Assembly (NCBI GenBank): GCA_035541415.1
Contig: DATKNI010000030.1
Coordinates: forward strand, 1,621 to 65,620
DNA from: Minisyncoccota bacterium
GTDB taxonomy: Bacteria; Patescibacteriota; Minisyncoccia; UBA6257; 2-01-FULL-56-20
Direction: 5' to 3'
Length of the DNA: 64,000 nucleotides
Part shown: piece after piece, positions 1 through 64,000 of the stretch
How the letters are laid out: every line of letters begins with the position of its first letter
Numbering within the stretch: the first letter of the stretch is position 1
Notes under the pieces: generated by a model
Told to the model about the DNA's origin: nothing
Databases searched by the model: none
The model's input: only the letters and a program-made list of their open reading frames with translations
Translations under genes and position numbers: made by a program

Positions 1-85
1 TAGAAACTTGAGTATAGCACGGATGGACGGCAAAAGTCAACAAGCCGAGAGTAATTATGTCGTTGGCATAACCCCGCGATGAGCG

Positions 86-1807
86 TTATTTGAGCACGCG
101 GGCGGTGTTCAAATACCACGTCGGCACTTCGAGGAAGCGGTCGGAGGGATCGCTCAAAAGCTGCGGCGCCACCCCTTGCACATCCTTGTCGGTCACATAG
201 GTGTAGTCCGGGGAATAGAGGAAGATCGCCGGATTGTCATTCACGATTTGGTTTTCGGCGAGGTTGTAGTCGTTCGTGATGGCGGTCGTCGAAGCATTTT
301 CGCGGGCGTCTTCGATCGCTTTATCAACTTTGGGATTGCTGTAGATCGAAAGATTGAGGCCCGGATAGAACCGTTCGGATGAATCCCAAAAGGCATAGAG
401 GTCGGAGCTCGGCCCGAGCACGTTGCCGAAGATCAGCGCTTCGTAATCGCGATTCTTGATATCCTGGTTCACGATCACGTCGGCCGATGCGGGCATGAGG
501 TTTACCTGGACGCCGAGCGACTCCCAGGTGTTCTGGATCACGGTTGCGGTCTTTGCGAGGAAATCGATTTCGGGAACGGTGAGATTGATGGCGAGCGGAA
601 TCACCGAATGATTCACGAGCTTGTAGCGGAATCCCGGCGGCACGGGCGTTTCCGTTACTGACGAACTCGCCGAAGCCGAGCCCGTATTCGTAGAGCTCGC
701 GTCGGTTGCGTCGGGCGCCGGCTGCATGACCCATCCGGCGTTGGTAAGCGTTGTGGATGCGAAGTCGAGCGACGACGTCGTTACGATGTTTATGGCGTAC
801 GGCGCATCCGGAGGAATGGGGCCGAAAGCGGGGACGGCGTGCGCGCCCCATACCTGGTTTACGATGTCCTGCCGGTCGAGGGAATCCGCGAGGGCCATGC
901 GGACCGCGGGATCCTGGAGCGCGAGATTTTTGCTCTGGTTGAAGAATACGGCGTAGTAACTCGATGTGCGCCATGAGAACGTGTCGTAGGGACGGTTAAT
1001 CTCTGAGACCGCCTCGGGCGATGCGTTGCCGAACGCGTCGATCTGGCCGCTGTTGAATGCCGCGACGAGCGAATTCTCGTCGTTGAAGAATTGAAAATTA
1101 AAATTCTGGATGAGCGGGTTGTCGCCGTTGCCGTTCCATGCGGCAAGATTATACGACGTGATGAAGCCGTTTGGAGCCTTATCGTACGAATCAAATTTGT
1201 ACGGGCCGCTGCCGATCGGCTTCAGATTGTATTCGGAAAGGTGCCAGTTGCCCGGCGGCGCGTCGGCAAACAGATGCTTCGGCAGGATGTATAAGTTTTT
1301 GAGCGTGTCGCCGAAGTTGGCGTACGGATTCACGAGATTAAACTGCACTTCAAGTTCGCTCACGCGGCTTGCGGCGACGCCTTGCCAGCTCGGATAGAGG
1401 GGGGATTGCGCATCGGGGTCCTGGATGGACTGGACCGTAAAGACGATGTCGTCGCTCGTGAGTTTTTGTCCGTCGTGCCAGGTGAGGCCGTCTTTCAAAT
1501 GCACCGTCCAGACGCGCGTGTCGGACGAGACCGAAACATTATCCGCGATCCCTTCGAGGTTGCTGTACACCATTTTTACGAGGCCGAGGTCGGTTTCCGA
1601 GGTGGCGATCACCGGGTTCACGTATTCCGGCTGGCCGATCATGCCCTCCGTGAAGTCGCCGCCGGCCGCCGGAACGGCGCGGGTGACGCTCACAAAGACG
1701 ATGCTCATCACGACGATAAAGCTCGCCACGGCGCCCGTGAACGCAATCACAAAAAGAACGCGCTCGCCGCGCGTGAACACCCCGAAAATTTTTTTAAACC
1801 AATTCAT
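86..1807 (-). CDS. ABC transporter substrate-binding protein, family 5 (oligopeptide/nickel type)
   Basis: 573-aa ORF with an N-terminal TM/signal anchor and an OppA/DppA-like SBP_bac_5 body. ATG start at 1805-1807. Confidence 0.75.
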   Translation of the reverse strand: MNWFKKIFGVFTRGERVLFVIAFTGAVASFIVVMSIVFVSVTRAVPAAGGDFTEGMIGQPEYVNPVIATSETDLGLVKMVYSNLEGIADNVSVSSDTRVWTVHLKDGLTWHDGQKLTSDDIVFTVQSIQDPDAQSPLYPSWQGVAASRVSELEVQFNLVNPYANFGDTLKNLYILPKHLFADAPPGNWHLSEYNLKPIGSGPYKFDSYDKAPNGFITSYNLAAWNGNGDNPLIQNFNFQFFNDENSLVAAFNSGQIDAFGNASPEAVSEINRPYDTFSWRTSSYYAVFFNQSKNLALQDPAVRMALADSLDRQDIVNQVWGAHAVPAFGPIPPDAPYAINIVTTSSLDFASTTLTNAGWVMQPAPDATDASSTNTGSASASSSVTETPVPPGFRYKLVNHSVIPLAINLTVPEIDFLAKTATVIQNTWESLGVQVNLMPASADVIVNQDIKNRDYEALIFGNVLGPSSDLYAFWDSSERFYPGLNLSIYSNPKVDKAIEDARENASTTAITNDYNLAENQIVNDNPAIFLYSPDYTYVTDKDVQGVAPQLLSDPSDRFLEVPTWYLNTARVLK

Positions 1808-1843
1808 ATAAAAAAGAACCTGCGAAAATGTACGCTCCGGAAA

Positions 1844-2059
1844 TTACGGGCGGTACAGCTGGACCACCGCCACGCCTACGAATGCAATGATAAGGATGAT
1901 CGTGAGATAGAAGATCGTCTTTTCCATGCCGCGGCGCGCTTGGTAGTAACCGCCGTCGCTCGAGCCGCCAAAGAGGCCGGACATGCCGGAAGAGCGCTCC
2001 TGGAGGAGGATGAGAATAATGATGAGGACGGCGAGTATGATTTGAATGATGGCGATCAT
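1844..2059 (-). CDS. secG: preprotein translocase subunit SecG
   Basis: 71 aa with two TM helices and the conserved LLQ...G.SGLFGG loop typical of SecG. Confidence 0.75.
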   Translation of the reverse strand: MIAIIQIILAVLIIILILLQERSSGMSGLFGGSSDGGYYQARRGMEKTIFYLTIILIIAFVGVAVVQLYRP

Positions 2060-2424
2060 ACGAGGATGTGAATTAAGAAGTTGACGGCGCTTACGACAAT
2101 CGTTGCGATGAAGAGCGCCGGAATGGATTGTATTGTAATCGTTCCATGGAGGAAGTCAATGTGCGACGAGGCGATCGGAAGAAGATAGAGGACAATCGCA
2201 TTCACGATGAGCACGCCGAGGCCGAGCGTGATCAGAATGATCGGCCCGAGGATGAGCGTGAGGAGCGGTTTGAGGAAGAAGTTCAGAATCGCGAGGATGA
2301 ATCCGAGAATGACGAACTGGAGGAATGTCGCGTTCATCGCAAAGCCCGGAACCCAGCGGTTTGCGAGCCATAAGGCAAAAGCGTTGCCGAGGGTGATGAG
2401 GACGACTTTTACGAGCCAGTGCAT
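2056..2424 (-). CDS. DUF360/YvlD-type 4-TM membrane protein (phage holin family IV-like)
   Basis: 122 aa, four hydrophobic helices, YvlD-like N-terminus (WLANRWVPGF). Overlaps the secG start by 4 nt. Confidence 0.5.
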   Translation of the reverse strand: MHWLVKVVLITLGNAFALWLANRWVPGFAMNATFLQFVILGFILAILNFFLKPLLTLILGPIILITLGLGVLIVNAIVLYLLPIASSHIDFLHGTITIQSIPALFIATIVVSAVNFLIHILV

Positions 2425-2446
2425 ATGAATAATAATACCACTCCGG

Positions 2447-3988
2447 CTACAGGAGTTCTTCGAGGAGGCTCGTCCCGGTCATCTCGGCCGGTTTCTCGAT
2501 GCCCATGAGCGCGAGGAGCGTCGGCGCGACATCGGCGAGCGACCCGGCGCTCTGGGTGGCGAGATGCTCCGCTCCCACAAACTTTCTTCCTTTGAGTTCC
2601 GGAGCAATGAGATGCAGCGGCACCGGACTCGCGTCGTGCTGGCTTTCCGGCAGGCCGGTCGTGAGGCTGAGCATCTCCTCGATGTTCCCGTGATCGGCGG
2701 TGATGGCGAGGAGGACTTCCGGGTCGTCGCCGATGGCTTTTATGACGCGGTCGATCTCGCGGTCGATGATGCGGACTGCCTCGAGCGATGCGTTGTAGTC
2801 CGCGGTGTGCGCGATCGCGTCGGCGTTCGCATAATTTACGAGAATGAACGAAAAGCCCTTGCTGTGGATCGCTTCAATGAGGCGGTCGGTGATCGCTTTG
2901 GCCATCATTTCGGGATGCTCCTGCGGATGCAAGCTTGAATCGGTTGGAACGAGCGTCCGGTATTCGCCGGGGAACGGAGGTTCAACGAGGCCGTTGAAAA
3001 AATAGGTGACGTGCGCGTATTTATACGTCTCCGCGATTCGCAGCTGGGCGAGGCCTTTGTCAGAGATCACTTTTCCGAACGGGATCGTAACCCGGTCCGC
3101 TTCAAAGAGCACGGGCGCTTTCAAACTGTCTTCGTAGTGCGTCATGGTGGCAATGAAAAGATCGTTGAACGGAACCGTCGGGAACTCCTGGAACGGTTTC
3201 ATGATGAACGAAGTCGCGATCTGCCGGATGCTGTCCTCGCGATAATTGAAAAAGATGAGCGCGTCGCCGTCTTTGATCCGCTTCTCATCCGAAAACCGAA
3301 TCGGCGCGAGATATTCTTCGGTGAGTCCCTGCTTGTAATTCGCTTCAATGAGCGGCGTCGGGTCGTTGACGAGCGGGCCGAGCTCCTGCGTCATCGTTTG
3401 GTAGGCGGTCTGCGTGAGGCGCCAATTGCCGTTGCGGTCCATCGCGTAATAGCGGCCGACGAGCGACGCCATGTATTCCCGGGGGATTTCCTTCAAAAAT
3501 CCTTCGAGTGATTTTGGGGGACTGTCTTTGCCGTCGGCAAAAAGATGGAGATTGATGTTTTTGATGCCGGCCGTTTCGGCCATGGCGATGAGCGCCTTCA
3601 GATGATCGATCGAGGCGTGCACATTCGCTTTCGTGAGGAGCCCCGCAAAATTGATCGCCGAATTATTTTTTTTGACGTGGTCGAATGACTGTATCAAGAC
3701 GGGATTCTGCATGAAGCTCCCGTCGCGGATCGCCATGGTGATCTTCGGAAAATACTGATAGAGCACTTTGCCCGCGCCGAGCGTGAGGTGCCCGACTTCG
3801 CTGTTGCCGACTTCGCCCCAAGGGAGCCCGACGGCGATCCCCGAAGCCTGCAGGCTCGTCAGGGGATAATTCTGCGCGAGATATTCGAACGTCGGCGGTT
3901 TTACGACATAGATGGGATTCGATTCGTTATTGGCTCCGATGCCCCATCCGTCGAGCACCACGAGAACCGTCGTTTTCTTGGCTGCCAT
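2447..3988 (-). CDS. gpmI: 2,3-bisphosphoglycerate-independent phosphoglycerate mutase
   Basis: 513 aa. N-terminal VLDGWGI and the metal-binding ADHGN motif are characteristic of iPGM. Confidence 0.9.
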   Translation of the reverse strand: MAAKKTTVLVVLDGWGIGANNESNPIYVVKPPTFEYLAQNYPLTSLQASGIAVGLPWGEVGNSEVGHLTLGAGKVLYQYFPKITMAIRDGSFMQNPVLIQSFDHVKKNNSAINFAGLLTKANVHASIDHLKALIAMAETAGIKNINLHLFADGKDSPPKSLEGFLKEIPREYMASLVGRYYAMDRNGNWRLTQTAYQTMTQELGPLVNDPTPLIEANYKQGLTEEYLAPIRFSDEKRIKDGDALIFFNYREDSIRQIATSFIMKPFQEFPTVPFNDLFIATMTHYEDSLKAPVLFEADRVTIPFGKVISDKGLAQLRIAETYKYAHVTYFFNGLVEPPFPGEYRTLVPTDSSLHPQEHPEMMAKAITDRLIEAIHSKGFSFILVNYANADAIAHTADYNASLEAVRIIDREIDRVIKAIGDDPEVLLAITADHGNIEEMLSLTTGLPESQHDASPVPLHLIAPELKGRKFVGAEHLATQSAGSLADVAPTLLALMGIEKPAEMTGTSLLEELL

Positions 3989-4054
3989 CCCATTATTTTA
4001 AATGAAAACCTGATTTTTAGTAATTTTGCGGCGTTTTGCGGGCCGGCGGCGCGA

Positions 4055-4083
4055 TTGACCCGGCCTTTTGGAAGCGATATTAT
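4055..4083 (+). promoter_or_regulatory. sigma70-like promoter upstream of rny (TTGACC-17-TATTAT)
   Basis: Read directly: -35 TTGACC at 4055-4060, 17-bp spacer, -10 TATTAT at 4078-4083, in the gpmI/rny divergent intergenic region. Confidence 0.4.
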
Positions 4084-4139
4084 ATGAGTACCGAAAAGTC
4101 ATTAAAAAATTATGAAATTTGCAGCCACTACGTACTCAT

Positions 4140-5666
4140 ATGGATACCACCACATTCTTAGTGGCGGTGATCACGCTTGGCGTGGGAGCCGCCGTCGGGT
4201 ATATCGCGAGGAAAGTTTGGGCACAAAAGCAGCTCGGGGGAGTCGAAGAACAAATCAAAAAGAATCTTGCTGACGCGGAGACGCGCGGCAAGGAAATCGT
4301 CCTTGAGGCAAAAGAAAAAGCTGCCTCGCTTTTGGTCGAATGGAAGAACGAAGAAAAAGACCGCCGCCGCGAGATCGACGAGATTGAGAAGCGGGTTCTT
4401 CAGCGCGAGGAATCGCTCGATAAAAAACTGAACGATCTGACCACGGAGCAATCCAAGGTTCGCAGCCATGAAGACGCCATAAAGGCCCGCGAAGAGGAGC
4501 TCGCCAAGCGGGAAGGGGAGATCGGGTCGCGCATCGAGAAGGTGAGCGGCATGACCGTTGCCGAAGCGCGCGAAGAAATTTTCCGCCGCGCAAAAGATGA
4601 CCGTTCCCAGGATCTCGCCCAGCTCATCCAAAAAATGGACCGCGAGAACCGCGAGGAGATCGAGAAGAAAGCCGCCGACATCATTACGACCGCGCTTCAG
4701 CGCTATGCGCGCTCGCACGTCGCCGAAATTACGACGACGCTTTTCCCGCTCCACGATGAAGAACTGAAAGGCAAGATCATCGGACGCGAAGGCCGCAACA
4801 TCCGCGCGCTCGAACGCGCGACGGGCGTGGAATTCATCATTGACGAAGCGCCGGATGCCATCATCATCTCATCGTTTGATCCGTACCGCCGCGAGACGGC
4901 GCGCATGGCGCTCGAAAAGCTCGTGAAAGACGGCCGCATCCAGCCGGCCAAGATCGAAGAAAAAGTTGAGGAGGCGAAAGCCGAACTCAACAAGCGGTCG
5001 CAGGAAATTGGAGAACAAGCCGCACAGGACCTTGGCGTCTTTGATCTGCCGAAAGAGCTTCTCCAGCTCCTCGGCCGCCTGCATTTCCGCACGAGCTTCG
5101 GACAGAACGTTCTCGTGCACTCGGTTGAGATGGCGTACATCAGCGAAATGATGGCGCGCGAACTCGGCTTGAATCCCGAAGTCGCCAAGAAAGGCGCATT
5201 GCTCCACGACATCGGCAAGGCGATCGACCACGAAGTGGAAGGCACGCATGTCGACCTCGGCATGAAGCTTCTCAAGAAATACAACGTGGATGAACGGGTG
5301 ATCGAAGCGATGCAATCGCACCACGAAGATTATCCGTATGCCCGGCCCGAAGCCTACGTCGTCACGGCGGCAGACGTTTTGAGCGCCGCACGTCCGGGCG
5401 CCCGGCGCGGCACGCTTGAGACGTACATCAAGCGCCTTGCCGACCTTGAACGCATCGCAAACGAATTCCCTGGCGTCAAAAACTCCTACGCCATCGCGGC
5501 CGGCCGCGAGCTCCGGGTTTTCGTGGTTCCTGAAAAAATCGACGATTTCCGAGCCCTGGAGCTTGCCCGTGAAATAGCCAATAAAATCCAAGCGGAACTC
5601 AAATATCCGGGTGAAATCAAAGTGAACGTGATCCGGGAAATCCGCGCCGTCGAATATGCCCGGTAG
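4140..5666 (+). CDS. rny: ribonuclease Y
   Basis: N-terminal TM helix, coiled-coil region, KH domain and HD domain (LHDIGK...H..G). ATG at 4140 preferred over the in-frame TTG at 4119. Confidence 0.9.
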   Translation: MDTTTFLVAVITLGVGAAVGYIARKVWAQKQLGGVEEQIKKNLADAETRGKEIVLEAKEKAASLLVEWKNEEKDRRREIDEIEKRVLQREESLDKKLNDLTTEQSKVRSHEDAIKAREEELAKREGEIGSRIEKVSGMTVAEAREEIFRRAKDDRSQDLAQLIQKMDRENREEIEKKAADIITTALQRYARSHVAEITTTLFPLHDEELKGKIIGREGRNIRALERATGVEFIIDEAPDAIIISSFDPYRRETARMALEKLVKDGRIQPAKIEEKVEEAKAELNKRSQEIGEQAAQDLGVFDLPKELLQLLGRLHFRTSFGQNVLVHSVEMAYISEMMARELGLNPEVAKKGALLHDIGKAIDHEVEGTHVDLGMKLLKKYNVDERVIEAMQSHHEDYPYARPEAYVVTAADVLSAARPGARRGTLETYIKRLADLERIANEFPGVKNSYAIAAGRELRVFVVPEKIDDFRALELAREIANKIQAELKYPGEIKVNVIREIRAVEYAR

Positions 5667-5671
5667 GTCCA

Positions 5672-5702
5672 CCCAGCACCACTTTTATAAAGCGGTGCTG
5701 GG
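5672..5702 (+). terminator. GC-rich hairpin downstream of rny (cccagcacc...ggtgctggg)
   Basis: 9-bp perfect stem with a 13-nt loop, read directly. No clear U-tract, so weak. Confidence 0.3.
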
Positions 5703-5744
5703 CCGGACTTGCATAAATAAACCGTATGATATACTGATACCCAT

Positions 5745-7226
5745 ATGGATTCCATCTTTAATTATCCGCTCGTAACGTCGGTTCTTGCGGCATTGCTCCT
5801 GGTCGGCATCGTCGGAAAGTTTCTCAAGTTCTCGTTCGAAAAAATAACGCGGTGGTACCTCTACGTCGCGGTACTCGCCGTCGCGGTTGTGATGGATTCG
5901 ATCTTCTTCCCGTTCATCGGAGGAAAAGATTGGTTTTTCCGCTTCTCAACCGAGCTCGCGCTCATTTCTGCCGTCATGTGGTGGGCCTTTGAAGCCCGTG
6001 CCGGGGAAGTGAAGCAGCTCATCACGACAACCTACAAGAAGCCGCTCGTGATTGCGGTGACGATATTCGTTGTCGCATTCCTCCTTGCGTGCGTCTTTGC
6101 GCTCGATATCCACGCCGCATTTTGGTCAAACTTTGAGCGTGGCGAAGGCGGTTTCCAGATGATCCACTATTATCTCTTCTTCATGCTCCTCGTCATGTTT
6201 ATGAAAGATGAGGCTGATTGGAAGAATCTTTTCCGCTTCTCGCTCGTCGCGGCAGGGCTTATGATCGGCTACGGCCTCCTCGGCAACTTCATGGTTGGCG
6301 GTTTCATCGGCCCGTACGCGGGCGGGGGAGCGCCGACGACGGGATGGTTCCATGTTTTGATCGATGGCCGCTTCCAGGGATCGCTTGGCAATCCTGCCTA
6401 TGTAGCGCCGTATCTCATGTTCGCGATATTCTTTGCGGCATGGCTCTGGCTTTCCACAAAGCGCGATAAATCAAATGCCAACCTTGCGGCATGGGGTTAC
6501 AGCTTGCTCATCGTCGCATTCCTTTTCTTCTTCATGCTCACGCAAACTCGCGGCGCGCTCCTCGGCCTTGTCCTTGGAATCGTTGCGCTCCTTCTCTACT
6601 TTGCATTCACCGGCAGCCCGAGAGCAAAGAAATGGACGGCCGCCGTCGCGCTGCTGCTCATCGTCCTCGGCATCGGCGCGTATGCGGAGCGCAACAGTGC
6701 GTTCGTGCAGAAGCTGCCGGAGGGCCGCCTCCTTCAACTCAGCGCTTCCGACTACACCGCGCAGACCCGCTTCTGGGTTTGGCAGGAAGCCTGGAAAGGA
6801 TTTTTGGAACGCCCGGTTTTCGGCTGGGGTCCGGAAAACTTCACGGCGGTTTACGACAAATTCTTTGATCCGCGTTTCTATGTCCCGGGACAGAACACCG
6901 AGACGTGGTTTGACCGCGCGCACAGCGTCTACTTCGATTATCTTTCCGAGACCGGCATCGTAGGCTTGCTCGCATATCTTTCGATCTTTGCAACGTTCTT
7001 CTGGGAATTCTTCCGCCGCAGGAATCTCCACAAGCGCGCGGAGCACGGGGGAACGACCACGCTCCTTCGCGGCGCATTGCTCGCCATGCCGATCGCATAT
7101 CTCGTGCAAGGCGCGGCAATCTTCGACGTGTTCCCGATGTATCTTTGTCTCTTCACCTTCCTTGGATTTGCAACATACTATTTCTCCGTCCATCGTCGTG
7201 AGGATGTAACGGCAAACGCCAACTAG
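5745..7226 (+). CDS. O-antigen ligase (Wzy_C) family polytopic membrane protein
   Basis: 493 aa and more than 10 TM segments, with a periplasmic loop of the O-antigen ligase/polymerase type. It is the first gene of the glycan island. Confidence 0.55.
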   Translation: MDSIFNYPLVTSVLAALLLVGIVGKFLKFSFEKITRWYLYVAVLAVAVVMDSIFFPFIGGKDWFFRFSTELALISAVMWWAFEARAGEVKQLITTTYKKPLVIAVTIFVVAFLLACVFALDIHAAFWSNFERGEGGFQMIHYYLFFMLLVMFMKDEADWKNLFRFSLVAAGLMIGYGLLGNFMVGGFIGPYAGGGAPTTGWFHVLIDGRFQGSLGNPAYVAPYLMFAIFFAAWLWLSTKRDKSNANLAAWGYSLLIVAFLFFFMLTQTRGALLGLVLGIVALLLYFAFTGSPRAKKWTAAVALLLIVLGIGAYAERNSAFVQKLPEGRLLQLSASDYTAQTRFWVWQEAWKGFLERPVFGWGPENFTAVYDKFFDPRFYVPGQNTETWFDRAHSVYFDYLSETGIVGLLAYLSIFATFFWEFFRRRNLHKRAEHGGTTTLLRGALLAMPIAYLVQGAAIFDVFPMYLCLFTFLGFATYYFSVHRREDVTANAN

Positions 7227-7232
7227 AAAACC

Positions 7233-7880
7233 ATGCAAGAAGATCGCACCTATAAACAGCTCGCTGCCATCATCATCGCCGTTGTGATCCTCGGCTTTGC
7301 ATACTACGGATCGTATCTTCCGATGCGCAAAGCGCAGGCGTTCATCTCAACGCTCCAAGGGCTGCAGACGAGCCCCGCGACATCCCTTCAGGATCTCGAA
7401 ACCCGCGTGAGCGGCCCGCTCAACAAAACGTCTCCGATCGGCCAGGAGGAAATCGTCCGCAACCTCGCAAACAGCGTCCTCTCGTTCGTCCAGCAAGCAG
7501 GCACCACGACCTCGACCCAGCAGCTCGTTCAATTTCTCGACAACTACTACGATCCGATCTTGAACCGCGGCAAAGGCATGAGCTTTGGCCAGGACCTTTA
7601 TCTTGAAGGCGCCGTGAACGAAGTTGCGTTTGTACAGACCGGAGGCTCCCAATATTTGAAAGACGCGCAGCACTGGTACGAATTGGGCGAACAGCTTGGC
7701 CCGAACCGCCCGCAGCCGCTCTACGGTCTCTTTGACGTCTATCGCGCCGAAAACAATGTGACGGGCACGATTGCGGTGGCAAACAAGATTCTCACGAACT
7801 GGCCCGGCGATACCCGCATCGAAACAAGCCTCGTGCAGTTCCTGCAATCGACAACGCCGACGTCCACGAAAAAGAAATAG
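7233..7880 (+). CDS. hypothetical membrane-anchored protein
   Basis: 215 aa, a single N-terminal TM, no recognisable domain. Translationally coupled to neighbours in the glycan operon. Confidence 0.4.
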   Translation: MQEDRTYKQLAAIIIAVVILGFAYYGSYLPMRKAQAFISTLQGLQTSPATSLQDLETRVSGPLNKTSPIGQEEIVRNLANSVLSFVQQAGTTTSTQQLVQFLDNYYDPILNRGKGMSFGQDLYLEGAVNEVAFVQTGGSQYLKDAQHWYELGEQLGPNRPQPLYGLFDVYRAENNVTGTIAVANKILTNWPGDTRIETSLVQFLQSTTPTSTKKK

Positions 7881-7893
7881 TTTGCCCTAACGA

Positions 7894-8889
7894 ATGGCTC
7901 CGGGACAAAAAACAGCAATGGTGTTCGGCGCCGGCGGCTTTATCGGCGCTCACCTGGTCCGCCGCCTCAAGCGGGAAGGCTATTGGGTGCGCGGCGCCGA
8001 TTGGAAAGAGCCGGGATTCAGCAAAACGGAAGCCGACGAATTCATGGTCGGCGACCTTTCTGATCCGGACGTGATCAGGCAAACGTTCGACCGTCCTTTT
8101 GACGAACTGTACCAGCTGGCTGCCGACATGGGCGGCGCTGGTTTTGTTTTTACCGGCGATCACGACTCCGAAATCATGACGACGTCGGCTGGCATCAATG
8201 TGAATGTGGTGAAGTACGGCATCGCGCAGGGAAAAGGGCCAATCAAAAAAATATTTTATTCGTCTTCCGCGTGCATGTATCCTGCCTATAATCAGGAAGA
8301 CCCGAATAATCCAAAGTGCTCTGAGGAATCCGCCTATCCTGCGGCTCCCGACAGTGAATACGGCTGGGAAAAATTATTCAGCGAACGGTTGTATCTTGCC
8401 GCGCATCGGAACTTCGGCACCGAAATCCGCATCGCGCGGTTCCACAATATTTTCGGTCCCGAAGGGACGTGGAACAGCGGCCGCGAGAAAGCGCCCGCGG
8501 CAATGTGCCGCAAAGTTGCGGAGACTCCCGACGGAGGCGAAATCGAAATGTGGGGCGACGGCAAACAGACCCGTTCGTTTTTGTATATCGACGAATGTCT
8601 TGAAGGCGTGAGCCGCCTAATGAAGTCTGGTTTTACGGGGCCGGTGAATATCGGTTCGGAGGAAATGGTCACGATCAACCAGCTCGCCGAAATGGTGATG
8701 AAGATCGGCCGCAAAAAACTTTCTATAAAACATATTCCCGGGCCGCTCGGCGTGCGCGGGCGCAATTCCGATAACCGCCTCATCAAAGAAAAGCTCGGCT
8801 GGGCGCCGAGCACCAAGCTCGAAGACGGGCTCCGCAAGACCTACGAGTGGGTTTACGCGCAGGCGAAAGCCGCAGGAACGGCAAAATAA
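7894..8889 (+). CDS. GDP-mannose 3,5-epimerase (plant GME-type SDR)
   Basis: GAGGFIG Rossmann motif, SSSACMYP, and long colinear identity to plant GME (RFHNI.GP.GTW..GREKAPAA.CRK, GPLGVRGRNSDN.LIKEKLGWAP). Confidence 0.8.
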   Translation: MAPGQKTAMVFGAGGFIGAHLVRRLKREGYWVRGADWKEPGFSKTEADEFMVGDLSDPDVIRQTFDRPFDELYQLAADMGGAGFVFTGDHDSEIMTTSAGINVNVVKYGIAQGKGPIKKIFYSSSACMYPAYNQEDPNNPKCSEESAYPAAPDSEYGWEKLFSERLYLAAHRNFGTEIRIARFHNIFGPEGTWNSGREKAPAAMCRKVAETPDGGEIEMWGDGKQTRSFLYIDECLEGVSRLMKSGFTGPVNIGSEEMVTINQLAEMVMKIGRKKLSIKHIPGPLGVRGRNSDNRLIKEKLGWAPSTKLEDGLRKTYEWVYAQAKAAGTAK

Positions 8890-9792
8890 ATGATCACAAC
8901 GTTTTTCCGCGGCGGCCTCGGCAACCAGATGTTCCAGTACGCAGCGGGCCTCGCGCTTGCCAAACGGAACGGCGCCGATTTTTTTTGCGATATCACGCAT
9001 ATAAACGACCGTTTTCCGCGCCGAAATTTTACGTATCGCACATTCGACCTGCCGAAAGTTTTTTCGATTGAACCGCGCTACACGGCGCTTTCAAAACTTT
9101 CCCAGGCGCTTCCGATCCCGGGCGTATGGCTCGGCATCGATTTGCTTTTTATGAATATCCGCGAGGAGTTCCATCAGCTCGAAATTATTTACGAAGACAA
9201 GCGATTGGAATTTGATCCTGCGGTTCTTGCCGCAAAAGGCAACGTGATGCTTTACGGCCGTTGGGAAAATGAAAAATATTTTAAGGATACCGAAGCCGAC
9301 GTGCGCCAGGCGTTCCGGTTCCGCAATCTTTTAACGGGTGAAGCGTCGCTCGTCGCAAAACAGATCGAGTCGTCGAATTCCGTTTCCATCCACGTGCGAC
9401 GCGGCGATTACGCCGCATTCAAAAATGTCCAGCAGACGATGGGGGAGACGAATATCAATTATTATCACGATGCGTTGCGCCACATGGCGTCGCGCGTGCA
9501 AAATCCGCGATTCTTTGTTTTCTCAGACGACGTCGAGTGGTGCAAAAAGAATCTGCCCCAGGAATTTTCGTATACCTTCGCCGAACCGACGAGCGCGGGG
9601 CCGCATGCGGCATTCCACCTCGAGCTCATGTCGCGCTGCAAGCACAACATCATCGCAAACAGCACGTTCAGCTGGTGGGGCGCATGGCTCAATGCCAATC
9701 CCGGCAAAATGGTGATTGCGCCAAAGCGCTGGTATGCAGATCCGGCGCTCGCGGGGAGCGACATTGTTCCTGTGGGGTGGGAGCGGCTGTAA
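8890..9792 (+). CDS. alpha-1,2-fucosyltransferase (GT11)
   Basis: N-terminal GGLGNQMFQYA motif diagnostic for glycosyltransferase family 11. ATG overlaps the upstream stop (taaATG). Confidence 0.8.
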   Translation: MITTFFRGGLGNQMFQYAAGLALAKRNGADFFCDITHINDRFPRRNFTYRTFDLPKVFSIEPRYTALSKLSQALPIPGVWLGIDLLFMNIREEFHQLEIIYEDKRLEFDPAVLAAKGNVMLYGRWENEKYFKDTEADVRQAFRFRNLLTGEASLVAKQIESSNSVSIHVRRGDYAAFKNVQQTMGETNINYYHDALRHMASRVQNPRFFVFSDDVEWCKKNLPQEFSYTFAEPTSAGPHAAFHLELMSRCKHNIIANSTFSWWGAWLNANPGKMVIAPKRWYADPALAGSDIVPVGWERL

Positions 9793-9839
9793 TTGAAATT
9801 CCTGCGCCGTTTCTTTTGGGGCTGGATTAAATTATAAAA

Positions 9840-9856
9840 AACCAATATTATTGGTT
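9840..9856 (+). promoter_or_regulatory. 17-bp perfect palindrome (aaccaatattattggtt) overlapping the gmd TTG/ATG start region
   Basis: Read directly; a perfect inverted repeat centred at 9848 between the GT11 gene and gmd. Confidence 0.3.
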
Positions 9857-9863
9857 GGTACCT

Positions 9864-10922
9864 ATGGCCAAAGAACCACGGAAAAAGGCAATCATTACGG
9901 GTATTACCGGGCAGGATGGGTCATATCTTGCCGACTTCCTTCTTTCAAAAGGCTACGAAGTGCACGGCATCGTCCGCCGCGCTTCGACCATGAATCGTGA
10001 GCGCATCCAGCATCTCCACCACGACCCGCACGCGTCGCGTTCGATAACGCTCCACTACGGTGATCTCGCTGACGCGAACACGATCCGCCGCCTCCTGTAC
10101 GAAGTGGAACCGGACGAAATTTATCATTTGGGCGCGCAATCGCATGTGCGCGTGTCGTTCGATGTCCCTGAATATACGGCGAACATCACCGGCCTCGGTA
10201 CGCTCCGCATTTTGGAAGCCATCAAAGATTACGAAAAAGATACCGGCAAGAAAGTCCGCTTCTACCAGGCATCGAGTTCCGAAATGTTCGGCGCCGCTCC
10301 GCCGCCGCAAAACGAAGAGACAAAGTTTTACCCGCGCAGCCCGTACGGCGCCGCGAAAGTTTTTGCCTATGATATGACCCGCAATTACCGCGAGGCGTAC
10401 GGCATCTATGCGGTCAACGGGATCCTTTTCAACCACGAGAGCCCGCGCCGCGGTGAAGCATTCGTGACCCGCAAGATCGCGATCGGCGTTGCAAAAATTG
10501 CCGCCGGCCTCGAAAAGAAACTCTACCTCGGCAATCTCGAAGCGCGCCGCGACTGGGGATATGCGCCGGAATATGTTGAGGCCATGTGGATTATGCTCCA
10601 ACAGCCGGAACCCGATGATTACGTGATTGGCACGGGCCAGTCATATAAGGTGCAGGATTACGTCAATCGTGCATTCGAAGTGGCGGGCCTCGGCGACCCA
10701 AAGCAGTACATCGGCATTGATGAACGCTATTACCGCCCGACTGAGGTCCGCTATCTTTTGGCAGACGCAACCAAAGCGAAAGAAAAATTGGGATGGCAGG
10801 CGGTAACCACATTCGATAATCTGGTGAAGATTATGGTGCGCGCCGAACTCCGCCGCCATGGCCAGCATGAACGCGCCGAAAAGATCATTGTGGAAAATCC
10901 GGTAACGTGGGTGAACGAATAA
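9864..10922 (+). CDS. gmd: GDP-mannose 4,6-dehydratase
   Basis: N-terminus [21 protein letters not shown] and SDR catalytic motifs. ATG at 9864 preferred over TTG at 9855. Confidence 0.9.
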
Positions 10923-10924
10923 TT

Positions 10925-11857
10925 ATGAAAATATTCCTTTCCGGCGGATCGGGCCATTTGGGAAGCGTGCTCGTGCCGCGTTTGCGGGCGGCAGGGCACG
11001 AAGTATCTGCCCCACGGAGCAAGGAATGCGACCTCATGGTTTTTCATGAATGTCTTTCTGCAACCAAAGGATCAGACATGATCATCCATGCCGCAGCCGT
11101 CGCCAAATCGCGCGTGGAACAGATGGCGCATCCATCGGAATCGTTCCGGCCGAACGTCTTGATGACGCTGCAGATCCTCGAAGCGGCGCGCCAAAACAAG
11201 GTAAAGAAGGTTTTGATCGTAAACTCGTTGCGGGCCTATGCCGATATGGAAGCTCCCTTTAAAGAGGAGGCCTTGCTCGAATCAAAGGTTCCGAGCATCA
11301 AGAACAAGACGTTTGGCTATTACGGCCTTTCGAAATGGGTTTCGATCCCTGCCGGGAGGGCATACGCAGCAGAGTTCGAAGACATGAAAATCCGCGAAGT
11401 CGTTTTTTCAAATCTTTACGGCCCGAATGATAAATTTGATTTCGATCCGCCCCCGGCCGTCCCTTCATTCATAAAAAAGATCGCCGCAGCGAAGAAGCAA
11501 GCGATGCCTGCGTTCGATGCGGGGAACAATCCGGGCGCGACGCTCGACCTTCTTTATGTCGACGACGCTGCGGAACTTATGATGCGGGTTGTTGAAAACT
11601 TCGGCGATGGATCATTTGACATCATCAATGGCGGCGGCGGACGCTCATACGAGCTTCGCGAGGTCGCCGATACCGTCGCTGAAGCAGTGGGCTTTAGTGG
11701 TAAAATTACTTGGAGCGGCGAAATAAAAACCCCGCCGATGTTTCTTGATACGGAGAAGGCACATTCGCAATTTGACTGGAAGCCCTCAACAACTTTATCG
11801 AAAGGGATCAACAATACCGTCGAGTGGTTCAATAAAAACTATGGCAAAACAAAATAA
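10925..11857 (+). CDS. NAD-dependent epimerase/reductase (GDP-6-deoxy-4-keto-sugar reductase, Fcl-like)
   Basis: Short-chain SDR fold (FLSGGSGHLGS), directly after gmd. ATG at 10925 follows the gmd stop. Confidence 0.55.
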   Translation: MKIFLSGGSGHLGSVLVPRLRAAGHEVSAPRSKECDLMVFHECLSATKGSDMIIHAAAVAKSRVEQMAHPSESFRPNVLMTLQILEAARQNKVKKVLIVNSLRAYADMEAPFKEEALLESKVPSIKNKTFGYYGLSKWVSIPAGRAYAAEFEDMKIREVVFSNLYGPNDKFDFDPPPAVPSFIKKIAAAKKQAMPAFDAGNNPGATLDLLYVDDAAELMMRVVENFGDGSFDIINGGGGRSYELREVADTVAEAVGFSGKITWSGEIKTPPMFLDTEKAHSQFDWKPSTTLSKGINNTVEWFNKNYGKTK

Positions 11858-13058
11858 AAACCCCGCCGGGCTCAAAGTGGGGGTTGGATCGCTTACGATC
11901 GGCCCGCTGGCAAAAAAATTGATCAACCAGACGCTCGATAAGAACCGATTGTCGTACGGCGATCTCACGATGGAATTTGAAAATAAGTTCGCCCAGCTCC
12001 ATGGCGCCCGCTTCGGCATTTTTACGGTGAGCGGGACTTCGGCGCTCCAGGTGGCGCTGAACGCGATGAAAAATATCCACGGATGGAAGGATGGCGACGA
12101 AGTGCTCGTTCCGGCAATCACATTCATAGCAACGTCGAATATCGTTATTTCAAATAACCTCAAGCCGGTTTTCGTCGATATCGATCCGCGCACCTATAAC
12201 ATCGATCCTTCGAAGATCGAGGCAAAAATAACCAAACGGACCCGCGCGATCATTCCGGTGCATCTTTTCGGCCAACCGGCAGAGATGGACACGATCATGG
12301 CGATCGCACGCAAGCGCAAGCTCAAAGTGATTGCGGACTCCTGCGAAACGATGGATGCCCATTACAAGGGCAAGCCGCTTGGGGCGTGGGGCGATATCGT
12401 TTGCTTTTCAACCTATGTTGCCCATATTCTCATCACGGGCGTTGGCGGTCTCATGATTACCAATGATCCGCGCTATGCGACGGCGATGCGGAGCCTCATG
12501 AATCATGGCCGCGACACCATCTATTACAATATCGACCAGGACGACAAACTGGGCAGCAAAAAAGCATTGTTTACGATGGTGAACCGCCGATTTTCGTTTA
12601 TTGATGTGGGCTACAGCTATCGCCTCACCGAACTCGAAGCGGCATTGGGGCTCGAGGGCCTTCAAAAGATGAAGGCGACCGTGCGCGGCCGTAAAAAGAA
12701 CGCGGCGTATTTGACGAAGGCGTTATCAAGTTTCGCCAATGACCTCCAGCTTCCTTTCACGCCAAAGGGATCTGACAACGTTTATTTTTGCCTCCCGATC
12801 GTCATCAGGAAAAATAGCAAAATAAAGAGGGAAGACCTCGTGACATTCCTCGAAGAGCGGGGCATCGAAACGCGCTACATGATGCCGCTCTTGAGCCAGC
12901 CGGTCTACCGGAAGCTTTTTCCGGGCCTCGAAAAGAAGTATCCTGTTGCGCAATGGATTGAGAAAAACGGATTTTACATCGGCTGCCATCAGGACCTTTC
13001 CATGAAAGAGCTGCGCTACGTCGCAAGCGCATTTGAAGAATTTTTTAATAAAAAATAA
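11841..13058 (+). CDS. DegT/DnrJ/EryC1/StrS-family PLP-dependent sugar aminotransferase
   Basis: About 405 aa from ATG 11841. Typical DegT fold motifs (GDEVLVPA.TF.AT, SFH..K). Confidence 0.8.
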   Translation: MAKQNKNPAGLKVGVGSLTIGPLAKKLINQTLDKNRLSYGDLTMEFENKFAQLHGARFGIFTVSGTSALQVALNAMKNIHGWKDGDEVLVPAITFIATSNIVISNNLKPVFVDIDPRTYNIDPSKIEAKITKRTRAIIPVHLFGQPAEMDTIMAIARKRKLKVIADSCETMDAHYKGKPLGAWGDIVCFSTYVAHILITGVGGLMITNDPRYATAMRSLMNHGRDTIYYNIDQDDKLGSKKALFTMVNRRFSFIDVGYSYRLTELEAALGLEGLQKMKATVRGRKKNAAYLTKALSSFANDLQLPFTPKGSDNVYFCLPIVIRKNSKIKREDLVTFLEERGIETRYMMPLLSQPVYRKLFPGLEKKYPVAQWIEKNGFYIGCHQDLSMKELRYVASAFEEFFNKK

Positions 13059-14140
13059 TGAACGGAGGAAAACCAACGCAGATTATTGTCGTCGGCCCCG
13101 ACCACCACGGCGATTGGCCGAAGGATATTTATCTCGGCATCAAGCAAGCAGGCATTGGCGCGGAGCTCATCTTCACGAATACCCTCGTGAAAGGGACCGA
13201 CAACAATACCGACATCAGCAAGCGGGCACGGCTCGAAAAGATCAAGCAGCTTTTCAGGAACTATGCGCGCCCGGTATTCAATTACGTGAAGAAGCGCCGC
13301 CGCTTGATGGCTGAGCGTTCGCTTTTTGACCAGGTGAATGCAGCACATCGGCCCGGAGAAAAGCTCCACGTGATGTTCATGTGGACGCCGCCGAGCATCG
13401 AGACGCTTAAAATTCTGAAAGAGAATAAAGATATCGTCCTGTCGCTTTGGCTCGGCGAAGCGCCGATCCGCGAGCCGCTGTGGCCGGCAACATTCCCGCA
13501 CTTCGACCACTTCATTTATGTCGACGAGGAGTGGTATCCGATCCTTGCGCCCGACGTCCAAAAGAAATCAGCCTACATCCCGCTTGCTTCCACGCCAGAG
13601 AAGTTTTTCCCGATAAAACCCGAAGAGAAGAACGATAAGTTCAAATGCGACATCGCCTTCGTGGGCTATTATCTCGACGAGCGCGCCGAAGTGCTTTCTG
13701 TAGTGAAGGATTATGACCTCCATATTTATGGATACCGTTGGGAAAACGGGTTTGAAAAGTTTCCGTGGCTCAAAGAAAAATGGAAAGGGCCTCTTTCCAA
13801 TGAAGATGCCAACCAGGCATTCAACGGCGCAAAGATCGAAATCGGCCGCGCCCTTTCGTTCGTCAAATTCGGGCATGTGGTTACCCAGCGCGTTTTCGAC
13901 ATCTCGCTTGCAGGGAATTTCCAGTTGAGCGGCTATGCTCCGAGCCTCGAAAAAATGTTCGGCGATTCCATCCCGATGTTCAATGATGCGAAAGAACTGA
14001 AAGAAAAAGTTGATTATTACTTGGCACATCCGGAAGAGCGCGAGCGGCTCGCGAAGAAGGCGCATGAAATTTGTCTTCGTGAACATACGTACGCGCATAG
14101 GGTCCAGGAGCTTATCAAAGTTTTGGGGATCACGGCGTAG
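13058..14140 (+). CDS. CgeB-family glycosyltransferase (DUF3880 + GT1-like C-terminal domain)
   Basis: 360 aa. C-terminal region resembles CgeB/spore-maturation-type GT (ERERLAKKAHE.CL.EHTY..R). Confidence 0.55.
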   Translation: MNGGKPTQIIVVGPDHHGDWPKDIYLGIKQAGIGAELIFTNTLVKGTDNNTDISKRARLEKIKQLFRNYARPVFNYVKKRRRLMAERSLFDQVNAAHRPGEKLHVMFMWTPPSIETLKILKENKDIVLSLWLGEAPIREPLWPATFPHFDHFIYVDEEWYPILAPDVQKKSAYIPLASTPEKFFPIKPEEKNDKFKCDIAFVGYYLDERAEVLSVVKDYDLHIYGYRWENGFEKFPWLKEKWKGPLSNEDANQAFNGAKIEIGRALSFVKFGHVVTQRVFDISLAGNFQLSGYAPSLEKMFGDSIPMFNDAKELKEKVDYYLAHPEERERLAKKAHEICLREHTYAHRVQELIKVLGITA

Positions 14141-14150
14141 AGCGATTGTA

Positions 14151-14179
14151 TTGCAAAAAGAATATTTTTGTTGCATAAT
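14151..14179 (+). promoter_or_regulatory. sigma70-like promoter (TTGCAA-17-CATAAT) upstream of the cupin gene
   Basis: Read directly in the 14141-14214 intergenic gap. A GAGGAGG SD at 14203-14209 lies 5 nt before the TTG start. Confidence 0.4.
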
Positions 14180-14214
14180 ATCCCTCGGCATTAACTTCGC
14201 ACGAGGAGGTTATT

Positions 14215-14652
14215 TTGGACAATCTGGAAACGCTCGTAACAACCGTTGGGCCTGCAAATACCGATTCTCGACGCATCATTTGGGAGCCGGTCAATGGCGA
14301 CATGGGCAAATTCTGCCGATTGAATTTTTTCGATTGGACAGGCCAGGAAGCGCCCGGCGGTAACCATTATCACGAAAGAAACGAAGAAGTGTTTTTCGTG
14401 ACCCAAGGAGAAATCTCCAAAATGGTCATCGAGAACATCGACACCAAAGAGCGGCATCGCTGGAAGCATCTCGGCGTTGGCACCGTAATTCATATGCCGG
14501 TGCGTCACGCCCATGCACTGGTGCTTGCTCCCGGAAGCAAAATGATCGCGCTGTGCTCCCAACCGTTCGACGAGAATGACAAGGACATGCCAGTCTACAT
14601 GCTGCTCGACAAAAAAACGGGCGAAGAGATCCCGCAGGCGGTAGCCGCCTAG
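14215..14652 (+). CDS. WxcM/FdtA-like cupin (NDP-4-keto-6-deoxy-sugar 3,4-isomerase family)
   Basis: 145 aa cupin. TTG start with a strong SD; no in-frame ATG nearby. Confidence 0.45.
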   Translation: MDNLETLVTTVGPANTDSRRIIWEPVNGDMGKFCRLNFFDWTGQEAPGGNHYHERNEEVFFVTQGEISKMVIENIDTKERHRWKHLGVGTVIHMPVRHAHALVLAPGSKMIALCSQPFDENDKDMPVYMLLDKKTGEEIPQAVAA

Positions 14653-14750
14653 GGACGTGTGCGCCATGCTTCCCAAAGCATGGCGCATTTTTTAACCCTT
14701 TTATCCTTTGACTTTCGGCGCAAACTGCGCCATTCTATACCTTGTATCCA

Positions 14751-15329
14751 ATGATTCACCCCTATCTCGAAGAATCAATCGCCCTCCAGAAAAAAGTATT
14801 GGAGGATAAAGCCATCGCTGCCACGTTCGATAAAATCGTGCATGCCACGCTCGCTAGCATCAAAAACGGCGGCAAGATTTTGGTTGCCGGCAACGGCGGC
14901 AGTGCTGCCGACGCACAGCACTTCGCGGCGGAATTCGTGGCAATGTACAAAATTGACCGCCGCGCCCATCCGGCGCTTGCGCTCACGACCGACACGTCGG
15001 TTTTAACCGCGGTGAGCAACGACCATCATTTTGACCGAGTTTTCGCGCGCCAGGTTGAAGCACTTGGGACAAAAGGCGACATCCTTTTCCTCCTCACGAC
15101 AAGCGGCAATTCAAAAAATCTTTTGAACGCCGTCCATGTGGCAAAACAGCGCGGCGTGACGACGGTTGCGCTCCTTGGCAAAGGTGGCGGACCGATGAAG
15201 GGCCTCGCTGACTACGAGATCATTGTTCCTTCAGACAACGTGCCGCGCATCCAAGAGGTGCAGAAGCTCATCTTGCACAGCGTTGCAGAAGAAGTGGAGA
15301 AGCGGCATTACAACGAATATCTTTCATAG
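14751..15329 (+). CDS. gmhA: D-sedoheptulose-7-phosphate isomerase
   Basis: SIS domain with the GNGGSAADAQHFAAE motif typical of GmhA. Confidence 0.8.
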   Translation: MIHPYLEESIALQKKVLEDKAIAATFDKIVHATLASIKNGGKILVAGNGGSAADAQHFAAEFVAMYKIDRRAHPALALTTDTSVLTAVSNDHHFDRVFARQVEALGTKGDILFLLTTSGNSKNLLNAVHVAKQRGVTTVALLGKGGGPMKGLADYEIIVPSDNVPRIQEVQKLILHSVAEEVEKRHYNEYLS

Positions 15330-15345
15330 TGATATCATTATCGAT

Positions 15346-15858
15346 ATGGAAGTCGTGAAAACCAAATTGGAAGGAGTTCTGCTCATCAAGCCGGATGTGT
15401 TTGAGGATTTTCGCGGCACGTTCACGGAAACCTATAACGAGGAAGCGTATAAAAAAATCGGGATCACGGACCACTTCACCCAGGACGACATGTCGGTTTC
15501 GGTGAAGCACGTCTTGCGCGGCATCCACATGGAACCGTCGATCGCAAAAATCATTTCGTGCGGCTATGGAAAATTATATTGCGTCGTCGTAAATTGCGAC
15601 GAGAAGTCGAAAGATTTTGGAAAGTGGGATGCGTTCACGCTGACCGACCGCAATCGGTGGCAGGTGTATGTTCCGCCGAAGCATGGCATCGGACATTTGG
15701 TATTGAGCGAAATCGGCATGTTCCATTACAAGCAATCGGGATATTACGATCCGGCCGGACAAAAGAGCTATCGCCACAACGATCCGAAGTTCAAAGTATG
15801 GTGGCCGATAAAGAATCCGATTCTTTCCCAGCGCGACGAAGAGGGTCGTTATGTCTAA
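15346..15858 (+). CDS. NDP-sugar 3,5-epimerase, RmlC-like cupin
   Basis: 170 aa dTDP-4-dehydrorhamnose-3,5-epimerase fold (RG.HMEPS, K.YCVVVN). In a GDP-sugar context it may act on GDP-heptose or GDP-deoxyhexose. Confidence 0.7.
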   Translation: MEVVKTKLEGVLLIKPDVFEDFRGTFTETYNEEAYKKIGITDHFTQDDMSVSVKHVLRGIHMEPSIAKIISCGYGKLYCVVVNCDEKSKDFGKWDAFTLTDRNRWQVYVPPKHGIGHLVLSEIGMFHYKQSGYYDPAGQKSYRHNDPKFKVWWPIKNPILSQRDEEGRYV

Positions 15859-16432
15859 GCTCCTGCGCAAAACCCGTTCATTCCTGGCATTCTGTTATCT
15901 TCATTCGCCGTTCTTTTCCGAAGAGCGGTATTTCCGTTTTCCGGTGGGCATTCTCAAACACGAAATGGAGGGGAAGGCTTCTTTTGAGATCATCCACATC
16001 GGAAGCCAAAAGAGGTTCCCGCGCGCGCTTTGGGAAAAAATATGCAAGCAACGGAGAGTCGGCAATATAACGGTTGTCGAGAATTGGGAAACGTCGCGCG
16101 GCCTTCCTAAAAATTTTTATGATTTTGCGTATGTCGATGACGGCCATTCGTATTCGGCCACGCGGAGCGATATTCTGCATGCTTCCGAATTGCTGCATGA
16201 GGGCGGCGTGCTTGCCGGCGACGACCTTGAGCTTTCGATGGATGAAGTTGATGCCCGGCTCACCGAACAGTGCCGGGAGGATAATCACTGCAAAGATCCG
16301 CGGAGCGGCATGGAATATCATCCGGGCGTCACGTTTGCCATCGGGGAAATTTTGGGAAATTCGTTTTCTCGCGACCGGGCATTCTGGGCGGCGCGTCGCA
16401 TGCAAAACGGCTGGGGCAAATACGGGCAATAA
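15851..16432 (+). CDS. class I SAM-dependent O-methyltransferase (Methyltransf_24 / TylF-MycF-CmcI family)
   Basis: 193 aa; the FAYVDDGHSY motif is characteristic of the sugar O-MTase family. Confidence 0.5.
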   Translation: MSKLLRKTRSFLAFCYLHSPFFSEERYFRFPVGILKHEMEGKASFEIIHIGSQKRFPRALWEKICKQRRVGNITVVENWETSRGLPKNFYDFAYVDDGHSYSATRSDILHASELLHEGGVLAGDDLELSMDEVDARLTEQCREDNHCKDPRSGMEYHPGVTFAIGEILGNSFSRDRAFWAARRMQNGWGKYGQ

Positions 16433-16476
16433 AAATCGCATGACATGCAGTCATGCGATTTTGCTGGTAGAAGCGC

Positions 16477-17472
16477 CTACGGAACGACGCAATCCCAGGT
16501 TCTGATGAGCGGATCGAGCTCTTTCCAAAAGTCATCTGGAATAGGGAACGATGCGAATGCGACATTCTGTTCGACTTCTTTGCGGCTGCGACATCCGGGA
16601 ATGCAAAGCGCAAATTGCGGATGGCGGACGCACCACTGGATCGCTGCCGCGCCGAGCGGGACATCGTGGTTTTCACAAACCTTGATGAGCGTTTGGACAT
16701 AGGTGCGAACTTCCGGGGCGAAATGCCGTTGTTGGTATTTGCGCCCGGCATTGAATCCTTCCGCAAGAATGCCGCGCTCTAGCGCGGTTGCTGCGATGAG
16801 CCCGACGCTGTTTCGTTCGGCCCATGGGATAATGAACCGATTTGCGGTTTGCGAGATCAAACTCCATGAGCCGACGACAATTGCGGCATCGCACATGCCG
16901 GATGCAATATAGTGGCTTGCTGTTTCCGGATTGTCCGCTCCGACGCCGAGATAGTCGGTCATGCCATAATTGCGGACATCCAACATGGCCGTGTAAGCCC
17001 CCTTCTTACCAAAGATGAAGGACGGCCTAACGCCCATGGGGTCGTGGAGGTTGAGGATGGATACCATGCTTATGCCAAGGCGTTCGAGGCTTTGGTCGAA
17101 GCTCCGCCGCGCTGCATCGTATGAAAAATCATACGAATCGTGCGGATAGAGGTGTCCGATTTTAGTTGCAACGAATACTTGGCCTTTGATGTCGGGGCGC
17201 TCGTTAAGCGCCATGCCGATGAAGCTTTCACTCGAACCCTTGCCGTACCACGGTGCGGTGTCAATAAAACGGATGCCTGCGTCGAGTGCCGCAATGACCG
17301 CATCGACACCAAGGGTTTCGTTGGCGAGCGTTCCGAATCCCGGACCGTCCGCATATTGCGCTTGTGCCAAATTGGAGTGGGGAAGGCCGAGCGGGCCAGT
17401 ACCCAGTCCGAGAATAGGCGTTACGATGTTTGTGCCGATCAATTGCTTTTGCTGCATGCGCCTGCCTCCCAT
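16477..17472 (-). CDS. aldo/keto reductase
   Basis: 331 aa TIM-barrel AKR (GLGTG.LG, catalytic tetrad context). Confidence 0.75.
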   Translation of the reverse strand: MGGRRMQQKQLIGTNIVTPILGLGTGPLGLPHSNLAQAQYADGPGFGTLANETLGVDAVIAALDAGIRFIDTAPWYGKGSSESFIGMALNERPDIKGQVFVATKIGHLYPHDSYDFSYDAARRSFDQSLERLGISMVSILNLHDPMGVRPSFIFGKKGAYTAMLDVRNYGMTDYLGVGADNPETASHYIASGMCDAAIVVGSWSLISQTANRFIIPWAERNSVGLIAATALERGILAEGFNAGRKYQQRHFAPEVRTYVQTLIKVCENHDVPLGAAAIQWCVRHPQFALCIPGCRSRKEVEQNVAFASFPIPDDFWKELDPLIRTWDCVVP

Positions 17473-17569
17473 GCCGAACCGTGAATTTGAATAAATTGTA
17501 AACTAGTGCCGCGCTTCTTATATCATTTCTGTTGCCTAAACTCAAGCAGCGTCGTATCATAGGAGCATT

Positions 17570-18514
17570 ATGAAACCACAAAAGATTCTCGTGACGGGCG
17601 GCGCAGGCTATATCGGTTCGATCCTCATCCCCGAACTTTTGCGCGCAGGGCACGAAGTGACGGTCATCGATAATTTTTTATATAGCCAGAGTTCGTTGCT
17701 CGACGTTACGCATTTCAAGACGCTCACCGTCGTCCGCGGCGATGCGCGCAACGAAGCGCTCATAAAAAAGCATATCGAAGGAAAGGATTTCATTATCCCG
17801 CTCGCGTGCATTGTCGGAGCTCCCGCATGCGACGCCGATCCGGTGGCCGCCCGCACGATCAACCTCGAAGCGGTGCAGATGATTTTGCGTCTGCGCAAGC
17901 CGGAACAGAAAATTATTTTCCCGAATACAAACAGCGGGTATGGCCGCATGCAGGAAGGAGTGGCATATTGCGACGAAACGAGCGCGCTTGATCCGGTTTC
18001 GCTCTACGGCAAGCTCAAGGTGCAAGCCGAGCTCGAGATTTTGGCGGCTAAGAACGCGATCACGCTCCGTCTCGCAACGGTTTTCGGAGGCAGTCCGCGC
18101 ATGCGCATGGATCTTCTCGTGAATGATTTCGTGTATCGCGCCCTTATGGACCGCACGGCGGTGCTTTTTGAGCCGCACTTCAAGCGCAACTACATCCACG
18201 TCCGCGACGTGGCGCGCGCGTTCATGCACGCGATGGAGCATTTTGAAAAAATGAAAAACGAGCCGTACAACGTCGGCCTTTCGGATGCAAATTTGAGCAA
18301 GAGCGAACTTTGCGCGGAAATCAAAAAGCAGCTGCCAAAATTTGTCTATGTCGAATCGGCGATCGGGGAGGATCCCGACAAGCGCAACTATATCGTGAGC
18401 AACGCAAAGATTGAAAAGACCGGCTTCAAGCCGCAGTACTCCCTGCAGGACGGCATCACCGAACTCATCAAGGTGTATCAAATCGCGCAGAGGAACGACT
18501 TCACGAATCTTTAA
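17570..18514 (+). CDS. NAD-dependent epimerase/dehydratase (SDR)
   Basis: VTGGAGYIGS Rossmann motif. AGGAG SD 5 nt upstream. Confidence 0.8.
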   Translation: MKPQKILVTGGAGYIGSILIPELLRAGHEVTVIDNFLYSQSSLLDVTHFKTLTVVRGDARNEALIKKHIEGKDFIIPLACIVGAPACDADPVAARTINLEAVQMILRLRKPEQKIIFPNTNSGYGRMQEGVAYCDETSALDPVSLYGKLKVQAELEILAAKNAITLRLATVFGGSPRMRMDLLVNDFVYRALMDRTAVLFEPHFKRNYIHVRDVARAFMHAMEHFEKMKNEPYNVGLSDANLSKSELCAEIKKQLPKFVYVESAIGEDPDKRNYIVSNAKIEKTGFKPQYSLQDGITELIKVYQIAQRNDFTNL

Positions 18515-18547
18515 TCTTTTCGTCGGCGTTTCTTGGCGCTGTCATCA

Positions 18548-18576
18548 TTGACGGATTTATGTCAATTTGGTATTAT
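18548..18576 (+). promoter_or_regulatory. sigma70-like promoter TTGACG-17-TATTAT
   Basis: Read directly in the 18515-18619 intergenic region upstream of the HD-domain gene. Confidence 0.45.
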
Positions 18577-18619
18577 TTCCGCGGTATTTTTGACGCGAAC
18601 AAAATGAAAGGAGTCCACT

Positions 18620-19348
18620 TTGAACAGTTTCTTGGAACAACTTGCCTCCGATTTGAGAAAAGCGTATATCACTCCAAACGTAAGCCGTGGGCACGATTTT
18701 TACCATATCGAACGGATGGTGGCGCGTGGTCCAGAGATCCGTGAATACCTCGTGTTCGAGATGGACGAATATGTCGCGGCGGTGTGGTTGCACAACGTTG
18801 ACCGGTGCGTTCCCCTAAAACAATTGACGGCGGAGCTCGGCGGACTGAGAAAGTGCATCCTTTCGCTTTTGGAAGGGAGCGATTTTTCTCCTGAGGCCAA
18901 AGAGAGGATCATCGACGCAGTGCTTCAGCACAGTAAAAAAGACGATGAACCAGGCGATAGCCCTCTGCTGCTCGCTCTTCGGGTGGCAGATAAGTTGGAC
19001 CGTTTTATTCCAACCCTTCTCGTGGAAGCTCCTGCGTCATGGGGGCACCTGCCGATTTTCGTGGCCCAACATCCCTTCGGTTATGATCCCACCGAGGCCG
19101 GTGAACGGGGTACCGCCGGACATCAGAGCATCTATCAGACGTATTATCGGGTGCTTGAGTGGATCCCGATGATGCCTGAATGGGCTCGGGGCCTGATCCG
19201 TCGGGACCATCTTCGGCTGTTTATCACCTTCTTGCGGCTCTTGGGAGCGCAAGCGGCAGATCAGTTCCACGTGACCAACCAGGTTGAAGATGATATTCGT
19301 CACGCTCTTGGTCCCTGCTACGAATGGGCCAATGTATACATCGCGTGA
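18620..19348 (+). CDS. hypothetical protein, possible HD-domain phosphohydrolase
   Basis: 242 aa. H...HD-like motif (GHDFYHIERM) and ALRVADKLDRF. TTG start with an AAAGGAG SD. Confidence 0.35.
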   Translation: MNSFLEQLASDLRKAYITPNVSRGHDFYHIERMVARGPEIREYLVFEMDEYVAAVWLHNVDRCVPLKQLTAELGGLRKCILSLLEGSDFSPEAKERIIDAVLQHSKKDDEPGDSPLLLALRVADKLDRFIPTLLVEAPASWGHLPIFVAQHPFGYDPTEAGERGTAGHQSIYQTYYRVLEWIPMMPEWARGLIRRDHLRLFITFLRLLGAQAADQFHVTNQVEDDIRHALGPCYEWANVYIA

Positions 19349-19433
19349 GCATTTTCAGTTTCCTGCGGGCACCTTGCATAAGGGTGCCCGTTTTTTATTC
19401 GCAAAATTTGGAAAAAGGTGTACGATAAGCCAT

Positions 19434-20384
19434 ATGTATAAAAGAATTCTTGTGACGGGTGGCAGCGCGGTTGCGGGCGATGGGTTGAAGAGCGTCGTGG
19501 CGAAAGGGGAATATGACGGACGCGAATTTATTTTCCCGACGTCAAAAGAGTGCAACATGCTCGATTTTGAAGCGACCCAAAAATTTGTCGCGGATTGGAA
19601 GCCGGATGCCATTGTGCATTTCGCGGCCATCTCCGGCGGTATCCAGCTCACTATCGACCATCCGGCAAGCGTCATGCGCGACAACATCATCATGAACTTC
19701 AACGTCGCTGAAGCGGCGCGGGTGAACGGAGTTAATAAAGTTTTAATGACGCTCTCAGCGGCAATCTATCCTTTGGACACGCCTCTCCCCATGAAAGAAG
19801 AAGATATGCATAAAGGTTATCCGCATGAGACGAATTACAGCTACGCATTTGCAAAACGTCTCATCGACCCGATGGCCAAAGCATACAAGAAAGAATATGG
19901 CATGAGCATCGTTGGCATCATCCCTGGCGCGATCATAGGCCCCAAAAGCAACTTCGATCCCAAAAGCTCTACGGCAATCCCGGCGCTCATCCGGCGATTC
20001 TTTGAAAACCGCGGGAACAACGATCCTCTCGTTGTTTGGGGCGATGGCTCACCCGTGCGCCAGTTCACCTCGGACGAAGACATCGCCCGCATTGCCATGT
20101 GGTGCATTGATAATTATGACGATCCGCAGGTTTTGAATGTGAGCACCATGGAAGATCTCTCTATCAAAGAGGCAGCTTATGTCATCGCCAAAGCGCTCGG
20201 CGTGGATTCCGGGCGCATAACATTCGACACGACAAAGCCCGCAGGAACCCACAGTCAGGGCGTGGACAATAGCAAATTCGTTTCGCTTTCACATTTCAAA
20301 TACACGCCGGCGCGTGAAACGATAACGCGGACGGCGAAATATTTTGCAGAACATTATCCCGATCCGAAAAAACTGCGGTTGTAA
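19434..20384 (+). CDS. fcl: GDP-L-fucose synthase-like reductase/epimerase (Fcl/WcaG/GER family)
   Basis: ILVTGGSA...AIVHFAAISGGIQ...NNIIMNFNV..AA...GVNK colinear with GDP-4-keto-6-deoxymannose 3,5-epimerase-4-reductases. ATG at 19434. Confidence 0.65.
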   Translation: MYKRILVTGGSAVAGDGLKSVVAKGEYDGREFIFPTSKECNMLDFEATQKFVADWKPDAIVHFAAISGGIQLTIDHPASVMRDNIIMNFNVAEAARVNGVNKVLMTLSAAIYPLDTPLPMKEEDMHKGYPHETNYSYAFAKRLIDPMAKAYKKEYGMSIVGIIPGAIIGPKSNFDPKSSTAIPALIRRFFENRGNNDPLVVWGDGSPVRQFTSDEDIARIAMWCIDNYDDPQVLNVSTMEDLSIKEAAYVIAKALGVDSGRITFDTTKPAGTHSQGVDNSKFVSLSHFKYTPARETITRTAKYFAEHYPDPKKLRL

Positions 20385-20401
20385 TAATCTATTATCACGC
20401 C

Positions 20402-21382
20402 ATGAACTATCGCACCATCGGGAAAACCGGGATCACCGTTTCCGAGATCGGTTTCGGGGCGTGGGGGATCGGCGGTGAAACGCAGGACGGTGCAAATTCA
20501 TACGGCAAGACCGATGACGCAGAATCAAAGCGCGCGCTGGAGCGCGCCTTTGAACTCGGCATCACGTTCTATGACACCTCAAACATTTATGGCTACGGCC
20601 ACAGCGAGGAATTGCTCGGCGAAGTTTTTAGCAAGCGGCGCGATAAAGTCGTGATAGCGGGAAAAGCGGGATTTACGAAGCACGACGGCCCGCACGATCT
20701 CTCGCCGGCATATTTACGAAAGTGTCTTGAAGAAAGCTTGCGCCGTTTGAAAACCGATTATATCGATGTCTACCAACTTCACAGTCCGCCGATCTCGCTC
20801 ATCGAAGAACATCCGGAATGCGTTGAAGAATTGCAGAAGATGAAATCCGAAGGCAAGATCCGCGCGATCGGCATCTCGGTAAAAGGTCCGGGCGACGCTC
20901 TTCCTGCCATCGAAAAATTTGGTTTCGAATCGGTACAGGTGAATTTCAATCTGATTGACCAGCGCGCGCTCGAGACTGGCGCGTTCGAGGCGGCACGGAA
21001 GCACGGCGCAGGGATCATCGCCCGCACGCCGCTCGCGTTCGGATTTCTCACGGGCGCAATAACCGATCTTCATTTCCCGCCGCATGACCATCGTTCGGCA
21101 TGGCCGGAACGGCAATTGAAGCTGTGGGCGGATGCCCCAAATGCGTTTGCATTCCTTCGCAAAGGGAAAGACTGGACGCCCACGCAGCTTGCCCTCAAGT
21201 TCTGTATCAGTTTTAATGCCGTATCGGCGGTAATTCCCGGGATACTCCATCCAAGCGAGGCCGAGCAAAATGCAGCGGCGAGCGAGGGGGCGCTGCTTAC
21301 CAAGCAGGAGATTGATGCCGCAATTGAGGTCTATAAGACACGCGAGTTTTTCGACAGATCTGCCGTGCGCAAGGTCGCATGA
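20402..21382 (+). CDS. aldo/keto reductase
   Basis: 326 aa AKR (GFGAWGIGG, YDTSNIYGYGHSEELLG). Confidence 0.8.
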   Translation: MNYRTIGKTGITVSEIGFGAWGIGGETQDGANSYGKTDDAESKRALERAFELGITFYDTSNIYGYGHSEELLGEVFSKRRDKVVIAGKAGFTKHDGPHDLSPAYLRKCLEESLRRLKTDYIDVYQLHSPPISLIEEHPECVEELQKMKSEGKIRAIGISVKGPGDALPAIEKFGFESVQVNFNLIDQRALETGAFEAARKHGAGIIARTPLAFGFLTGAITDLHFPPHDHRSAWPERQLKLWADAPNAFAFLRKGKDWTPTQLALKFCISFNAVSAVIPGILHPSEAEQNAAASEGALLTKQEIDAAIEVYKTREFFDRSAVRKVA

Positions 21383-21430
21383 CGCGATTCTTGAAACGCC
21401 CAATTCGGCGTGTTATAGTCGTGTATACCT

Positions 21431-22042
21431 ATGACCAAAGAAGAACTTATCCAATTTGAACAGGAGATAGCTGACGCCTATTGTGCCGGCCAAATCAGGG
21501 GCCCGGTGCATCTTTCTGATGGAAACGAAGACCAGTTGATCGAATTATTTAAAGGCATCAAAAAATCGGACTGGGTTTTTTCGACGTGGCGCAGCCATTA
21601 TCACGCGCTCCTTCACGGCGTTCCCAAAGAAGAGGTGAGAGCCGAGATCATGAAGGCCAACAGCATCACGCTCAGTTTCCCCGAGCACCGCTTTTTCACG
21701 TCCGCAATCGTAAACGGAATCACTCCGATCGCCGTCGGCGCCGCGATGGGCATAAAGAGAAAGGGAGAAGACCGGCATGTTTGGTGTTTTGTCGGTGACA
21801 TGGCGGCGGAAGCGGGAGTTTTCTATGAAAACGTAAAATATGCCGATAACCACGGCCTCCCGATCACGTTCGTTGTCGAAGACAACGGGCAGAGCGTCGG
21901 TACGCCGACGGATGTCGTCTGGGGATACGACAGATCGAAAGAGAAGCCGGATTATTTAAAATGGGACAGGAAGAATTTGATTTATTATCGTTACGAGAAA
22001 AAATGGCCTCACGTCGGGGCTGGCGTATGGGTGACATTCTAA
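21431..22042 (+). CDS. thiamine-diphosphate enzyme, E1-alpha-like (PP-domain) subunit
   Basis: 203 aa, ThDP-binding GDMA...N motif (CFVGDMAAEAGVFYENVKYADNHGLPITFVVEDNG). Confidence 0.6.
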   Translation: MTKEELIQFEQEIADAYCAGQIRGPVHLSDGNEDQLIELFKGIKKSDWVFSTWRSHYHALLHGVPKEEVRAEIMKANSITLSFPEHRFFTSAIVNGITPIAVGAAMGIKRKGEDRHVWCFVGDMAAEAGVFYENVKYADNHGLPITFVVEDNGQSVGTPTDVVWGYDRSKEKPDYLKWDRKNLIYYRYEKKWPHVGAGVWVTF

Positions 22043-22045
22043 ACT

Positions 22046-22588
22046 ATGAAATATCGTGAAGAATTAAGAAGGGCGGTCCTTTATCTCGCAGAACACCCGA
22101 AGACCATTTTTATCGGGCAGAGCGTTTCATATCCCGGCAATGCGATCTATACCGGATCCCTCAAGGATGTCCCAATGGAGAAAAAAATCGAAATGCCCGT
22201 ATTCGAAGAAACGCAAATGGGCATGTCTATCGGCCTCGCCATGGAAGGATTCATTCCGGTCAGCGTTTTCCCTCGGTATAATTTTTTGATTGTTGCGGCA
22301 AACCAGCTCATCAATCATTTGGATAAGATTCCTCATATCTCACATGGCAAACTTCGCCCGAAGGTGATCATAAAGACAATGGTGGGCGGCGTGCGGCCGC
22401 TTGATCCGGGAGTTCAGCACAAAAGCAACTTCACCGAGGCGTTCCGCCATCTCGTTTCGGAAAATATTGTCATCGAAGACCTCACCGAGCCTGAGATGAT
22501 ATTCCCTGCGTATCAGCGGGCGCTTGAAAGGGAAGATGGCAAGTCGACGATTCTGGTTGAGTACGGCGACTTTAATAAGGAAAAATAA
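22046..22588 (+). CDS. thiamine-diphosphate enzyme, E1-beta/transketolase pyrimidine-binding-domain subunit
   Basis: 180 aa Pyr-domain protein (FIGQSV...ETQMGMSIGLAMEG), translationally adjacent to the alpha-like subunit. Confidence 0.6.
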   Translation: MKYREELRRAVLYLAEHPKTIFIGQSVSYPGNAIYTGSLKDVPMEKKIEMPVFEETQMGMSIGLAMEGFIPVSVFPRYNFLIVAANQLINHLDKIPHISHGKLRPKVIIKTMVGGVRPLDPGVQHKSNFTEAFRHLVSENIVIEDLTEPEMIFPAYQRALEREDGKSTILVEYGDFNKEK

Positions 22589-22676
22589 CTCTCTCGCGCG
22601 CAGCGTGGCGAGGGTTTGTCTGGATTTTAGCGCTGGTATCTTCCTTTGGATTGTGGTTTAATACCCGTGTTTCCCT

Positions 22677-23684
22677 ATGATTATCACGCGGACCCCATTT
22701 CGAATGTCATTTTTTGGCGGCGGGACGGACTATCCCGTCTGGTATGAAAAGCACGGAGGTGCGGTACTTTCGACTACAATCGATAGATTTTGTTATGTGA
22801 CGTGCCGTTACTATCCGCCGTTTTTTGACGCCAAGGTGCGCGTCGTTTGGTCAAAGATCGAACTCGTTCAAAACGCGAACGAACTTGAACATCCGATTGC
22901 ACGCCACACGTTAAATTTTTTAAATCTTCCCAAAAATATTGAAATTCATCACGCCGCCGATCTTCCGGCTCGCTCCGGCCTTGGTGCAAGTTCGTCGTTC
23001 ACCGTCGGTCTCTTGAACGCTCTCTATGCGTTGCTTGGGAAAAAGACAACTAAAGCGGATCTGGCTTCCGAGGCCATCCATATCGAGCGCGTGCTTGCCG
23101 GGGAAACCGTCGGCTCGCAGGACCAAGTGGCCGCCGCATTCGGCGGCTTCAATAAGATAGTTTTCCGCACCGACGGGAATATCGAAGTTATTCCTTTGAG
23201 CATTTCAGGCAATGTGCTTCGCGGCCTCAAAGATCGCTTGCTGCTTTTCTTCACCGGCCTTTCGCGCAGCGCTTCCGAAGTCGCGAGCGTACAGGTTAAG
23301 AATACTCCACAGAAAGAAAAAGAGCTGATAGCCATGCACGACATGGTGGACGAAGGGGTGAAATTTCTTGAAAACGGCGCACTCGACGACTTCGGCAAAC
23401 TGCTTCATGAAGCATGGCAGATGAAGCGGAGCTTGACGCCGCTCATCGCGAACGGCCACATCGATGCGATCTATGAAGCTGCGCGGAGCGCAGGCGCGAT
23501 CGGAGGCAAGCTTCTTGGTGCGGGCGGGGGAGGATTTATGCTCGTGTACGCGGATCCTTCCCGGCACAAGGCAATCAAGGAAAAACTTTCAAAATTCCTC
23601 TGCGTGCCATTCGACTTTGAACAAGAGGGGACGCAGGTTATCCACCAGAGCGGAGGCGTACTCGATGGTGTAAACTTTACATAA
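22677..23684 (+). CDS. hddA: GHMP sugar kinase, D-glycero-D-manno-heptose 7-phosphate kinase-like
   Basis: N-terminal RTPFRMSFFGGGTDYP and PARSGLGASSSF GHMP ATP-binding motif, colinear with HddA. Confidence 0.7.
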   Translation: MIITRTPFRMSFFGGGTDYPVWYEKHGGAVLSTTIDRFCYVTCRYYPPFFDAKVRVVWSKIELVQNANELEHPIARHTLNFLNLPKNIEIHHAADLPARSGLGASSSFTVGLLNALYALLGKKTTKADLASEAIHIERVLAGETVGSQDQVAAAFGGFNKIVFRTDGNIEVIPLSISGNVLRGLKDRLLLFFTGLSRSASEVASVQVKNTPQKEKELIAMHDMVDEGVKFLENGALDDFGKLLHEAWQMKRSLTPLIANGHIDAIYEAARSAGAIGGKLLGAGGGGFMLVYADPSRHKAIKEKLSKFLCVPFDFEQEGTQVIHQSGGVLDGVNFT

Positions 23685-23697
23685 TCATTAAAAAACC

Positions 23698-24696
23698 ATG
23701 AACGACCAACCCCAAAACAAAGCTCCCCGGATCTCGATTTTGATGCCGTCGTGGAATGCGGAAAAATATGTTGCGAGCACGCTCGATACGATCGTCATGC
23801 AGTCGTTCACGGATTGGGAAGCGATCGTTATGGATGGCGGATCCAAAGATCGGACTGTGGAAATTGCCCGCGGATACCAGAAGAAATATCCGAATATCCG
23901 CATATTTTCTGAGCCGGACGAAGGTCCATATCATGCAATCCACAAAGCTGCCCTTGCCGCGCGGGGCGAATTTTTAGTTGAAATGTGTTTTTCGGATGGC
24001 TATCTCGATAAGGATTGGTTTGCGAAGTGCGTTGCCGCGATGGATGCCGACCCGGAACTTTCGCTCGTGTGGGGCATTCCTTTTGACATGACGGAAGAAG
24101 GAGAGCTCAAAGGCCCAAGTTATGTATATGCCCGTTTCCTTCCAGATGAATACCGGGCGAAAAGCCCCAAAACCCCAGTGCTCAAAAAATTTATTAAGAA
24201 AATCGACGTTCGCCGTCCGTCGTCAATTTTGCGCGTAATCAAAAAAATCAATCCCACAAACGCGCGCATGGCGATCCACATGTTCAAACACGAAGAGCCA
24301 AAAAACAAAGAGGCATGGTTCCTCTATTGGCTCGAAACCGGAACAATTTTTCCGGATCTCAACATGTTCATGACAAAGAAAGTCTTTTTTGATTGCATGG
24401 AGCCATATGTCATGGGAACCCGTGAGACTGGCGATTGGATGCAATTTTATTTCAACTTCAACACCAAAGGATTCCTCTCGCGATGCATTCCGGTTCCGGC
24501 AAACTTCGGCCGCGTGCATGAAGGATCGGTGAGCGATCGTGTGAGAGGGTACAACGACGAGAAGCATCGTCGATATATAAAAATGGTCGTCGAGTTTGAG
24601 AAAAAGACACTATCACATCCCGGACAATTTTCGTTCGTCGATCGCGAAGGAAATCCGGTGCGGACGCTCGCCGACTACCAAGGAGGGCCCCGATAA
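23698..24696 (+). CDS. glycosyltransferase family 2
   Basis: ISILMPSWNAEKYV... N-terminal GT-A fold with a DxD region. Confidence 0.75.
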   Translation: MNDQPQNKAPRISILMPSWNAEKYVASTLDTIVMQSFTDWEAIVMDGGSKDRTVEIARGYQKKYPNIRIFSEPDEGPYHAIHKAALAARGEFLVEMCFSDGYLDKDWFAKCVAAMDADPELSLVWGIPFDMTEEGELKGPSYVYARFLPDEYRAKSPKTPVLKKFIKKIDVRRPSSILRVIKKINPTNARMAIHMFKHEEPKNKEAWFLYWLETGTIFPDLNMFMTKKVFFDCMEPYVMGTRETGDWMQFYFNFNTKGFLSRCIPVPANFGRVHEGSVSDRVRGYNDEKHRRYIKMVVEFEKKTLSHPGQFSFVDREGNPVRTLADYQGGPR

Positions 24697-24721
24697 ATAA
24701 AGGGCGGCGGCAGGGGATTCG

Positions 24722-25891
24722 TCAACGACCGATGATCGATTTGATTGCCGCTTTCACAGTCGGCGACTTCAGCGCCGTTTTTTTAAGATTGTTTGCAATC
24801 GCACGTTTTGCAGAGGCGCTCCGGTCTTGTCTGAAAATTGCATCCCGGTAAGGAGCCACCGCCTCGATTGCCTTCTTATTCGCATACCAGAGTTTTTTCC
24901 GTCCATCAATTGAATAACATGTCAGATATTTTGAAAGGATGGATTTGATGGAGGTGAGAACCTTGACCCCCTTTTCGACATAAGCGAGATCGTCATAGAC
25001 CGTGTCGTGGTTTTCTTCATACAGCAAGCCCTTTTCGGCGATGGTTGATCCGATGATGCCAGCGTATTCATCAACCTGATTTCGCGTCATTTCCCCGAAC
25101 GAGCCGGTGTTGATAATGAGGTCGAATTTTGTGACATTGACAAGGTCCTGAGCCAGAAAATTCGGCACGAAAGTAAAGCGGCTTCCCTTTGGATCGAGAA
25201 CCGATTTGTCGCGGCCGTCGTAGATCGATTTCTCATCCACATACTGCGGCATTGTGACTTGCAGATAGATGGAAGAAAAGAAAAGCGATTCGGCGAGGTC
25301 AATCATATAGTAGCGCGCATTAGGCAAAAGCTCTTTTAGCTTATAGGCGAGCGCTCCGTAGCCGCTTCCAATCTCGAGTATTTTTGGCTCCTCAAGTGTT
25401 GCCAGGCGATCAAGCACGCCCTCGAAATATAATGCGGAAATATGCTTTTGATACATAAGCGTATCATCATTCACGATGCCGCCATTTATAACCCACCCGC
25501 ACTCTGCCATGATCCGCGGTGGACGATAAATATATTTGTCGGGAAGGCCTGCGGTCTTTTTCTTATAGGCTTTCAATAATTTTTTGGGGACGACGTTGTG
25601 GTGGGCGATTGTGTAGGGGAGCAGGGAATTACCGGGAAAAAGATACGTGTGCAAGCGCCAGGTGTTTACAACCTCATACGTCGGGTTAAAACAATATGCC
25701 ATAAGCTGGATCAGGTCCCAGATAAAATTTGGATCGACCGTGCCAGGATTGGACGTCTCCCGCTCTGCTATGAGTTTGCCACGATGGGCAATGATACTTC
25801 TTAGTTTTCCCGCCAAGAGTGATGCCTTGCGATAGTCTTCCTGCGAAATACTCGGGAAATTTTCCTCGAAGAGCTTTTTGCTGTTCTCCAT
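24722..25891 (-). CDS. putative sugar O-methyltransferase (class I SAM-MTase)
   Basis: 389 aa. SAM-binding ILEIGSGYGALA motif in an architecture typical of LPS/glycan-cluster sugar O-MTases. Confidence 0.5.
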   Translation of the reverse strand: MENSKKLFEENFPSISQEDYRKASLLAGKLRSIIAHRGKLIAERETSNPGTVDPNFIWDLIQLMAYCFNPTYEVVNTWRLHTYLFPGNSLLPYTIAHHNVVPKKLLKAYKKKTAGLPDKYIYRPPRIMAECGWVINGGIVNDDTLMYQKHISALYFEGVLDRLATLEEPKILEIGSGYGALAYKLKELLPNARYYMIDLAESLFFSSIYLQVTMPQYVDEKSIYDGRDKSVLDPKGSRFTFVPNFLAQDLVNVTKFDLIINTGSFGEMTRNQVDEYAGIIGSTIAEKGLLYEENHDTVYDDLAYVEKGVKVLTSIKSILSKYLTCYSIDGRKKLWYANKKAIEAVAPYRDAIFRQDRSASAKRAIANNLKKTALKSPTVKAAIKSIIGR

Positions 25892-25942
25892 AATTCCCTT
25901 ATTATATCATCAGTTTTCGGTTAGCTGCTAGTATGTCTTGCC

Positions 25943-26797
25943 GTGTATAATATAGTGGTGAAAACCACCGTCGTAAGCATCCTTATGCCGACCTATAATC
26001 GCGTCGGCCTCCTCGAGCGGTCCATCAAAAGCATCCTGCGGCAGTCGTTTGCCGATTTTGAATTGCTCATCGTGAACGACGCCTCGACCGACGGCACAAA
26101 GGCATACCTCGACTCGCTTGCCGCGCACGATGCGCGCGTGCGGCCGATCCATAACGCCCGCAACAACTATCCGGATATTTCAAAAAATTTGAACGAAGGC
26201 CTCATGCAGGCGCGCGGCAAATATATCGCGCGGCTTGATGACGACGATTATTGGTGCGATGACGAAAAATTGCAAAAACAAGTTTCATTCCTCGATTCGC
26301 ATCCCGATTATATGATCGTCGGCGGAGGAACGATCGTGATCGACGAAAACGATACGGAGCGGTTCCGGTATTTGAAACTCGAAACGGATGAAGCGATCCG
26401 CAGCAAGGCGCTTTTTGCAAATCCATTCACGCATTCCACGGTGATGTTCCGCCGCGAGGATGCCGTTGCCGTCGGCGGATATGGCAACTTCAAAAATGCG
26501 GAAGATTGGGAGTTGTGGCTCAAGCTCGGCGTGCGCGGGAAGTTCTATAACTTCCAGGAATATTTTGTGCGTTATCTGCTCACCTCGCAAAGCAAAACAT
26601 TTTTATTCAAGCGTTCGCAATCGGAGGAAATATTAAAAATTATTAAAGCGCACCGGAACGAATATCCCAACTTTCTTGGCGGTTACCTGCTGAATTTCGG
26701 CCAGTATTGCTACAGTTTATTGCCCGACGGCTTGCGCAATGCCCTCTACAACACGCTCTCGCGCGCCAAGCGCACGGTATTCTCTTCGCAATCATAA
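25943..26797 (+). CDS. glycosyltransferase family 2
   Basis: VSILMPTYNR...LIVNDASTDGT GT-A signature. GTG start; the exact start is uncertain (alternatives 25955/25958). Confidence 0.75.
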   Translation: MYNIVVKTTVVSILMPTYNRVGLLERSIKSILRQSFADFELLIVNDASTDGTKAYLDSLAAHDARVRPIHNARNNYPDISKNLNEGLMQARGKYIARLDDDDYWCDDEKLQKQVSFLDSHPDYMIVGGGTIVIDENDTERFRYLKLETDEAIRSKALFANPFTHSTVMFRREDAVAVGGYGNFKNAEDWELWLKLGVRGKFYNFQEYFVRYLLTSQSKTFLFKRSQSEEILKIIKAHRNEYPNFLGGYLLNFGQYCYSLLPDGLRNALYNTLSRAKRTVFSSQS

Positions 26798-26823
26798 ATT
26801 CGTATTACAATTGAGGAGTAACC

Positions 26824-27393
26824 ATGGACGACACCATAGCATTGGCATTTCTTGACCAGGACGGCGTGATCACAAAAGAAGTCCACCATCTCCATCGCAT
26901 GGAAGATTTGGAAATTCTTCCGAATGTCGCGAAGGCGATCCGCGCAATCCGGGCGAAAGGATTTAAGATTGCCGTCATCACGAACCAAGCCGCTGTTGCA
27001 AAAGGGATTGTCGAGCTCGATCAGGTTCTCGCCCTCCAAAAAGAAATCGTGCGCCGGCTTGCCGACGAGGGCGCCGTCATCGATGGCTATTTTTATTGCC
27101 CCCATCATCCGCAAGGGACGGTCGAGCCGTACAACCGTGAATGCGACTGCCGCAAGCCGGAGCCTGGCATGTTCAAAAGGGCGGCCGTAGAGTTCCAAGA
27201 AAAATTCGGCAAAAAAGTCGATTTCTCGGCGAGTGTTACGGTCGGTGATAAGACAGGCGATATCCTTGCCGGGCAAGCGGTCGGAACGCGGACCGTTTTG
27301 GTAGAGACCGGCTACGGCGGCAAAGACGGCGTGCACGAGGCAACCCCTGATTTCGTCGCCAAAGACCTCTTTGATGCGGTTCAGTACTTCTAA
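26824..27393 (+). CDS. gmhB: D-glycero-D-manno-heptose 1,7-bisphosphate phosphatase (HAD-IIIA)
   Basis: LDQDGVIT HAD motif I and YFYCPHHPQG...CDCRKPEPGM zinc-binding insert diagnostic for GmhB. Confidence 0.85.
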   Translation: MDDTIALAFLDQDGVITKEVHHLHRMEDLEILPNVAKAIRAIRAKGFKIAVITNQAAVAKGIVELDQVLALQKEIVRRLADEGAVIDGYFYCPHHPQGTVEPYNRECDCRKPEPGMFKRAAVEFQEKFGKKVDFSASVTVGDKTGDILAGQAVGTRTVLVETGYGGKDGVHEATPDFVAKDLFDAVQYF

Positions 27394-27460
27394 CCGTATA
27401 ACCAAGAGCAAATCCCCGTGGGATTGATAATATTTCACAAATCTGTTTAATATATAGCGT

Positions 27461-28180
27461 ATGAAAGGCGTTATTCTCGCAGGTGGAAACGGAACCCGAT
27501 TGCGTCCAGTGACCTTCGAAATTCCCAAACCCCTCATCACGATTAAGAAAAAGCCGCTCATCAATTATAATCTCGATCTTCTGACCGCGGCGCATGTTGA
27601 CGACGTCAAGGTGATTATTCGTCCGCAGGACGATCCGGATTACAAGCGCTGGCTCCGCGAATATGCGCCCCACTATCCTTCGATGAACATCGAGCTTATC
27701 CTCGAATCGGAGCCGATGGGGACGCTCGGCTATGTTTTCCATCATCTCCAATCGTGGATCGGCAAGGATGATGTGTTTGTGGTGAACGGCGACGTGATCC
27801 ACAAAGGCGTCGACGTGAAAGCGATGCTCAAGCACCACGGCACGATTGGCATGCCCGCGACGATCGCGCTCATCAAAGTGGATCGTCCCGACGATTATGG
27901 CACGGCAGTTCTTGACGGCCACACCATTACTGAATTTGCGGAAAAAAAGAAAGGCCTTCCCGCCGGCCTTGTAAACGCTGGCCTCTACATGATCACGAAC
28001 AAGGCGCTGAAGCACATTGCGGAAGCCGGCGTCACCGGTCCGAAATATTTAATGTTTGAAAAAGAGATGTTCCCGGTGCTCGCAAACAGCAAGAAACTCG
28101 GCGGCTTTGTTGCCGACGGCGGCATGTTCTACGATTGCGGCACGTTTGAACGCTGGGAGAAGGCGATCAACGAAGTTTAA
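27461..28180 (+). CDS. hddC: sugar-1-phosphate nucleotidyltransferase, heptose-1-phosphate guanylyltransferase-like
   Basis: N-terminal GVILAGGNGTRLRP..FEIPKPL NTP-transferase motif; directly after gmhB. Confidence 0.65.
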   Translation: MKGVILAGGNGTRLRPVTFEIPKPLITIKKKPLINYNLDLLTAAHVDDVKVIIRPQDDPDYKRWLREYAPHYPSMNIELILESEPMGTLGYVFHHLQSWIGKDDVFVVNGDVIHKGVDVKAMLKHHGTIGMPATIALIKVDRPDDYGTAVLDGHTITEFAEKKKGLPAGLVNAGLYMITNKALKHIAEAGVTGPKYLMFEKEMFPVLANSKKLGGFVADGGMFYDCGTFERWEKAINEV

Positions 28181-29685
28181 ACAATCGGTGCTGCCGGATC
28201 CTGCGTGGGAAAGATGAGCCGCTTCATTTCAATGAGGAGCGGCTCCCGGAAAAGGCGCAAAGCTCCAAAGAAAACGATCACCGAAATGACGATGGTTGCT
28301 ATCACGTTCAGATGGGCAAAATAAAGGCCAAGGGTGACAAGGCCCATGGCTGCGCTCGCGAAGACGATCTTTTTGAGATGCGGTGCCACTTCGAAGTAAT
28401 TAAGTTTTTTCATGATATGCCAGAGATACCAGTTGGTCACGATCTGCGTGATGAGGGTTCCGATGGCAGATCCCGTCATGCCGAACGGCGGAATGAGGAT
28501 GATGTCGAGCGCTACGTTCAACGCGCCAGCGATAGCGGAGGTGATAATGAGGCTCCGCTGGTGGTTGTAGGCGAATATGGCGTTGCTCACGATCGTCGCG
28601 GGGAAGTCGACGATCATTGTGAGCATGAGGATTTTGAACGCCAGGCTGCCTGATGCGTATGCGCCGCCAAAGATGAACGTCATGATGGGGGTTCCCAGAA
28701 TGAAACCGCCGATCGCGAGCGGAAGGGAGCCAATGAAGACGATGCTCACGGCCCGCTCCAGCGCCGCGCGGAAGCGCTCATTGTCTTTGCCCGCAAGGCG
28801 CGAGAAAAGCGGCAGGGTGCTGAATTGGATAACGGTGGGAACAAGATAGAGCACCTGCACGACGCGGATGGCGGCGGAGTAGATGCCGACTTCCGAAGCG
28901 CTCCGCATCCAGCTCAAGATGAGAATGTCGGCGTTCGTGAGGAGAAGGCCGAGCGCGCTCGTTACGGCAAACGGCCACGCCGCCTTGAGAACGGGGGAGA
29001 CGAGCGAGGACGTGAAATGCCGCGAAAGATCTTTGAAGTACGTGCGAATGATGATGATTGCAAGCGATATGCCGAGGATGTCTCCCCCAACGTATGCCCA
29101 CGCAAGCGATGACGGCGCTTTTACGAGCGTTATAAAAAGGAATCCAAAAAGGAGAATGCCGATATTCGTGAGGATGAATATCGCCGCGTCATACTCCATG
29201 TGCTCCATGCCGCGCGCAACGGATGTGAAGAAGTCGCGAAGCGTGTCGAGGGCGAGGATGATGGCGACGATCGGGAGCAGTGCCTTTGCTCCGGGCAGGG
29301 TCGAAAAGAACGGGGCAATAAAGATGATGACGCCAACGCCCACGAGCATGAGGACGATTTTCATGGCGAACGTCGTCGAGAAAAGCTTGTGGCGGTCCTC
29401 GTCGTCCGATTTTGCGATATCGCGCATGAGGATGCCGTTCAGGCCCGGATCCATGAAAAGCGTGAGGAAGCCGGAGAGCGTGATGGCGTAGGAAAACACG
29501 CCCCATCCTTCGGTGCCGAGGACGCGGGCGCCATAAATGACGATGGCGGCTTTGATAAATCGTCCGCCAAAATTGGAGACCGAAAGCCAAAAGCTGTTTT
29601 TGGCGATGGTCTGTTTCGCCGATTCATTCTTGAAAAGAAATGCCTTGATGCGGGCGGAAAACGGCGGTCGAGCTTCTGATTCCAT
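28177..29685 (-). CDS. Wzx-type polysaccharide flippase (MOP superfamily)
   Basis: About 500 aa with 12-14 TM helices, polysaccharide-biosynthesis-protein architecture. ATG at 29683-29685 (MESEARPP...) chosen over the longer upstream extension. Confidence 0.7.
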   Translation of the reverse strand: MESEARPPFSARIKAFLFKNESAKQTIAKNSFWLSVSNFGGRFIKAAIVIYGARVLGTEGWGVFSYAITLSGFLTLFMDPGLNGILMRDIAKSDDEDRHKLFSTTFAMKIVLMLVGVGVIIFIAPFFSTLPGAKALLPIVAIILALDTLRDFFTSVARGMEHMEYDAAIFILTNIGILLFGFLFITLVKAPSSLAWAYVGGDILGISLAIIIIRTYFKDLSRHFTSSLVSPVLKAAWPFAVTSALGLLLTNADILILSWMRSASEVGIYSAAIRVVQVLYLVPTVIQFSTLPLFSRLAGKDNERFRAALERAVSIVFIGSLPLAIGGFILGTPIMTFIFGGAYASGSLAFKILMLTMIVDFPATIVSNAIFAYNHQRSLIITSAIAGALNVALDIILIPPFGMTGSAIGTLITQIVTNWYLWHIMKKLNYFEVAPHLKKIVFASAAMGLVTLGLYFAHLNVIATIVISVIVFFGALRLFREPLLIEMKRLIFPTQDPAAPIV

Positions 29686-29759
29686 GGTTATTAGTGTACC
29701 GCAACCGCGGGACTTTCGCATTTTAGAATTTTTTAATCTCCGACGTGCTAGGGTTTCAT

Positions 29760-32012
29760 ATGCTTTATTTTTTACGGAATGCAATTGCGGTGGCAGCCAC
29801 CGTTAGCTTCGCCTTTTTCGTGTTGTGTCCGGCCGTTCATGCCGACGCTCCGGCAACGGCGACGGCTATGTTTTTTAACCAGCTCGACGACTCGTCGAAT
29901 TCGGTGGGAAGCTGGTACAACGACAATTGGTATCAGCTTGGCCGGGGATTCGCCGGCACCATCAACGCCATAACACTCGAAGGAATGGTCGACGCCGATA
30001 TGTTTTCCGCCTCCGAAATCTATCTCAAAGAATTCGAGGATCAAAATTATACGCGTCTCGTAACGACCTACACGATTTCCGACAATGCTCCTTTCGATCA
30101 TGACGGCTTCAAAAAAATAACTTTCGACCACCTTTCAATCCCGATCAACCCGAGCCATTATTACCGCCTCGATACGTTTCAAAATCGACAAAATACGAGC
30201 GTGATTCTCAAGGGGACGCCCGGCCTCGGTACGGCCATGCGGGACTGGTTTGTCTATGGCACGGGAAAAGTGGAAAGCACCTATCCGTTTTATCCCTACG
30301 TCATCGTCACCGGACAATTCCTCGAACCGCTCGTCATCGTGCCCGGCGTGATGGGGTCGGAACTCAGCGCTTCAGGGACCGATCTTTCGGCGGGCAAGCA
30401 GTATTGGCCCGATGTGACCGATATGGTGAATTCGGACGACGACGCATATCTCAATGCGCTTGCATTGGATGCGAACGGCATGCAGGTTGCGGGAAAGGAA
30501 ATGGCCGCGAGCGACATCGTGCGAGAGGCCACGGGAACCTACAACCGCCTTGTGGTGCCGATACCGATCGACGAAAAAATATACGGGGATCTCATCGCGC
30601 AATTCGTAAACGACGGCTATCACGAAGGAGAAAATCTTTTTGTTGCGCCGTACGATTGGCGCTTGGATCTCGCATCGTCTGCCCAAGCGGTGGGCGGCGT
30701 GATCCAAAACGCCGTGGCACATTCGCCCGACGGGAAAGTCAATATTATCGCCCATAGCATGGGCGGGCTGGCCATAAAACAATACCTGGCGGGGGTTGCC
30801 GACGCGTCGTTCATCCATAAGCTGATCCTTTCCGGAGTTCCGCAGCTTGGCTCGCCAATGATATTTAAAACATTGGAGTACGGCGACAACCTTGGGTTTT
30901 CGGTTGGACCATTCGACATTCTGAATCCCACGGAAGTGAAATCGATTGCGCAAAATATGCCGGGCATCTACGAACTTTTGCCGTCGCGGCGTTTTGTCTC
31001 GGTTGATGGCGGCTATGTTTCGCGCGACTCGCATGATGCGAATGGAAATGTTTCCACGCAAGCGCTTGGATTCGACGACACCAACGCATTCCTCCTTGCA
31101 AACCCCGGTGATTCGCGGAACGCGAGCCTGCTTTCGAGAGCCGACCAGTTCCATGCCGGACTCGACGCCCAGCCGATAGTAGGGTCTACGGGCGCCGCTG
31201 CCGCCGGCACGGAAATCATAAACGTGGTCGGCTGCGAGAACCCCACGCCCTCGCGCTACGACGTGCACGATGACGGTTCGATCGACGTTGATTGGGCGAA
31301 CGGGGACGGCAGCGTCCCGGTTGATTCGGCCATGAACCTTGCAAATGGCTATGAAAATTATTTTGTTTTGAACTCGGAAAATGGCGTTGACCACGAAGGC
31401 CTGGTCCGAGATTCTCCCATGCTCGCGTTTCTTCAAGGAGCCATTGACGGCACGCTCCCGTCGCTCGCGCTCCAATCGCTCGGCATGTCGACGGCAACGG
31501 AAGATTGCCTCGCGGGCCGCGGCGCCGATCGTCCTGCGACATTCGCGGTGAGCGCTTCGGGATCGAGCACGATCGATGTTTACGATGCCGCAGGCAATCA
31601 CGTGGGAGTGAATGCCGCGGGCGACGTCGATCTCCAAATTCCCGGGAGCTCCTACGACACGATTGGCGGCACCACGGTTGTGACGCTGCGGGCGCCGAGC
31701 ACGACTGCGGCAAGCGGCGCCTATTCGGTGACGGTCAAAAAATCAAAGACGGCATCGTCAAAAACAAAGGTTTCGGTGAAGGCGTACGATAGCGCCGTGA
31801 ATGTCGTCACGACAACGGTTTTCTCCGACGTTCCGCTCGATGCGCCGTCGTCATCGGCCACACTCACGATTCGAGCAACATCCACCCCCATCCTCACGGT
31901 CGATGAGGATGCCGCAGGGGCGGCTGCGACCGGCACGGTAATTGCGCCTGACGGCGCTCTCAGTTCGGCGGAGCTTCCGCTCACGGCTGCCTGCGTTCAG
32001 ATAAAAACATAA
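29760..32012 (+). CDS. secreted LCAT-family alpha/beta-hydrolase (lipase/acyltransferase-like) with C-terminal beta-rich domains
   Basis: Signal peptide (AVHA/DAP). PGVMGSEL, APYDWRLD and IIAHSMGG (GxSxG) are the three hallmark LCAT/PDAT-family motifs. The C-terminal ~300 aa are Ser/Thr/Val-rich beta-strand repeats. Confidence 0.55.
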   Translation: MLYFLRNAIAVAATVSFAFFVLCPAVHADAPATATAMFFNQLDDSSNSVGSWYNDNWYQLGRGFAGTINAITLEGMVDADMFSASEIYLKEFEDQNYTRLVTTYTISDNAPFDHDGFKKITFDHLSIPINPSHYYRLDTFQNRQNTSVILKGTPGLGTAMRDWFVYGTGKVESTYPFYPYVIVTGQFLEPLVIVPGVMGSELSASGTDLSAGKQYWPDVTDMVNSDDDAYLNALALDANGMQVAGKEMAASDIVREATGTYNRLVVPIPIDEKIYGDLIAQFVNDGYHEGENLFVAPYDWRLDLASSAQAVGGVIQNAVAHSPDGKVNIIAHSMGGLAIKQYLAGVADASFIHKLILSGVPQLGSPMIFKTLEYGDNLGFSVGPFDILNPTEVKSIAQNMPGIYELLPSRRFVSVDGGYVSRDSHDANGNVSTQALGFDDTNAFLLANPGDSRNASLLSRADQFHAGLDAQPIVGSTGAAAAGTEIINVVGCENPTPSRYDVHDDGSIDVDWANGDGSVPVDSAMNLANGYENYFVLNSENGVDHEGLVRDSPMLAFLQGAIDGTLPSLALQSLGMSTATEDCLAGRGADRPATFAVSASGSSTIDVYDAAGNHVGVNAAGDVDLQIPGSSYDTIGGTTVVTLRAPSTTAASGAYSVTVKKSKTASSKTKVSVKAYDSAVNVVTTTVFSDVPLDAPSSSATLTIRATSTPILTVDEDAAGAAATGTVIAPDGALSSAELPLTAACVQIKT

Positions 32013-32143
32013 CCATGTCCCGCAAGGTCAAAATATGGATCATCGGCATAGCCATCGTGATCATAGCGATTCTCGTAGCCGCCTATTATACGATTCCATT
32101 GTTCGTCCATCTTGACGGATTCGCATCGTAAAAACGGATCGTA

Positions 32144-33481
32144 CTATTCCGGATTCGAGATCAGCGATTTCACCGTCTTCAAGATGATCGCCCAGTCGAG
32201 GACGACGGAACGGTTTTTCAGATAATAGATATCGTATTCAAGCTTTTGCATCACGTCCTCGATCGTGGTGTCTTTGCGCCAGTGGATCTGGGCCCAGCCG
32301 GTCACGCCTGGTTTTGCGAGCAGGCGAACCTCGTAATAGGGGATCTGGGATTTGAGTTTCTCAACGAATTCGGGGCGCTCCGGACGAGGGCCGACAAATG
32401 AAAGGTCGCCCTTCACGATGTTCCAGAGCTGTGGGAGCTCGTCGAGGTGCGAGAGGCGCAGGAACCGTCCGATGCTCGTTGCCCGCGGATCGTTCAGCGA
32501 GCTCCATACGGCGCCGTTCTTTTCGGCGTCGATGCGCATGGTGCGGAATTTGTAGAGCGTGAACGGACGCTCTTTTTCGCCGACGCGGATTTGGCGGTAG
32601 ATGATGGGGCCGCGCGACGTGAGTTTTATGAGGATTGCGATGAGAAGTTCGAGCGGCGAGAGAAGAATGCCGAGCAATAACGCCGCCGTAAATTCCGATG
32701 CGCGCTTGAGCTGGTCGTAAAAGCGAACTTCGGCGGCAACGTTCTCGATGAGCCACGCCTCTTCGACGGCGCGCAGGGGGATTTTGCGCAGGATATTTTC
32801 ATAAAATGCCACAAGATCAATCACGAGGATGCCGCTGCCGAATAATTCGTACAGCGTGCGGACGAGGCGTCCGTCGCGCTTGAGCTGGTGCGGGATGACG
32901 ATGAGATTGATGCCGTGCGCGCGTGCGGCGGCGCGAAGCTGTTCCGGCGCGGCGTATGCCTGGTCTTCGCTGAACTCGGCTCGGATTTCATATCCAAGCT
33001 GGGGAGCTTCGCGCACGACCCGCTTCACTTCTTCCGCGACGATGCCGCTGCCGACGAGAATCGCCTTGTTCGGCGCTTCGCCGAACGTCATCCAGCGATT
33101 TGCGCCGCGCCGCCAGAAAATTTCCGCGATGGCGAAGATGACGGTGAAGATGAGAAGGTTGGTTTTCGGCGTGATGCCGAACGCAGGAACCAAATAGAAG
33201 AGGAGTGCGGCAAGCACGGCGTTCACCGCAAGCGTGAGGAGAAGGGTTTTGATGAAATCGAGATTGTTGCGCAGCCGGCGCAAGTCGTAGAGTCCTGACA
33301 CGTAGAACAGGAGAATCCACAGCACAAAGATGACCGAAAACGCAAAAGCGTGGTCTTTGAGGAATTCGGCATAAAACGAAGCCCGATAGCGGATGAGGAG
33401 CGTCCCAAAAAGCGACGCATAGAGGACGACGACGTCGCCTACGAGTAAAAGAAATACTTTCAGTTTATTTGCGCCTTGCAT
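32144..33481 (-). CDS. undecaprenyl-phosphate sugar phosphotransferase (WbaP/bacterial sugar transferase family)
   Basis: N-terminal TM block plus a C-terminal Bac_transf domain (LYKFRTM...SLNDPR.T..GRFLR...LDELPQLWNV.KGDLS.VGPRP). Confidence 0.85.
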   Translation of the reverse strand: MQGANKLKVFLLLVGDVVVLYASLFGTLLIRYRASFYAEFLKDHAFAFSVIFVLWILLFYVSGLYDLRRLRNNLDFIKTLLLTLAVNAVLAALLFYLVPAFGITPKTNLLIFTVIFAIAEIFWRRGANRWMTFGEAPNKAILVGSGIVAEEVKRVVREAPQLGYEIRAEFSEDQAYAAPEQLRAAARAHGINLIVIPHQLKRDGRLVRTLYELFGSGILVIDLVAFYENILRKIPLRAVEEAWLIENVAAEVRFYDQLKRASEFTAALLLGILLSPLELLIAILIKLTSRGPIIYRQIRVGEKERPFTLYKFRTMRIDAEKNGAVWSSLNDPRATSIGRFLRLSHLDELPQLWNIVKGDLSFVGPRPERPEFVEKLKSQIPYYEVRLLAKPGVTGWAQIHWRKDTTIEDVMQKLEYDIYYLKNRSVVLDWAIILKTVKSLISNPE

Positions 33482-33528
33482 GCCGTTCAATAGTGAATAC
33501 GCCTTTTTGTACCATATCGGTGCGGCGA

Positions 33529-34410
33529 CTACAACTTTGCGATGGCGCGCGCCGCAAGATAGATAGCGATGATGATGGCGGTGATGGCAATCAGCACGAA
33601 AACGAAGAAAATAGTCGCGATGAGGGCCTCCCGGTCTTTCCGTTCCGGCTGGTACAGCGTGCCTTCCTTGCCGAAGCGGATTTCCTTGGACGACATCGTC
33701 CAGGGGCGGCGGAAGATAAGCATCCAGAAATTATTAAGGGCATACCGGAACCCCATCATCCACGCGCCCTCCGCAGCGAGGCGGCGGCCCGACGTGAGGA
33801 TGGGAATCGAGAGTGTGAATTTGACGCGGCCCACTTTGCTGAGGCGGATCGCATTGTCCGTGTCGTCGCCGTAGAACGTGATGTTCACGTTCTGTCCGCC
33901 GATTTTCTGGAACGCATCGCGCCGCACGGTGTAGTTGCCGCCTTGGATCGTGGTTGAGATGCCAAAGAACGTTTTCCCAAAGAGATAAATGCCGTAGTCG
34001 AGATAATAGAAGATGCGCACGAGCATGCGGATGTGCATCGGAAGGTCGTAATAGATGAAGGGGCCGCTCACGCAGACGAGCTTTGGGTCGCGGGCGAATT
34101 CAGCCTCAACTTTTTTGAGCCAGCCCGGCGGCATGATGGTGTCGGCGTCGATGAATGCCACGAGGGCGCCGCGCGACGCGAGGAATCCCGCTTGCCGCGT
34201 TGCGTTTGCTCCGCGCTTTGATTCACGAACGAGTTTCACGCCGGGATATTTTGCCACGACGCCATCCGTGTGATCGTTGGAGCTGTTGTCCGCAACGATG
34301 ACCTCAACATCGTTTCTGCCGGCCGCTTCTTTGAGGATCGATTCGAGGCACGCGCCGATGTAATTCTCTTCGTTGTAGGCGGGTACGACGAAACTGAACG
34401 CGATGTCCAT
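33529..34410 (-). CDS. glycosyltransferase family 2 with C-terminal TM segment
   Basis: FSFVVPAYNEENYI...IVADNSSNDHT GT-A motif. Confidence 0.75.
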   Translation of the reverse strand: MDIAFSFVVPAYNEENYIGACLESILKEAAGRNDVEVIVADNSSNDHTDGVVAKYPGVKLVRESKRGANATRQAGFLASRGALVAFIDADTIMPPGWLKKVEAEFARDPKLVCVSGPFIYYDLPMHIRMLVRIFYYLDYGIYLFGKTFFGISTTIQGGNYTVRRDAFQKIGGQNVNITFYGDDTDNAIRLSKVGRVKFTLSIPILTSGRRLAAEGAWMMGFRYALNNFWMLIFRRPWTMSSKEIRFGKEGTLYQPERKDREALIATIFFVFVLIAITAIIIAIYLAARAIAKL

Positions 34411-34460
34411 ACCCCTAGTTTAGCACGACGAGAGAAGGGTGCTGCGAGGGCGAACCTCCC

Positions 34461-35186
34461 TTATCGCACCGGTTCCCACGTGTCCGACGAGCGCTTAAAG
34501 AGCCAGAATGAAATGCCGTTGTGGATCCATTTGTACATCGTCCGCCATGCGCCAAAATGGTGGAACCGGCGGCCTTCGTGGTAGACGGCAAGGTCCCATG
34601 CGACGCGGGTGTGCCCGAATTTGGCGAGCTTGCCAAAGAGGTCCACGTCTTCCGCGGTCGTGAGGCGCTCATCGAAGCCGCCGGTTTTTTTGAACGCGTC
34701 GGCTTTCACCATGATGAATTTTCCCGACGCGATTCCCACGCGGAGCATTTTATTCAAAAAGAAGAACCAGACATTCATGAGGAACGACACGGCGCGGTCG
34801 CTCCGCGTCGCCACGGCTTCGGAAACTTTGATCTGCGCCGAGAGGCCGAGCAATTTCGGGTCGTTATCAAAACGCGCAAGCGTTTTCCGGAAAAACGTAT
34901 TTGGATCGGGGACGAACGTGTCGGAATCAATGAAGACAAAATATTTTCCAGCGGCAACCGCAACGCCGTCATTGCGTCCCGGCGAAACGCCCGGCTTTTT
35001 GCCGGGGGCAAGGAGGACGACTTTGTCGGCGCAGGTGCGCGCGATTGTGACGGTCTGGTCCGTGCTCGCCGTATCCGAGACGATCACTTCGTGCGGCACG
35101 GTGAGGCGCGAAAACTGGCGGACGGTTTGCTCGATTTTCTTTTCCTCATTGAAAACCGGGATGATGATGGAGAGCAGGGGATCCAT
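34461..35186 (-). CDS. glycosyltransferase family 2
   Basis: LSIIIPVFNEEKKI...VIVSDTASTDQT. ATG at 35184-35186; the longer listed ORF has an Arg/Pro-rich N-terminal extension. Confidence 0.7.
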   Translation of the reverse strand: MDPLLSIIIPVFNEEKKIEQTVRQFSRLTVPHEVIVSDTASTDQTVTIARTCADKVVLLAPGKKPGVSPGRNDGVAVAAGKYFVFIDSDTFVPDPNTFFRKTLARFDNDPKLLGLSAQIKVSEAVATRSDRAVSFLMNVWFFFLNKMLRVGIASGKFIMVKADAFKKTGGFDERLTTAEDVDLFGKLAKFGHTRVAWDLAVYHEGRRFHHFGAWRTMYKWIHNGISFWLFKRSSDTWEPVR

Positions 35187-35191
35187 GGCGG

Positions 35192-35794
35192 CTAGAATTT
35201 CGGCGGCATTTCGCCGAAGCGCTTGCGCATCGCCTTCCCGAATCCCCAGACGATGAGAACGAGTGTAATAATGAGGCCGATGACAAAGCCCCAGCGAAGG
35301 CTCTTGTCTACCACAAAATAGAGGTTGCCGAAGAAATAACCGAGGGCAAAAAGAAATCCGGCCCAAATGAATTCGCCGAAGAAATTGATCGTGATGTATT
35401 TTTTGAACGAAACTTTCGCCGCCCCTGCGGCGATGAGCGTTGCAATCGCAAAACCGAATCCGGTCGTGAGCTTCGAGATGAAAAGGATTTTGGTCTGGTG
35501 CTCCTTGAAGAATTCTTCGGCGCGCTCCACGTTCTGGCTCGAGATATTAATCCAGTGGCCGTATTTTTCGATGAGCGGCCGGCCGCCGTGGCGCCCCACA
35601 AAATACCAGATCACGTCGCCCGTGAGGTCGCCCGCGATCATCGTGAGGTAGATCGGCCAAAAATCAAAAAAATTGAGGCGGACCAGAAAGCCCGCGACCA
35701 TCATTACGACAGGCCCCTCGACGATAGCGAGGGGATAGGCGATCCAGTATCGATACGTTAAGAGCGTTTGTACAAACGGTGCGGTTAATGGCAT
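35192..35794 (-). CDS. DedA/VTT-domain family membrane protein
   Basis: 200 aa. Conserved DedA motifs (FVGRHGGRPLIEKYG, F.SKLT.GF). Confidence 0.8.
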   Translation of the reverse strand: MPLTAPFVQTLLTYRYWIAYPLAIVEGPVVMMVAGFLVRLNFFDFWPIYLTMIAGDLTGDVIWYFVGRHGGRPLIEKYGHWINISSQNVERAEEFFKEHQTKILFISKLTTGFGFAIATLIAAGAAKVSFKKYITINFFGEFIWAGFLFALGYFFGNLYFVVDKSLRWGFVIGLIITLVLIVWGFGKAMRKRFGEMPPKF

Positions 35795-35872
35795 GTTTGC
35801 TCGTCCATTTATTATACTGGATTATACGAAAACAAGGCATTTTGGTGATAGTATTGATTTATACCATCTCAC

Positions 35873-36544
35873 ATGAAGAACCCATTCTGGCGTTATAAGG
35901 GATTCTGGCCGCCCGAGCGGAAGCGATCGATGTATTTGGGGATCGTGCTCCTCGTGCTCGCCATCATCGTGCAGTTCACGCTGGGGCCATTCGGGTCGCG
36001 CCACGCGATGACCGCAGCCCCGGCCGGGGATATTTTTCTCGACAATCTTCCGGTTGTAAATCTGACGGGCGTGATTGTTTTCTGGACCCTCGCGCTGTGG
36101 GTGCTTGCGTGGTGCCTCCTCGTCACGCGTCCGCAGTATTTGATTTTCGGCACCAAGGCGATTGCCGTCTACATTATGTGCCGGGCGTTTTTTGTGAGCC
36201 TCACGCATATCGGCCCGTACCCGATTAATTTTTCGCCGAGCCCGGAAAATATCGGATTCCATTTTTATCAGCTGTGGACGTATCAGGGAAATTTTTTCTT
36301 TTCGGGGCACACCGCATTCCCGTTTCTCATGGCGCTCATCTTTTGGGATGAGAAGATCTGGCGCCGCTTTTTCCTGTTCCTCTCGTTTTTCTTCGGCCTC
36401 ACGGTGCTCCTTGCGCACGTCCACTATTCGATCGACGTATTTGCCGCGCCGTTCATCACCTACGCCACGTTTGTCGCGACGGCCCGGATGTTCCACGACG
36501 ATTACAAGCTTTTGCCGGGAGAGCGGCCCGGTTTGCCGGCGTAG
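35873..36544 (+). CDS. PAP2_C / sphingomyelin-synthase-like lipid phosphotransferase family membrane protein
   Basis: 6-TM protein with C2 (SGHTAF) and C3 (HYSIDV) acid-phosphatase motifs, spaced as in SMS/IPC-synthase-like PAP2_C enzymes. Confidence 0.5.
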   Translation: MKNPFWRYKGFWPPERKRSMYLGIVLLVLAIIVQFTLGPFGSRHAMTAAPAGDIFLDNLPVVNLTGVIVFWTLALWVLAWCLLVTRPQYLIFGTKAIAVYIMCRAFFVSLTHIGPYPINFSPSPENIGFHFYQLWTYQGNFFFSGHTAFPFLMALIFWDEKIWRRFFLFLSFFFGLTVLLAHVHYSIDVFAAPFITYATFVATARMFHDDYKLLPGERPGLPA

Positions 36545-36584
36545 CTTCTTGCCGCTCGCGCGAGATCGCGATATCATTACCCGT

Positions 36585-37445
36585 ATGGAACAAAACGAAC
36601 ACGATAAGGAACAAAAACACGAGGCGGAGGCGCACGGCTCTCTGGAGTCTGATGCGCGCGCGGCGGAGGCCGTTTCGGCTCCGGTGAAGAAAGATAAATT
36701 TTTGCCGGTTAGCATTCTGATTGCGGCGATCGTGATCGGCGGGTCAATTGTGTTCGCGACGGTTTACCACCCTGCGGCGCAGCAGCCTGCAACCGACGGA
36801 ACCGGCGCCCAGCCGGGCGGCGCGGCGCAAACGGGCAATCTCGCCGGAACGGAAGAAACGGCAGCCCAGATCAATACGCTCGGCCCGCGCGACGCCATCC
36901 TCGGCGACCCGAATGCGCCGATAACGCTCATCGAATACGGCGACTACCAGTGTCCGTTCTGCAGCCGCTACTTCACCACGCTTGAACCGACGATCCAGCA
37001 GCAATATATCAACACCGGAAAGGTGAAGATGGTGTTCCGGAATTTTGCATTCCTCGGCTCCGAGTCGACGCTCTCTGCCGAAGCAGCCGAATGTGCGGAA
37101 GATCAAAACCAGCTGTGGGCTTATCACGACGCGTTGTACAAGGCGAAAGCGGCTGATTTTGCGAAGGGGAATGGGGAAGATGATGGGTTCTTTACGCAGG
37201 CATTTCTCCTCCAAACCGCGCAGAATCTCCATCTCAATGTTTCGACGTTCACGTCGTGCCTCACAGCCCACAAGAACCAGAGCCTTGTCGCGCAGGAATA
37301 CCAGGATGCCGCAAAGGCCGGCGTAAACTCGACGCCCTCCACGTTCATTAACGGCAAGATGGTTGTGGAAACGGATGGTTCGAGCGCTGGTGCGGATAAT
37401 GCTTTGATCCTCAAGGAGCTCGCCGACGCGACAGCCGGAAAATAG
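36585..37445 (+). CDS. DsbA-like thioredoxin-fold thiol:disulfide oxidoreductase, membrane-anchored
   Basis: N-terminal TM anchor, CPFC active site in IEYGDYQCPFCSRYF. ATG at 36585 follows the PAP2_C stop. Confidence 0.7.
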   Translation: MEQNEHDKEQKHEAEAHGSLESDARAAEAVSAPVKKDKFLPVSILIAAIVIGGSIVFATVYHPAAQQPATDGTGAQPGGAAQTGNLAGTEETAAQINTLGPRDAILGDPNAPITLIEYGDYQCPFCSRYFTTLEPTIQQQYINTGKVKMVFRNFAFLGSESTLSAEAAECAEDQNQLWAYHDALYKAKAADFAKGNGEDDGFFTQAFLLQTAQNLHLNVSTFTSCLTAHKNQSLVAQEYQDAAKAGVNSTPSTFINGKMVVETDGSSAGADNALILKELADATAGK

Positions 37446-37466
37446 TTACACGAGCAAACAAGAAAT

Positions 37467-37490
37467 CCCGGGGCGGCCCCGGGTTTTTTT
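37467..37490 (+). terminator. rho-independent terminator (cccggggcggccccggg + T7)
   Basis: GC-rich hairpin followed immediately by TTTTTTT, 20 nt after the DsbA stop. Confidence 0.7.
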
Positions 37491-37495
37491 ACGGC

Positions 37496-37523
37496 TTGAC
37501 ATATAAGGATATGCTAATATGAT
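37496..37523 (+). promoter_or_regulatory. sigma70-like promoter TTGACA-16-TATGAT giving a leaderless arsR transcript
   Basis: Perfect -35 hexamer. The -10 ends 6 nt before the ATG at 37530, so the mRNA is probably leaderless. Confidence 0.45.
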
Positions 37524-37529
37524 TATTAC

Positions 37530-37877
37530 ATGCCCACCAACTGCAAAGAAATCGAACGCTTTGGAAAGGGGATCGGCAATGAAGCCCGGTACCGGATCCT
37601 CCAAGCGCTTTTGAAGGGCCGCAAAACCGTGAGCGAGCTTGTGACGATCGCGCGCTTGAGCCAGCCCGCCGTTTCCCAGCATCTCAAAACGCTCAAAGCA
37701 AGCGAACTCGTCATCGATGAGCGGCGCGGCAAAGAAGTGTTTTATGCGGTGAACGCCGAGTATCTTCTTGAGCTGCTCGCCCGGCTTTCGCAGGATGCCC
37801 GTCCGTGCATGGACGGGAGAGCGAAAGCGAAAGCGGCGAAAAGGCCAAGGATGTCGAAAATGCAAAAGGTCAAATAA
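37530..37877 (+). CDS. ArsR/SmtB-family metalloregulatory transcriptional repressor
   Basis: Winged HTH with ELVTIARLSQPAVSQHLKTLK. Confidence 0.75.
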   Translation: MPTNCKEIERFGKGIGNEARYRILQALLKGRKTVSELVTIARLSQPAVSQHLKTLKASELVIDERRGKEVFYAVNAEYLLELLARLSQDARPCMDGRAKAKAAKRPRMSKMQKVK

Positions 37878-37897
37878 TAATTAATAAAAATTTAACA

Positions 37898-38491
37898 ATG
37901 GATCCGATCAAGATTAAGGTGATTATCGGCAGCACGCGTCCGGGCCGTTTCAGCGAGAAGCCGGCGCGGTGGATTTTTGAAGAAGCAAAGAAAGTCGAAG
38001 GCGTGGAAGCGGAGCTGCTCGATCTGCGGGATTATCCGTTGCCGTTTTTTGACGAGGCGCTGCCGCCTTCGATGACAAAAGAGCCGTATGCGAATCCCGT
38101 CGTACAGCAATGGACCGCAAAAATTGCCGATGGAGACGCGTTCATCGTACTGACGCCGGAATATAACCACGGCCCGTCGGCGGTCCTCAAGAATGCGATT
38201 GACTATGTCGGCAAGGAGTGGAACAAGAAGCCGGTCGGTTATGTGAGCTGGGGAAGCGTGTCCGGCGCTCGCGTCGTGGAGATGCTCCGCTTGACTGCGG
38301 TCGAGCTCCAAATGGCGCCGATCCGGCAGGCGCTCTATCTGCCCGGCACGGTGTATATGGCCGTGAAAGACGTGCCGACGGAAGCCATAAAACCGGAGAT
38401 GTTTGAAGCGGTCGCTCCGGCACAAGCCGCGTTTTTTGCCCAACTTATGTGGTGGGCGCGGGCGCTCAAGACGGCGCGGTCAGCCGGGTAA
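37898..38491 (+). CDS. NADPH-dependent FMN reductase (flavodoxin-like fold)
   Basis: IKVIIGSTRPGRFSEKPARWI N-terminus typical of NADPH-dependent FMN reductase/ArsH-like proteins. Immediately downstream of arsR. Confidence 0.7.
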   Translation: MDPIKIKVIIGSTRPGRFSEKPARWIFEEAKKVEGVEAELLDLRDYPLPFFDEALPPSMTKEPYANPVVQQWTAKIADGDAFIVLTPEYNHGPSAVLKNAIDYVGKEWNKKPVGYVSWGSVSGARVVEMLRLTAVELQMAPIRQALYLPGTVYMAVKDVPTEAIKPEMFEAVAPAQAAFFAQLMWWARALKTARSAG

Positions 38492-38544
38492 CGGGCGTTC
38501 GGCTAAATTGCCCGCAAGCGGCTCGCGGCGTACAATGACCCTAT

Positions 38545-38736
38545 ATGGCCAAATCGTGGACAACGCTCATCGTGGGAGTCTGGATCGTGATCTCTCCCTG
38601 GCTCCTCGGATTCGCGGATATCTCCGTCATGAAATGGAGCAACCTCGCGGCCGGAACGGTAGTCATCCTGTTCGCCGTCTGGGACATCTTCGGAGAAAAG
38701 CCGCAAACACCATCGGTCGAAGAACATAAAAAATAA
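38545..38736 (+). CDS. SPW-repeat small membrane protein
   Basis: 63 aa, two TM helices, SPW motif (ISPWLLGF). Confidence 0.5.
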   Translation: MAKSWTTLIVGVWIVISPWLLGFADISVMKWSNLAAGTVVILFAVWDIFGEKPQTPSVEEHKK

Positions 38737-38751
38737 TCAACATTTATCATC

Positions 38752-39003
38752 ATGCCAACCGCACAGCACAAAGTAACCATCTACAGCACGCCGTCATGCG
38801 TGTACTGCAAGATGGCAAAAGAATTCTTTGCCAAGAACGGCGTTTCATATCAAGAGCACAACGTTGCATCCGATTTGGAGGCCCGCAAGGAAATGGTTGA
38901 AAAATCGCAGCAGCTCGGCGTTCCGGTCATCGAAGTCGATGACAACATCATCATCGGTTTCGACCAGAAGACGCTCGAACAGGTTCTGGAACTCAAGAAA
39001 TAA
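38752..39003 (+). CDS. glutaredoxin-like protein (YruB/NrdH-type)
   Basis: 83 aa with a CVYC active site (IYSTPSCVYCKMAKEF) and a thioredoxin fold. Confidence 0.75.
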   Translation: MPTAQHKVTIYSTPSCVYCKMAKEFFAKNGVSYQEHNVASDLEARKEMVEKSQQLGVPVIEVDDNIIIGFDQKTLEQVLELKK

Positions 39004-39012
39004 ATGACGGCT

Positions 39013-39072
39013 GGATGTTCTTGCCCTTTGCCTCCGAGCGAAGACGAGCGTCGGCAAAGGACAAGAACATCC
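39013..39072 (+). promoter_or_regulatory. 20-bp inverted repeat hairpin between the glutaredoxin-like gene and trxB
   Basis: ggatgttcttgccctttgcc ... ggcaaaggacaagaacatcc (19/20 complementary) with a 20-nt loop; read directly. Confidence 0.4.
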
Positions 39073-39088
39073 ATTCCGTAAAATATTC

Positions 39089-40024
39089 ATGATTTACGAC
39101 CTTATCATTATCGGCGGCGGCCCCGGCGGCGTAGCCGCAGGCATTTATGCCGCACGCAAAAAAATGAAATCCGTTTTGATAACGGATTCGTTCGGCGGCC
39201 AATCGCTCAACTCCGCCGGCATCGAAAACTGGATCGGCACAAAAGCGATCTCGGGTTTTGATCTGGCAAAAAATCTTGAGGAACATCTGCGATCGCAGGC
39301 TGGCATCGAGATTGTTGCGCCGGACATGGTGACGAAGATCGAAAAGAAAGATGTGGGAATTCCAAACGGGGGATTTTTGGTCACCACGCAAAGCGGAAAA
39401 ACATTTGAAACAAAGTATGTGCTCGTCACGGCCGGCAGCCGGCGCAAACGCCTCGGCGTCCCGGGCGAAGACGCATTCGACGGCAAGGGCGTGGTGTTCT
39501 GTACCACGTGCGATGCGCCGCTCTTTGAAGGCAAGACGGTTGCCGTGGTGGGCGGCGGCAACTCGGCGCTCGAAAGCGTGCTCGACCTCATTCCCTATGC
39601 TTCAAAAATATATTTAATCGTCCGCTCGAATGTCCTGAAGGGCGATCCCGTTTCGCAGGAAAAAGTGAAAACCCATCCGCAAGTTACGATCATGTGGAAC
39701 ACCGTCATCGAAGAGATCCGCGGCGATAAGTTTGTGACGGGCGTCCGGTACAAAGACACGCAGACGGGCGAATCAAAAGAACTCGCCCTCGACGGCGTAT
39801 TCGTCGAAGTCGGCCTCACGCCGAATTCTGATTTCACGAAAGGGCTTTTGGAAACGGAGCAATATGGCCATATCCACGTTGACCATCAGACCCAGGCCAC
39901 GTCCCAGCCGGGCATCTGGGCGGCGGGGGATGTAACCGACGGCCTCTATCAGCAGAACAATATCTCCGTGGGCGACTCCATTAAGGCGGTTTTGAACATC
40001 TACGACAAGATTAAAACGGGATAA
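39089..40024 (+). CDS. trxB: thioredoxin-disulfide reductase
   Basis: FAD motif IIGGGPGG, redox-active CTTCD, NADPH motif VVGGGNSA. Confidence 0.8.
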   Translation: MIYDLIIIGGGPGGVAAGIYAARKKMKSVLITDSFGGQSLNSAGIENWIGTKAISGFDLAKNLEEHLRSQAGIEIVAPDMVTKIEKKDVGIPNGGFLVTTQSGKTFETKYVLVTAGSRRKRLGVPGEDAFDGKGVVFCTTCDAPLFEGKTVAVVGGGNSALESVLDLIPYASKIYLIVRSNVLKGDPVSQEKVKTHPQVTIMWNTVIEEIRGDKFVTGVRYKDTQTGESKELALDGVFVEVGLTPNSDFTKGLLETEQYGHIHVDHQTQATSQPGIWAAGDVTDGLYQQNNISVGDSIKAVLNIYDKIKTG

Positions 40025-40032
40025 ACCGGGGC

Positions 40033-40060
40033 TTGACGCAGGTAGACTCCCGAATATAAT
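40033..40060 (+). promoter_or_regulatory. groES-groEL promoter TTGACG-16-TATAAT
   Basis: Read directly upstream of the CIRCE element. Confidence 0.5.
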
Positions 40061-40065
40061 TGCTA

Positions 40066-40092
40066 TTGGCACTCTTTCGTCGGGAGTGCTAA
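40066..40092 (+). promoter_or_regulatory. CIRCE operator (HrcA binding site) TTGGCACTC-N9-GAGTGCTAA
   Basis: Near-perfect match to consensus TTAGCACTC-N9-GAGTGCTAA, 22 nt upstream of groES. Confidence 0.75.
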
Positions 40093-40113
40093 AATTTACC
40101 TACTATATAAAAA

Positions 40114-40404
40114 ATGAACGTAAAACCATTATCAAACCACGTGTTCCTCGAGGCGCTCGAAGAAGAAAAAACAACCGCAAGCGGCATCGTTTTGCCTGAC
40201 ACGGCAGAGAAGGAAAAGCCGGTAAAGGGCAAAGTGCTGGCCGTCGGCCCCGGCAAGGTCCAGGAAAACGGCACCGTGCGTCCGGTTGCAGTGAACGTGG
40301 GCGACGTCGTGCTTTTCAAAAAATATGGTCCCGATGAAATCGAGATCGAAGGGAAAAAATATTTGGTTGGCGACGAAGACGATATTCTCGCCGTCCTCGA
40401 ATAG
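40114..40404 (+). CDS. groES: co-chaperonin GroES
   Basis: 96 aa, KPL.D.V...ASGI..P motifs. Confidence 0.9.
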   Translation: MNVKPLSNHVFLEALEEEKTTASGIVLPDTAEKEKPVKGKVLAVGPGKVQENGTVRPVAVNVGDVVLFKKYGPDEIEIEGKKYLVGDEDDILAVLE

Positions 40405-40435
40405 GTCGCAAATCGGAATTATTAAAAATTTCTAA

Positions 40436-42109
<1,674 letters not shown>

Positions 42110-42700
42110 GATTGACCAAAGGGAGATAAAACAAAATTGCGTCTATGAAGGTACGTGGTTCGCGCGTGCTCGCGCGACCACTCAAGTCTCGGCGCCGTCG
42201 CGCCTCCGACAGCCCTTCATATCCGCAATTTTGCTTTATCTCCCTCTGGACTCCCTCTTTATAATCCCGGCTTGAACCTTTTCTTTTTTCTTGGCGCAGG
42301 TATATAGTGTGGCGGGAGGTGTGTTATGGGGAGGTTGGTTGTGGCGTTGCTTTTCTCGGGGATGATGGCGGTTTCTCTTTTCGCCAAGCAGACAGTTCCG
42401 GATTTCTCAAGGCGGACTGTTCCTGATGCACTGGAGAAGCCACGAGTGATTCAGGATCCTCGCATCCACGTCGGCGGTTTCCCAGCGATGATCATAAAAG
42501 TTCAAAAACGGCGCTGGGTGCCATTGCTCAAATTCAATCCACCCGAAGTGTTTGGCCCGAGGTGCGTGCGCAAGACCCCGTTCGGTCCATGCGAATAATA
42601 TATACGAATCCGTCCGCGATTTTCACCGCGAGCGGATTCTTTTTTTGGTGCGGCTTGCATATGCATAAGCACCAAAAAACGAGGCGCAATCGTATCTATA

Positions 42701-42728
42701 TTGAAAAATCTCCTAAATTTTGTATAAT
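42701..42728 (+). promoter_or_regulatory. sigma70-like promoter TTGAAA-16-TATAAT upstream of lemA
   Basis: Read directly; the -10 ends 7 nt before the lemA ATG at 42735 (near-leaderless). Confidence 0.45.
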
Positions 42729-42734
42729 ATCCTT

Positions 42735-43286
42735 ATGATCACTTGGATTGTTCTCGCAATCGTAGCCATCCTTATTATCTGGATTATTGCCGCTTTCAAC
42801 GGCCTTGTCCGCTTGCGCACCCGCGCCCAGGAAGGCTGGTCAGACATCGACGTCCAGCTCAAGCGCCGCTATGACCTCATCCCGAATCTCGTTGAAACCG
42901 TAAAGGGATATGCCGCCCACGAATCAAGCGTTTTTGAAAATGTCACGAAGGCTCGCTCCGTCGCCATGCAGACGACCGGCCCCGCAAAGGCTGACGCGGA
43001 GAACCAGCTCTCGGGCGCATTGAAGTCGCTCTTCGCCGTTGCGGAAAATTATCCGGACCTCAAGGCGAATCAGAACTTTTTGAATTTGCAGAACGAACTC
43101 ACCGATACCGAAGACAAAATTCAAGCGGCACGCCGCTTCTATAACGGCATGGTGCGCGACTTCAACACCAAGACGCAAACATTTCCGTCCAATCTCATTG
43201 CGAGCTCGTTCAACTTCAAGCCGATGCAGTTCTTCGGCGATGACATGACGGCGGCTGAACGGCAACCGGTGCAAGTAAAATTTTAA
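42735..43286 (+). CDS. lemA: LemA family protein
   Basis: N-terminal TM plus the LemA domain ([18 protein letters not shown]...NELT..E..I..AR..YN). Confidence 0.8.
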
Positions 43287-43295
43287 CTGGTATTC

Positions 43296-43360
43296 GAAGA
43301 ATGGGTTTGTCCCTCGGAGCATACTAAGAATATATGCTCCTCGGAACAAGCCCATTCTTC
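43296..43360 (+). repeat. long imperfect palindrome (~27-bp arms) between lemA and htpX
   Basis: gaagaatgggtttgtccctcggagcat / atgctcctcggaacaagcccattcttc (23 of 27 positions pair) with an 11-nt loop, followed by an AT-rich tract. Confidence 0.4.
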
Positions 43361-43392
43361 TTCAACTCATTTTAAATTTTTATTTAATTTAT

Positions 43393-44313
43393 ATGGCTAC
43401 TTCTTCTAATGTTTACGCTCTCCAGTCGTCGAACATCCATAAGACATGGATGATGTTCGTCGTCTTTTTTATCGTGCTCGGCGCGCTGGGATATGCGATC
43501 TCGATGTACTACGGCGATCCAAGCTACCTGTACTTCGCGCTTATCTTCAGCGTGGTCTATTCGCTCATCAGCTATTATTCTTCGGCAAGCATTGCGCTCT
43601 CGCTTGCGCGCGCGCAGGAAATCCAAAAGAGCGATAACCCGATGCTGTGGAACATCGTTGAGAATCTTGCGATTGAAGAAGGCCTGCCGATGCCCAAGTT
43701 GTATATCACGCCCGAGCTGCAGATCAACGCATTCGCCACGGGACGCGATCCGCAGCATGCGGCTGTTGCCGTGACGCAGGGAGCATTGCAGCGGCTTGAT
43801 AAGAATGAACTGCAGGGCGTCCTCGCGCACGAAATTTCGCATGTGCAGAACCGCGACATTTTGGTTTCGACCGTCGCCGCAATTCTCGCCGGCGTCATTT
43901 CTTTGATCGCCGACATTTTTCTCCGCTCATTCATGTGGGGCGGCATCGGCGGCGGGCGGGGCGGGGGACGCAACAATAACGAAGTTGGCGGATTATTTTT
44001 CCTGCTCGCCATCGCCCTTTCGATCCTCGCGCCGATCGGCACGATGTTGATCCAGCTTGCCATCTCGCGCCGCCGCGAGGCGCTTGCCGACGCATCGGGC
44101 GTTTTGCTCACGCGCTATCCGGCGGGACTCATCTCCGCTTTGCAGAAGATCGGCGCCGACACCGTGCCGATGCGCTCCGCCAAGGATTCCACCGCGCATT
44201 TGTGGATCGATACGCCATTCAAGGGTGAGCACGTTTCGTGGTGGCACCGTATTTGGATGACGCATCCGCCGATCGAGGAGCGCATTGCCGCGCTCGAGAA
44301 GCTTGCGATGTAG
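43393..44313 (+). CDS. htpX: zinc metalloprotease HtpX (M48)
   Basis: HEISHV zinc motif, four TM segments, C-terminal Gly-rich insert. Confidence 0.85.
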   Translation: MATSSNVYALQSSNIHKTWMMFVVFFIVLGALGYAISMYYGDPSYLYFALIFSVVYSLISYYSSASIALSLARAQEIQKSDNPMLWNIVENLAIEEGLPMPKLYITPELQINAFATGRDPQHAAVAVTQGALQRLDKNELQGVLAHEISHVQNRDILVSTVAAILAGVISLIADIFLRSFMWGGIGGGRGGGRNNNEVGGLFFLLAIALSILAPIGTMLIQLAISRRREALADASGVLLTRYPAGLISALQKIGADTVPMRSAKDSTAHLWIDTPFKGEHVSWWHRIWMTHPPIEERIAALEKLAM

Positions 44314-44426
44314 TGGTCGTGTTTGCGATGAACCCTGCCGTCCGGCATGGTTCTTATTTTGCGACCTTGAAGATAAACGACTTTCAGGGCACAATAAGGT
44401 GCGAGCGCGCAACGCGTTCGGCATCT

Positions 44427-44513
44427 GGAGAGGTGCGTGAGCGGTTGAAACGGCAGTCCTGGAAAGACTGTATGCCAGAAATGGCATCGAGGGTTCGAAT
44501 CCCTCCCTCTCCG
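44427..44513 (+). tRNA. tRNA-Ser (anticodon GGA)
   Basis: Cloverleaf folded by hand: acceptor GGAGAGG/CCTCTCC, anticodon stem CAGTC/GACTG with loop CTGGAAA, long variable arm, T-arm GAGGG-TTCGAAT-CCCTC. No encoded CCA. Confidence 0.8.
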
Positions 44514-44520
44514 CGTTGAT

Positions 44521-44556
44521 GGGCTGAGGTAATTATCTCAGCCCATTTTATTTATC
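44521..44556 (+). terminator. rho-independent terminator (gggctgag-gtaattat-ctcagccc + ATTTTATTTAT)
   Basis: Perfect 8-bp stem with a T-rich tail directly after tRNA-Ser. Confidence 0.7.
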
Positions 44557-44577
44557 CCGTTATAGTACAGTTAATGG

Positions 44578-45138
44578 ATGGGGAAGGTTATTAATGGAGT
44601 GTTTCTCATTGTCCTCGTGGCTGTGTTTGGTTTTGTTTCGTCCGCTTCCGCCCATGTATGGCGGACGGATGGGAATATCACCGTGCTGTTACACGTAAAC
44701 CCTATCGACGCACCAGTCGCAGGACAACCTGCAGAACTTCTTTTCGGCATTACCGATGCCGCAAATCAATTTGCCACTGGCACTTGCCAGTGCAGTGTTG
44801 AGGTATCGGAAAACGGAAAGGTGTTATTGAACAAAGAACTTATCCCTTGGACGGGAGGCCCAAGTTTATTCACCTACGAGATGCCTTTCACATTTCCTAA
44901 TCCGGCGGTCTATAGTATTGTCGTGACGGGCAGTCCCAAGGCGAGCGGGACCTTCCAAAATTTCCAGGTTTCTTACGATGAGCGTGTGGGTAGAAATCCA
45001 AATGACCCCTCTGCCGATTCTGATCCGCTTTTCTATCTCGCGATGGGCGGGGTCGCCGTTTTGATCCTCGGTTCGCTATACTTAACCTATAGACAGGTAA
45101 AAAGAGAATGGAACGAAAATTCATCATCGGAGGCATAG
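44578..45138 (+). CDS. secreted membrane-anchored protein, YcnI/CopC-like with predicted N-terminal His after signal cleavage
   Basis: Signal peptide ending SASA|HVW, a beta-rich body and a C-terminal TM anchor. Paralogous in architecture to the next gene. Confidence 0.4.
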   Translation: MGKVINGVFLIVLVAVFGFVSSASAHVWRTDGNITVLLHVNPIDAPVAGQPAELLFGITDAANQFATGTCQCSVEVSENGKVLLNKELIPWTGGPSLFTYEMPFTFPNPAVYSIVVTGSPKASGTFQNFQVSYDERVGRNPNDPSADSDPLFYLAMGGVAVLILGSLYLTYRQVKREWNENSSSEA

Positions 45139-45701
45139 TGGCAGTAACGTTCGCATTCGCGGGCGCGCACCAAGCGTCCGCCCACGTCATTGTGACGCCA
45201 AGTAGCATAGGCATCGGCACGGATGACGTACCGTTTACGGCTGGCGTTCCCAATGAGAAAAATATTCCCGTCATAGGCCTTAAACTCCTCATTCCGTCAG
45301 GGTTGGCTGATGTTGTGCCAAACGTAAAACCGGGGTGGACGATCGCGGTCAAGAAAAATGGCGATCAGGTTACGGAAATCGATTGGGCTGGCGGCAGTAT
45401 CCCCGTGGGCGAGCGCGACCAGTTTACGTTCAGCGCCCAAGTCCCCGCTGATCCGGCCACGCTGGATTGGAAGGCATACCAGACGTATAAAGATGGGAGT
45501 GTTGTTTCGTGGGATGAGGATCCAAACGATCTTACCGCGACAAATCCTTATTCAGAAACACAAGTCATAGACGATCTTGCCCAAACGCAACCATCGTGGT
45601 TTGCAGAGAACGGGATAGCGCTGAGTTTTGCATTAAGCATCTTGGCTGTAATCATTTCGGCATATGCATTGAGAAAGGCGGCGGCGAACAAACGGCTATA
45701 G
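45108..45701 (+). CDS. YcnI-like (DUF1775) copper-binding cell-surface protein
   Basis: Signal peptide ending ASA|HVIVTP (mature N-terminal His), a DUF1775-like body (KPGWTIAVKKNGD...DW.GG.IP...D.F.F) and a C-terminal TM anchor. Confidence 0.5.
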   Translation: MERKFIIGGIVAVTFAFAGAHQASAHVIVTPSSIGIGTDDVPFTAGVPNEKNIPVIGLKLLIPSGLADVVPNVKPGWTIAVKKNGDQVTEIDWAGGSIPVGERDQFTFSAQVPADPATLDWKAYQTYKDGSVVSWDEDPNDLTATNPYSETQVIDDLAQTQPSWFAENGIALSFALSILAVIISAYALRKAAANKRL

Positions 45702-45806
45702 TGGTATGAAGCCCCGACGAGGCTATCCATACGGGTGGCCTTTTCTATTGCAAGGCAAGCGGGTGTATACTGTGGCTGAAAGGCGAAAATTAAAAATATT
45801 ATCAAT

Positions 45807-46574
45807 ATGACCACTCTATTAATCATCGTAGTTGTCATTCTCCTCGCCGGTATCCGGGTCGTCCAGCAATACCAAAAGGGCGTCGTGTTCCGTTTTGGGA
45901 AAATCGTAGGCCAGCGGGGGCCGGGCCTCACCTGGGTGATTCCGGTCTTTGACAGCTTGCGCCGCGTCGACTTGCGTACCGTCACATGGCCGGTGCCGGC
46001 GCAGAAGATTATCACAAAAGATAACGTGTCCGTCGATGTCTCGGCCGTTTCATATTACAAAATTGTCGATCCGGTAAAAAGCATCATTGCTATTCAAAGC
46101 GTGCGCGAAGCGATCGACCAGATCGCGCAAACCTCTCTCCGCAACGTCGTCGGCAAATTCCAGCTCGACGAAATCCTTTCCGAACGCGACGTGATCAACG
46201 CCGAGATCACCAAAATTCTCGATGCATTCACCGAGCAGTGGGGCGTCGTGGTTAGCGCGGTTGAAATCAAAGACATCCAGCTGCCGGAAGATATGCAGCG
46301 CGCGATTGCAAAGCAGGCAGAAGCAGAACGCGAAAAGCGCGCCAAGATCATTTCTGCGGAAGGCGAATTCCTTTCGGCGCAGAAGCTTGCGGATACCGCT
46401 GACATCATGATGGCGCATCCGATTGCGCTCCAGCTCCGCAATTTGCAGACGCTCGCCGAGATCGCAACGGAAAAGAATTCAACGATCATCTTCCCGGCTC
46501 AGCTCATGGGAACGGTGAATGATATCCAGAACTTCCTCAAGGAAGAGCAGACGAAGAAAAATCCTGGACGATAG
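45807..46574 (+). CDS. SPFH/band-7 (stomatin-like) protein
   Basis: N-terminal TM plus an SPFH domain (VVQQYQKGVVFRFGK...RV.LR...P.Q...T.DNV.V.VDAV.YYKI.DP). Confidence 0.8.
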   Translation: MTTLLIIVVVILLAGIRVVQQYQKGVVFRFGKIVGQRGPGLTWVIPVFDSLRRVDLRTVTWPVPAQKIITKDNVSVDVSAVSYYKIVDPVKSIIAIQSVREAIDQIAQTSLRNVVGKFQLDEILSERDVINAEITKILDAFTEQWGVVVSAVEIKDIQLPEDMQRAIAKQAEAEREKRAKIISAEGEFLSAQKLADTADIMMAHPIALQLRNLQTLAEIATEKNSTIIFPAQLMGTVNDIQNFLKEEQTKKNPGR

Positions 46575-46630
46575 TAAGCTTCCTGCCAAAATCGCTGGGA
46601 ATATTCGGTGTTTTCCTCTAAGATAGGGGA

Positions 46631-47893
46631 ATGGGATTTGGACCTAAAAAAGCAATCGCACTCATCATTTTGCTCGTGATTGCCGCGGCTCTCATCTATG
46701 CGTTTGTGCATGCTTCGCGCAACGTCACGGTGGGCGATGACACCGGAATAACCTCGGCTCAATCGGCGGATCATGCGGCGAGCGGCACGAGTACGAGCAC
46801 CGGCACGAGCGCCGGAACGAGCACGGTTTCGGCGAGTACGTCCGCAACCGGCACATCCGGGATCGGCGATCCGGCGGCGCCGATCACGCTCGATTTCAAT
46901 GAGGGCCAGTGGGACAATTCAACGACCACGCGCGTGGATGCGGCGACCTATGATGCAAAAGTGCTCGCGCTCGCAAATGTTCCCCTCAGAAAATATACGG
47001 TCACGTCAACGATCACGGTCGGAACGACCACGGCAGTGATCACAACGACCACGCTGAAACGCGCGCCGAGCGTCTGGCCGGTGACGGACGCGCCGTATCC
47101 GCTCGCGGGAGCGCTCTTGCCGTTCAATCGCATTGTTGCATACTACGGCAATTTTTATTCCACGCAGATGGGCGTGCTCGGCGAATATCCTCCGCAGGAA
47201 ATGCTTGCGAGACTCGCGTCAACGTCCGCGGCGTGGGCCGCAGCCGATCCTTCGACGCCGGTGATCCCCGCGCTCGACTACATTGCGGTTTCGGCGCAGG
47301 GGAGCGCGGGTTCCGACGGGAAGTATCGTTTGCGGATGCCGCCGGATCAGATTGAGAAAGCTATCGGCCTCGCAAACCAAGTGCACGGCATCGTTTTTCT
47401 CGATCTTCAGGTTGGCTTGAGCAGCGTTGAAACGGAAGTCCCGCTTCTCGAACAATTTTTGAAGATGCCAAACGTGGAGCTCTCGCTTGATCCCGAGTTC
47501 GATATGTGGGGCGGCCATCGGCCCGGCACGGTGATCGGCACGATGGATGCAAACGACATCAACTGGGCGGCGAATTATCTTGCGAACCTCGTGGCGGCCA
47601 ATAATCTGCCGCCGAAAATTCTCGTGGTGCACCGGTTCACCGAACCGATGGTCACGAACTATAAAAAGATTTTGCCCCTGCCGCAGGTGCAGATCGTGAT
47701 GGACATGGACGGCTTTGGCCCGCCCGCCCAGAAGCTCTCAACGTACAACGATTTCATCGCCCCGGAACCGGTCCAATTCACCGGGTTCAAGCTATTCTAT
47801 AAGAACGACATTCTGGTGCCGGGAAGCCATCTTTTGACCCCCAAGGAGCTCTTGGGGCTTTCTCCCCAGCCGAGTTATATCCAATACCAGTAA
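46631..47893 (+). CDS. hypothetical membrane-anchored extracytoplasmic protein with a Ser/Thr-rich linker
   Basis: N-terminal TM, a low-complexity S/T/G linker (GTSTSTGTSAGTSTVSASTSATGTSG), then a ~300-aa globular domain of unknown family, possibly a TIM-barrel hydrolase-like fold. Confidence 0.4.
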   Translation: MGFGPKKAIALIILLVIAAALIYAFVHASRNVTVGDDTGITSAQSADHAASGTSTSTGTSAGTSTVSASTSATGTSGIGDPAAPITLDFNEGQWDNSTTTRVDAATYDAKVLALANVPLRKYTVTSTITVGTTTAVITTTTLKRAPSVWPVTDAPYPLAGALLPFNRIVAYYGNFYSTQMGVLGEYPPQEMLARLASTSAAWAAADPSTPVIPALDYIAVSAQGSAGSDGKYRLRMPPDQIEKAIGLANQVHGIVFLDLQVGLSSVETEVPLLEQFLKMPNVELSLDPEFDMWGGHRPGTVIGTMDANDINWAANYLANLVAANNLPPKILVVHRFTEPMVTNYKKILPLPQVQIVMDMDGFGPPAQKLSTYNDFIAPEPVQFTGFKLFYKNDILVPGSHLLTPKELLGLSPQPSYIQYQ

Positions 47894-47958
47894 AAACCTC
47901 GGTTTTCACGGTTTTTGTTGAAAAAACAGGCCATTTTTGGTAGGCTAAGGGGGTAGTT

Positions 47959-48492
47959 ATGGACTCTGCTTATAAGGGCCAAATTCCCGATTCGGTTTTA
48001 CCGTATCCAAAAGGCCTTTGGAACCGAACTAAATACGCCTTTTGGAAGCTTATTTCCCCGGGGTATGTCCGGGGACGGGACACGCTTTTGCGTTTGGGCA
48101 TTATCCACCATGAAGGGCGGCAGAATTTTCTGATCGGAACATTAGCGCCCGGGGTGAAGCTTGAAGATTTTTTGGTTTATTTAAAAACCCAGCAATTTGG
48201 GAACCATTTTATTGCGTGGGAAGACGATGACGAACTCGTGAGCGTGCGTCGTCTGGATAATTTTGAATGGCAGTATCATCTCCGCGTTTTCAAAGATCGC
48301 GAGGTGCGCGGGCATTATGAGTACACGCCCGAAGCCCATCCGGCATGGCATTCCATGGAAGTGCGCTGGGAACCCCGCCGCGATGACTTCCTTAGGTTCT
48401 TGGGCGATTGGGTTATCCCAAGCAAGACCTTTCCCGAAGCCATCCCGCAAGCCGCGCAGATAAAAGCGCCACTCACAAAAGACGCAAAATAA
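47959..48492 (+). CDS. hypothetical protein
   Basis: 177 aa, AAGGGGG SD upstream, no recognisable motif. Confidence 0.35.
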   Translation: MDSAYKGQIPDSVLPYPKGLWNRTKYAFWKLISPGYVRGRDTLLRLGIIHHEGRQNFLIGTLAPGVKLEDFLVYLKTQQFGNHFIAWEDDDELVSVRRLDNFEWQYHLRVFKDREVRGHYEYTPEAHPAWHSMEVRWEPRRDDFLRFLGDWVIPSKTFPEAIPQAAQIKAPLTKDAK

Positions 48493-48515
48493 AATCTCCG
48501 CCCGCTGCGGAGATT

Positions 48516-49718
48516 TTATTTTCTTACCGGGAAAACGAGATACCAGACTTTTGCCGCAACGTTGCGCGCGGGACCGGTGAGCGGGAAATGATGGATGTCG
48601 ATGAAGGGCAGGCTGTTGCATTCGATGACGCCGCACCGCTGTTTGCGCCACGAGACCGCCATGTCGTTCATGATGAAGTCCACGCCGAAGAGCGGGTCAT
48701 CAACATACCGCGCGATTTTCAAAAAAAGTTCGCAGTTGTCGGGATGGATGGCTTCGATTTCCGTCGTTGACGCGCCGAACGCGCGGCTCACTTTTGGATG
48801 AAGGATGACCATGCGGTCTTTTGCGGGAACGCTCGTGAGCGAAAGATTCTGGCTCGCGAGCACGAGGGGATCAATCGAGAGTTCATGGAACACCGGCCCG
48901 CGACGCAATGGATTTTTATTTTCACGATCAATCAGTTCTTGCACGCTGTGCGTGCCGTCGCCTGTGACGTGCGGCGGTTCGCGGCGCATGACGCCGGCGA
49001 TTTCGCCGCCAACGAGCGTGATGCGGAACACGAATCCCGGCAATTCTTCCTCGACGGCAACCGAAGGCGAAATTTCTTTTGCTTTTGCAAATGCATTCCG
49101 CACGGCTTCTTCCGTCGTGAGATGCAAATACGTGTGGCGGCTCCGCGATCCGAGCGCGGGTTTTATGATGACGGCGTCTGCGCGCCGTGCCGTTACGATT
49201 GAGCGGAAGACTGCTTCGGCTTGCGCAACGTTCGTCACGGATTTGCCAAGCGGCACCGGGATGTCCTGGGCGGCAAAGCGTTCAAGGATGATGCCTTTGT
49301 CGTCCATCCAATCCTGCGCGGTATCGTTCGCGAGGCGCGGCCGGGGAAGGCCGTCGAAGACGCGCGTATCGCCCTCATAGCTTGCAAAATAGATGTTCCG
49401 GGCGAGTCCGAACGGACGGAACTCCCGCATCGCGATGCCGCGGCGCTCGGCTTCCTCCCAGATGACGCGCGTGCGATCCGTGGTTTGGGCGTCGGGATGG
49501 CGCACGATGGTGCCGAGGCGGAGGCGTGCGGCAAGGCCGAAAAGCGGAGGGGCAATGCGGCCGGGTTTGAGCGCTGCGACGGCGGGGCGCACGACGTTCC
49601 AGACGATCTCGGCGGGTTTTGAGATGTAACCAAAAAAAGCGTCCGCGCGGACGTTCCAGCGCTCGATGGCGTGCGACACGGTTGCCGGACCGCAGTCGGG
49701 GCAGGCCGTTTGTTCCAT
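48516..49718 (-). CDS. ATP-grasp enzyme, cyanophycin-synthetase N-terminal-domain-like (stand-alone)
   Basis: 400 aa. ATP-grasp organisation colinear with the CphA N-terminal half (GDG.HSV.ELI...N.P.RRG..HE..L..I....GVDF). No Mur-ligase-type C-terminal domain. Confidence 0.5.
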   Translation of the reverse strand: MEQTACPDCGPATVSHAIERWNVRADAFFGYISKPAEIVWNVVRPAVAALKPGRIAPPLFGLAARLRLGTIVRHPDAQTTDRTRVIWEEAERRGIAMREFRPFGLARNIYFASYEGDTRVFDGLPRPRLANDTAQDWMDDKGIILERFAAQDIPVPLGKSVTNVAQAEAVFRSIVTARRADAVIIKPALGSRSRHTYLHLTTEEAVRNAFAKAKEISPSVAVEEELPGFVFRITLVGGEIAGVMRREPPHVTGDGTHSVQELIDRENKNPLRRGPVFHELSIDPLVLASQNLSLTSVPAKDRMVILHPKVSRAFGASTTEIEAIHPDNCELFLKIARYVDDPLFGVDFIMNDMAVSWRKQRCGVIECNSLPFIDIHHFPLTGPARNVAAKVWYLVFPVRK

Positions 49719-49750
49719 GGCCTCATCATACTGCAGTTTTTTTAATCGTG

Positions 49751-51271
49751 CTATGCGAAACCCGGGAAGAAATCGGTTTTGATCTGCGTGCGAGGGACGC
49801 CGAGTTCGGCGAGCGTTTTCTTAAATTCGCTCACCATGCCGTGCGTGCCTGAAATGTAGAATGTGCGTTCGCGAAAATCGGGAGCGACGCTCTCGATGAG
49901 CTTCATGTCGATGCGGCCGATGCGGCCGTTGTGGCTCGGAGCTTTCGCCGCGGGATCGGTAATGGCGTAGACCGTGCGAAGCCCCCATTTTTTTTCGGCT
50001 TCATCAAAAATGTCCCGATATGCGATTTCGTTTTCATTGCGGTTCGAATAGAAGAGGATCGCGTCGCGCCGTTCGTTCATATCGGAAATATATTTCGCCA
50101 TGCTGCGGAACGGCGTGATGCCGATGCCGCCCGCGATGAAGATCAATTTCTTTTTGGGATCGTTCGGGAGCGTGAAATCGCCGGCGAGCTGTCCCGCAAC
50201 GATGGTTTCGCCGGGTTTGAGGTTCATGAGCGCGAACTTGAATGTACTCGAGTTTTCATAGAACTTCACGCCCAGGTGAACTTCCGGTTCGGTGGGAGAC
50301 GAAGCAATCGTAAAATAACGGCGATTGCCGCGGGTGTCTGCTTTCTGGTGCGCGAGCGTCCACTCAAGATATTGGCCGGGACGATGGTTGATTTTTGCAT
50401 CAGGCGCAAACTGGAAGTCGTCCATATCTTTTCCAACTTCGTGCTTGCCTTTCATGGTGAGCATGAACTTGCGCTTGGGACTTACGACATAGGAGAAGAC
50501 GTTGCCCGTGACGAGCGCGAGTTCCGGAATGGAATAGACGGCGCCCACATGGACATATGGAGAATAGAGGAGGCCGACGATTACGCCGTAGATGACGCGG
50601 AGCGTGCGGGTCGGCGGCGTTGTTAAGGGTTCCGTGAGCATGATCGTGCCGAAGAAGAAGATTGGCGTGTGGAGGACGATGCGCTGGATCGTGCCCCAGG
50701 GATCGAATATCGGGGCGAGCGCGATGCAGCTCACGATTGCGGCGGCGAAGAATGAAAGGAAGAGGTCGAAGCGCTGGAGCTTGCGAACGATGAGGAGGCC
50801 GCCCACGATGACGAATGCCATCATAGGGAGATTGCCGCCGACCCACCAGCTTGCATACTGATTGAGCGCGAAACCGGTGATGACGACGGCGAGCGCTGCA
50901 GGATTAAAGACGTGTTTCTTGCCGATAGCGATGATGTATTTCGAGGCCATCGCGATGAGGGCGGCGGCGAGGAGAAGTTCGATGTTCTGCAGCGCCCACG
51001 TTCCGGGCGTAATAATGAGCGCAAGAATGAGTCCCGTGAGATACGCCGATTCAACGCTCGGCTGGGCGCCCCATACTTTTGCAAAAATGATGTTAATAAT
51101 CCAGCAGGATCCCAAAAGGAAAAATGCCGTGAAGAGAATCGCGACGGGGCTGTAGGGGAGGATGCCGAGAGCTCCGAGAATGGCGGCGATCACAACATAC
51201 GCCTCAAGAATATAGAGGAGAAGGCGGTACATCGTTATCTTGTTGAGCAGGCGATCAATGAGTGCGATCAT
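49751..51271 (-). CDS. polytopic-membrane oxidoreductase with a C-terminal ferredoxin-NADP+-reductase-like FAD/NAD(P)-binding module
   Basis: N-terminal ~270 aa with 8 or more TM helices. The C-terminal FNR fold has RYFTIASSP (RxYS FAD motif) and LIFIAGGIGITPF (NAD(P)H motif). Confidence 0.6.
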   Translation of the reverse strand: MIALIDRLLNKITMYRLLLYILEAYVVIAAILGALGILPYSPVAILFTAFFLLGSCWIINIIFAKVWGAQPSVESAYLTGLILALIITPGTWALQNIELLLAAALIAMASKYIIAIGKKHVFNPAALAVVITGFALNQYASWWVGGNLPMMAFVIVGGLLIVRKLQRFDLFLSFFAAAIVSCIALAPIFDPWGTIQRIVLHTPIFFFGTIMLTEPLTTPPTRTLRVIYGVIVGLLYSPYVHVGAVYSIPELALVTGNVFSYVVSPKRKFMLTMKGKHEVGKDMDDFQFAPDAKINHRPGQYLEWTLAHQKADTRGNRRYFTIASSPTEPEVHLGVKFYENSSTFKFALMNLKPGETIVAGQLAGDFTLPNDPKKKLIFIAGGIGITPFRSMAKYISDMNERRDAILFYSNRNENEIAYRDIFDEAEKKWGLRTVYAITDPAAKAPSHNGRIGRIDMKLIESVAPDFRERTFYISGTHGMVSEFKKTLAELGVPRTQIKTDFFPGFA

Positions 51272-51283
51272 AGTGCCGTTTGT

Positions 51284-52033
51284 TTAATCGGGTCGGGCGA
51301 CATACGTCTCGAAGCCGGATGTCATGGTTGCTGTCTTATTATTATCTATCATATATCCTTCGAGTCCAGGAATGTTTTCGATGAAATGTATGGCGGCTTT
51401 GCCCATGGCAAATGCCGCCGTTGCGAACCGGTCAGCCTCGTAGATGTTCGGGCCGATGACGGTGAGGCTCACGATCTCGTCGATCGGTTTGCCGTCGCGC
51501 GGATTATAAATATGGAGGCCGCGGATGTACGTGCCCGAGGTGGCGACGCCTTCGGTTTTAACGCGCATGACTTTGACGTTCTCCGCTTCATTCCACGGAT
51601 TTTTGATTCCCACGGTCCACAATTTCCCTTCGGCATTCATGCCGTGTGGCTGAATATCGCCTCCGGCATCAACATAAAAATTCTTGAAGCCGTTCTTAAG
51701 GATGAGCTGTGCGGCATTCCAAATGGCCCAGCCCTTCACGAGGCCCGAAGGATCATACGTTCCGTTCGGCGTTTTGATATCAAAGTATCCGTTTGTCTCG
51801 CGCTTTGTTTCCTCGGAAAGCATGAAGACCAGTCTCATTTCCTCGCTCCAATCTTTTTCCGCGAGGCGCCCTTCGTTGATTGCCGTGATCTCACTCGTCT
51901 TTTTATAGGTGCTGAATTTTTCGTCGATATATTTGAAGTAGCCATATATTTCTTCGAATATGGCTTCGTCTGCGTGCGGGTCGACAATCTCAACCGCTAT
52001 GGGCATTCCCATGAGAACGCGAATCTGCTTCAT
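51284..52033 (-). CDS. apbE: FAD:protein FMN transferase
   Basis: 249 aa ApbE fold (GMPIAVEIVD..., D.GGIAKGWA-type core, ...GDI...G.N..G..W.VGI..P). 12-nt gap to the downstream gene. Confidence 0.75.
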   Translation of the reverse strand: MKQIRVLMGMPIAVEIVDPHADEAIFEEIYGYFKYIDEKFSTYKKTSEITAINEGRLAEKDWSEEMRLVFMLSEETKRETNGYFDIKTPNGTYDPSGLVKGWAIWNAAQLILKNGFKNFYVDAGGDIQPHGMNAEGKLWTVGIKNPWNEAENVKVMRVKTEGVATSGTYIRGLHIYNPRDGKPIDEIVSLTVIGPNIYEADRFATAAFAMGKAAIHFIENIPGLEGYMIDNNKTATMTSGFETYVARPD

Positions 52034-52069
52034 ATCGTTGCGGAATTATATGCGGGAGGCCGGCCGATG

Positions 52070-52612
52070 TTAGCTTTTGGCCTGCGAGAGCGCTGATGCG
52101 AGCGATTGTTGGAATGCCTGGCTGGTTTGCGTTGCGCCGGAAACGATGTCTACGGTGGCGCTCTGCGAAGCAATAGCTTCCTTTTTGAGCTGGGGGATTG
52201 CCATGCTGCTTACTTCGCTCGTATGCCCCGGTTCGTTAGGGTATTTGAGGAATTTTACATCCGTGAGCTTGCCGCCGCTCACGACCGCCGCCACTTGGAC
52301 CGTGCCATAAAATGCGTCAGCTGCGCTGCCCGTGTAGGTGCCGTTCCGATATTGGCCCGTTGAGCCTGTTCCGCCCGTTGAGCCTGTTCCGCCGGTCGAG
52401 GTTGTTACGGTTGAGCCAGTAGTTGTTCCGTTCCCATTCCCGGTTCCTCCGGCTGTCGTTGTCTGGTTGGAGCCGGTGCTGGTGCTGTCCGTCCCGCCAT
52501 TATTGGCGGCGACTTGCGAGTTTGAATCGCCATTTTGCCCGTTAAAAATAATATAGCCGGCGATAAGCACGACTACGGCAATCCCGAGAATATATTTCCA
52601 GGCGTTTTTCAT
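52070..52612 (-). CDS. FMN-binding domain protein (NqrC/RnfG-like), membrane-anchored, with a flavinylation motif
   Basis: ATG at 52610-52612 (MKNAWKYILGIAVVVL TM anchor), a G/S/T-rich linker and an FMN_bind domain ending in VDIVSGATQTSQAF, the S/T flavinylation site used by ApbE. Confidence 0.7.
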   Translation of the reverse strand: MKNAWKYILGIAVVVLIAGYIIFNGQNGDSNSQVAANNGGTDSTSTGSNQTTTAGGTGNGNGTTTGSTVTTSTGGTGSTGGTGSTGQYRNGTYTGSAADAFYGTVQVAAVVSGGKLTDVKFLKYPNEPGHTSEVSSMAIPQLKKEAIASQSATVDIVSGATQTSQAFQQSLASALSQAKS

Positions 52613-52693
52613 GCTTGTATTCCTATTTATACGTTTTACGATGGCGTTTTGGTTCGTAAGCAGTATATCATAATATCCGCTATAATAAGAGCC

Positions 52694-54652
52694 ATGTTGA
52701 CCGAAAAACCCATCAACCCCGACGATCTCGACCATGCCGTACGTCCGGGTGACGATTTCTTTGGTTACGTAAACAATATCTGGATCCGCAAAAACCCGAT
52801 TCCGGCAAATGAGGCCCGCTGGGGGACTTTTTATGTTTTGCGGTACGAGGTTGAGGAGCAGATCAAAAAAATTTTTGAAGGACTGGTCGCCACGCCCGCC
52901 GGGAAGCTCGACGACTCCGGGAAAAAAGTGAAATATTTTTATGAAAGCGGCATGGATGTCGATCATGTGAACGCGGAAGGCGATGCGCCGCTCGCGCCGC
53001 TCCTCGATGCCGTGAACGGCATTCACGACGTGAACGACCTCGTGCGGACGATCGGCTTTTTGCATCGCCGCGGAATCGGCGTTTTTTGGGCGCCGAGTCC
53101 CGAACCGGACGCAAAATCAAGCGACCGGACGGCGCTCTATTTTTCCCAGGCAGGGCTCAGCTTGCCCGACCGCGATTATTATGTGAATGCCGACGAGAAG
53201 AGCGTTGCGATCCGGAAACGGTACGCGGACTACGCCGCCCTCATGCTCGCACATTCTTCGATAGCAGCCGATGCCCAGCAGTTTTCAAAAATAAATGATA
53301 TCGAAAAGACGCTCGCGAAACATTCGATGACGCGCGTTGAACTTCGTGATTTCGAAAAGCAATATAACAAAATGTCGTGGGAAGAGCTTTCGAAACGCGC
53401 TCCGCACATTGACTGGAACATCTATTGCGAGGCGATTGCCATTCGCAAGCCGGAGTTTGTGATCGTGTGCCAGCCGGAGTTTATGGCGGCGGTGAGCGAG
53501 CTATTCCAATCTGTTCCGCTCGAATCGCTCAAAGCTTACCTGCGATGGCAGGTGCTCAATGCGATGTCGAATTTCTTAAGCGAAGATTTTGCCCACCGCT
53601 CGTTCGAGTTTTACGGCAAGACGTTCGGCGGCGCCACGGAGATCAAGCCGCGGTGGCGCCGCGTTTTGAATGTGGTGAACGGCATGCTCGATCAGGCCGT
53701 CGCCAAACTTTATGTCGAGCGCCATTTCAGCGCGGCGGCAAAGACGAGAGTCAATCAGCTCGTCGACCATTTGACGGAAGCGTATCGTGCCCGCATCAAG
53801 CGCCTCGATTGGATGAGCGACGCCACAAAAGAGAAGGCGCTTACCAAGCTGAACGCGATCAGCCGCAAGCTCGGCTATCCTGACGTGTGGCGCGATATCT
53901 CGGCGCTCACGATTGTTCCCGGCGCATATCTCGAGAACCGCCTGAACGCGCATATTTTTGAATTCGACCGGCAGATGAAAAAAATCGGCAAGCCCGTGGA
54001 CCGTTCCGAGTGGCTCATCTCGCCGCAAACGGTAAACGCGTTCTATCTTGGGCTTCAAAATGAAATCGATTTTCCGGCAGCGATTCTCCAGCCGCCGTTC
54101 TTTTATCCCGACGGCGATGACGCCGTGAACTTTGGCGGCATCGGCATGGCAATCGGCCACGAGCTTACTCACGGGTTCGACGATGAGGGCTCGCGCTTCG
54201 ATGCCAACGGGAATCTCACGAATTGGTGGACCGAAGACGACCGCGCGCGATTCGACAAGCTCACGGCGCGCCTCGCCGCGCAATTCGATGCCTACGAACT
54301 TCTGCCGGGCCTTCGCGTGAACGGCAAGCTCACGCTTGGTGAAAATATTGCCGACCTCGGCGGATTGCTGATCGCCTACGACGGGCTCACTTTGGCGCTC
54401 AAGGAAAATCCCGTGGGCGCTATTGACGGCTTTACGCCCTTTGAGCGGTTTTTCATCAGTTATGCCATCACCGAACGCTCCGTAGCGCGTGAGGAAGCCT
54501 TGCGGACGCAGGTCCAAACGGATCCGCATACGCCCGCGCCGTATCGCGTGAACGGCCCGCTTCCCAACATGGATGAATTTTATGAGGCATTTGACTGCAA
54601 ACCGGGCGATGCGCTCTGGCGGGATCCAAAGGACCGGGTGAAGATCTGGTGA
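52694..54652 (+). CDS. M13-family zinc metalloendopeptidase (PepO/neprilysin-like)
   Basis: HELTHGFDDEG (HExxH) and the downstream E...D/NAFY motifs; about 650 aa from ATG 52694. Confidence 0.85.
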   Translation: MLTEKPINPDDLDHAVRPGDDFFGYVNNIWIRKNPIPANEARWGTFYVLRYEVEEQIKKIFEGLVATPAGKLDDSGKKVKYFYESGMDVDHVNAEGDAPLAPLLDAVNGIHDVNDLVRTIGFLHRRGIGVFWAPSPEPDAKSSDRTALYFSQAGLSLPDRDYYVNADEKSVAIRKRYADYAALMLAHSSIAADAQQFSKINDIEKTLAKHSMTRVELRDFEKQYNKMSWEELSKRAPHIDWNIYCEAIAIRKPEFVIVCQPEFMAAVSELFQSVPLESLKAYLRWQVLNAMSNFLSEDFAHRSFEFYGKTFGGATEIKPRWRRVLNVVNGMLDQAVAKLYVERHFSAAAKTRVNQLVDHLTEAYRARIKRLDWMSDATKEKALTKLNAISRKLGYPDVWRDISALTIVPGAYLENRLNAHIFEFDRQMKKIGKPVDRSEWLISPQTVNAFYLGLQNEIDFPAAILQPPFFYPDGDDAVNFGGIGMAIGHELTHGFDDEGSRFDANGNLTNWWTEDDRARFDKLTARLAAQFDAYELLPGLRVNGKLTLGENIADLGGLLIAYDGLTLALKENPVGAIDGFTPFERFFISYAITERSVAREEALRTQVQTDPHTPAPYRVNGPLPNMDEFYEAFDCKPGDALWRDPKDRVKIW

Positions 54653-54740
54653 TCGCGCCCGCATTCCGGCTTTTATTTTAGATAAATTTAATCTGCGGCG
54701 TGGAGAATGAGAAGGTCGAATAAATAAAAAATTCACGCTT

Positions 54741-55877
54741 ATGAAAAAATATTGCGCCGCGCTTGCGGCAGCCGTGGTTTTGGTTGTGCCGGGGTTTCCC
54801 GTCGGTCAAATGCAAATCGCTTCCGTCGAGGCGAGCTATCACTTTGCGAATTATCTGGGCGCTCCGCCGATCCATATTTTCCGATCGGCGCAGAAATCGC
54901 CGAGCGGCCTCACGCCGCTTGAGATAAAGCATATTTATAATCTCCCGCTCACGGGAGGCGCAAGCAGTACGATTGCGCTTGTCGAGGCCTATTCCGCGCC
55001 AACGCTCGAAAGCGATCTGGGCGTCTTTGACGACACCTATTCGCTTGCGCCGTGCACCGTAAAGAATAAATGTCTTGAGATCCACAGCATGGGGAGTGGC
55101 GTCGCCGCGAATGGCGGATGGGCGCTCGAAACAACGCTCGACGTGGAATGGGCGCATGCCATCGCCCCGCAAGCAAAAATCCTGGTCGTACAGGCAAAAA
55201 CGCAGAGCGGCGCGAATCTGCTCGCTGCGCTCGATTATGCAGCGGCCCGAAGCGACGTCGATGCGATTTCGATAAGCTGGGGCGGTCCTGAGTTTCCGGA
55301 AGAAACATCGCTCGACGGGCATTTTTTGAGCGCTTCGGGCGCGGCATTTTTCGCGTCATCCGGTGACCACGGCGCCGGCACGAGTTGGCCCGCGGCATCG
55401 CCGAACGTAGTTGCGGTCGGAGGAACCTCGCTTGAACTCTTGCCGAGCGGCTCGCTTGTTTCTGAATCGGCGTGGGCCGGAAGCGGGGGAGGAGTAAGCG
55501 CCTATGAGCCCGAGCCGGATTATCAGCGCGCGTACAATATTCCGAAAGCCAGCGGCCATCGCGCGATTCCGGATGTTGCATACAACGCCAATCCGCGATC
55601 GGGATATGCGGTTTACAAATCGAACGGCGCCACAAAGAACGGCTGGTATGTCGTTGGCGGCACGTCGGCGGGGGCTCCTCAATGGGCGGCCATCTACGCG
55701 ATCGGCCGTTCGGCAACGCTCCCGGTCATGTACGGAGATAAAGCTTCGTCGGGCACGCTGCAATATTTCCGGGACATTGCGAGCGGCGCAAATGGCACGT
55801 GTAAATATTATTGCGACGCGCGGAAACGATACGACTACGTAACCGGCTTAGGAACGCCGCTCACGGTTCATTTTTAA
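54741..55877 (+). CDS. S53 (sedolisin)-family serine-carboxyl peptidase, secreted
   Basis: Signal peptide, ETTLDVEWAHAIAP (Glu/Asp catalytic region), GGTSAGAPQWAA (catalytic Ser in GTSxxAP). Short for S53, so a minimal catalytic domain. Confidence 0.6.
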   Translation: MKKYCAALAAAVVLVVPGFPVGQMQIASVEASYHFANYLGAPPIHIFRSAQKSPSGLTPLEIKHIYNLPLTGGASSTIALVEAYSAPTLESDLGVFDDTYSLAPCTVKNKCLEIHSMGSGVAANGGWALETTLDVEWAHAIAPQAKILVVQAKTQSGANLLAALDYAAARSDVDAISISWGGPEFPEETSLDGHFLSASGAAFFASSGDHGAGTSWPAASPNVVAVGGTSLELLPSGSLVSESAWAGSGGGVSAYEPEPDYQRAYNIPKASGHRAIPDVAYNANPRSGYAVYKSNGATKNGWYVVGGTSAGAPQWAAIYAIGRSATLPVMYGDKASSGTLQYFRDIASGANGTCKYYCDARKRYDYVTGLGTPLTVHF

Positions 55878-55915
55878 AGATTAAATTTTTATTAAATGAA
55901 TATTGCTTCACGATC

Positions 55916-56344
55916 ATGAAAACGTATGATGAGATTATGGAGATTTTGCGGAATGAGTTCAAGGAGGCCATCGAAGATCTCGCGCTCATGATTCAGCGGG
56001 AGTTTGTCGCTGTTCGTGAGGAGATGCACGCACAAACTGTGATGCTGCAGACGGAGATGAAAGAACAGGCCGCAGTATTGCGAGAAGAGATGAAAGAGCA
56101 AGCAGCAATGTTGCGCGCGGAGATGTATGGGCAAGTGGCAACGTTGCGCAAAGAGATGCACGATGAGGCCGTTGCTGTGAGGGGCGAGATGAAGGGTGGC
56201 CTTGATGCACTGCGCACCGAATTAAAGGGCGATATTCAGGAATTCCGGCAGGAAACCCAAGCGAATTTTGCCCTGATGAACGGGATCTTGCGCAACCATG
56301 AATATCGGCTCGAAAGGGTCGAGAAAAAGCTCGATATTTCCTAG
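55916..56344 (+). CDS. small protein built of eight tandem 11-residue amphipathic repeats
   Basis: 142 aa; residues 33-120 are 8 copies of [LV]R.EM....A.. (VREEMHAQTVM / LQTEMKEQAAV / LREEMKEQAAM / LRAEMYGQVAT / LRKEMHDEAVA / VRGEMKGGLDA / LRTELKGDIQE / FRQETQANFAL). Confidence 0.5.
   Translation: MKTYDEIMEILRNEFKEAIEDLALMIQREFVAVREEMHAQTVMLQTEMKEQAAVLREEMKEQAAMLRAEMYGQVATLRKEMHDEAVAVRGEMKGGLDALRTELKGDIQEFRQETQANFALMNGILRNHEYRLERVEKKLDIS
56012..56275 (+). repeat. 8 x 33-bp in-frame tandem repeats encoding the 11-mer units
   Basis: Periodicity seen in the translated sequence. DNA repeats are degenerate, about 60-70% identity between units. Confidence 0.45.
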
Positions 56345-56406
56345 CGTATAGGTCGTTCTGGGGATTGGAAATTTGACCGGTTTTCTGATACAATAAGAGG
56401 TATCTT

Positions 56407-58473
56407 ATGGCAGAAAAAACCTCCAACACCAAAGGCAGCGCTTCATACGGTGCCAAGGACATTTATGTGCTTGAAGGGCTCGAACCGGTGCGCAAACGCC
56501 CCGGTATGTACATCGGTTCAACCGGTTCCCTTGGGTTGCATCACCTCGTCTGGGAGGTTGTCGACAACTCGATCGACGAAGCGATGGCGGGATTCGCAAA
56601 GAATGTCACCGTCGAAATTTTGCCGGGCAACGAAGTGGCCGTCACGGACGATGGCCGCGGCATTCCCGTCGAAGTCCATCCGCAAACCAAGAAATCCACG
56701 CTTGAAACCGTTTTGACGACGCTCCACGCCGGCGGCAAATTCGGCGGCGAGTCATATAAAGTCTCAGGCGGCCTCCACGGCGTGGGTGTTTCCGTGGTGA
56801 ACGCGCTTTCCGAATGGGTGAAGGTTGAAGTTGAGCGCGACGGCGGGATGTTTGTGCAGGAATATGAGCGGGGCAAACCGAAATATAAGGTAAAGAAAGT
56901 CGGTTCATCAAAACGGACCGGCACAAAAACCACATTCAAGCCGGATGCGCAAGTTTTTTCCGAGCTTGAATTCAATGATAAGACGATCATTGAGCATTTG
57001 CGCCAGCAGGCGTATCTCACAAAAGGCGTCCGCATCAATATTATTGACCGCCGTCCCAAAGCGCCTCTTTTTTACGGCTTTTACTTTGAAGGCGGCGTGC
57101 TGTCGTTCGTAAAATATCTTGCACAGAAAAAGAATGCGCTCCACGAAGATATTTTTTACGTTGAGAAAGAAAACCAGAACATCGACGTTGAGTGCGCCTT
57201 CATGTATGTCGACGACACTCGCGCGCAAGAAATGAGTTTTGCGAACAACATTTACACGCCGGAAGGCGGCATGCACCTCACCGGATTCCGCTCGGCCTTA
57301 ACGCGCTCGCTCAATAACTTTGCCCGCGCCGAAGGCTATCTCAAAGAAAAAGAAGAAAACCTCACGAGCGACGACGTCCGCGAAGGGCAGATTGTCGTAT
57401 TATCGGTGAAGCTTCGCGAGCCGCAGTTTGAAGGCCAAACCAAGGCGAAGCTCGGCAACCCGGAAGCGCGGACGGCGGTTGAGGCTGTTATCAACGAAGC
57501 GCTCAAAGAGTTTTTGGAAAAACATCCGCAGGAAGCAAAAGCCGTTATTGCAAAAGTTCTCCTCACTGCCAAAGCCCGCCTTGCGGCAAAGGCAGCGCGT
57601 GAAACCGTTTTGCGCAAAGGCGCATTCGAAGGCCTCACGCTCCCGGGCAAGCTTGCCGATTGCATTTCAAAGAGCGCCGAAGAATCAGAGCTTTTCATCG
57701 TGGAGGGCGATTCCGCAGGCGGCACGGCCAAGCAGGGGAGAAACCGCCAGAACCAGGCAATCCTGCCGCTTCGCGGAAAAATTTTGAACGTTGAACGCGC
57801 CCGTCTCGACAAAATGCTTGCGAACGCAGAAGTCCGCGCGCTTGTTGTTGCGATCGGTACGGCAATCGGCGAGGAGTTCAACATGGAAAAATTACGTTAC
57901 CACAAGATCGTCATCATGACCGATGCCGATGTCGATGGCGCGCACATCCGCACGCTTTTACTCACCTTGTTCTACCGTTATTTCCGCGAAGTGGTTGACG
58001 GCGGTTACATTTATATCGCTCAGCCGCCGCTCTACAAAATTCAGCTTGGCAAGCAGTTCAAATATGCCTTTTCGGATTCCGAAAAAGAAAAAGCCATCGC
58101 GGAACTTCAGAAGAATGCTCCGGTCCGCGGTGCGTCGGCAAAAGGCGATGCGAAGGGAAAAAAGAAAACGGAAGACGTTGCGGAGCGCGAAGCCGGAACC
58201 GCCAGCGAAGGAGAGAGAGTTGAGGAGGGCGCTGTTATGGCCGACGGCAAACGCATGCCGAACGTCCAGCGCTACAAGGGTCTTGGCGAAATGAATGCCG
58301 AACAGCTGTGGGAGACCACCATGAATCCGGAGAACCGCCTCATGAAGCAGGTGATGATCGAAGATGCGGAAGCCGCAGACAAACTTTTTGACGTTCTGAT
58401 GGGCGACGCCGTGGAGCCGCGCAAAAACTTCATCCAGGCGCACGCGGCAACGGTGCAGAATTTGGATATTTAA
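56407..58473 (+). CDS. gyrB: DNA gyrase subunit B
   Basis: GHKL ATPase motifs (EVVDNSIDEA, GLHGVG), Toprim EGDSAGG, QRYKGLGEMN; contains a ~35-aa charged low-complexity insertion. Confidence 0.95.
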   Translation: MAEKTSNTKGSASYGAKDIYVLEGLEPVRKRPGMYIGSTGSLGLHHLVWEVVDNSIDEAMAGFAKNVTVEILPGNEVAVTDDGRGIPVEVHPQTKKSTLETVLTTLHAGGKFGGESYKVSGGLHGVGVSVVNALSEWVKVEVERDGGMFVQEYERGKPKYKVKKVGSSKRTGTKTTFKPDAQVFSELEFNDKTIIEHLRQQAYLTKGVRINIIDRRPKAPLFYGFYFEGGVLSFVKYLAQKKNALHEDIFYVEKENQNIDVECAFMYVDDTRAQEMSFANNIYTPEGGMHLTGFRSALTRSLNNFARAEGYLKEKEENLTSDDVREGQIVVLSVKLREPQFEGQTKAKLGNPEARTAVEAVINEALKEFLEKHPQEAKAVIAKVLLTAKARLAAKAARETVLRKGAFEGLTLPGKLADCISKSAEESELFIVEGDSAGGTAKQGRNRQNQAILPLRGKILNVERARLDKMLANAEVRALVVAIGTAIGEEFNMEKLRYHKIVIMTDADVDGAHIRTLLLTLFYRYFREVVDGGYIYIAQPPLYKIQLGKQFKYAFSDSEKEKAIAELQKNAPVRGASAKGDAKGKKKTEDVAEREAGTASEGERVEEGAVMADGKRMPNVQRYKGLGEMNAEQLWETTMNPENRLMKQVMIEDAEAADKLFDVLMGDAVEPRKNFIQAHAATVQNLDI

Positions 58474-58540
58474 GATAAAAAAACAGACCAGATTGTCGCC
58501 AATCCGGCCTGTCGATCCGATGCTATCGATTCACGCTGTC

Positions 58541-59302
58541 TCAATGGAAAACCGCTAGGGCGAATCCATAGAGGTTGCTCTGGCTGCTCAAGGTTCCGCT
58601 GAAGCTAAAGCTGCCCGACGGCGTAATGGCGTCTCCGTATCCGGCTGAACCCCAGCTCGGTTCTATTTGGGCCCGAAGATACGTGAGCGGTGCCGTGCTC
58701 GACCATTTCGTGATGGTTCCTGAGTTGAACGCAATGAATCCCACCCCCAGGCTTCCCGAGGAAGTCGTCAGTGCGTTGCTCGCGAACTGACCATTGGTGA
58801 TCGAGCTTCCCCGGAAGGTTTTGTTAGTCGGACTGCAGTTCGGCAGCCCCGAATACTCGTTCAGAAACATCACCGCATCGCCCCAGCCCGGAATGTTGCC
58901 GATCTCGATCGTGGGTTTCTGGCCGCCTTCTGTCGACGACACCTTCTCGTAATAGGTATCGACATACCACGAACCAACTGCTTGTGGACTTCCAAAAACC
59001 CCAGGAAGATTGGCCCCGCTGGTCGCGTCAAGTACGCTTTCCATTTCCCCGGTTTTGGTGGCGATTTCAATGATCAAGCAGTTGCCCGTGGTCACGCTGT
59101 GCGTATAGGTCCCACTGAAGTTGGGCACGATTGAGGTGCTGGCAAAGACCACTCCTTGAATGAACGATGGACCGGAGGGTGGAGGCGGTGTCGATGCGTT
59201 TGGAATTTTGTACACAACGGTTACGGAATCGGCTTGGCAAAATGCCGATTCCGTCAAACAGGCAACAGCAAGAACCAAAGCAAACACTTTCAGTGATTTC
59301 AT
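58541..59302 (-). CDS. hypothetical secreted beta-rich protein
   Basis: Signal peptide (LAVACLTESAFC), Pro-rich linker, ~200-aa S/T/G-rich beta-strand domain, no recognisable catalytic motif. Confidence 0.4.
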   Translation of the reverse strand: MKSLKVFALVLAVACLTESAFCQADSVTVVYKIPNASTPPPPSGPSFIQGVVFASTSIVPNFSGTYTHSVTTGNCLIIEIATKTGEMESVLDATSGANLPGVFGSPQAVGSWYVDTYYEKVSSTEGGQKPTIEIGNIPGWGDAVMFLNEYSGLPNCSPTNKTFRGSSITNGQFASNALTTSSGSLGVGFIAFNSGTITKWSSTAPLTYLRAQIEPSWGSAGYGDAITPSGSFSFSGTLSSQSNLYGFALAVFH

Positions 59303-59522
59303 TGTTTCTCCTTTGGATTGTCAACGTACCGCTTGGTAACGCAAAATATAAAATAGCAAATTCAAAGAATTATGTCAATTTTCTCGCCGCACGCAAATTT
59401 GCTCTTGACCGCTTGCTCGCAAAAGATTACACTGCTTGTATCTCCAAAACCGCGAGTATAGCGGTCTTTTATTTGCAAAAGACGGTTGCCCGCGAGAAAA
59501 ATCAGGAGTATACTAGACACCA

Positions 59523-59711
59523 ATGTTCGATCGCATCAAACACTTTTTTATCGAGTCGCGCAATGAGTTGCGCCACGTGAACTGGCCGACGCGCCAAGAG
59601 GCGATCCGCCTCACGGGCATCGTGATCGGCCTTTCGCTCTCGCTCGCCGTATTTCTGGGCGCGTGCGACTACCTCTTCACTTACATCATGCGCACGTTTA
59701 TCGTAAAATAA
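59523..59711 (+). CDS. secE: preprotein translocase subunit SecE
   Basis: 62 aa, ELRHVNWPTRQEA followed by a single TM; located immediately upstream of nusG. Confidence 0.7.
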   Translation: MFDRIKHFFIESRNELRHVNWPTRQEAIRLTGIVIGLSLSLAVFLGACDYLFTYIMRTFIVK

Positions 59712-59723
59712 ATATCTAGGGAA

Positions 59724-60293
59724 ATGGCATTAGCTTCGCACCAAGGTGCGCACAACGAAAAACCGCAGATCCGGCAGTGGTATGCCGTCCAGACGTATTC
59801 GGGCTACGAAGAAGCCGTCGCCCGCTATTTGAAGCAGCGCGTCGAATCGCTCGCGATGAGCGACAAGATTTTCAACGTCCTCGTTCCGAAAGAAAAGACG
59901 ATCAAAGTGAAGGGCGGCAAGCGCCAGACGGTTGAAGAGAAGATTTATCCGGGGTATGTGCTCGTCGAAATGATCCTCACCGAAGATTCGTGGTACGTCG
60001 TCCGCAACACGCCGCGCGTCACCGGTTTCGTCGGTCCCGATAACACCACCCCGACGCCGCTTTCCAAAGATGAAGTTGATTTGCTCCTCGCGCGCTCCGG
60101 CCGCGACGAGAGCAAGGTCATGCTTGACCTCAAGGTAGGCGATCTGGTAAAAATAACCGACGGTCCGTTCAAGGAATACGACGGCAAAGTTGCCGAAGTA
60201 AACGAAGAAAAGGGGAGCATCAAAGTGCTCGTACCGATCTTCGGACGCGATACCGCCGTGGAGCTCGACTCGCTCCAGGTACGAAAGATATAA
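59724..60293 (+). CDS. nusG: transcription termination/antitermination factor NusG
   Basis: NGN domain (WYAVQTYSGYEE) and C-terminal KOW (VGDLVKITDGPFKEYDGKV). Confidence 0.85.
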   Translation: MALASHQGAHNEKPQIRQWYAVQTYSGYEEAVARYLKQRVESLAMSDKIFNVLVPKEKTIKVKGGKRQTVEEKIYPGYVLVEMILTEDSWYVVRNTPRVTGFVGPDNTTPTPLSKDEVDLLLARSGRDESKVMLDLKVGDLVKITDGPFKEYDGKVAEVNEEKGSIKVLVPIFGRDTAVELDSLQVRKI

Positions 60294-60336
60294 TCAATCA
60301 GAAACAATAAATTAGAAACTAAGGTCTACTAGAAAT

Positions 60337-60540
60337 ATGGCTCAACAGTGTTTCTTCTGTTCGCAAAACTTAAAGAATATTGATTATAAGGAGATCGAAT
60401 TGCTCCGGCGCTTTGTGTCGAGCCAATCCAAGATCATCGACCCGCGCCATACGAGCGTGTGCGCAAAGCATCAGCGGAAATTGGCGCTCGCCATCAAGCG
60501 CGCGCGGTTTATGGGGCTTCTCCCGTACGTACGCAAATAA
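60337..60540 (+). CDS. rpsR: 30S ribosomal protein bS18
   Basis: 67 aa, IDYKE..LLRRFVS....I..R..T.VCAKHQRKLA.AIKRAR..GLLPY. Confidence 0.8.
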   Translation: MAQQCFFCSQNLKNIDYKEIELLRRFVSSQSKIIDPRHTSVCAKHQRKLALAIKRARFMGLLPYVRK

Positions 60541-60543
60541 TAA

Positions 60544-60568
60544 GCGCCCCGGAAGGGGCGTTTTTGTT
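60544..60568 (+). terminator. rho-independent terminator (gcgcccc-ggaa-ggggcg + TTTTTGTTT)
   Basis: Read directly, 4 nt after the rpsR stop. Confidence 0.65.
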
Positions 60569-60586
60569 TCGTGGTAAAATTGAGAA

Positions 60587-61144
60587 ATGTCTTTTAACCA
60601 GCGCGCGTTCCTGTGGGTCCATCATTTCATGGGCGCAAGTCCGTGGCTCGATGGATTCGGCGTTTTTCTCGCGGAATGGCTTCCCTATTTCCTCGTCCTC
60701 GGATTTTTCATGCTTCTCCTTAGCCAGCCGGGATGGCGCAAGAAATTTTATTGGTTTGCCGAAGGGGCGATCGCGATCATGGTCTCCCGCGGCATCGTCA
60801 CGGAAACCATCCGACTCTTCTACCATTACGAGCGGCCGTTTTCGTTTTATCATTTTGCACCCCTCATCGTTGGCGCTGGCTGGTCGTTCCCGTCCGGCCA
60901 TGCCGCGTGGTTCTTTGCGATGGCAACGACGATCTGGTATATGGATCGGAAATGGGGGATTGCGTTTTATATTTTTGCGCTCGTGAACGGCATTTCGCGC
61001 GTTTACGTCGGCGTCCATTGGCCGTTCGACATCGTGGGCGGCATTGCGGTTGGCATTCTTTCGGGGATCGTCGTGCATTGGCTCCTCACGTCAAGCCGCG
61101 AAGGGATTTATAAAACCGCAACTCCGGTTGCGGCTCAACGCTAA
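60587..61144 (+). CDS. PAP2-family phosphatase (undecaprenyl-diphosphatase/lipid phosphatase type)
   Basis: PSGH and SRVYVGVHWPFD acid-phosphatase motifs, 5-6 TM. Confidence 0.7.
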   Translation: MSFNQRAFLWVHHFMGASPWLDGFGVFLAEWLPYFLVLGFFMLLLSQPGWRKKFYWFAEGAIAIMVSRGIVTETIRLFYHYERPFSFYHFAPLIVGAGWSFPSGHAAWFFAMATTIWYMDRKWGIAFYIFALVNGISRVYVGVHWPFDIVGGIAVGILSGIVVHWLLTSSREGIYKTATPVAAQR

Positions 61145-61158
61145 GAACGTCGTTTGCG

Positions 61159-61560
61159 CTACGCGATCGTTGCGGTGCAATATGCGCACCGGGTCGCTTT
61201 GACCGGGATGTTCGAGAGGCATTCAGGGCACGTTTTTGTGGTCGCTTCCGGCGGCGGGCCTTTTTTGATCCGCTCATTGATTTTATTGATTGGGAGCACC
61301 ACGAAGAAATAAATGGTTGCGGCGAGAATAAGGAACGAGATCACATTGTTCAAAAAATCGCCGTACATGAATTGGCTGCCGTGGACGGTGAAGGTGAGAT
61401 TGCTGAAATTGGGCTGGGTCGCGATGGCCGCGATGAGCGGCGTGAGGAGGTCTTTTACGAGCGCGCTTACGACGCCATTGAACGCGGCTCCAATCATGAT
61501 GCCGACGGCGAGATCGATGACGTTGCCGCGCAGGATGAACTGCCGGAATCCCTGTAGCAT
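61159..61560 (-). CDS. mscL: large-conductance mechanosensitive channel MscL with C-terminal CxxC-X13-CxxC extension
   Basis: N-terminus MLQGFRQFILRGNVIDLAVGIMIGAAF canonical for MscL. C-terminal TCPEC...CAYC zinc-ribbon-like tail. Confidence 0.8.
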   Translation of the reverse strand: MLQGFRQFILRGNVIDLAVGIMIGAAFNGVVSALVKDLLTPLIAAIATQPNFSNLTFTVHGSQFMYGDFLNNVISFLILAATIYFFVVLPINKINERIKKGPPPEATTKTCPECLSNIPVKATRCAYCTATIA

Positions 61561-61596
61561 GCTTTTATTATACACGCCTCAAATTCCGCTGGGCGC

Positions 61597-62514
61597 CTAG
61601 AATCTAAAGAGGCTGAGCTGGATGAGGCGTGAACGGAGGAGGTCGAGAATCTGCGATGGCGGCAGGACGAAGCGGCGGATGGCCACGGTTACCGTCTGGC
61701 CGCCTCCGGCGCGGCTTACCGTAAAGCTCGCGCCGTCATTGCCGAGCGGCGATGGTGCTGCGAGAACACTCCCATTCCGCGAAATCATCGTGACTTCTTT
61801 TGCGCCGGTTTGCGCAATCGTCTGATGTACGCCGTTCACGGCGGCCGCTCCTTCCGAGAATGAAATGCTCCCGAAGTTGTCGAGCGGCAGGGTGCCGACA
61901 TTCGAGCTTGGCATTTCTTGGATCCATTCCGCGGATGAATGATCGGAATTATAGGACAGGTCGAGGTGATCGGTGTCGCCGGTCGTATTGTTTCTATAGG
62001 AAACCCGCCACGTGCCCGGATCCGATTCCTCGAGCGATACGCTTATTGAGTCGCCGGCGTGCACCGGGAAAGAAATCTGTTGCATGTCGTCGGGCAGCAA
62101 TTCGTACCAGGCGGCGTAGCGTACCGAACCATTCGGGTCGGTGATCGCCTGGGTGCCGGCTTGGATGAGATTGTGGCCGGTGACGCCGCCGATGCCTACC
62201 CACGTTGCGTCGGCCGAGGTTCGGTCCGCGCTTGGAACGGAAGGAATGGTCCACGTTCCGCCGACCGCCGTAAAGGATCCTTCCGTTGAAACGTAGCCCG
62301 CCCAGTTGAGCGACTCATTCGAATTGACGCCGGAATCCGGCGCGCTCGGGTATTGCGGATAAACAATCTGCGCGATTTGCGGACCGTCGTTTGTTCGGGA
62401 AAATGAGAGCCACGAAAATGGAAGCGAGAGCTGCGGGAATGGCGCTGCGAATGCCATAATAGGCATGGCAGCAGCGATGACTGCGGCCGCGAGCATTCGT
62501 AATAGAGTCTTCAT
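61597..62514 (-). CDS. G1-family glutamic peptidase (eqolisin/scytalidoglutamic peptidase-like), secreted
   Basis: Signal peptide plus colinear G1 motifs: SLNWAGYV, ATWVGIGG...LIQAG (catalytic Gln), YAAWYELLP, AGDSISV, SAEWIQE (catalytic Glu). Confidence 0.7.
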   Translation of the reverse strand: MKTLLRMLAAAVIAAAMPIMAFAAPFPQLSLPFSWLSFSRTNDGPQIAQIVYPQYPSAPDSGVNSNESLNWAGYVSTEGSFTAVGGTWTIPSVPSADRTSADATWVGIGGVTGHNLIQAGTQAITDPNGSVRYAAWYELLPDDMQQISFPVHAGDSISVSLEESDPGTWRVSYRNNTTGDTDHLDLSYNSDHSSAEWIQEMPSSNVGTLPLDNFGSISFSEGAAAVNGVHQTIAQTGAKEVTMISRNGSVLAAPSPLGNDGASFTVSRAGGGQTVTVAIRRFVLPPSQILDLLRSRLIQLSLFRF

Positions 62515-62616
62515 GTTTAAACTAGTACGCCTGGATTTTGGGAATTGTTTCATTTCGCGGCGCGGTGCGTATTATAACGATACTTGCTTATTCGTGGTCG
62601 ACTATAAATTATTTCT

Positions 62617-62811
62617 ATGCCTCGAAAGTACAGCAGAAAATCGCAGAATAAAGTTCGCCGCGCCATGCACGAGATGAAGCGTGGAAAATTGAAGAGCGGC
62701 CGCAGCGGGAAAACGGTCCGCAGCCGCAAGCAGGCGATTGCGATCGGACTTTCCGAAGCGCGCCGTTCGGGTGCCAAAGTCCCGAAGCCGAAGCGCGGCA
62801 GGCGCCGATAA
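62617..62811 (+). CDS. small basic protein (DUF6496-like)
   Basis: 64 aa, Lys/Arg-rich, MHE.KRG.LKSGRSGK.V.SRKQAIAIGLSEAR; family call from memory only. Confidence 0.4.
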   Translation: MPRKYSRKSQNKVRRAMHEMKRGKLKSGRSGKTVRSRKQAIAIGLSEARRSGAKVPKPKRGRRR

Positions 62812-62870
62812 GTTGTGCACAATTGAATAGTGCCCAAGGGTGCGGGACAATGAAGATAGAAGGAGGTGAA

Positions 62871-63356
62871 ATGGATTACCCGAGAGGTGTGAGGTTCTCA
62901 TACCAAGGAACCAGATATCTCGTCGAGTTTCATTGCATATCCAAAAACCCCGCGCAGAAATGTTCAAATCCGGACTGCACGGATAAGGCCGTTTTTGCGG
63001 TGACCATTGTCATCAACAAGATCAGCATCAAGGAGAGTTCCCAGGAAATCGTGCTCGATCCCAGGCACAAAATGTGGGCGACGATTGCAACCATTGTTCG
63101 GCTTCGTGAGGGCGACAACCAAACCCATTGCCTTGAAGCAAATTCATTCAGGACCTGCGAAAAGGCCATGGCGTACCAGAATTACGCCGCCACGAGAGAT
63201 GCCTTCGGCGTTCGTGTAAGCGAACGTGAAGGATGGAATAAGTTGTACTTGAGTCGCCAACGTCATTTGGCCCGCAAGGAGCGGAAGCGCCTTAAAAAAG
63301 AACGAAAGGCCATGAAACGTGCTCAACGGTGCCAACAACTTTCCGGACGGAGGTGA
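62871..63356 (+). CDS. hypothetical protein with Cys/His-containing N-terminal domain and basic C-terminal tail
   Basis: AGGAGG SD 5 nt upstream of ATG 62871. The longer TTG-initiated ORF from 62823 is less likely. Confidence 0.35.
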   Translation: MDYPRGVRFSYQGTRYLVEFHCISKNPAQKCSNPDCTDKAVFAVTIVINKISIKESSQEIVLDPRHKMWATIATIVRLREGDNQTHCLEANSFRTCEKAMAYQNYAATRDAFGVRVSEREGWNKLYLSRQRHLARKERKRLKKERKAMKRAQRCQQLSGRR

Positions 63357-63441
63357 TCTGTCCACCGGCGCGGATGATTATTCGTCCGCGCTGTTTCTAT
63401 TTGAGAATTTCAAAAGAATCCTATACACTCAATGGGACATT

Positions 63442-63528
63442 GGAGGCGTGGCCGAGCGGCTTAAGGCAGCATCCTGCTAAGATGTTTAGGGGGAAACTCC
63501 TACGAAGGTTCGAATCCTTCCGCCTCCG
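63442..63528 (+). tRNA. tRNA-Ser (anticodon GCU)
   Basis: Acceptor GGAGGCG/CGCCTCC, anticodon loop CTGCTAA, long variable arm, T-arm GAAGG-TTCGAAT-CCTTC. No encoded CCA. Confidence 0.8.
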
Positions 63529-63635
63529 CCCGTTAGTGCAGCGGTTCGAGAGACCTTGAGGCCTCATGTCGGTAGGGTAGCCGAAGCACCAGCTTGAATC
63601 TTCCAATAAATATTTGGATGTGTTACAGTGGGGCT

Positions 63636-64000
63636 ATGCCAAACTCCTTCGAAAATTCCATTCAGGACCAACCTCAGGAAATTCCTGTCGAGGTGCATCA
63701 TGCCGAAGACGGGAAAGAAAATCCTGAATCAAAAAACGAATCCTCTAAACAGGAAAAATCGCCCGAGGGAAAAGCCGATAAAAATGAATATGCAGAAGTA
63801 GCTGAACAACACGTCGAAGCGGCTTTCGAGTCCCAGAAAGCAGAACTGCAACAGCGACAAAAACGGTATGAGAATGCGGTAAATTTATTGAAAACGAATC
63901 TCGAGGAGGCCCAAAAGCAGTACCCACAACTCGAAAACAGTCCCATTCTTAAGACTTTCTTAGAAGAGGATGAAGGCATAGCTCGATTGTTTGAAGCTGG
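63636..64000 (+). CDS. hypothetical acidic/coiled-coil protein, 5'-partial view (runs off the window end)
   Basis: Open frame from ATG 63636 to the window end with no stop (MPNSFENSIQDQPQEIPVEVHHAEDGKEN...). Lower-GC, Glu/Lys/Gln-rich. Confidence 0.35.
   Translation, partial: MPNSFENSIQDQPQEIPVEVHHAEDGKENPESKNESSKQEKSPEGKADKNEYAEVAEQHVEAAFESQKAELQQRQKRYENAVNLLKTNLEEAQKQYPQLENSPILKTFLEEDEGIARLFEA

Follow-up and report, generated by a model that had tools for sequence, protein, structure and literature searches.

A predicted NQR/RNF-like flavin cassette and its facultative ATP-grasp neighbour in a Candidatus Paceibacterota bacterium

Genes and features of the locus

We analyzed a locus of four minus-strand open reading frames (ORFs) from a Candidatus Paceibacterota (CPR) bacterium. 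It lies in a 64-kb stretch of DNA, referred to below as the window. The coordinates and the intergenic gaps of 36, 12 and 32 nt given by a first-pass annotation were all confirmed, and the motifs it quoted (RYFTIASSP, GGIGITPF and SGAT) were located in the translations. The locus comprises the following features:

52070–52612, minus strand: FMN_bind gene, 180 aa counted from the Met before the transmembrane (TM) anchor; TM anchor (aa 7–25), then a Ser/Thr/Gly-rich linker and the FMN_bind domain (aa 102–175)
52130–52150, minus strand: flavinylation motif D-I-V-S-G-A-T, aa 155–161 of the FMN_bind protein
51284–52033, minus strand: ApbE gene, 249 aa
49751–51271, minus strand: membrane domain/FNR fusion gene, 506 aa
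50477–51271, minus strand: NqrB/RnfD-like membrane domain, aa 1–265 of the fusion
49751–50476, minus strand: FNR-type FAD/NAD(P)H module, aa 266–506 of the fusion, including the stop codon (49751–49753)
48516–49718, minus strand: ATP-grasp gene, 400 aa
48486–48522, strand not applicable: hairpin with a 16-bp stem where the ATP-grasp and small genes converge, between their stop codons
47959–48492, plus strand: convergent orphan gene, 177 aa (homologues 124–181 aa)

With hundreds of full-length homologues for every one of them, the four minus-strand ORFs are real genes rather than chance ORFs. The hairpin is likely a bidirectional terminator closing a four-gene transcript. No comparable hairpin was found in the 32-nt gap between the fusion and ATP-grasp genes. 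The domain searches proposed by the annotation returned PF04205, PF02424 and PF00175 together with a weak FAD_binding_6 match; the ATP-grasp protein matched TIGR02068 and no Pfam family.

Domain architecture of the encoded proteins

The product of the FMN_bind gene matches PF04205 (E = 1.2e-9) and, weakly, NqrC, RnfG and PplA. We assign it from its sequence as a membrane-anchored, extracytoplasmic FMN_bind protein of the NqrC/RnfG type. The 40 homologues examined have a basic N-terminal start, mostly MKK, followed by a hydrophobic anchor of ~19 residues, and the mean charges flanking the anchor favor an N-in orientation. The homologue from one related locus (L092) carries a PG_binding_1 domain inserted between anchor and FMN_bind domain. 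Because of this insertion and the N-in anchor pattern, the subunit is predicted to face outward. The motif D-I-V-S-G-A-T fits the minimal ApbE recognition motif D-x-x-[S/T]-G-A-[S/T] (PMC12052999) perfectly, with Thr161 (52130–52132) as the predicted FMN attachment site. A motif of the type x-x-x-[STG]-G-[AS]-[ST] is retained within the last 60 residues of all 44 FMN_bind homologues, in agreement with the flavinylatable threonine proposed earlier. The motif had also been described as the end of the protein; it is followed by 19 further residues.

The second gene product matches ApbE (PF02424, E = 1.2e-38) as well as E. coli ApbE (PDB-entry 4xgw, E = 1.1e-18). It keeps the catalytic motifs ATSGTY, DAGGDI, EADRFAT and the histidine of LHIYNP, and is predicted to be a compact ApbE FAD:protein FMN transferase. 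Neither a signal peptide nor a lipobox was found in its 249 residues, and the ORF cannot be extended. About 45 ApbE homologues likewise begin with MK(Q/E)TRxxMGMP and have no hydrophobic N-terminus. An ApbE without a signal poorly fits an exported FMN_bind substrate, which is puzzling.

The membrane domain of the fusion protein contains ~10 hydrophobic segments by hydropathy, refining the eight or more TM segments noted before. Its predicted topology is N-in/C-in, and basic residues are concentrated in the loops predicted to be cytoplasmic (positive-inside pattern). In hmmscan the window protein itself falls below PF03116, a domain that its homologues carry. A profile of the fusion family (alignment A2) matched RnfD (8ahx_D, E = 1.4e-6) and NqrB (7xk3_B, E = 3.8e-5). 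In this profile alignment, NqrB residues 209–272, located between two aligned blocks, correspond to only ~16 query residues. Judged from the homologues and the profile search, the domain is an NqrB/RnfD homologue that lacks the covalent-FMN loop; the same conclusion was reached for such fusions by Huang et al. (PMC11334425). The C-terminal module, assigned as a cytoplasmic FNR-type FAD/NAD(P)H module, matches NAD_binding_1 (PF00175, E = 2e-15) and weakly FAD_binding_6 (PF00970, E = 0.0036). Among the structures it matches in the PDB (E = 1e-10 to 1e-14) are NADH-cytochrome b5 reductase, flavohaemoglobin and the FAD/NADH domain of NqrF. RYFTIASSP occupies residues 318–326 and GGIGITPF residues 381–388 of the fusion. 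No Fe-S domain was found in the module.

The fourth product matches the cyanophycin synthetase model TIGR02068 with E = 3.4e-50 and 170.9 bits, far below the 850-bit cutoff of that model. The alignment covers CphA residues 161–473, i.e. the G domain; the colinearity with the N-terminal half of CphA proposed earlier holds for this domain and not for the whole half. The protein matches CphA1 (PDB-entry 7lgm) with E = 1.5e-30, and a Foldseek search with its AF2 model (pLDDT 90.6) returned CphA1, CphA2 and GshAB with TMq of 0.58–0.70. It resembles a stand-alone G domain of cyanophycin synthetase, sharing the fold and 23–27% identity with the G domains of CphA1/CphA2 and the ATP-grasp domain of GshAB. 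CphA and GshAB couple an amino acid to the carboxylate of a peptide. The window protein differs from them in being a stand-alone protein of 400 residues, in its unique three-helix region at the N-terminus and in its CPDCG motif; unlike CphA, it has neither the M (Mur-ligase-like) nor the N domain.

Conservation of the cassette and alternative readings

The gene order FMN_bind, ApbE, fusion was found in 31 of the 50 related loci with at least 1.4 kb of upstream DNA. The best 120 protein matches to the fusion were all fusions of full length, and relatives of it are encoded in 506 metagenome stretches. Around the cassettes of the related loci we found no other recurrent gene family, and in particular none of Nqr/Rnf subunits. 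We assign FMN_bind, ApbE and fusion as a three-gene cassette and an example of the predicted NQR/RNF-like system defined by Méheust et al. (2021, eLife, PMC8238504), whose architecture was modeled with AlphaFold-multimer by Huang et al. (2024, mSystems, PMC11334425). The first-pass annotation knew of no characterized system with this composition; for the three-gene part, this predicted system is a published parallel.

The ATP-grasp enzyme had been regarded as an integral fourth component, its product (a peptide, polyamino acid or modified substrate) serving as redox partner or substrate of the shuttle. The gene lies on the same strand, 32 nt from the fusion gene, and the sole strong hairpin follows it. 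The fusion/ATP-grasp adjacency recurs in six loci (the window, L084, L089, L092, L094 and L096), always on the same strand, 16–100 nt downstream and with no terminator between. The flanks are of two kinds, gyrB/M13 peptidase (window, L084, L089 and L094) and M3 peptidase (L092 and L096). At least 22 ATP-grasp homologues moreover share their longest-contig size with a fusion homologue, some of these contigs being only 4–10 kb. However, none of 83 more distant cassette loci (33–61% identity) contains the ATP-grasp gene, although 52 of them have at least 1.3 kb downstream and hence room for it. In the syntenic loci L004 and L095, with gyrB upstream of the cassette (and an M13 peptidase gene in L095), the cassette is followed by the convergent small gene and the ATP-grasp gene is missing. 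ATP-grasp homologues of 46–54% identity lie in a thrS-miaA-gatB context or next to pilM and a ComF-like gene, and no known chemistry joins a CphA-G-type ligase to flavin electron transfer. The four genes are thus not co-conserved in relatives, an outcome that the first-pass annotation had itself named as speaking against its proposal, and a conserved four-gene unit is not supported. We consider a functional unit of all four genes improbable. Fusion and ATP-grasp genes do lie next to each other, but in a single sub-clade of the Paceibacteria, where the ATP-grasp gene is a lineage-specific, facultative downstream neighbour that is probably co-transcribed with the cassette. Since the sub-clade keeps it on the same strand and at short distance in two flanking contexts, a clade-specific functional link may exist. 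The gene found most consistently beside the ATP-grasp gene is the small convergent one, an orphan confined to Paceibacteria-type CPR.

Two further readings concern the cassette itself. The membrane protein could be an ordinary subunit, the NqrB/RnfD of a complete Nqr or Rnf ion pump whose other subunits are encoded elsewhere in the genome, in line with its homology to RnfD and NqrB and with several database annotations of homologues as 'RnfABCDGE type electron transport complex subunit D'. Against this, an FNR module is fused to it and the flavinylation loop is missing, no Nqr/Rnf subunit family recurs around related loci, and the published survey places such systems among partial, unidirectional ones. 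None of the remaining polytopic membrane ORFs in the window is an Nqr/Rnf subunit, in line with the missing core subunits noted before; the statement that core subunits are lacking altogether has to be amended for the membrane domain, itself an NqrB/RnfD homologue. We give the ordinary-subunit reading hardly any weight. The other reading leaves the electron shuttle unchanged and places flavinylation in the cytoplasm: the signal-less ApbE would act on the FMN_bind pre-protein, at its D-x-x-S-G-A-T motif and ahead of its export by Sec, or on another cytoplasmic target. The missing signal peptide in ~45 loci and the intact catalytic motifs of the ApbE are in favor, as are the sufficiency of the seven-residue motif for ApbE and the existence of cytoplasmic ApbEs (PMC12052999). 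Such a route would need no flavin outside the cell, as compared with Listeria, where, according to PMC9973259, a dedicated ECF transporter system serves to acquire flavin and to traffic it out of the cytosol. On the other hand, FMN-threonine would have to pass through SecYEG, the periplasmic ApbE of Salmonella is not replaceable by a cytosolic one, and visual inspection of the fusion sequence and of alignments A1 and A2 gave no alternative motif in that protein. Cytoplasmic flavinylation appears possible, if rather unlikely.

Related systems and proposed electron path

We consider it likely that the first three genes encode an Nqr/Rnf-like complex together with its maturation enzyme, and that the ATP-grasp gene stands outside the shuttle. 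The minimal transmembrane shuttle suggested earlier from the same three components is in line with this. The published NQR/RNF-like system is predicted to transfer electrons of NAD(P)H through the membrane onto a flavoprotein on the outer side (PMC8238504, PMC11334425). It has the identical architecture of an NqrB/RnfD-like domain fused to a C-terminal PF00175 module; an FMN_bind subunit of the NqrC/RnfG type and ApbE accompany it, and the NqrB/RnfD flavinylation threonine is missing. According to these papers, which count 127 clusters after a signal-peptide filter, it occurs in CPR and Actinobacteria. Our locus differs in the ApbE without signal peptide and in the downstream ATP-grasp gene, which is not described in their main text.

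Homology to Na+-NQR (NqrA–F) and Rnf (RnfABCDGE) extends to the membrane domain (NqrB/RnfD), the FMN_bind protein (NqrC/RnfG), the FNR module (FAD/NADH domain of NqrF) and the maturation of the FMN carrier by ApbE. The cassette, however, comprises only two subunits, lacking NqrA/D/E and RnfA/B/C/E, a 2Fe-2S domain and the covalent FMN site of the NqrB-like domain. Electrons are predicted to run through it in one direction only, outward, whereas the path in Nqr/Rnf is semicircular and coupled to ion translocation (PMC11334425). Listeria-type extracellular electron transfer (EET; Ndh2, EetA/B, DmkA/B, FmnA/B, PplA) resembles the proposed shuttle: cytosolic NADH is the electron source, and the electrons reach an FMN_bind protein that lies outside a monoderm cell and is flavinylated by an ApbE (FmnB in Listeria). 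PplA matches our FMN_bind protein weakly. In contrast to that system, Ndh2, quinone, EetA/B and FmnA are absent from the cassette, the NqrB-like/FNR fusion takes over the membrane step, and the ApbE is not a lipoprotein.

From these homologies we infer the following path. The cytoplasmic FNR module (FAD) of the fusion would accept a hydride from NAD(P)H, and electrons would then cross the membrane via the NqrB/RnfD-like domain. Since the covalent-FMN loop is deleted, this domain probably carries a non-covalent flavin. The next carrier would be the FMN attached by ApbE to Thr161 of the outward-facing, membrane-anchored FMN_bind subunit, which would hand the electrons to an acceptor outside the cytoplasm. 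For a CPR cell, such a cassette would most likely be an electron sink that regenerates NAD(P)+, or take part in reductive metal or other extracellular chemistry.

Gene organization and domain composition

The four genes lie on the minus strand of the window as listed below. They are separated by gaps of 36 nt (FMN_bind/ApbE), 12 nt (ApbE/fusion) and 32 nt (fusion/ATP-grasp), and the open reading frames agree in place and spacing with the first-pass annotation, which had described them as one operon. All motifs named there were found in the window proteins, and HMM searches returned the proposed domains (FMN_bind, ApbE and NAD_binding_1 confirmed by Pfam). Identical proteins are recorded for a 'Candidatus Paceibacterota bacterium' MAG, which places the organism in the CPR/Patescibacteria.

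Genes of the locus
52070-52612, minus strand: FMN_bind protein, 180 aa from the Met preceding the hydrophobic anchor; Pfam FMN_bind, E=1.2e-9
51284-52033, minus strand: ApbE, 249 aa; PF02424, E=1.2e-38
49751-51271, minus strand: membrane/FNR fusion, 506 aa; NAD_binding_1 (PF00175), E=2e-15, FAD_binding_6 weak
48516-49718, minus strand: ATP-grasp protein, 400 aa; no Pfam match; TIGR02068, E=3.4e-50

The FMN_bind protein begins with a short, mostly basic flank (typically MKK), followed by a 19-residue hydrophobic anchor and a linker rich in Ser, Thr and Gly. This flavinylation substrate is clearly predicted to be exported. Residues 155-161 (DIVSGAT) fit the pattern D-x-x-[S/T]-G-A-[S/T] and form the predicted ApbE substrate motif, so that the flavinylatable threonine proposed earlier is present. 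A motif of this type was found near the C-terminus of 44/44 homologues, with Asp (25), Asn (16), Ser (2) or Glu (1) as first residue. In the variant encoded at the related locus L092 (3852-4580), the anchor and the FMN_bind domain are separated by a peptidoglycan-binding domain (PG_binding_1). The predicted insert independently supports a role of the flavoprotein in the cell wall.

The N-terminal 265 residues of the fusion protein carry no Pfam name, as PF03116 (NQR2_RnfD_RnfE) was below hmmscan reporting. PF03116 is recorded for most fusion homologues at 54-78% identity, and several annotation sources name homologues RnfD or NqrB. A PDB search with a profile of the full-length fusion resulted in matches to the FNR domain only; NqrB and RnfD appeared only with a profile of 30 N-terminal membrane domains (A2), which matched RnfD from A. 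vinelandii (8ahx_D, E=1.4e-6) and NqrB from V. cholerae (7xk3_B, E=3.8e-5). The aligned blocks pair query residues 50-127 with NqrB 134-208 and query residues 144-260 with NqrB 273-393. The 64 NqrB residues in between (209-272) are reduced to about 16 in the query. Thr236 of NqrB, the residue carrying the covalent FMN, is located inside the segment missing from the fusion family, and the sole Ser/Thr remaining in the shortened stretch is not conserved among the homologues. We also considered the motif Q-x-A-S-W-W (residues 138-143) as a vestigial flavinylation site. It was discarded, because its Ser position is occupied by S, T, N, M, I or L across 30 homologues and because it aligns with 'LQMTTW' of RnfD, before the missing region, and not with the flavinylation site.

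Hydropathy indicates about ten hydrophobic segments in the membrane domain. Lys and Arg residues cluster at the N-terminus, in the loops joining segments 4/5, 6/7 and 8/9, and behind segment 10. We read this charge pattern as an N-in/C-in topology, in which the FNR module would be cytoplasmic and the shortened loop would face outward. Matches to the FNR module include cytochrome b5 reductase, flavohaemoglobin and the FAD/NADH domain of NqrF; no Fe-S domain was found in it. Its Y-I-S-G-T-H sequence was rejected as a cytoplasmic ApbE target, since it departs from the pattern D-x-x-[ST]-G-A-[ST]. At one related locus (L090, 4918-6439) the fusion is split into a 339-aa NqrB-like and a 155-aa NAD_binding reading frame. 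The near-identical L089 has an intact fusion, and the split goes back to a frameshift, to pseudogene formation or to an error in assembly.

Relation to the NQR/RNF-like system

Méheust et al. (2021, PMC8238504) defined 'NQR/RNF-like systems' as flavinylation gene clusters containing a PF03116-PF00175 fusion. According to Huang et al. (2024, PMC11334425) the complex consists of two subunits, and its NqrB/RnfD-like domain contains no flavinylation site; in their AlphaFold-multimer model the covalent flavin of the outer subunit sits beside what appears to be a site for a non-covalent flavin on the membrane subunit. Enzymology of the system is not reported in the main text of either paper. The window fusion combines an N-terminal NqrB/RnfD domain, recognized through its homologues and the A2 profile, with a C-terminal PF00175 domain. 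The published definition asks for ApbE and/or FMN_bind within five genes, and here both are immediately upstream (12 and 36 nt). The membrane domain has no conserved flavinylated Thr, as described by Huang et al., whose points are reproduced independently for this locus. Regarding signal features, the FMN_bind protein has its basic start and 19-residue anchor, and ApbE has none.

The locus is a further example of this published, predicted system and not a new kind of system. The reading as a minimal Nqr/Rnf-type shuttle is upheld by sequence comparison, and the system itself is a predicted one. As to the earlier remark on a composition without characterized counterpart, the shuttle part has already been described, as a predicted system. 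In contrast to Na+-NQR and Rnf, the fusion is not accompanied by the other core subunits (NqrA/C/D/E/F or RnfA/B/C/E/G): in line with the first-pass annotation, no Nqr/Rnf subunit was found among the other polytopic membrane reading frames of the 64-kb window, and none recurs in the related loci. From the Listeria-type extracellular electron transfer set (Ndh2 with a C-terminal TM segment, EetA/EetB, DmkA/B, FmnA, PplA and FmnB) only FMN_bind and ApbE are represented.

To assess conservation we assembled a comparative set of 96 loci from a metagenome scan with the fusion-protein alignment (A1), a genome scan and contigs encoding homologues. The single-protein genome scan gave 3 loci; the comparative set was supplied by the A1 scan. 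In the 83 scan loci the fusion is 33-61% identical to that of the window. Fifty of these have at least 1.4 kb of upstream sequence, and in 31 of the 50 the order FMN_bind, ApbE, fusion is kept with all three genes on the same strand, mostly just a few bases apart. An all-against-all clustering of 1,819 reading frames from the loci showed no further recurrent family around the cassette, so an electron acceptor is not encoded nearby. The best 120 protein matches all represent full-length fusions, and relatives are encoded on 506 metagenome stretches. This suggests that the three-gene cassette is very common in Paceibacteria-type CPR. By our inference, the published survey, which counted 127 clusters after a signal-peptide filter, probably undercounted the CPR cassette because of that filter.

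The neighbours of the cassette are peptidases, gyrB, an SPFH protein and a DUF1775 protein. Divergent from the cassette, the window encodes an M13 metallopeptidase followed by a 378-aa protein without Pfam match (52535-55877, plus strand). In L084, L089, L094 and L095 the cassette is likewise accompanied in synteny by the M13 gene and gyrB, and an M3 peptidase replaces these two in L092 and L096. About 3 kb from the cassette (44578-45701, plus strand) lie two adjacent genes for predicted secreted or anchored proteins, one of 186 aa without family and one with a DUF1775 domain, presumably YcnI-like and copper-binding. Both are candidates for extracytoplasmic metal handling. The gene at 61597-62553 (minus strand) encodes a peptidase of family A4 (PF01828, E=4e-36); this family is of the eqolisin type and mostly fungal, which makes it an unusual find in a CPR genome.

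The ATP-grasp gene and its neighbourhood

The ATP-grasp protein matches TIGR02068 only over residues 161-473 of CphA, with 170.9 bits against a cutoff of 850. By sequence comparison with solved structures it is nearest to cyanophycin synthetase (7lgm, E=1.5e-30), to CphA2 and to the ATP-grasp portion of GshAB. An AF2 model (pLDDT 90.6) superimposes on CphA1, CphA2 and GshAB at TMq 0.58-0.70, whereas D-Ala-D-Ala ligases, LysX/ArgX and RimK resemble it much less in structure. For the same reason a LysW-like carrier protein, considered as a partner by analogy with LysX/ArgX, found no support. CphA1 (approximately 870-930 aa) needs N, G and M domains, whereas the 400-aa protein comprises a G-like region only. 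These comparisons define it as a CphA G-domain-type enzyme that stands alone, has private N-terminal helices and lacks the M and N domains.

Within the comparative set, the ATP-grasp gene directly follows the fusion on the same strand in one sub-clade, at 57% or higher ATP-grasp identity (window, L084/85, L089/90, L092, L094 and L096). The upstream flank in L092 and L096 is the M3 peptidase gene rather than gyrB/M13, and the block is thus retained in two different settings. For at least 22 ATP-grasp homologues the longest source sequence is equal in size to that of a fusion homologue. None of the 83 scan loci contains the gene; in 52 of them the sequence downstream of the fusion extends for 1.3 kb or more. 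In L004 and L095 the cassette is followed by a convergent small gene with no ATP-grasp gene in between; gyrB is upstream in both, and an M13 peptidase is annotated in L095. Homologues with 54% identity occur in a thrS-miaA-[ATP-grasp]-gatB context (L091, L093), and homologues with 46% identity beside pilM and a ComF-like phosphoribosyltransferase gene (L086-88). As the ATP-grasp gene is absent from relatives, the four genes are not co-conserved where the fourth is concerned, an outcome that the first-pass annotation had named as refuting. Neighbourhood conservation, proposed there as a check, extends to the order of the cassette and not to the ATP-grasp gene, whose coupling is a facultative, lineage-specific adjacency and not part of the cassette. 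The original observation was correct and its interpretation half right.

A hairpin with a 16-bp stem and A/T-run flanks (48486-48522) is located exactly between the convergent stop codons of the ATP-grasp and small genes. It is a probable bidirectional terminator, as judged from its sequence. No comparable hairpin was found in the 32-nt gap between fusion and ATP-grasp gene, and the two are likely co-transcribed in the window lineage. The convergent small gene (47959-48492, 177 aa) is the most constant neighbour of the ATP-grasp gene. Its homologues follow the ATP-grasp gene in all three genomic contexts and the fusion directly in L004 and L095; it is missing in L093.

Two loci encode a set of COX_ARM, COX1, COX3 and COX4_pro proteins approximately 1.5 kb downstream of the four-gene block (L089, 10698-14629; also L090, 9183-13114). 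In CPR, to our knowledge, aerobic terminal oxidases are uncommon. This heme-copper oxidase set could be relevant to the destination of the electrons.

An ApbE without signal sequence and the proposed electron path

The window ApbE scores 133.6 bits against PF02424 (cutoff 25.6). In an alignment with E. coli ApbE the motifs ATSGxY, GGD and (E/A)DxxxT are kept, leaving the FAD/Mg2+ and catalytic motifs intact, and the His of S-H-V-I-D-P/L-H-I-Y-N-P is also retained. The lipoprotein signal peptide typical of ApbE is absent. The reading frame is already the longest possible, with its start only 7 residues ahead of the first conserved strand (MGxP); about 45 homologues start alike (MK(Q/E)TRxxMGMP), directly after the FMN_bind stop codon. 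Neither signal peptide, lipobox, TM segment nor hydrophobic N-terminus was found in ApbE of the window and these approximately 45 related loci. The cassette ApbE looks cytoplasmic. Five loci (L056, L059, L077, L081, L082) have a longer, very divergent ApbE-like gene upstream of the fusion (about 290-330 aa where complete). Their fusions are the most distant ones (33-45% identity), and the ApbE-like proteins with complete N-terminus also have no hydrophobic N-terminus. L059 and five other loci encode a divergent, TM-anchored FMN_bind-like protein of about 200 aa that is not detected by the window protein.

Classical ApbEs are exported lipoproteins, and the known cytoplasmic ApbEs act on cytoplasmic targets (PMC12052999). 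A signal-less ApbE is unmentioned in the main text of the two papers on NQR/RNF-like systems (PMC8238504, PMC11334425), and our literature search returned no paper on ApbE in Patescibacteria. Since a 7-residue motif is enough for ApbE, flavinylation of the still unfolded C-terminal region of the FMN_bind protein before Sec export is conceivable. Export of FAD would then not be needed. Paceibacteria-type organisms are widely seen as fermentative and without an electron-transport chain. A more far-reaching reading, which we consider rather unlikely, is that the cytoplasmic ApbE flavinylates D-x-x-S-G-A-T of the FMN_bind pre-protein before export, that the cassette, abundant in Paceibacteria, is a main, undercounted outlet for NAD(P)H electrons in these organisms, and that in one sub-clade it is co-transcribed with a CphA-G-like ligase.

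Domain identities, motifs, topology and gene linkage were addressed directly by the present analysis. Based on homology to Nqr/Rnf and on the published model we propose the following electron path. NAD(P)H would reduce the FAD of the cytoplasmic FNR module, and the electrons would travel by way of a non-covalent flavin in the NqrB-like domain to the FMN that is covalently attached to Thr161 on the outer FMN_bind subunit, from which an external acceptor would be reduced. Intermediate cofactor, acceptor and physiological role are proposed on the same grounds; regeneration of NAD(P)+ and reductive metal or other extracellular chemistry are likely roles.

For the search for new systems, the four-gene composition is a lineage-specific adjacency and does not point to a new kind of system. 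What remains of interest are the ApbE without signal peptide, the high abundance of this cassette among CPR and the orphan pair of ATP-grasp and small gene. The NQR/RNF-like system, to which the cassette belongs, is the smallest machine predicted to carry electrons from NAD(P)H out of the cell.

Follow-up and report, generated by a model that had tools for sequence, protein, structure and literature searches.

The window analysed here, a stretch of 64,000 nucleotides from a member of Candidatus Paceibacterota (CPR/Patescibacteria), contains three peptidase genes within 10 kb, coding for representatives of the families M13, S53 and G1. These assignments, proposed by an earlier sequence-only reading, proved correct (by Pfam for M13 and G1, and by a match to kumamolisin for S53), and the three open reading frames were found exactly where that reading had located them, together with all the motifs it quoted (at residue 489 in M13; 130 and 306 in S53; 68, 104, 117, 135 and 195 in G1). 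There is nothing exceptional about the three proteins, which carry annotations already and belong to families common in CPR. The relevant features of the window are the following.

86..1807, minus strand: OppA-like family-5 solute-binding protein (Pfam SBP_bac_5, 7e-55)
52694..54652, plus strand: M13 (PepO-type) zinc oligoendopeptidase, 652 aa, without a signal peptide
54741..55877, plus strand: putatively secreted S53 (sedolisin-type) peptidase without a prodomain, 378 aa (kumamolisin match, fold)
54741..54833, plus strand: S53 signal peptide, residues 1-31, with predicted cleavage after VEA (hydropathy, homologues)
54834..54896, plus strand: S53 N-terminal extension of ~21 residues (SYHFANYLGAPPIHIFRSAQK), replacing a ~185-residue prodomain and including a conserved P-P-x-H strand
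54897..55874, plus strand: S53 catalytic domain with Glu130, Asp134, Asp209 (oxyanion) and Ser309 (kumamolisin alignment)
61597..62514, minus strand: putatively secreted G1 (eqolisin) glutamic peptidase, 305 aa (PF01828)
62446..62514, minus strand: G1 signal peptide, residues 1-23, MKTLLRMLAAAVIAAAMPIMAFA (hydropathy 2.52, K/R n-region, AFA c-region)
61729..62316, minus strand: G1 catalytic beta-sandwich domain, residues ~67-262, with Gln118, Glu200 and, in place of SGP Asp43, Gly109 (alignment)
61600..61728, minus strand: G1 C-terminal tail, residues 263-305, basic and amphipathic, varying among homologues

The M13 protein exhibits the domains and motifs of its family. It matches the Pfam models M13_N (2e-117) and M13 (1e-63), and contains the HExxH motif within HELTHGFDDEG, the third zinc ligand (ENxADxGG) within GENIADLGG at residue 549, the substrate-binding NAFY motif within VNAFY at residue 447, and also YRVNG. 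Over its full length it is collinear with bacterial PepO/M13 enzymes, including PepO of Lactococcus and Zmp1 of Mycobacterium tuberculosis, the latter also being among the end-to-end matches in the structural database; the solved structures 9eyg_A (likewise 652 aa long) and 9kn2_A and 9fma_A are matched at 1.7e-148, 1.9e-144 and 1.9e-144, respectively. It differs from the lactococcal enzyme in that its match to the NCBIfam PepO model (3.9e-103), at 346 bits, stays below the equivalog cut-off of 1000 bits.

All three peptidases had been thought to carry signal peptides, which holds for S53 and G1 (both with predicted Sec signals) but not for M13. Within the first 60 residues of the latter (MLTEKPINPDD...) the maximal ten-residue hydropathy is 0.92, a value like those of GyrB and NusG, compared with 3.16 for S53 and 2.52 for G1 by the same measure. 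Its Pfam domain begins already at residue 18, and no export signal or membrane anchor was found either here or in four orthologues (L010, L011, L016 and L017), which start directly at the domain. In this it resembles lactococcal PepO, which is not known to have a signal peptide or a membrane anchor, and differs from mammalian neprilysin and ECE-1 with their type-II membrane anchor. The protein is therefore not part of a secreted set, and judging from its N-terminus it is most likely a cytoplasmic PepO-type oligoendopeptidase. This location is probable rather than proven, since the signal-less PepO of some streptococci is reportedly found outside the cell.

The S53 protein is the most interesting detail of the region; it belongs to a large and highly conserved subfamily that lacks the sedolisin prodomain. 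An identical protein (P0121, 100% identity) is recorded under Candidatus Paceibacterota with the NCBI name S53 family peptidase, which, like the closest named G1 matches, speaks for the CPR origin of the window. No Pfam match was obtained at E<=0.01, because the protein has diverged from the S8 model while retaining its motifs; mature kumamolisin (residues 2-349), however, is matched at 4e-22, and at 3e-29 when a profile is used. Identity with kumamolisin and Pseudomonas sedolisin, both of which are secreted, is ~30% over the whole catalytic domain, and the Glu-Asp-Ser triad and the oxyanion Asp are aligned, with E130, D134, D209 and S309 corresponding to kumamolisin E78, D82, D164 and S278. 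An AlphaFold2 model built from a 120-sequence alignment (pLDDT 80.3, pTM 0.82) predicts a subtilisin-like alpha/beta fold nearer to sedolisins than to S8 peptidases: in a Foldseek search of the PDB the top 17 places (2e-17 to 3e-11) are taken by sedolisins and TPP1, and subtilases come next at ~1e-8. Kumamolisin, kumamolisin-As and Pseudomonas sedolisin (MEROPS S53; 1gt9, 1sio and 1ga1) share the modelled fold at 2e-17 to 4e-16, with TM ~0.6.

The predicted signal peptide of S53 starts with an MKK n-region, and in the homologues its final A-x-A is directly followed by [AS]-Y-[HR]-F, which is conserved. Throughout the CPR clade four cysteines (Cys105, 111, 354 and 358) do not vary, in keeping with export. 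A large prosegment is typical of characterised S53 members, although MEROPS does not include it in defining the peptidase unit, and in the kumamolisin proenzyme (1t1e) it constitutes a ~185-residue activation prodomain. No such prodomain (PF09286) was found in S53 by Pfam, and the profile alignment on pro-kumamolisin is limited to residues 185-536. What follows the signal peptide instead is the ~21-residue extension, the last five residues of which align with the RSQSA end of the pro-kumamolisin linker. The extension is conserved both in the 120-sequence alignment and across CPR, Bathyarchaeia and Acidobacteriota, with P43 present in 65 and H45 in 58 of 80 homologues, and in the model residues 41-60 have pLDDT >90, with a strand at 45-51. 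Besides this conserved strand with P-P-x-H, two pairs of cysteines set the protein apart from kumamolisin and sedolisin, and its predicted pI is 5.2-5.7. In most homologous open reading frames a signal-peptide start lies ~20-60 residues upstream of the domain, and all members examined from CPR, Bathyarchaeia, Acidobacteriota and some Burkholderiales (Paraburkholderia, Massilia) have the short form. S53-like relatives make up at least 6,737 clusters at 90% identity.

The G1 protein is matched by Peptidase_A4 (G1) PF01828 at 4.3e-36 (score 124.7 bits, curated threshold 22.3), and its profile matches AGP at 2.8e-22 and SGP at 7.9e-20. A sandwich of two seven-stranded beta-sheets is predicted from this homology. 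With pepG1 of Alicyclobacillus sp., the sole characterised bacterial G1 peptidase that we found, and with the fungal enzymes SGP and AGP (1s2b, 1y43), all of them secreted, it shares the PF01828 domain, the Gln/Glu dyad and the motifs NW.GY, WVGI.G, Q.G, AWYE.P and AEWI.E. Gln118 aligns with AGP Q24 and SGP Q53, and Glu200 with AGP E110 and SGP E136. The claim that every eqolisin signature is present thus stands nearly in full, the exception being the equivalent of SGP Asp43, which is Gly109 (WVGIGG versus WVGIDG); this glycine is invariant in 22 of 22 clade sequences, as are Q118, E196 and E200. Like other bacterial G1 peptidases, the protein has no conserved disulfides. Fungal G1 enzymes have a ~40-residue basic prosegment that is cleaved off at acid pH, whereas here the signal peptide is followed by a non-basic linker of ~44 residues, variable or nearly absent in homologues, so that a typical basic propeptide is apparently missing. 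The protein differs from pepG1, SGP and AGP also in its basic or amphipathic C-terminal tail, which in homologues is of variable length and contains many aromatic residues as well as R, Q and L. An alternative start at 62553 (318 aa) was rejected: the resulting protein is not on record, and the one starting at 62514 is on record exactly and agrees with the initial Met of the homologues.

By their residues and signals, S53 and G1 are both predicted to be catalytically competent and Sec-exported. It could be objected that one or both are pseudo-peptidases, that is, binding proteins that have lost catalysis, given the absence of an S53 Pfam match and the glycine in G1 at the position of SGP Asp43, the SGP mutant D43A retaining ~20% of activity (PMC6154417). 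We consider this very improbable. Of 80 genome homologues, 79-80 retain the S53 catalytic residues, and the missing Pfam match is explained by the divergence noted above; in G1 the dyad is invariant, and eqolisins of fungi, bacteria and archaea repeatedly show Gly43 as a tolerated replacement (PMC6154417). Since the catalytic residues are intact (in M13, too, HExxH and GENIAD are in place), the pseudo-peptidase objection that accompanied the sequence-only reading fails.

The three genes had further been taken as one functional neighbourhood, but its conservation argues otherwise. M13 and S53 are adjacent on the same strand with a gap of 88 bp; G1 starts 5.7 kb beyond the end of S53 (55877) on the opposite strand, behind gyrB, secE, nusG, rpsR, a PAP2 gene and mscL. 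The block FAD-reductase-ApbE-FMN_bind-(M13)-S53-gyrB-nusG-PAP2-mscL is kept in nine related genomes, including L084, and M13 is missing from four of them (L004, L005, L006 and L013). Among related genomes, only L002, which is of the same species, and L084 have G1 beside mscL, and there is just one further species in which G1 is close to S53. No partner gene of S53 is shared across lineages in 80 loci from CPR, Bathyarchaeia and Acidobacteriota, which show only lineage-specific synteny blocks. The neighbourhood is thus lineage-specific synteny decaying in the ordinary manner, not a dedicated cluster or operon, and as such it is unimportant in itself.

The same observations bear on the idea that the three enzymes form one secreted digestive set, operating in acidic surroundings or at the surface of a host cell. 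Two of them are indeed predicted to be exported and belong to acid-active, pepstatin-insensitive families, M13 and S53 are co-oriented, and a consensus promoter and terminator scan, itself uninformative for this gap, found no strong terminator-like site between them. Many homologous S53 loci also come from records titled bog, fen, palsa or SPRUCE, presumably peat sites, so that acidic habitats would be plausible for them. The signal-less M13 in every orthologue examined, the location of G1 on the opposite strand with six housekeeping genes intervening, and the gain or loss of M13 and G1 independently of S53 nevertheless make such a set quite unlikely. A 253-aa secreted protein encoded between gyrB and secE was evaluated as a divergent G1-like protein or inhibitor and dismissed (hhalign probability 0.15%); it is an ORFan, as a homology search returned no sequence but its own. 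An Rfam scan of the window yielded two tRNAs only.

The explanation that we prefer, with a probability of roughly 0.68, is that three independent peptidase genes have come to lie within 10 kb by chance, two of them encoding Sec-exported endopeptidases of acid type (S53 and G1) and the third a cytoplasmic PepO-type enzyme (M13), with amino-acid scavenging, a general function, as their most likely joint role. CPR bacteria lack most amino-acid biosynthesis, and their amino-acid supply is consequently an open practical question for cultivation. By analogy with the lactococcal PrtP-Opp-PepO scheme, S53 and G1 would cut extracellular proteins into oligopeptides, these would be imported, and the M13 enzyme would cleave them inside the cell, providing amino acids to an organism with little biosynthetic capacity. 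The OppA-like protein encoded in the same window is possibly a component of the peptide uptake; no Opp permease gene adjoins its gene, as the next gene on the source contig encodes RNase J. The nutritional role, the order of the steps and the pH behaviour of S53, G1 and PepO are what we infer from these data. In favour of this explanation, cultured Patescibacteria express secreted peptidase-like and amino-acid-binding proteins (PMC10936435). Against it, the S53 and G1 enzymes characterised so far are active at pH 3-5 (PMC3009609, PMC6411800), and depending on the pH of the habitat the two enzymes described here might have no activity there or a different pH tuning. Our search of the literature for links of G1 or S53 with CPR/Patescibacteria returned nothing relevant. 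Both families are common in CPR genomes with their catalytic residues kept, making them concrete candidates for assays.

For a digestive exoenzyme S53 is unusually conserved: identity across CPR lineages amounts to 55-79%, and in L027 conservation equals that of GyrB, possibly a sign that the substrate is a specific one. Most CPR bacteria live as episymbionts. S53 and/or G1 might be specific proteases that process the cell's own surface proteins (pili or others) or attack the host surface. The conservation of S53 across CPR classes, with its four invariant cysteines and conserved mature N-terminus, would agree with this, as would the variable G1 tails, which could hold that enzyme at the surface, and the expression of secreted peptidase-like proteins in parasitic co-cultures (PMC10936435). 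However, no conserved partner or substrate gene adjoins S53 in any lineage, and G1 is patchy even in close relatives. The short S53 subfamily occurs, moreover, in Acidobacteriota, Bathyarchaeia, Paraburkholderia and Massilia, taken as free-living, which argues for a general function. On balance, we regard specialised processing or attack as improbable, and favour scavenging.

A more speculative proposal, which we find possible yet doubtful, is that the S53 protein exemplifies a large, uncharacterised sedolisin subfamily folding and activating without a prodomain chaperone, the linker remnant with P-P-x-H serving as a mini-propeptide or a built-in strand. Together with the equally widespread, apparently prosegment-less G1 enzymes it would constitute a zymogen-free "carboxyl peptidase" toolkit of ultra-small bacteria, implying, if true, either that the variants are adapted to a pH near neutral or that the medium is acidified locally where symbiont and host meet. 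Such sedolisins would offer a test case for clan SB folding without an intramolecular chaperone, and would also test whether "acid" peptidase chemistry is truly restricted to acidic habitats.

The notion of G1 as an essentially fungal family is outdated. A search with a profile of this clade returned 11,516 clusters at 50% identity with E<=1e-3, 7,197 with E<=1e-10 and 1,620 with E<=1e-30, and G1-like relatives comprise at least 2,993 clusters at 90% identity. Named close matches, bearing the NCBI name "G1 family glutamic endopeptidase", come from Paceibacterota, Saccharibacteria and one Chloroflexota genome, the closest being from Paceibacterota at ~48-54% identity. Whereas pepG1, SGP and AGP stem from Firmicutes or fungi, the G1 protein described here belongs to a very large CPR-centred clade, and these counts update the published view of eqolisins as "rare" (PMC6154417, PMC6411800).

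The three peptidase ORFs singled out by the earlier sequence-only reading were recovered at the positions it had reported, and every motif quoted from them is found in the ORF translations:

52694-54652, + strand, M13 ORF (PepO-type zinc peptidase)
54741-55877, + strand, S53 ORF (sedolisin type)
61597-62514, - strand, G1 ORF (eqolisin, a glutamic peptidase)

The interval between S53 and G1 is occupied by genes for a 142-aa coiled-coil protein, gyrB, a 253-aa ORFan (- strand), secE, nusG, rpsR, a PAP2 phosphatase and mscL. G1 lies on the strand opposite to M13 and S53, upstream of and co-directional with mscL at a distance of 21 bp; the two genes are co-directional in an 827-kb relative (L084) as well, and the gap is ~21-23 bp in both genomes. 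GC content is even along the window (~0.52-0.57), and no paralogue of M13, S53 or G1 occurs elsewhere within it. The same DNA is carried by the metagenome contigs L002 and L003, the NCBI records of the ORFan and of a protein identical to S53 are titled “MAG TPA: Candidatus Paceibacterota bacterium”, and the nearest genomes are uncultured CPR/Patescibacteria MAGs with a GyrB identity of 73-83%; the window thus derives from a CPR bacterium. According to the gene calls of the identical contig L002, rpsR (S18) follows secE-nusG (59523-60540, +) instead of the usual rplK-rplA. Beside G1 there is a small divergent DUF6496 gene (62665-62811, +), likewise present in L084 (9736-9924).

A block consisting of FAD/NAD reductase, ApbE, FMN_bind, (M13), S53, gyrB, nusG, PAP2 and mscL is kept in nine related genomes, L084 included, with M13 being absent from four of the nine, and G1 is found beside mscL only in L002, which represents the same species, and in L084. 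Loci from more distant CPR bacteria, archaea and acidobacteria have no S53 neighbours in common, and an all-against-all clustering of the ORFs flanking S53 returned lineage-specific blocks only. The three peptidase genes are gained and lost independently of one another, and they lie close together because gene order has been inherited; they form neither an operon nor a system. The proposed peptidase neighbourhood is an ordinary one; the observations behind that idea largely stand, as does a part of their interpretation. Two points are worth retaining: there is a sedolisin subfamily devoid of the prodomain, and both carboxyl-type families are abundant in CPR bacteria.

The S53 protein has no match in Pfam at E<=0.01. 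Its assignment is provided by comparison with mature kumamolisin, which is matched by phmmer at 4e-22 (residues 2-349) and by a profile of 120 S53 sequences at 3e-29. An AlphaFold2 model built from the 120-sequence input (pLDDT 80.3, pTM 0.82) has pro-kumamolisin, kumamolisin-As, sedolisin and TPP1 as its best Foldseek matches in the PDB (2e-17 to 3e-11), with subtilases clearly weaker (~1e-8). The counterparts of kumamolisin E78, D82, D164 and S278 are E130, D134, D209 and S309, which are retained in 79-80 of 80 genomic homologues; the catalytic set is in place. Four Cys residues are invariant across the CPR clade, a pattern consistent with the predicted extracellular location.

With its 378 aa, the protein comprises a signal peptide with an A-x-A end, ~21 further residues (SYHFANYLGAPPIHIFRSAQK) and the catalytic domain. 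The S53 profile covers only residues 185-536 of pro-kumamolisin (1t1e), and the protein therefore has no counterpart of the ~185-residue prodomain. The short extension ends in five residues that align with the terminal RSQSA of the kumamolisin linker, a hint that it may be a linker remnant. It is conserved, and the AlphaFold2 model is confident in this part (pLDDT above 90 for residues 41-60), with a strand at residues 45-51. The subfamily is large and well conserved: at least 6,737 of the 8,000 candidates scored are matches, the best 120 of these 6,737 being 59-79% identical and 332-402 aa long. The species-representative genomes that carry it belong to many CPR lineages, Bathyarchaeia, Acidobacteriota, Paraburkholderia and Massilia, and nearly all members combine the short N-terminus with a P-P-x-H-like motif. 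In Bathyarchaeia the short-N proteins often extend far beyond the catalytic domain at the C-terminus; those of L051, L053, L057, L061, L062, L064, L066, L070 and L073 have large extensions of this kind and are 800-1250 aa long.

G1 is recognized by PF01828 at 124.7 bits, and the profile of its clade matches the aspergilloglutamic peptidase (AGP) at 2.8e-22 and the scytalidoglutamic peptidase (SGP) at 7.9e-20. As counted along the printed alignments, Q118 is equivalent to AGP Q24 and SGP Q53, and E200, the last E of AEWIQE, to AGP E110 and SGP E136. The Gln/Glu dyad expected of a glutamic peptidase is hence present, and Q118, E196 and E200 show no variation among 22 clade members. A supporting residue, Asp43 of SGP, is in contrast replaced by Gly109 in the window protein and across its clade; the SGP mutant D43A is reported to keep ~20% activity, but G43 is also reported to recur among natural variants (PMC6154417). 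The signal peptide and the domain are separated by a non-basic segment that in homologues is variable or nearly absent, which sets it apart from the basic ~40-residue prosegment of fungal eqolisins. The C-terminal tails of the homologues vary in length and abound in R, Q, L and aromatic residues. In the C-terminal 40-120 residues of the homologue alignment A2 (P0002-P0111), many CPR G1 proteins contain “GRGWRR.GVG...GY” followed by a Q/L/R-rich helix-like tail, which may together serve as a surface-retention element; the window protein retains only the terminal amphipathic part.

In 2010, MEROPS listed five bacterial and one archaeal eqolisin entries (PMC3009609); eqolisins were termed “rare acid proteases” in 2018 (PMC6154417), and in cultured prokaryotes glutamic peptidases are described as rare among secreted peptidases (PMC6411800). 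Among 1.84 billion representatives at 50% identity, the G1 clade profile matches 11,516 proteins at E<=1e-3, 7,197 at E<=1e-10 and 1,620 at E<=1e-30, and a word-indexed search returned at least 2,993 clusters at 90%. Close matches with names come from Paceibacterota, Saccharibacteria and Chloroflexota, and the NCBI name is already “G1 family glutamic endopeptidase”. Our literature searches found no paper that connects either G1 or S53 with CPR, although the annotation is already present in public databases.

M13 is a PepO-type enzyme. Residues 18-649 correspond to Pfam M13_N plus M13, the motifs HELTH, GENIADLGG, VNAFY and YRVNG are all found, and the best solved structures are bacterial M13/PepO proteins matched end-to-end (9eyg_A, 1.7e-148; also PepO 9kn2 and 9fma, and Zmp1). 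Signal peptides had been ascribed to all three peptidases, which is borne out for S53 and G1 and fails for M13: its maximal 10-residue hydropathy within the first 60 residues is 0.92, in the range of GyrB and NusG, compared with 3.16 for S53 and 2.52 for G1, and its orthologues in L010, L011, L016 and L017 start a few residues ahead of the M13_N domain. The enzyme is most likely cytoplasmic. The sole in-frame extension upstream runs into the divergent FMN_bind gene and has too little hydrophobicity for a signal. Within 52680-52693 (+), a perfect TATAAT box ends 7 nt before the start codon and no ribosome-binding site is obvious, suggesting a leaderless mRNA or one with a very short leader.

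At the level of sequence, the window is shown to encode two predicted exported endopeptidases with intact catalytic residues and one signal-less oligoendopeptidase. S53 and G1 would degrade external protein, the resulting peptides would be imported, and PepO would then cleave them in the cytoplasm, a scheme that would resemble the lactococcal proteolytic system, in which secreted protease, import and PepO are likewise combined. The window does encode an OppA-like SBP_bac_5 protein (86-1807, -; L086, 6784-8172), with no ABC permease or ATPase genes beside it and RNase J next on the source contig. Cultured Patescibacteria express secreted peptidase-like and amino-acid-binding proteins (PMC10936435). 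That S53 and G1 are instead processing or host-attack proteases seems improbable to us: such a role gains slight support from how strongly S53 is conserved, but the same subfamily occurs in lineages taken as free-living (Acidobacteriota, Bathyarchaeia and the S53-carrying Burkholderiales genera), and no partner gene is conserved beside S53.

As for the acidic setting of the putative external digestion, characterized relatives of S53 and G1 have optima at pH 3-5 (PMC3009609, PMC6411800). The predicted pI of the mature proteins is 5.2-5.7 for S53 and 4.2-4.6 for G1. Many homologous S53 loci come from records with bog, fen, palsa or SPRUCE in their titles, which we take to be peat sites; such titles would fit acidic habitats, or may be explained by database composition.

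Several other genes of the window deserve mention. The ORFan between gyrB and secE (58541-59302, -; 253 aa, 195 aa in the NCBI call) has a signal peptide and perhaps a lipobox (LAVAC). It has no Pfam match, a search of 5.8 billion proteins returned nothing except the protein of this very MAG, and it is not present in related genomes. The signal-less 142-aa protein between S53 and gyrB (55916-56344, +) is built from heptad or 11-mer repeats resembling REEMKEQAAVL and scores 28.9 bits against Apolipoprotein, under the cut-off of 90. It has no tblastn match in the related loci searched; L084, from outside that set, carries a gene of 172 aa in the corresponding place. Immediately upstream of M13, in divergent orientation, lie three genes (49751-52612, -). 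One encodes a 506-aa membrane protein whose C-terminal domain is of the FNR-like NAD_binding_1 type, another an ApbE flavin transferase, and the third an FMN_bind protein, secreted or anchored, that contains a long Gly/Thr/Ser linker; their synteny is kept in related CPR genomes, and the module has the appearance of an extracytosolic flavinylated redox system. A 755-aa protein (29745-32012, +) combines a signal-like N-terminus with an LCAT (lecithin:cholesterol acyltransferase/phospholipase-like) domain (6.7e-19) and is a possible lipid-scavenging exoenzyme in an organism that is not known to synthesize lipids. The fourth peptidase of the window is an HtpX-type M48 membrane protease (43393-44313, +; 7.8e-29), preceded by an ORF (42720-43286, +) that appears LemA-like by eye.
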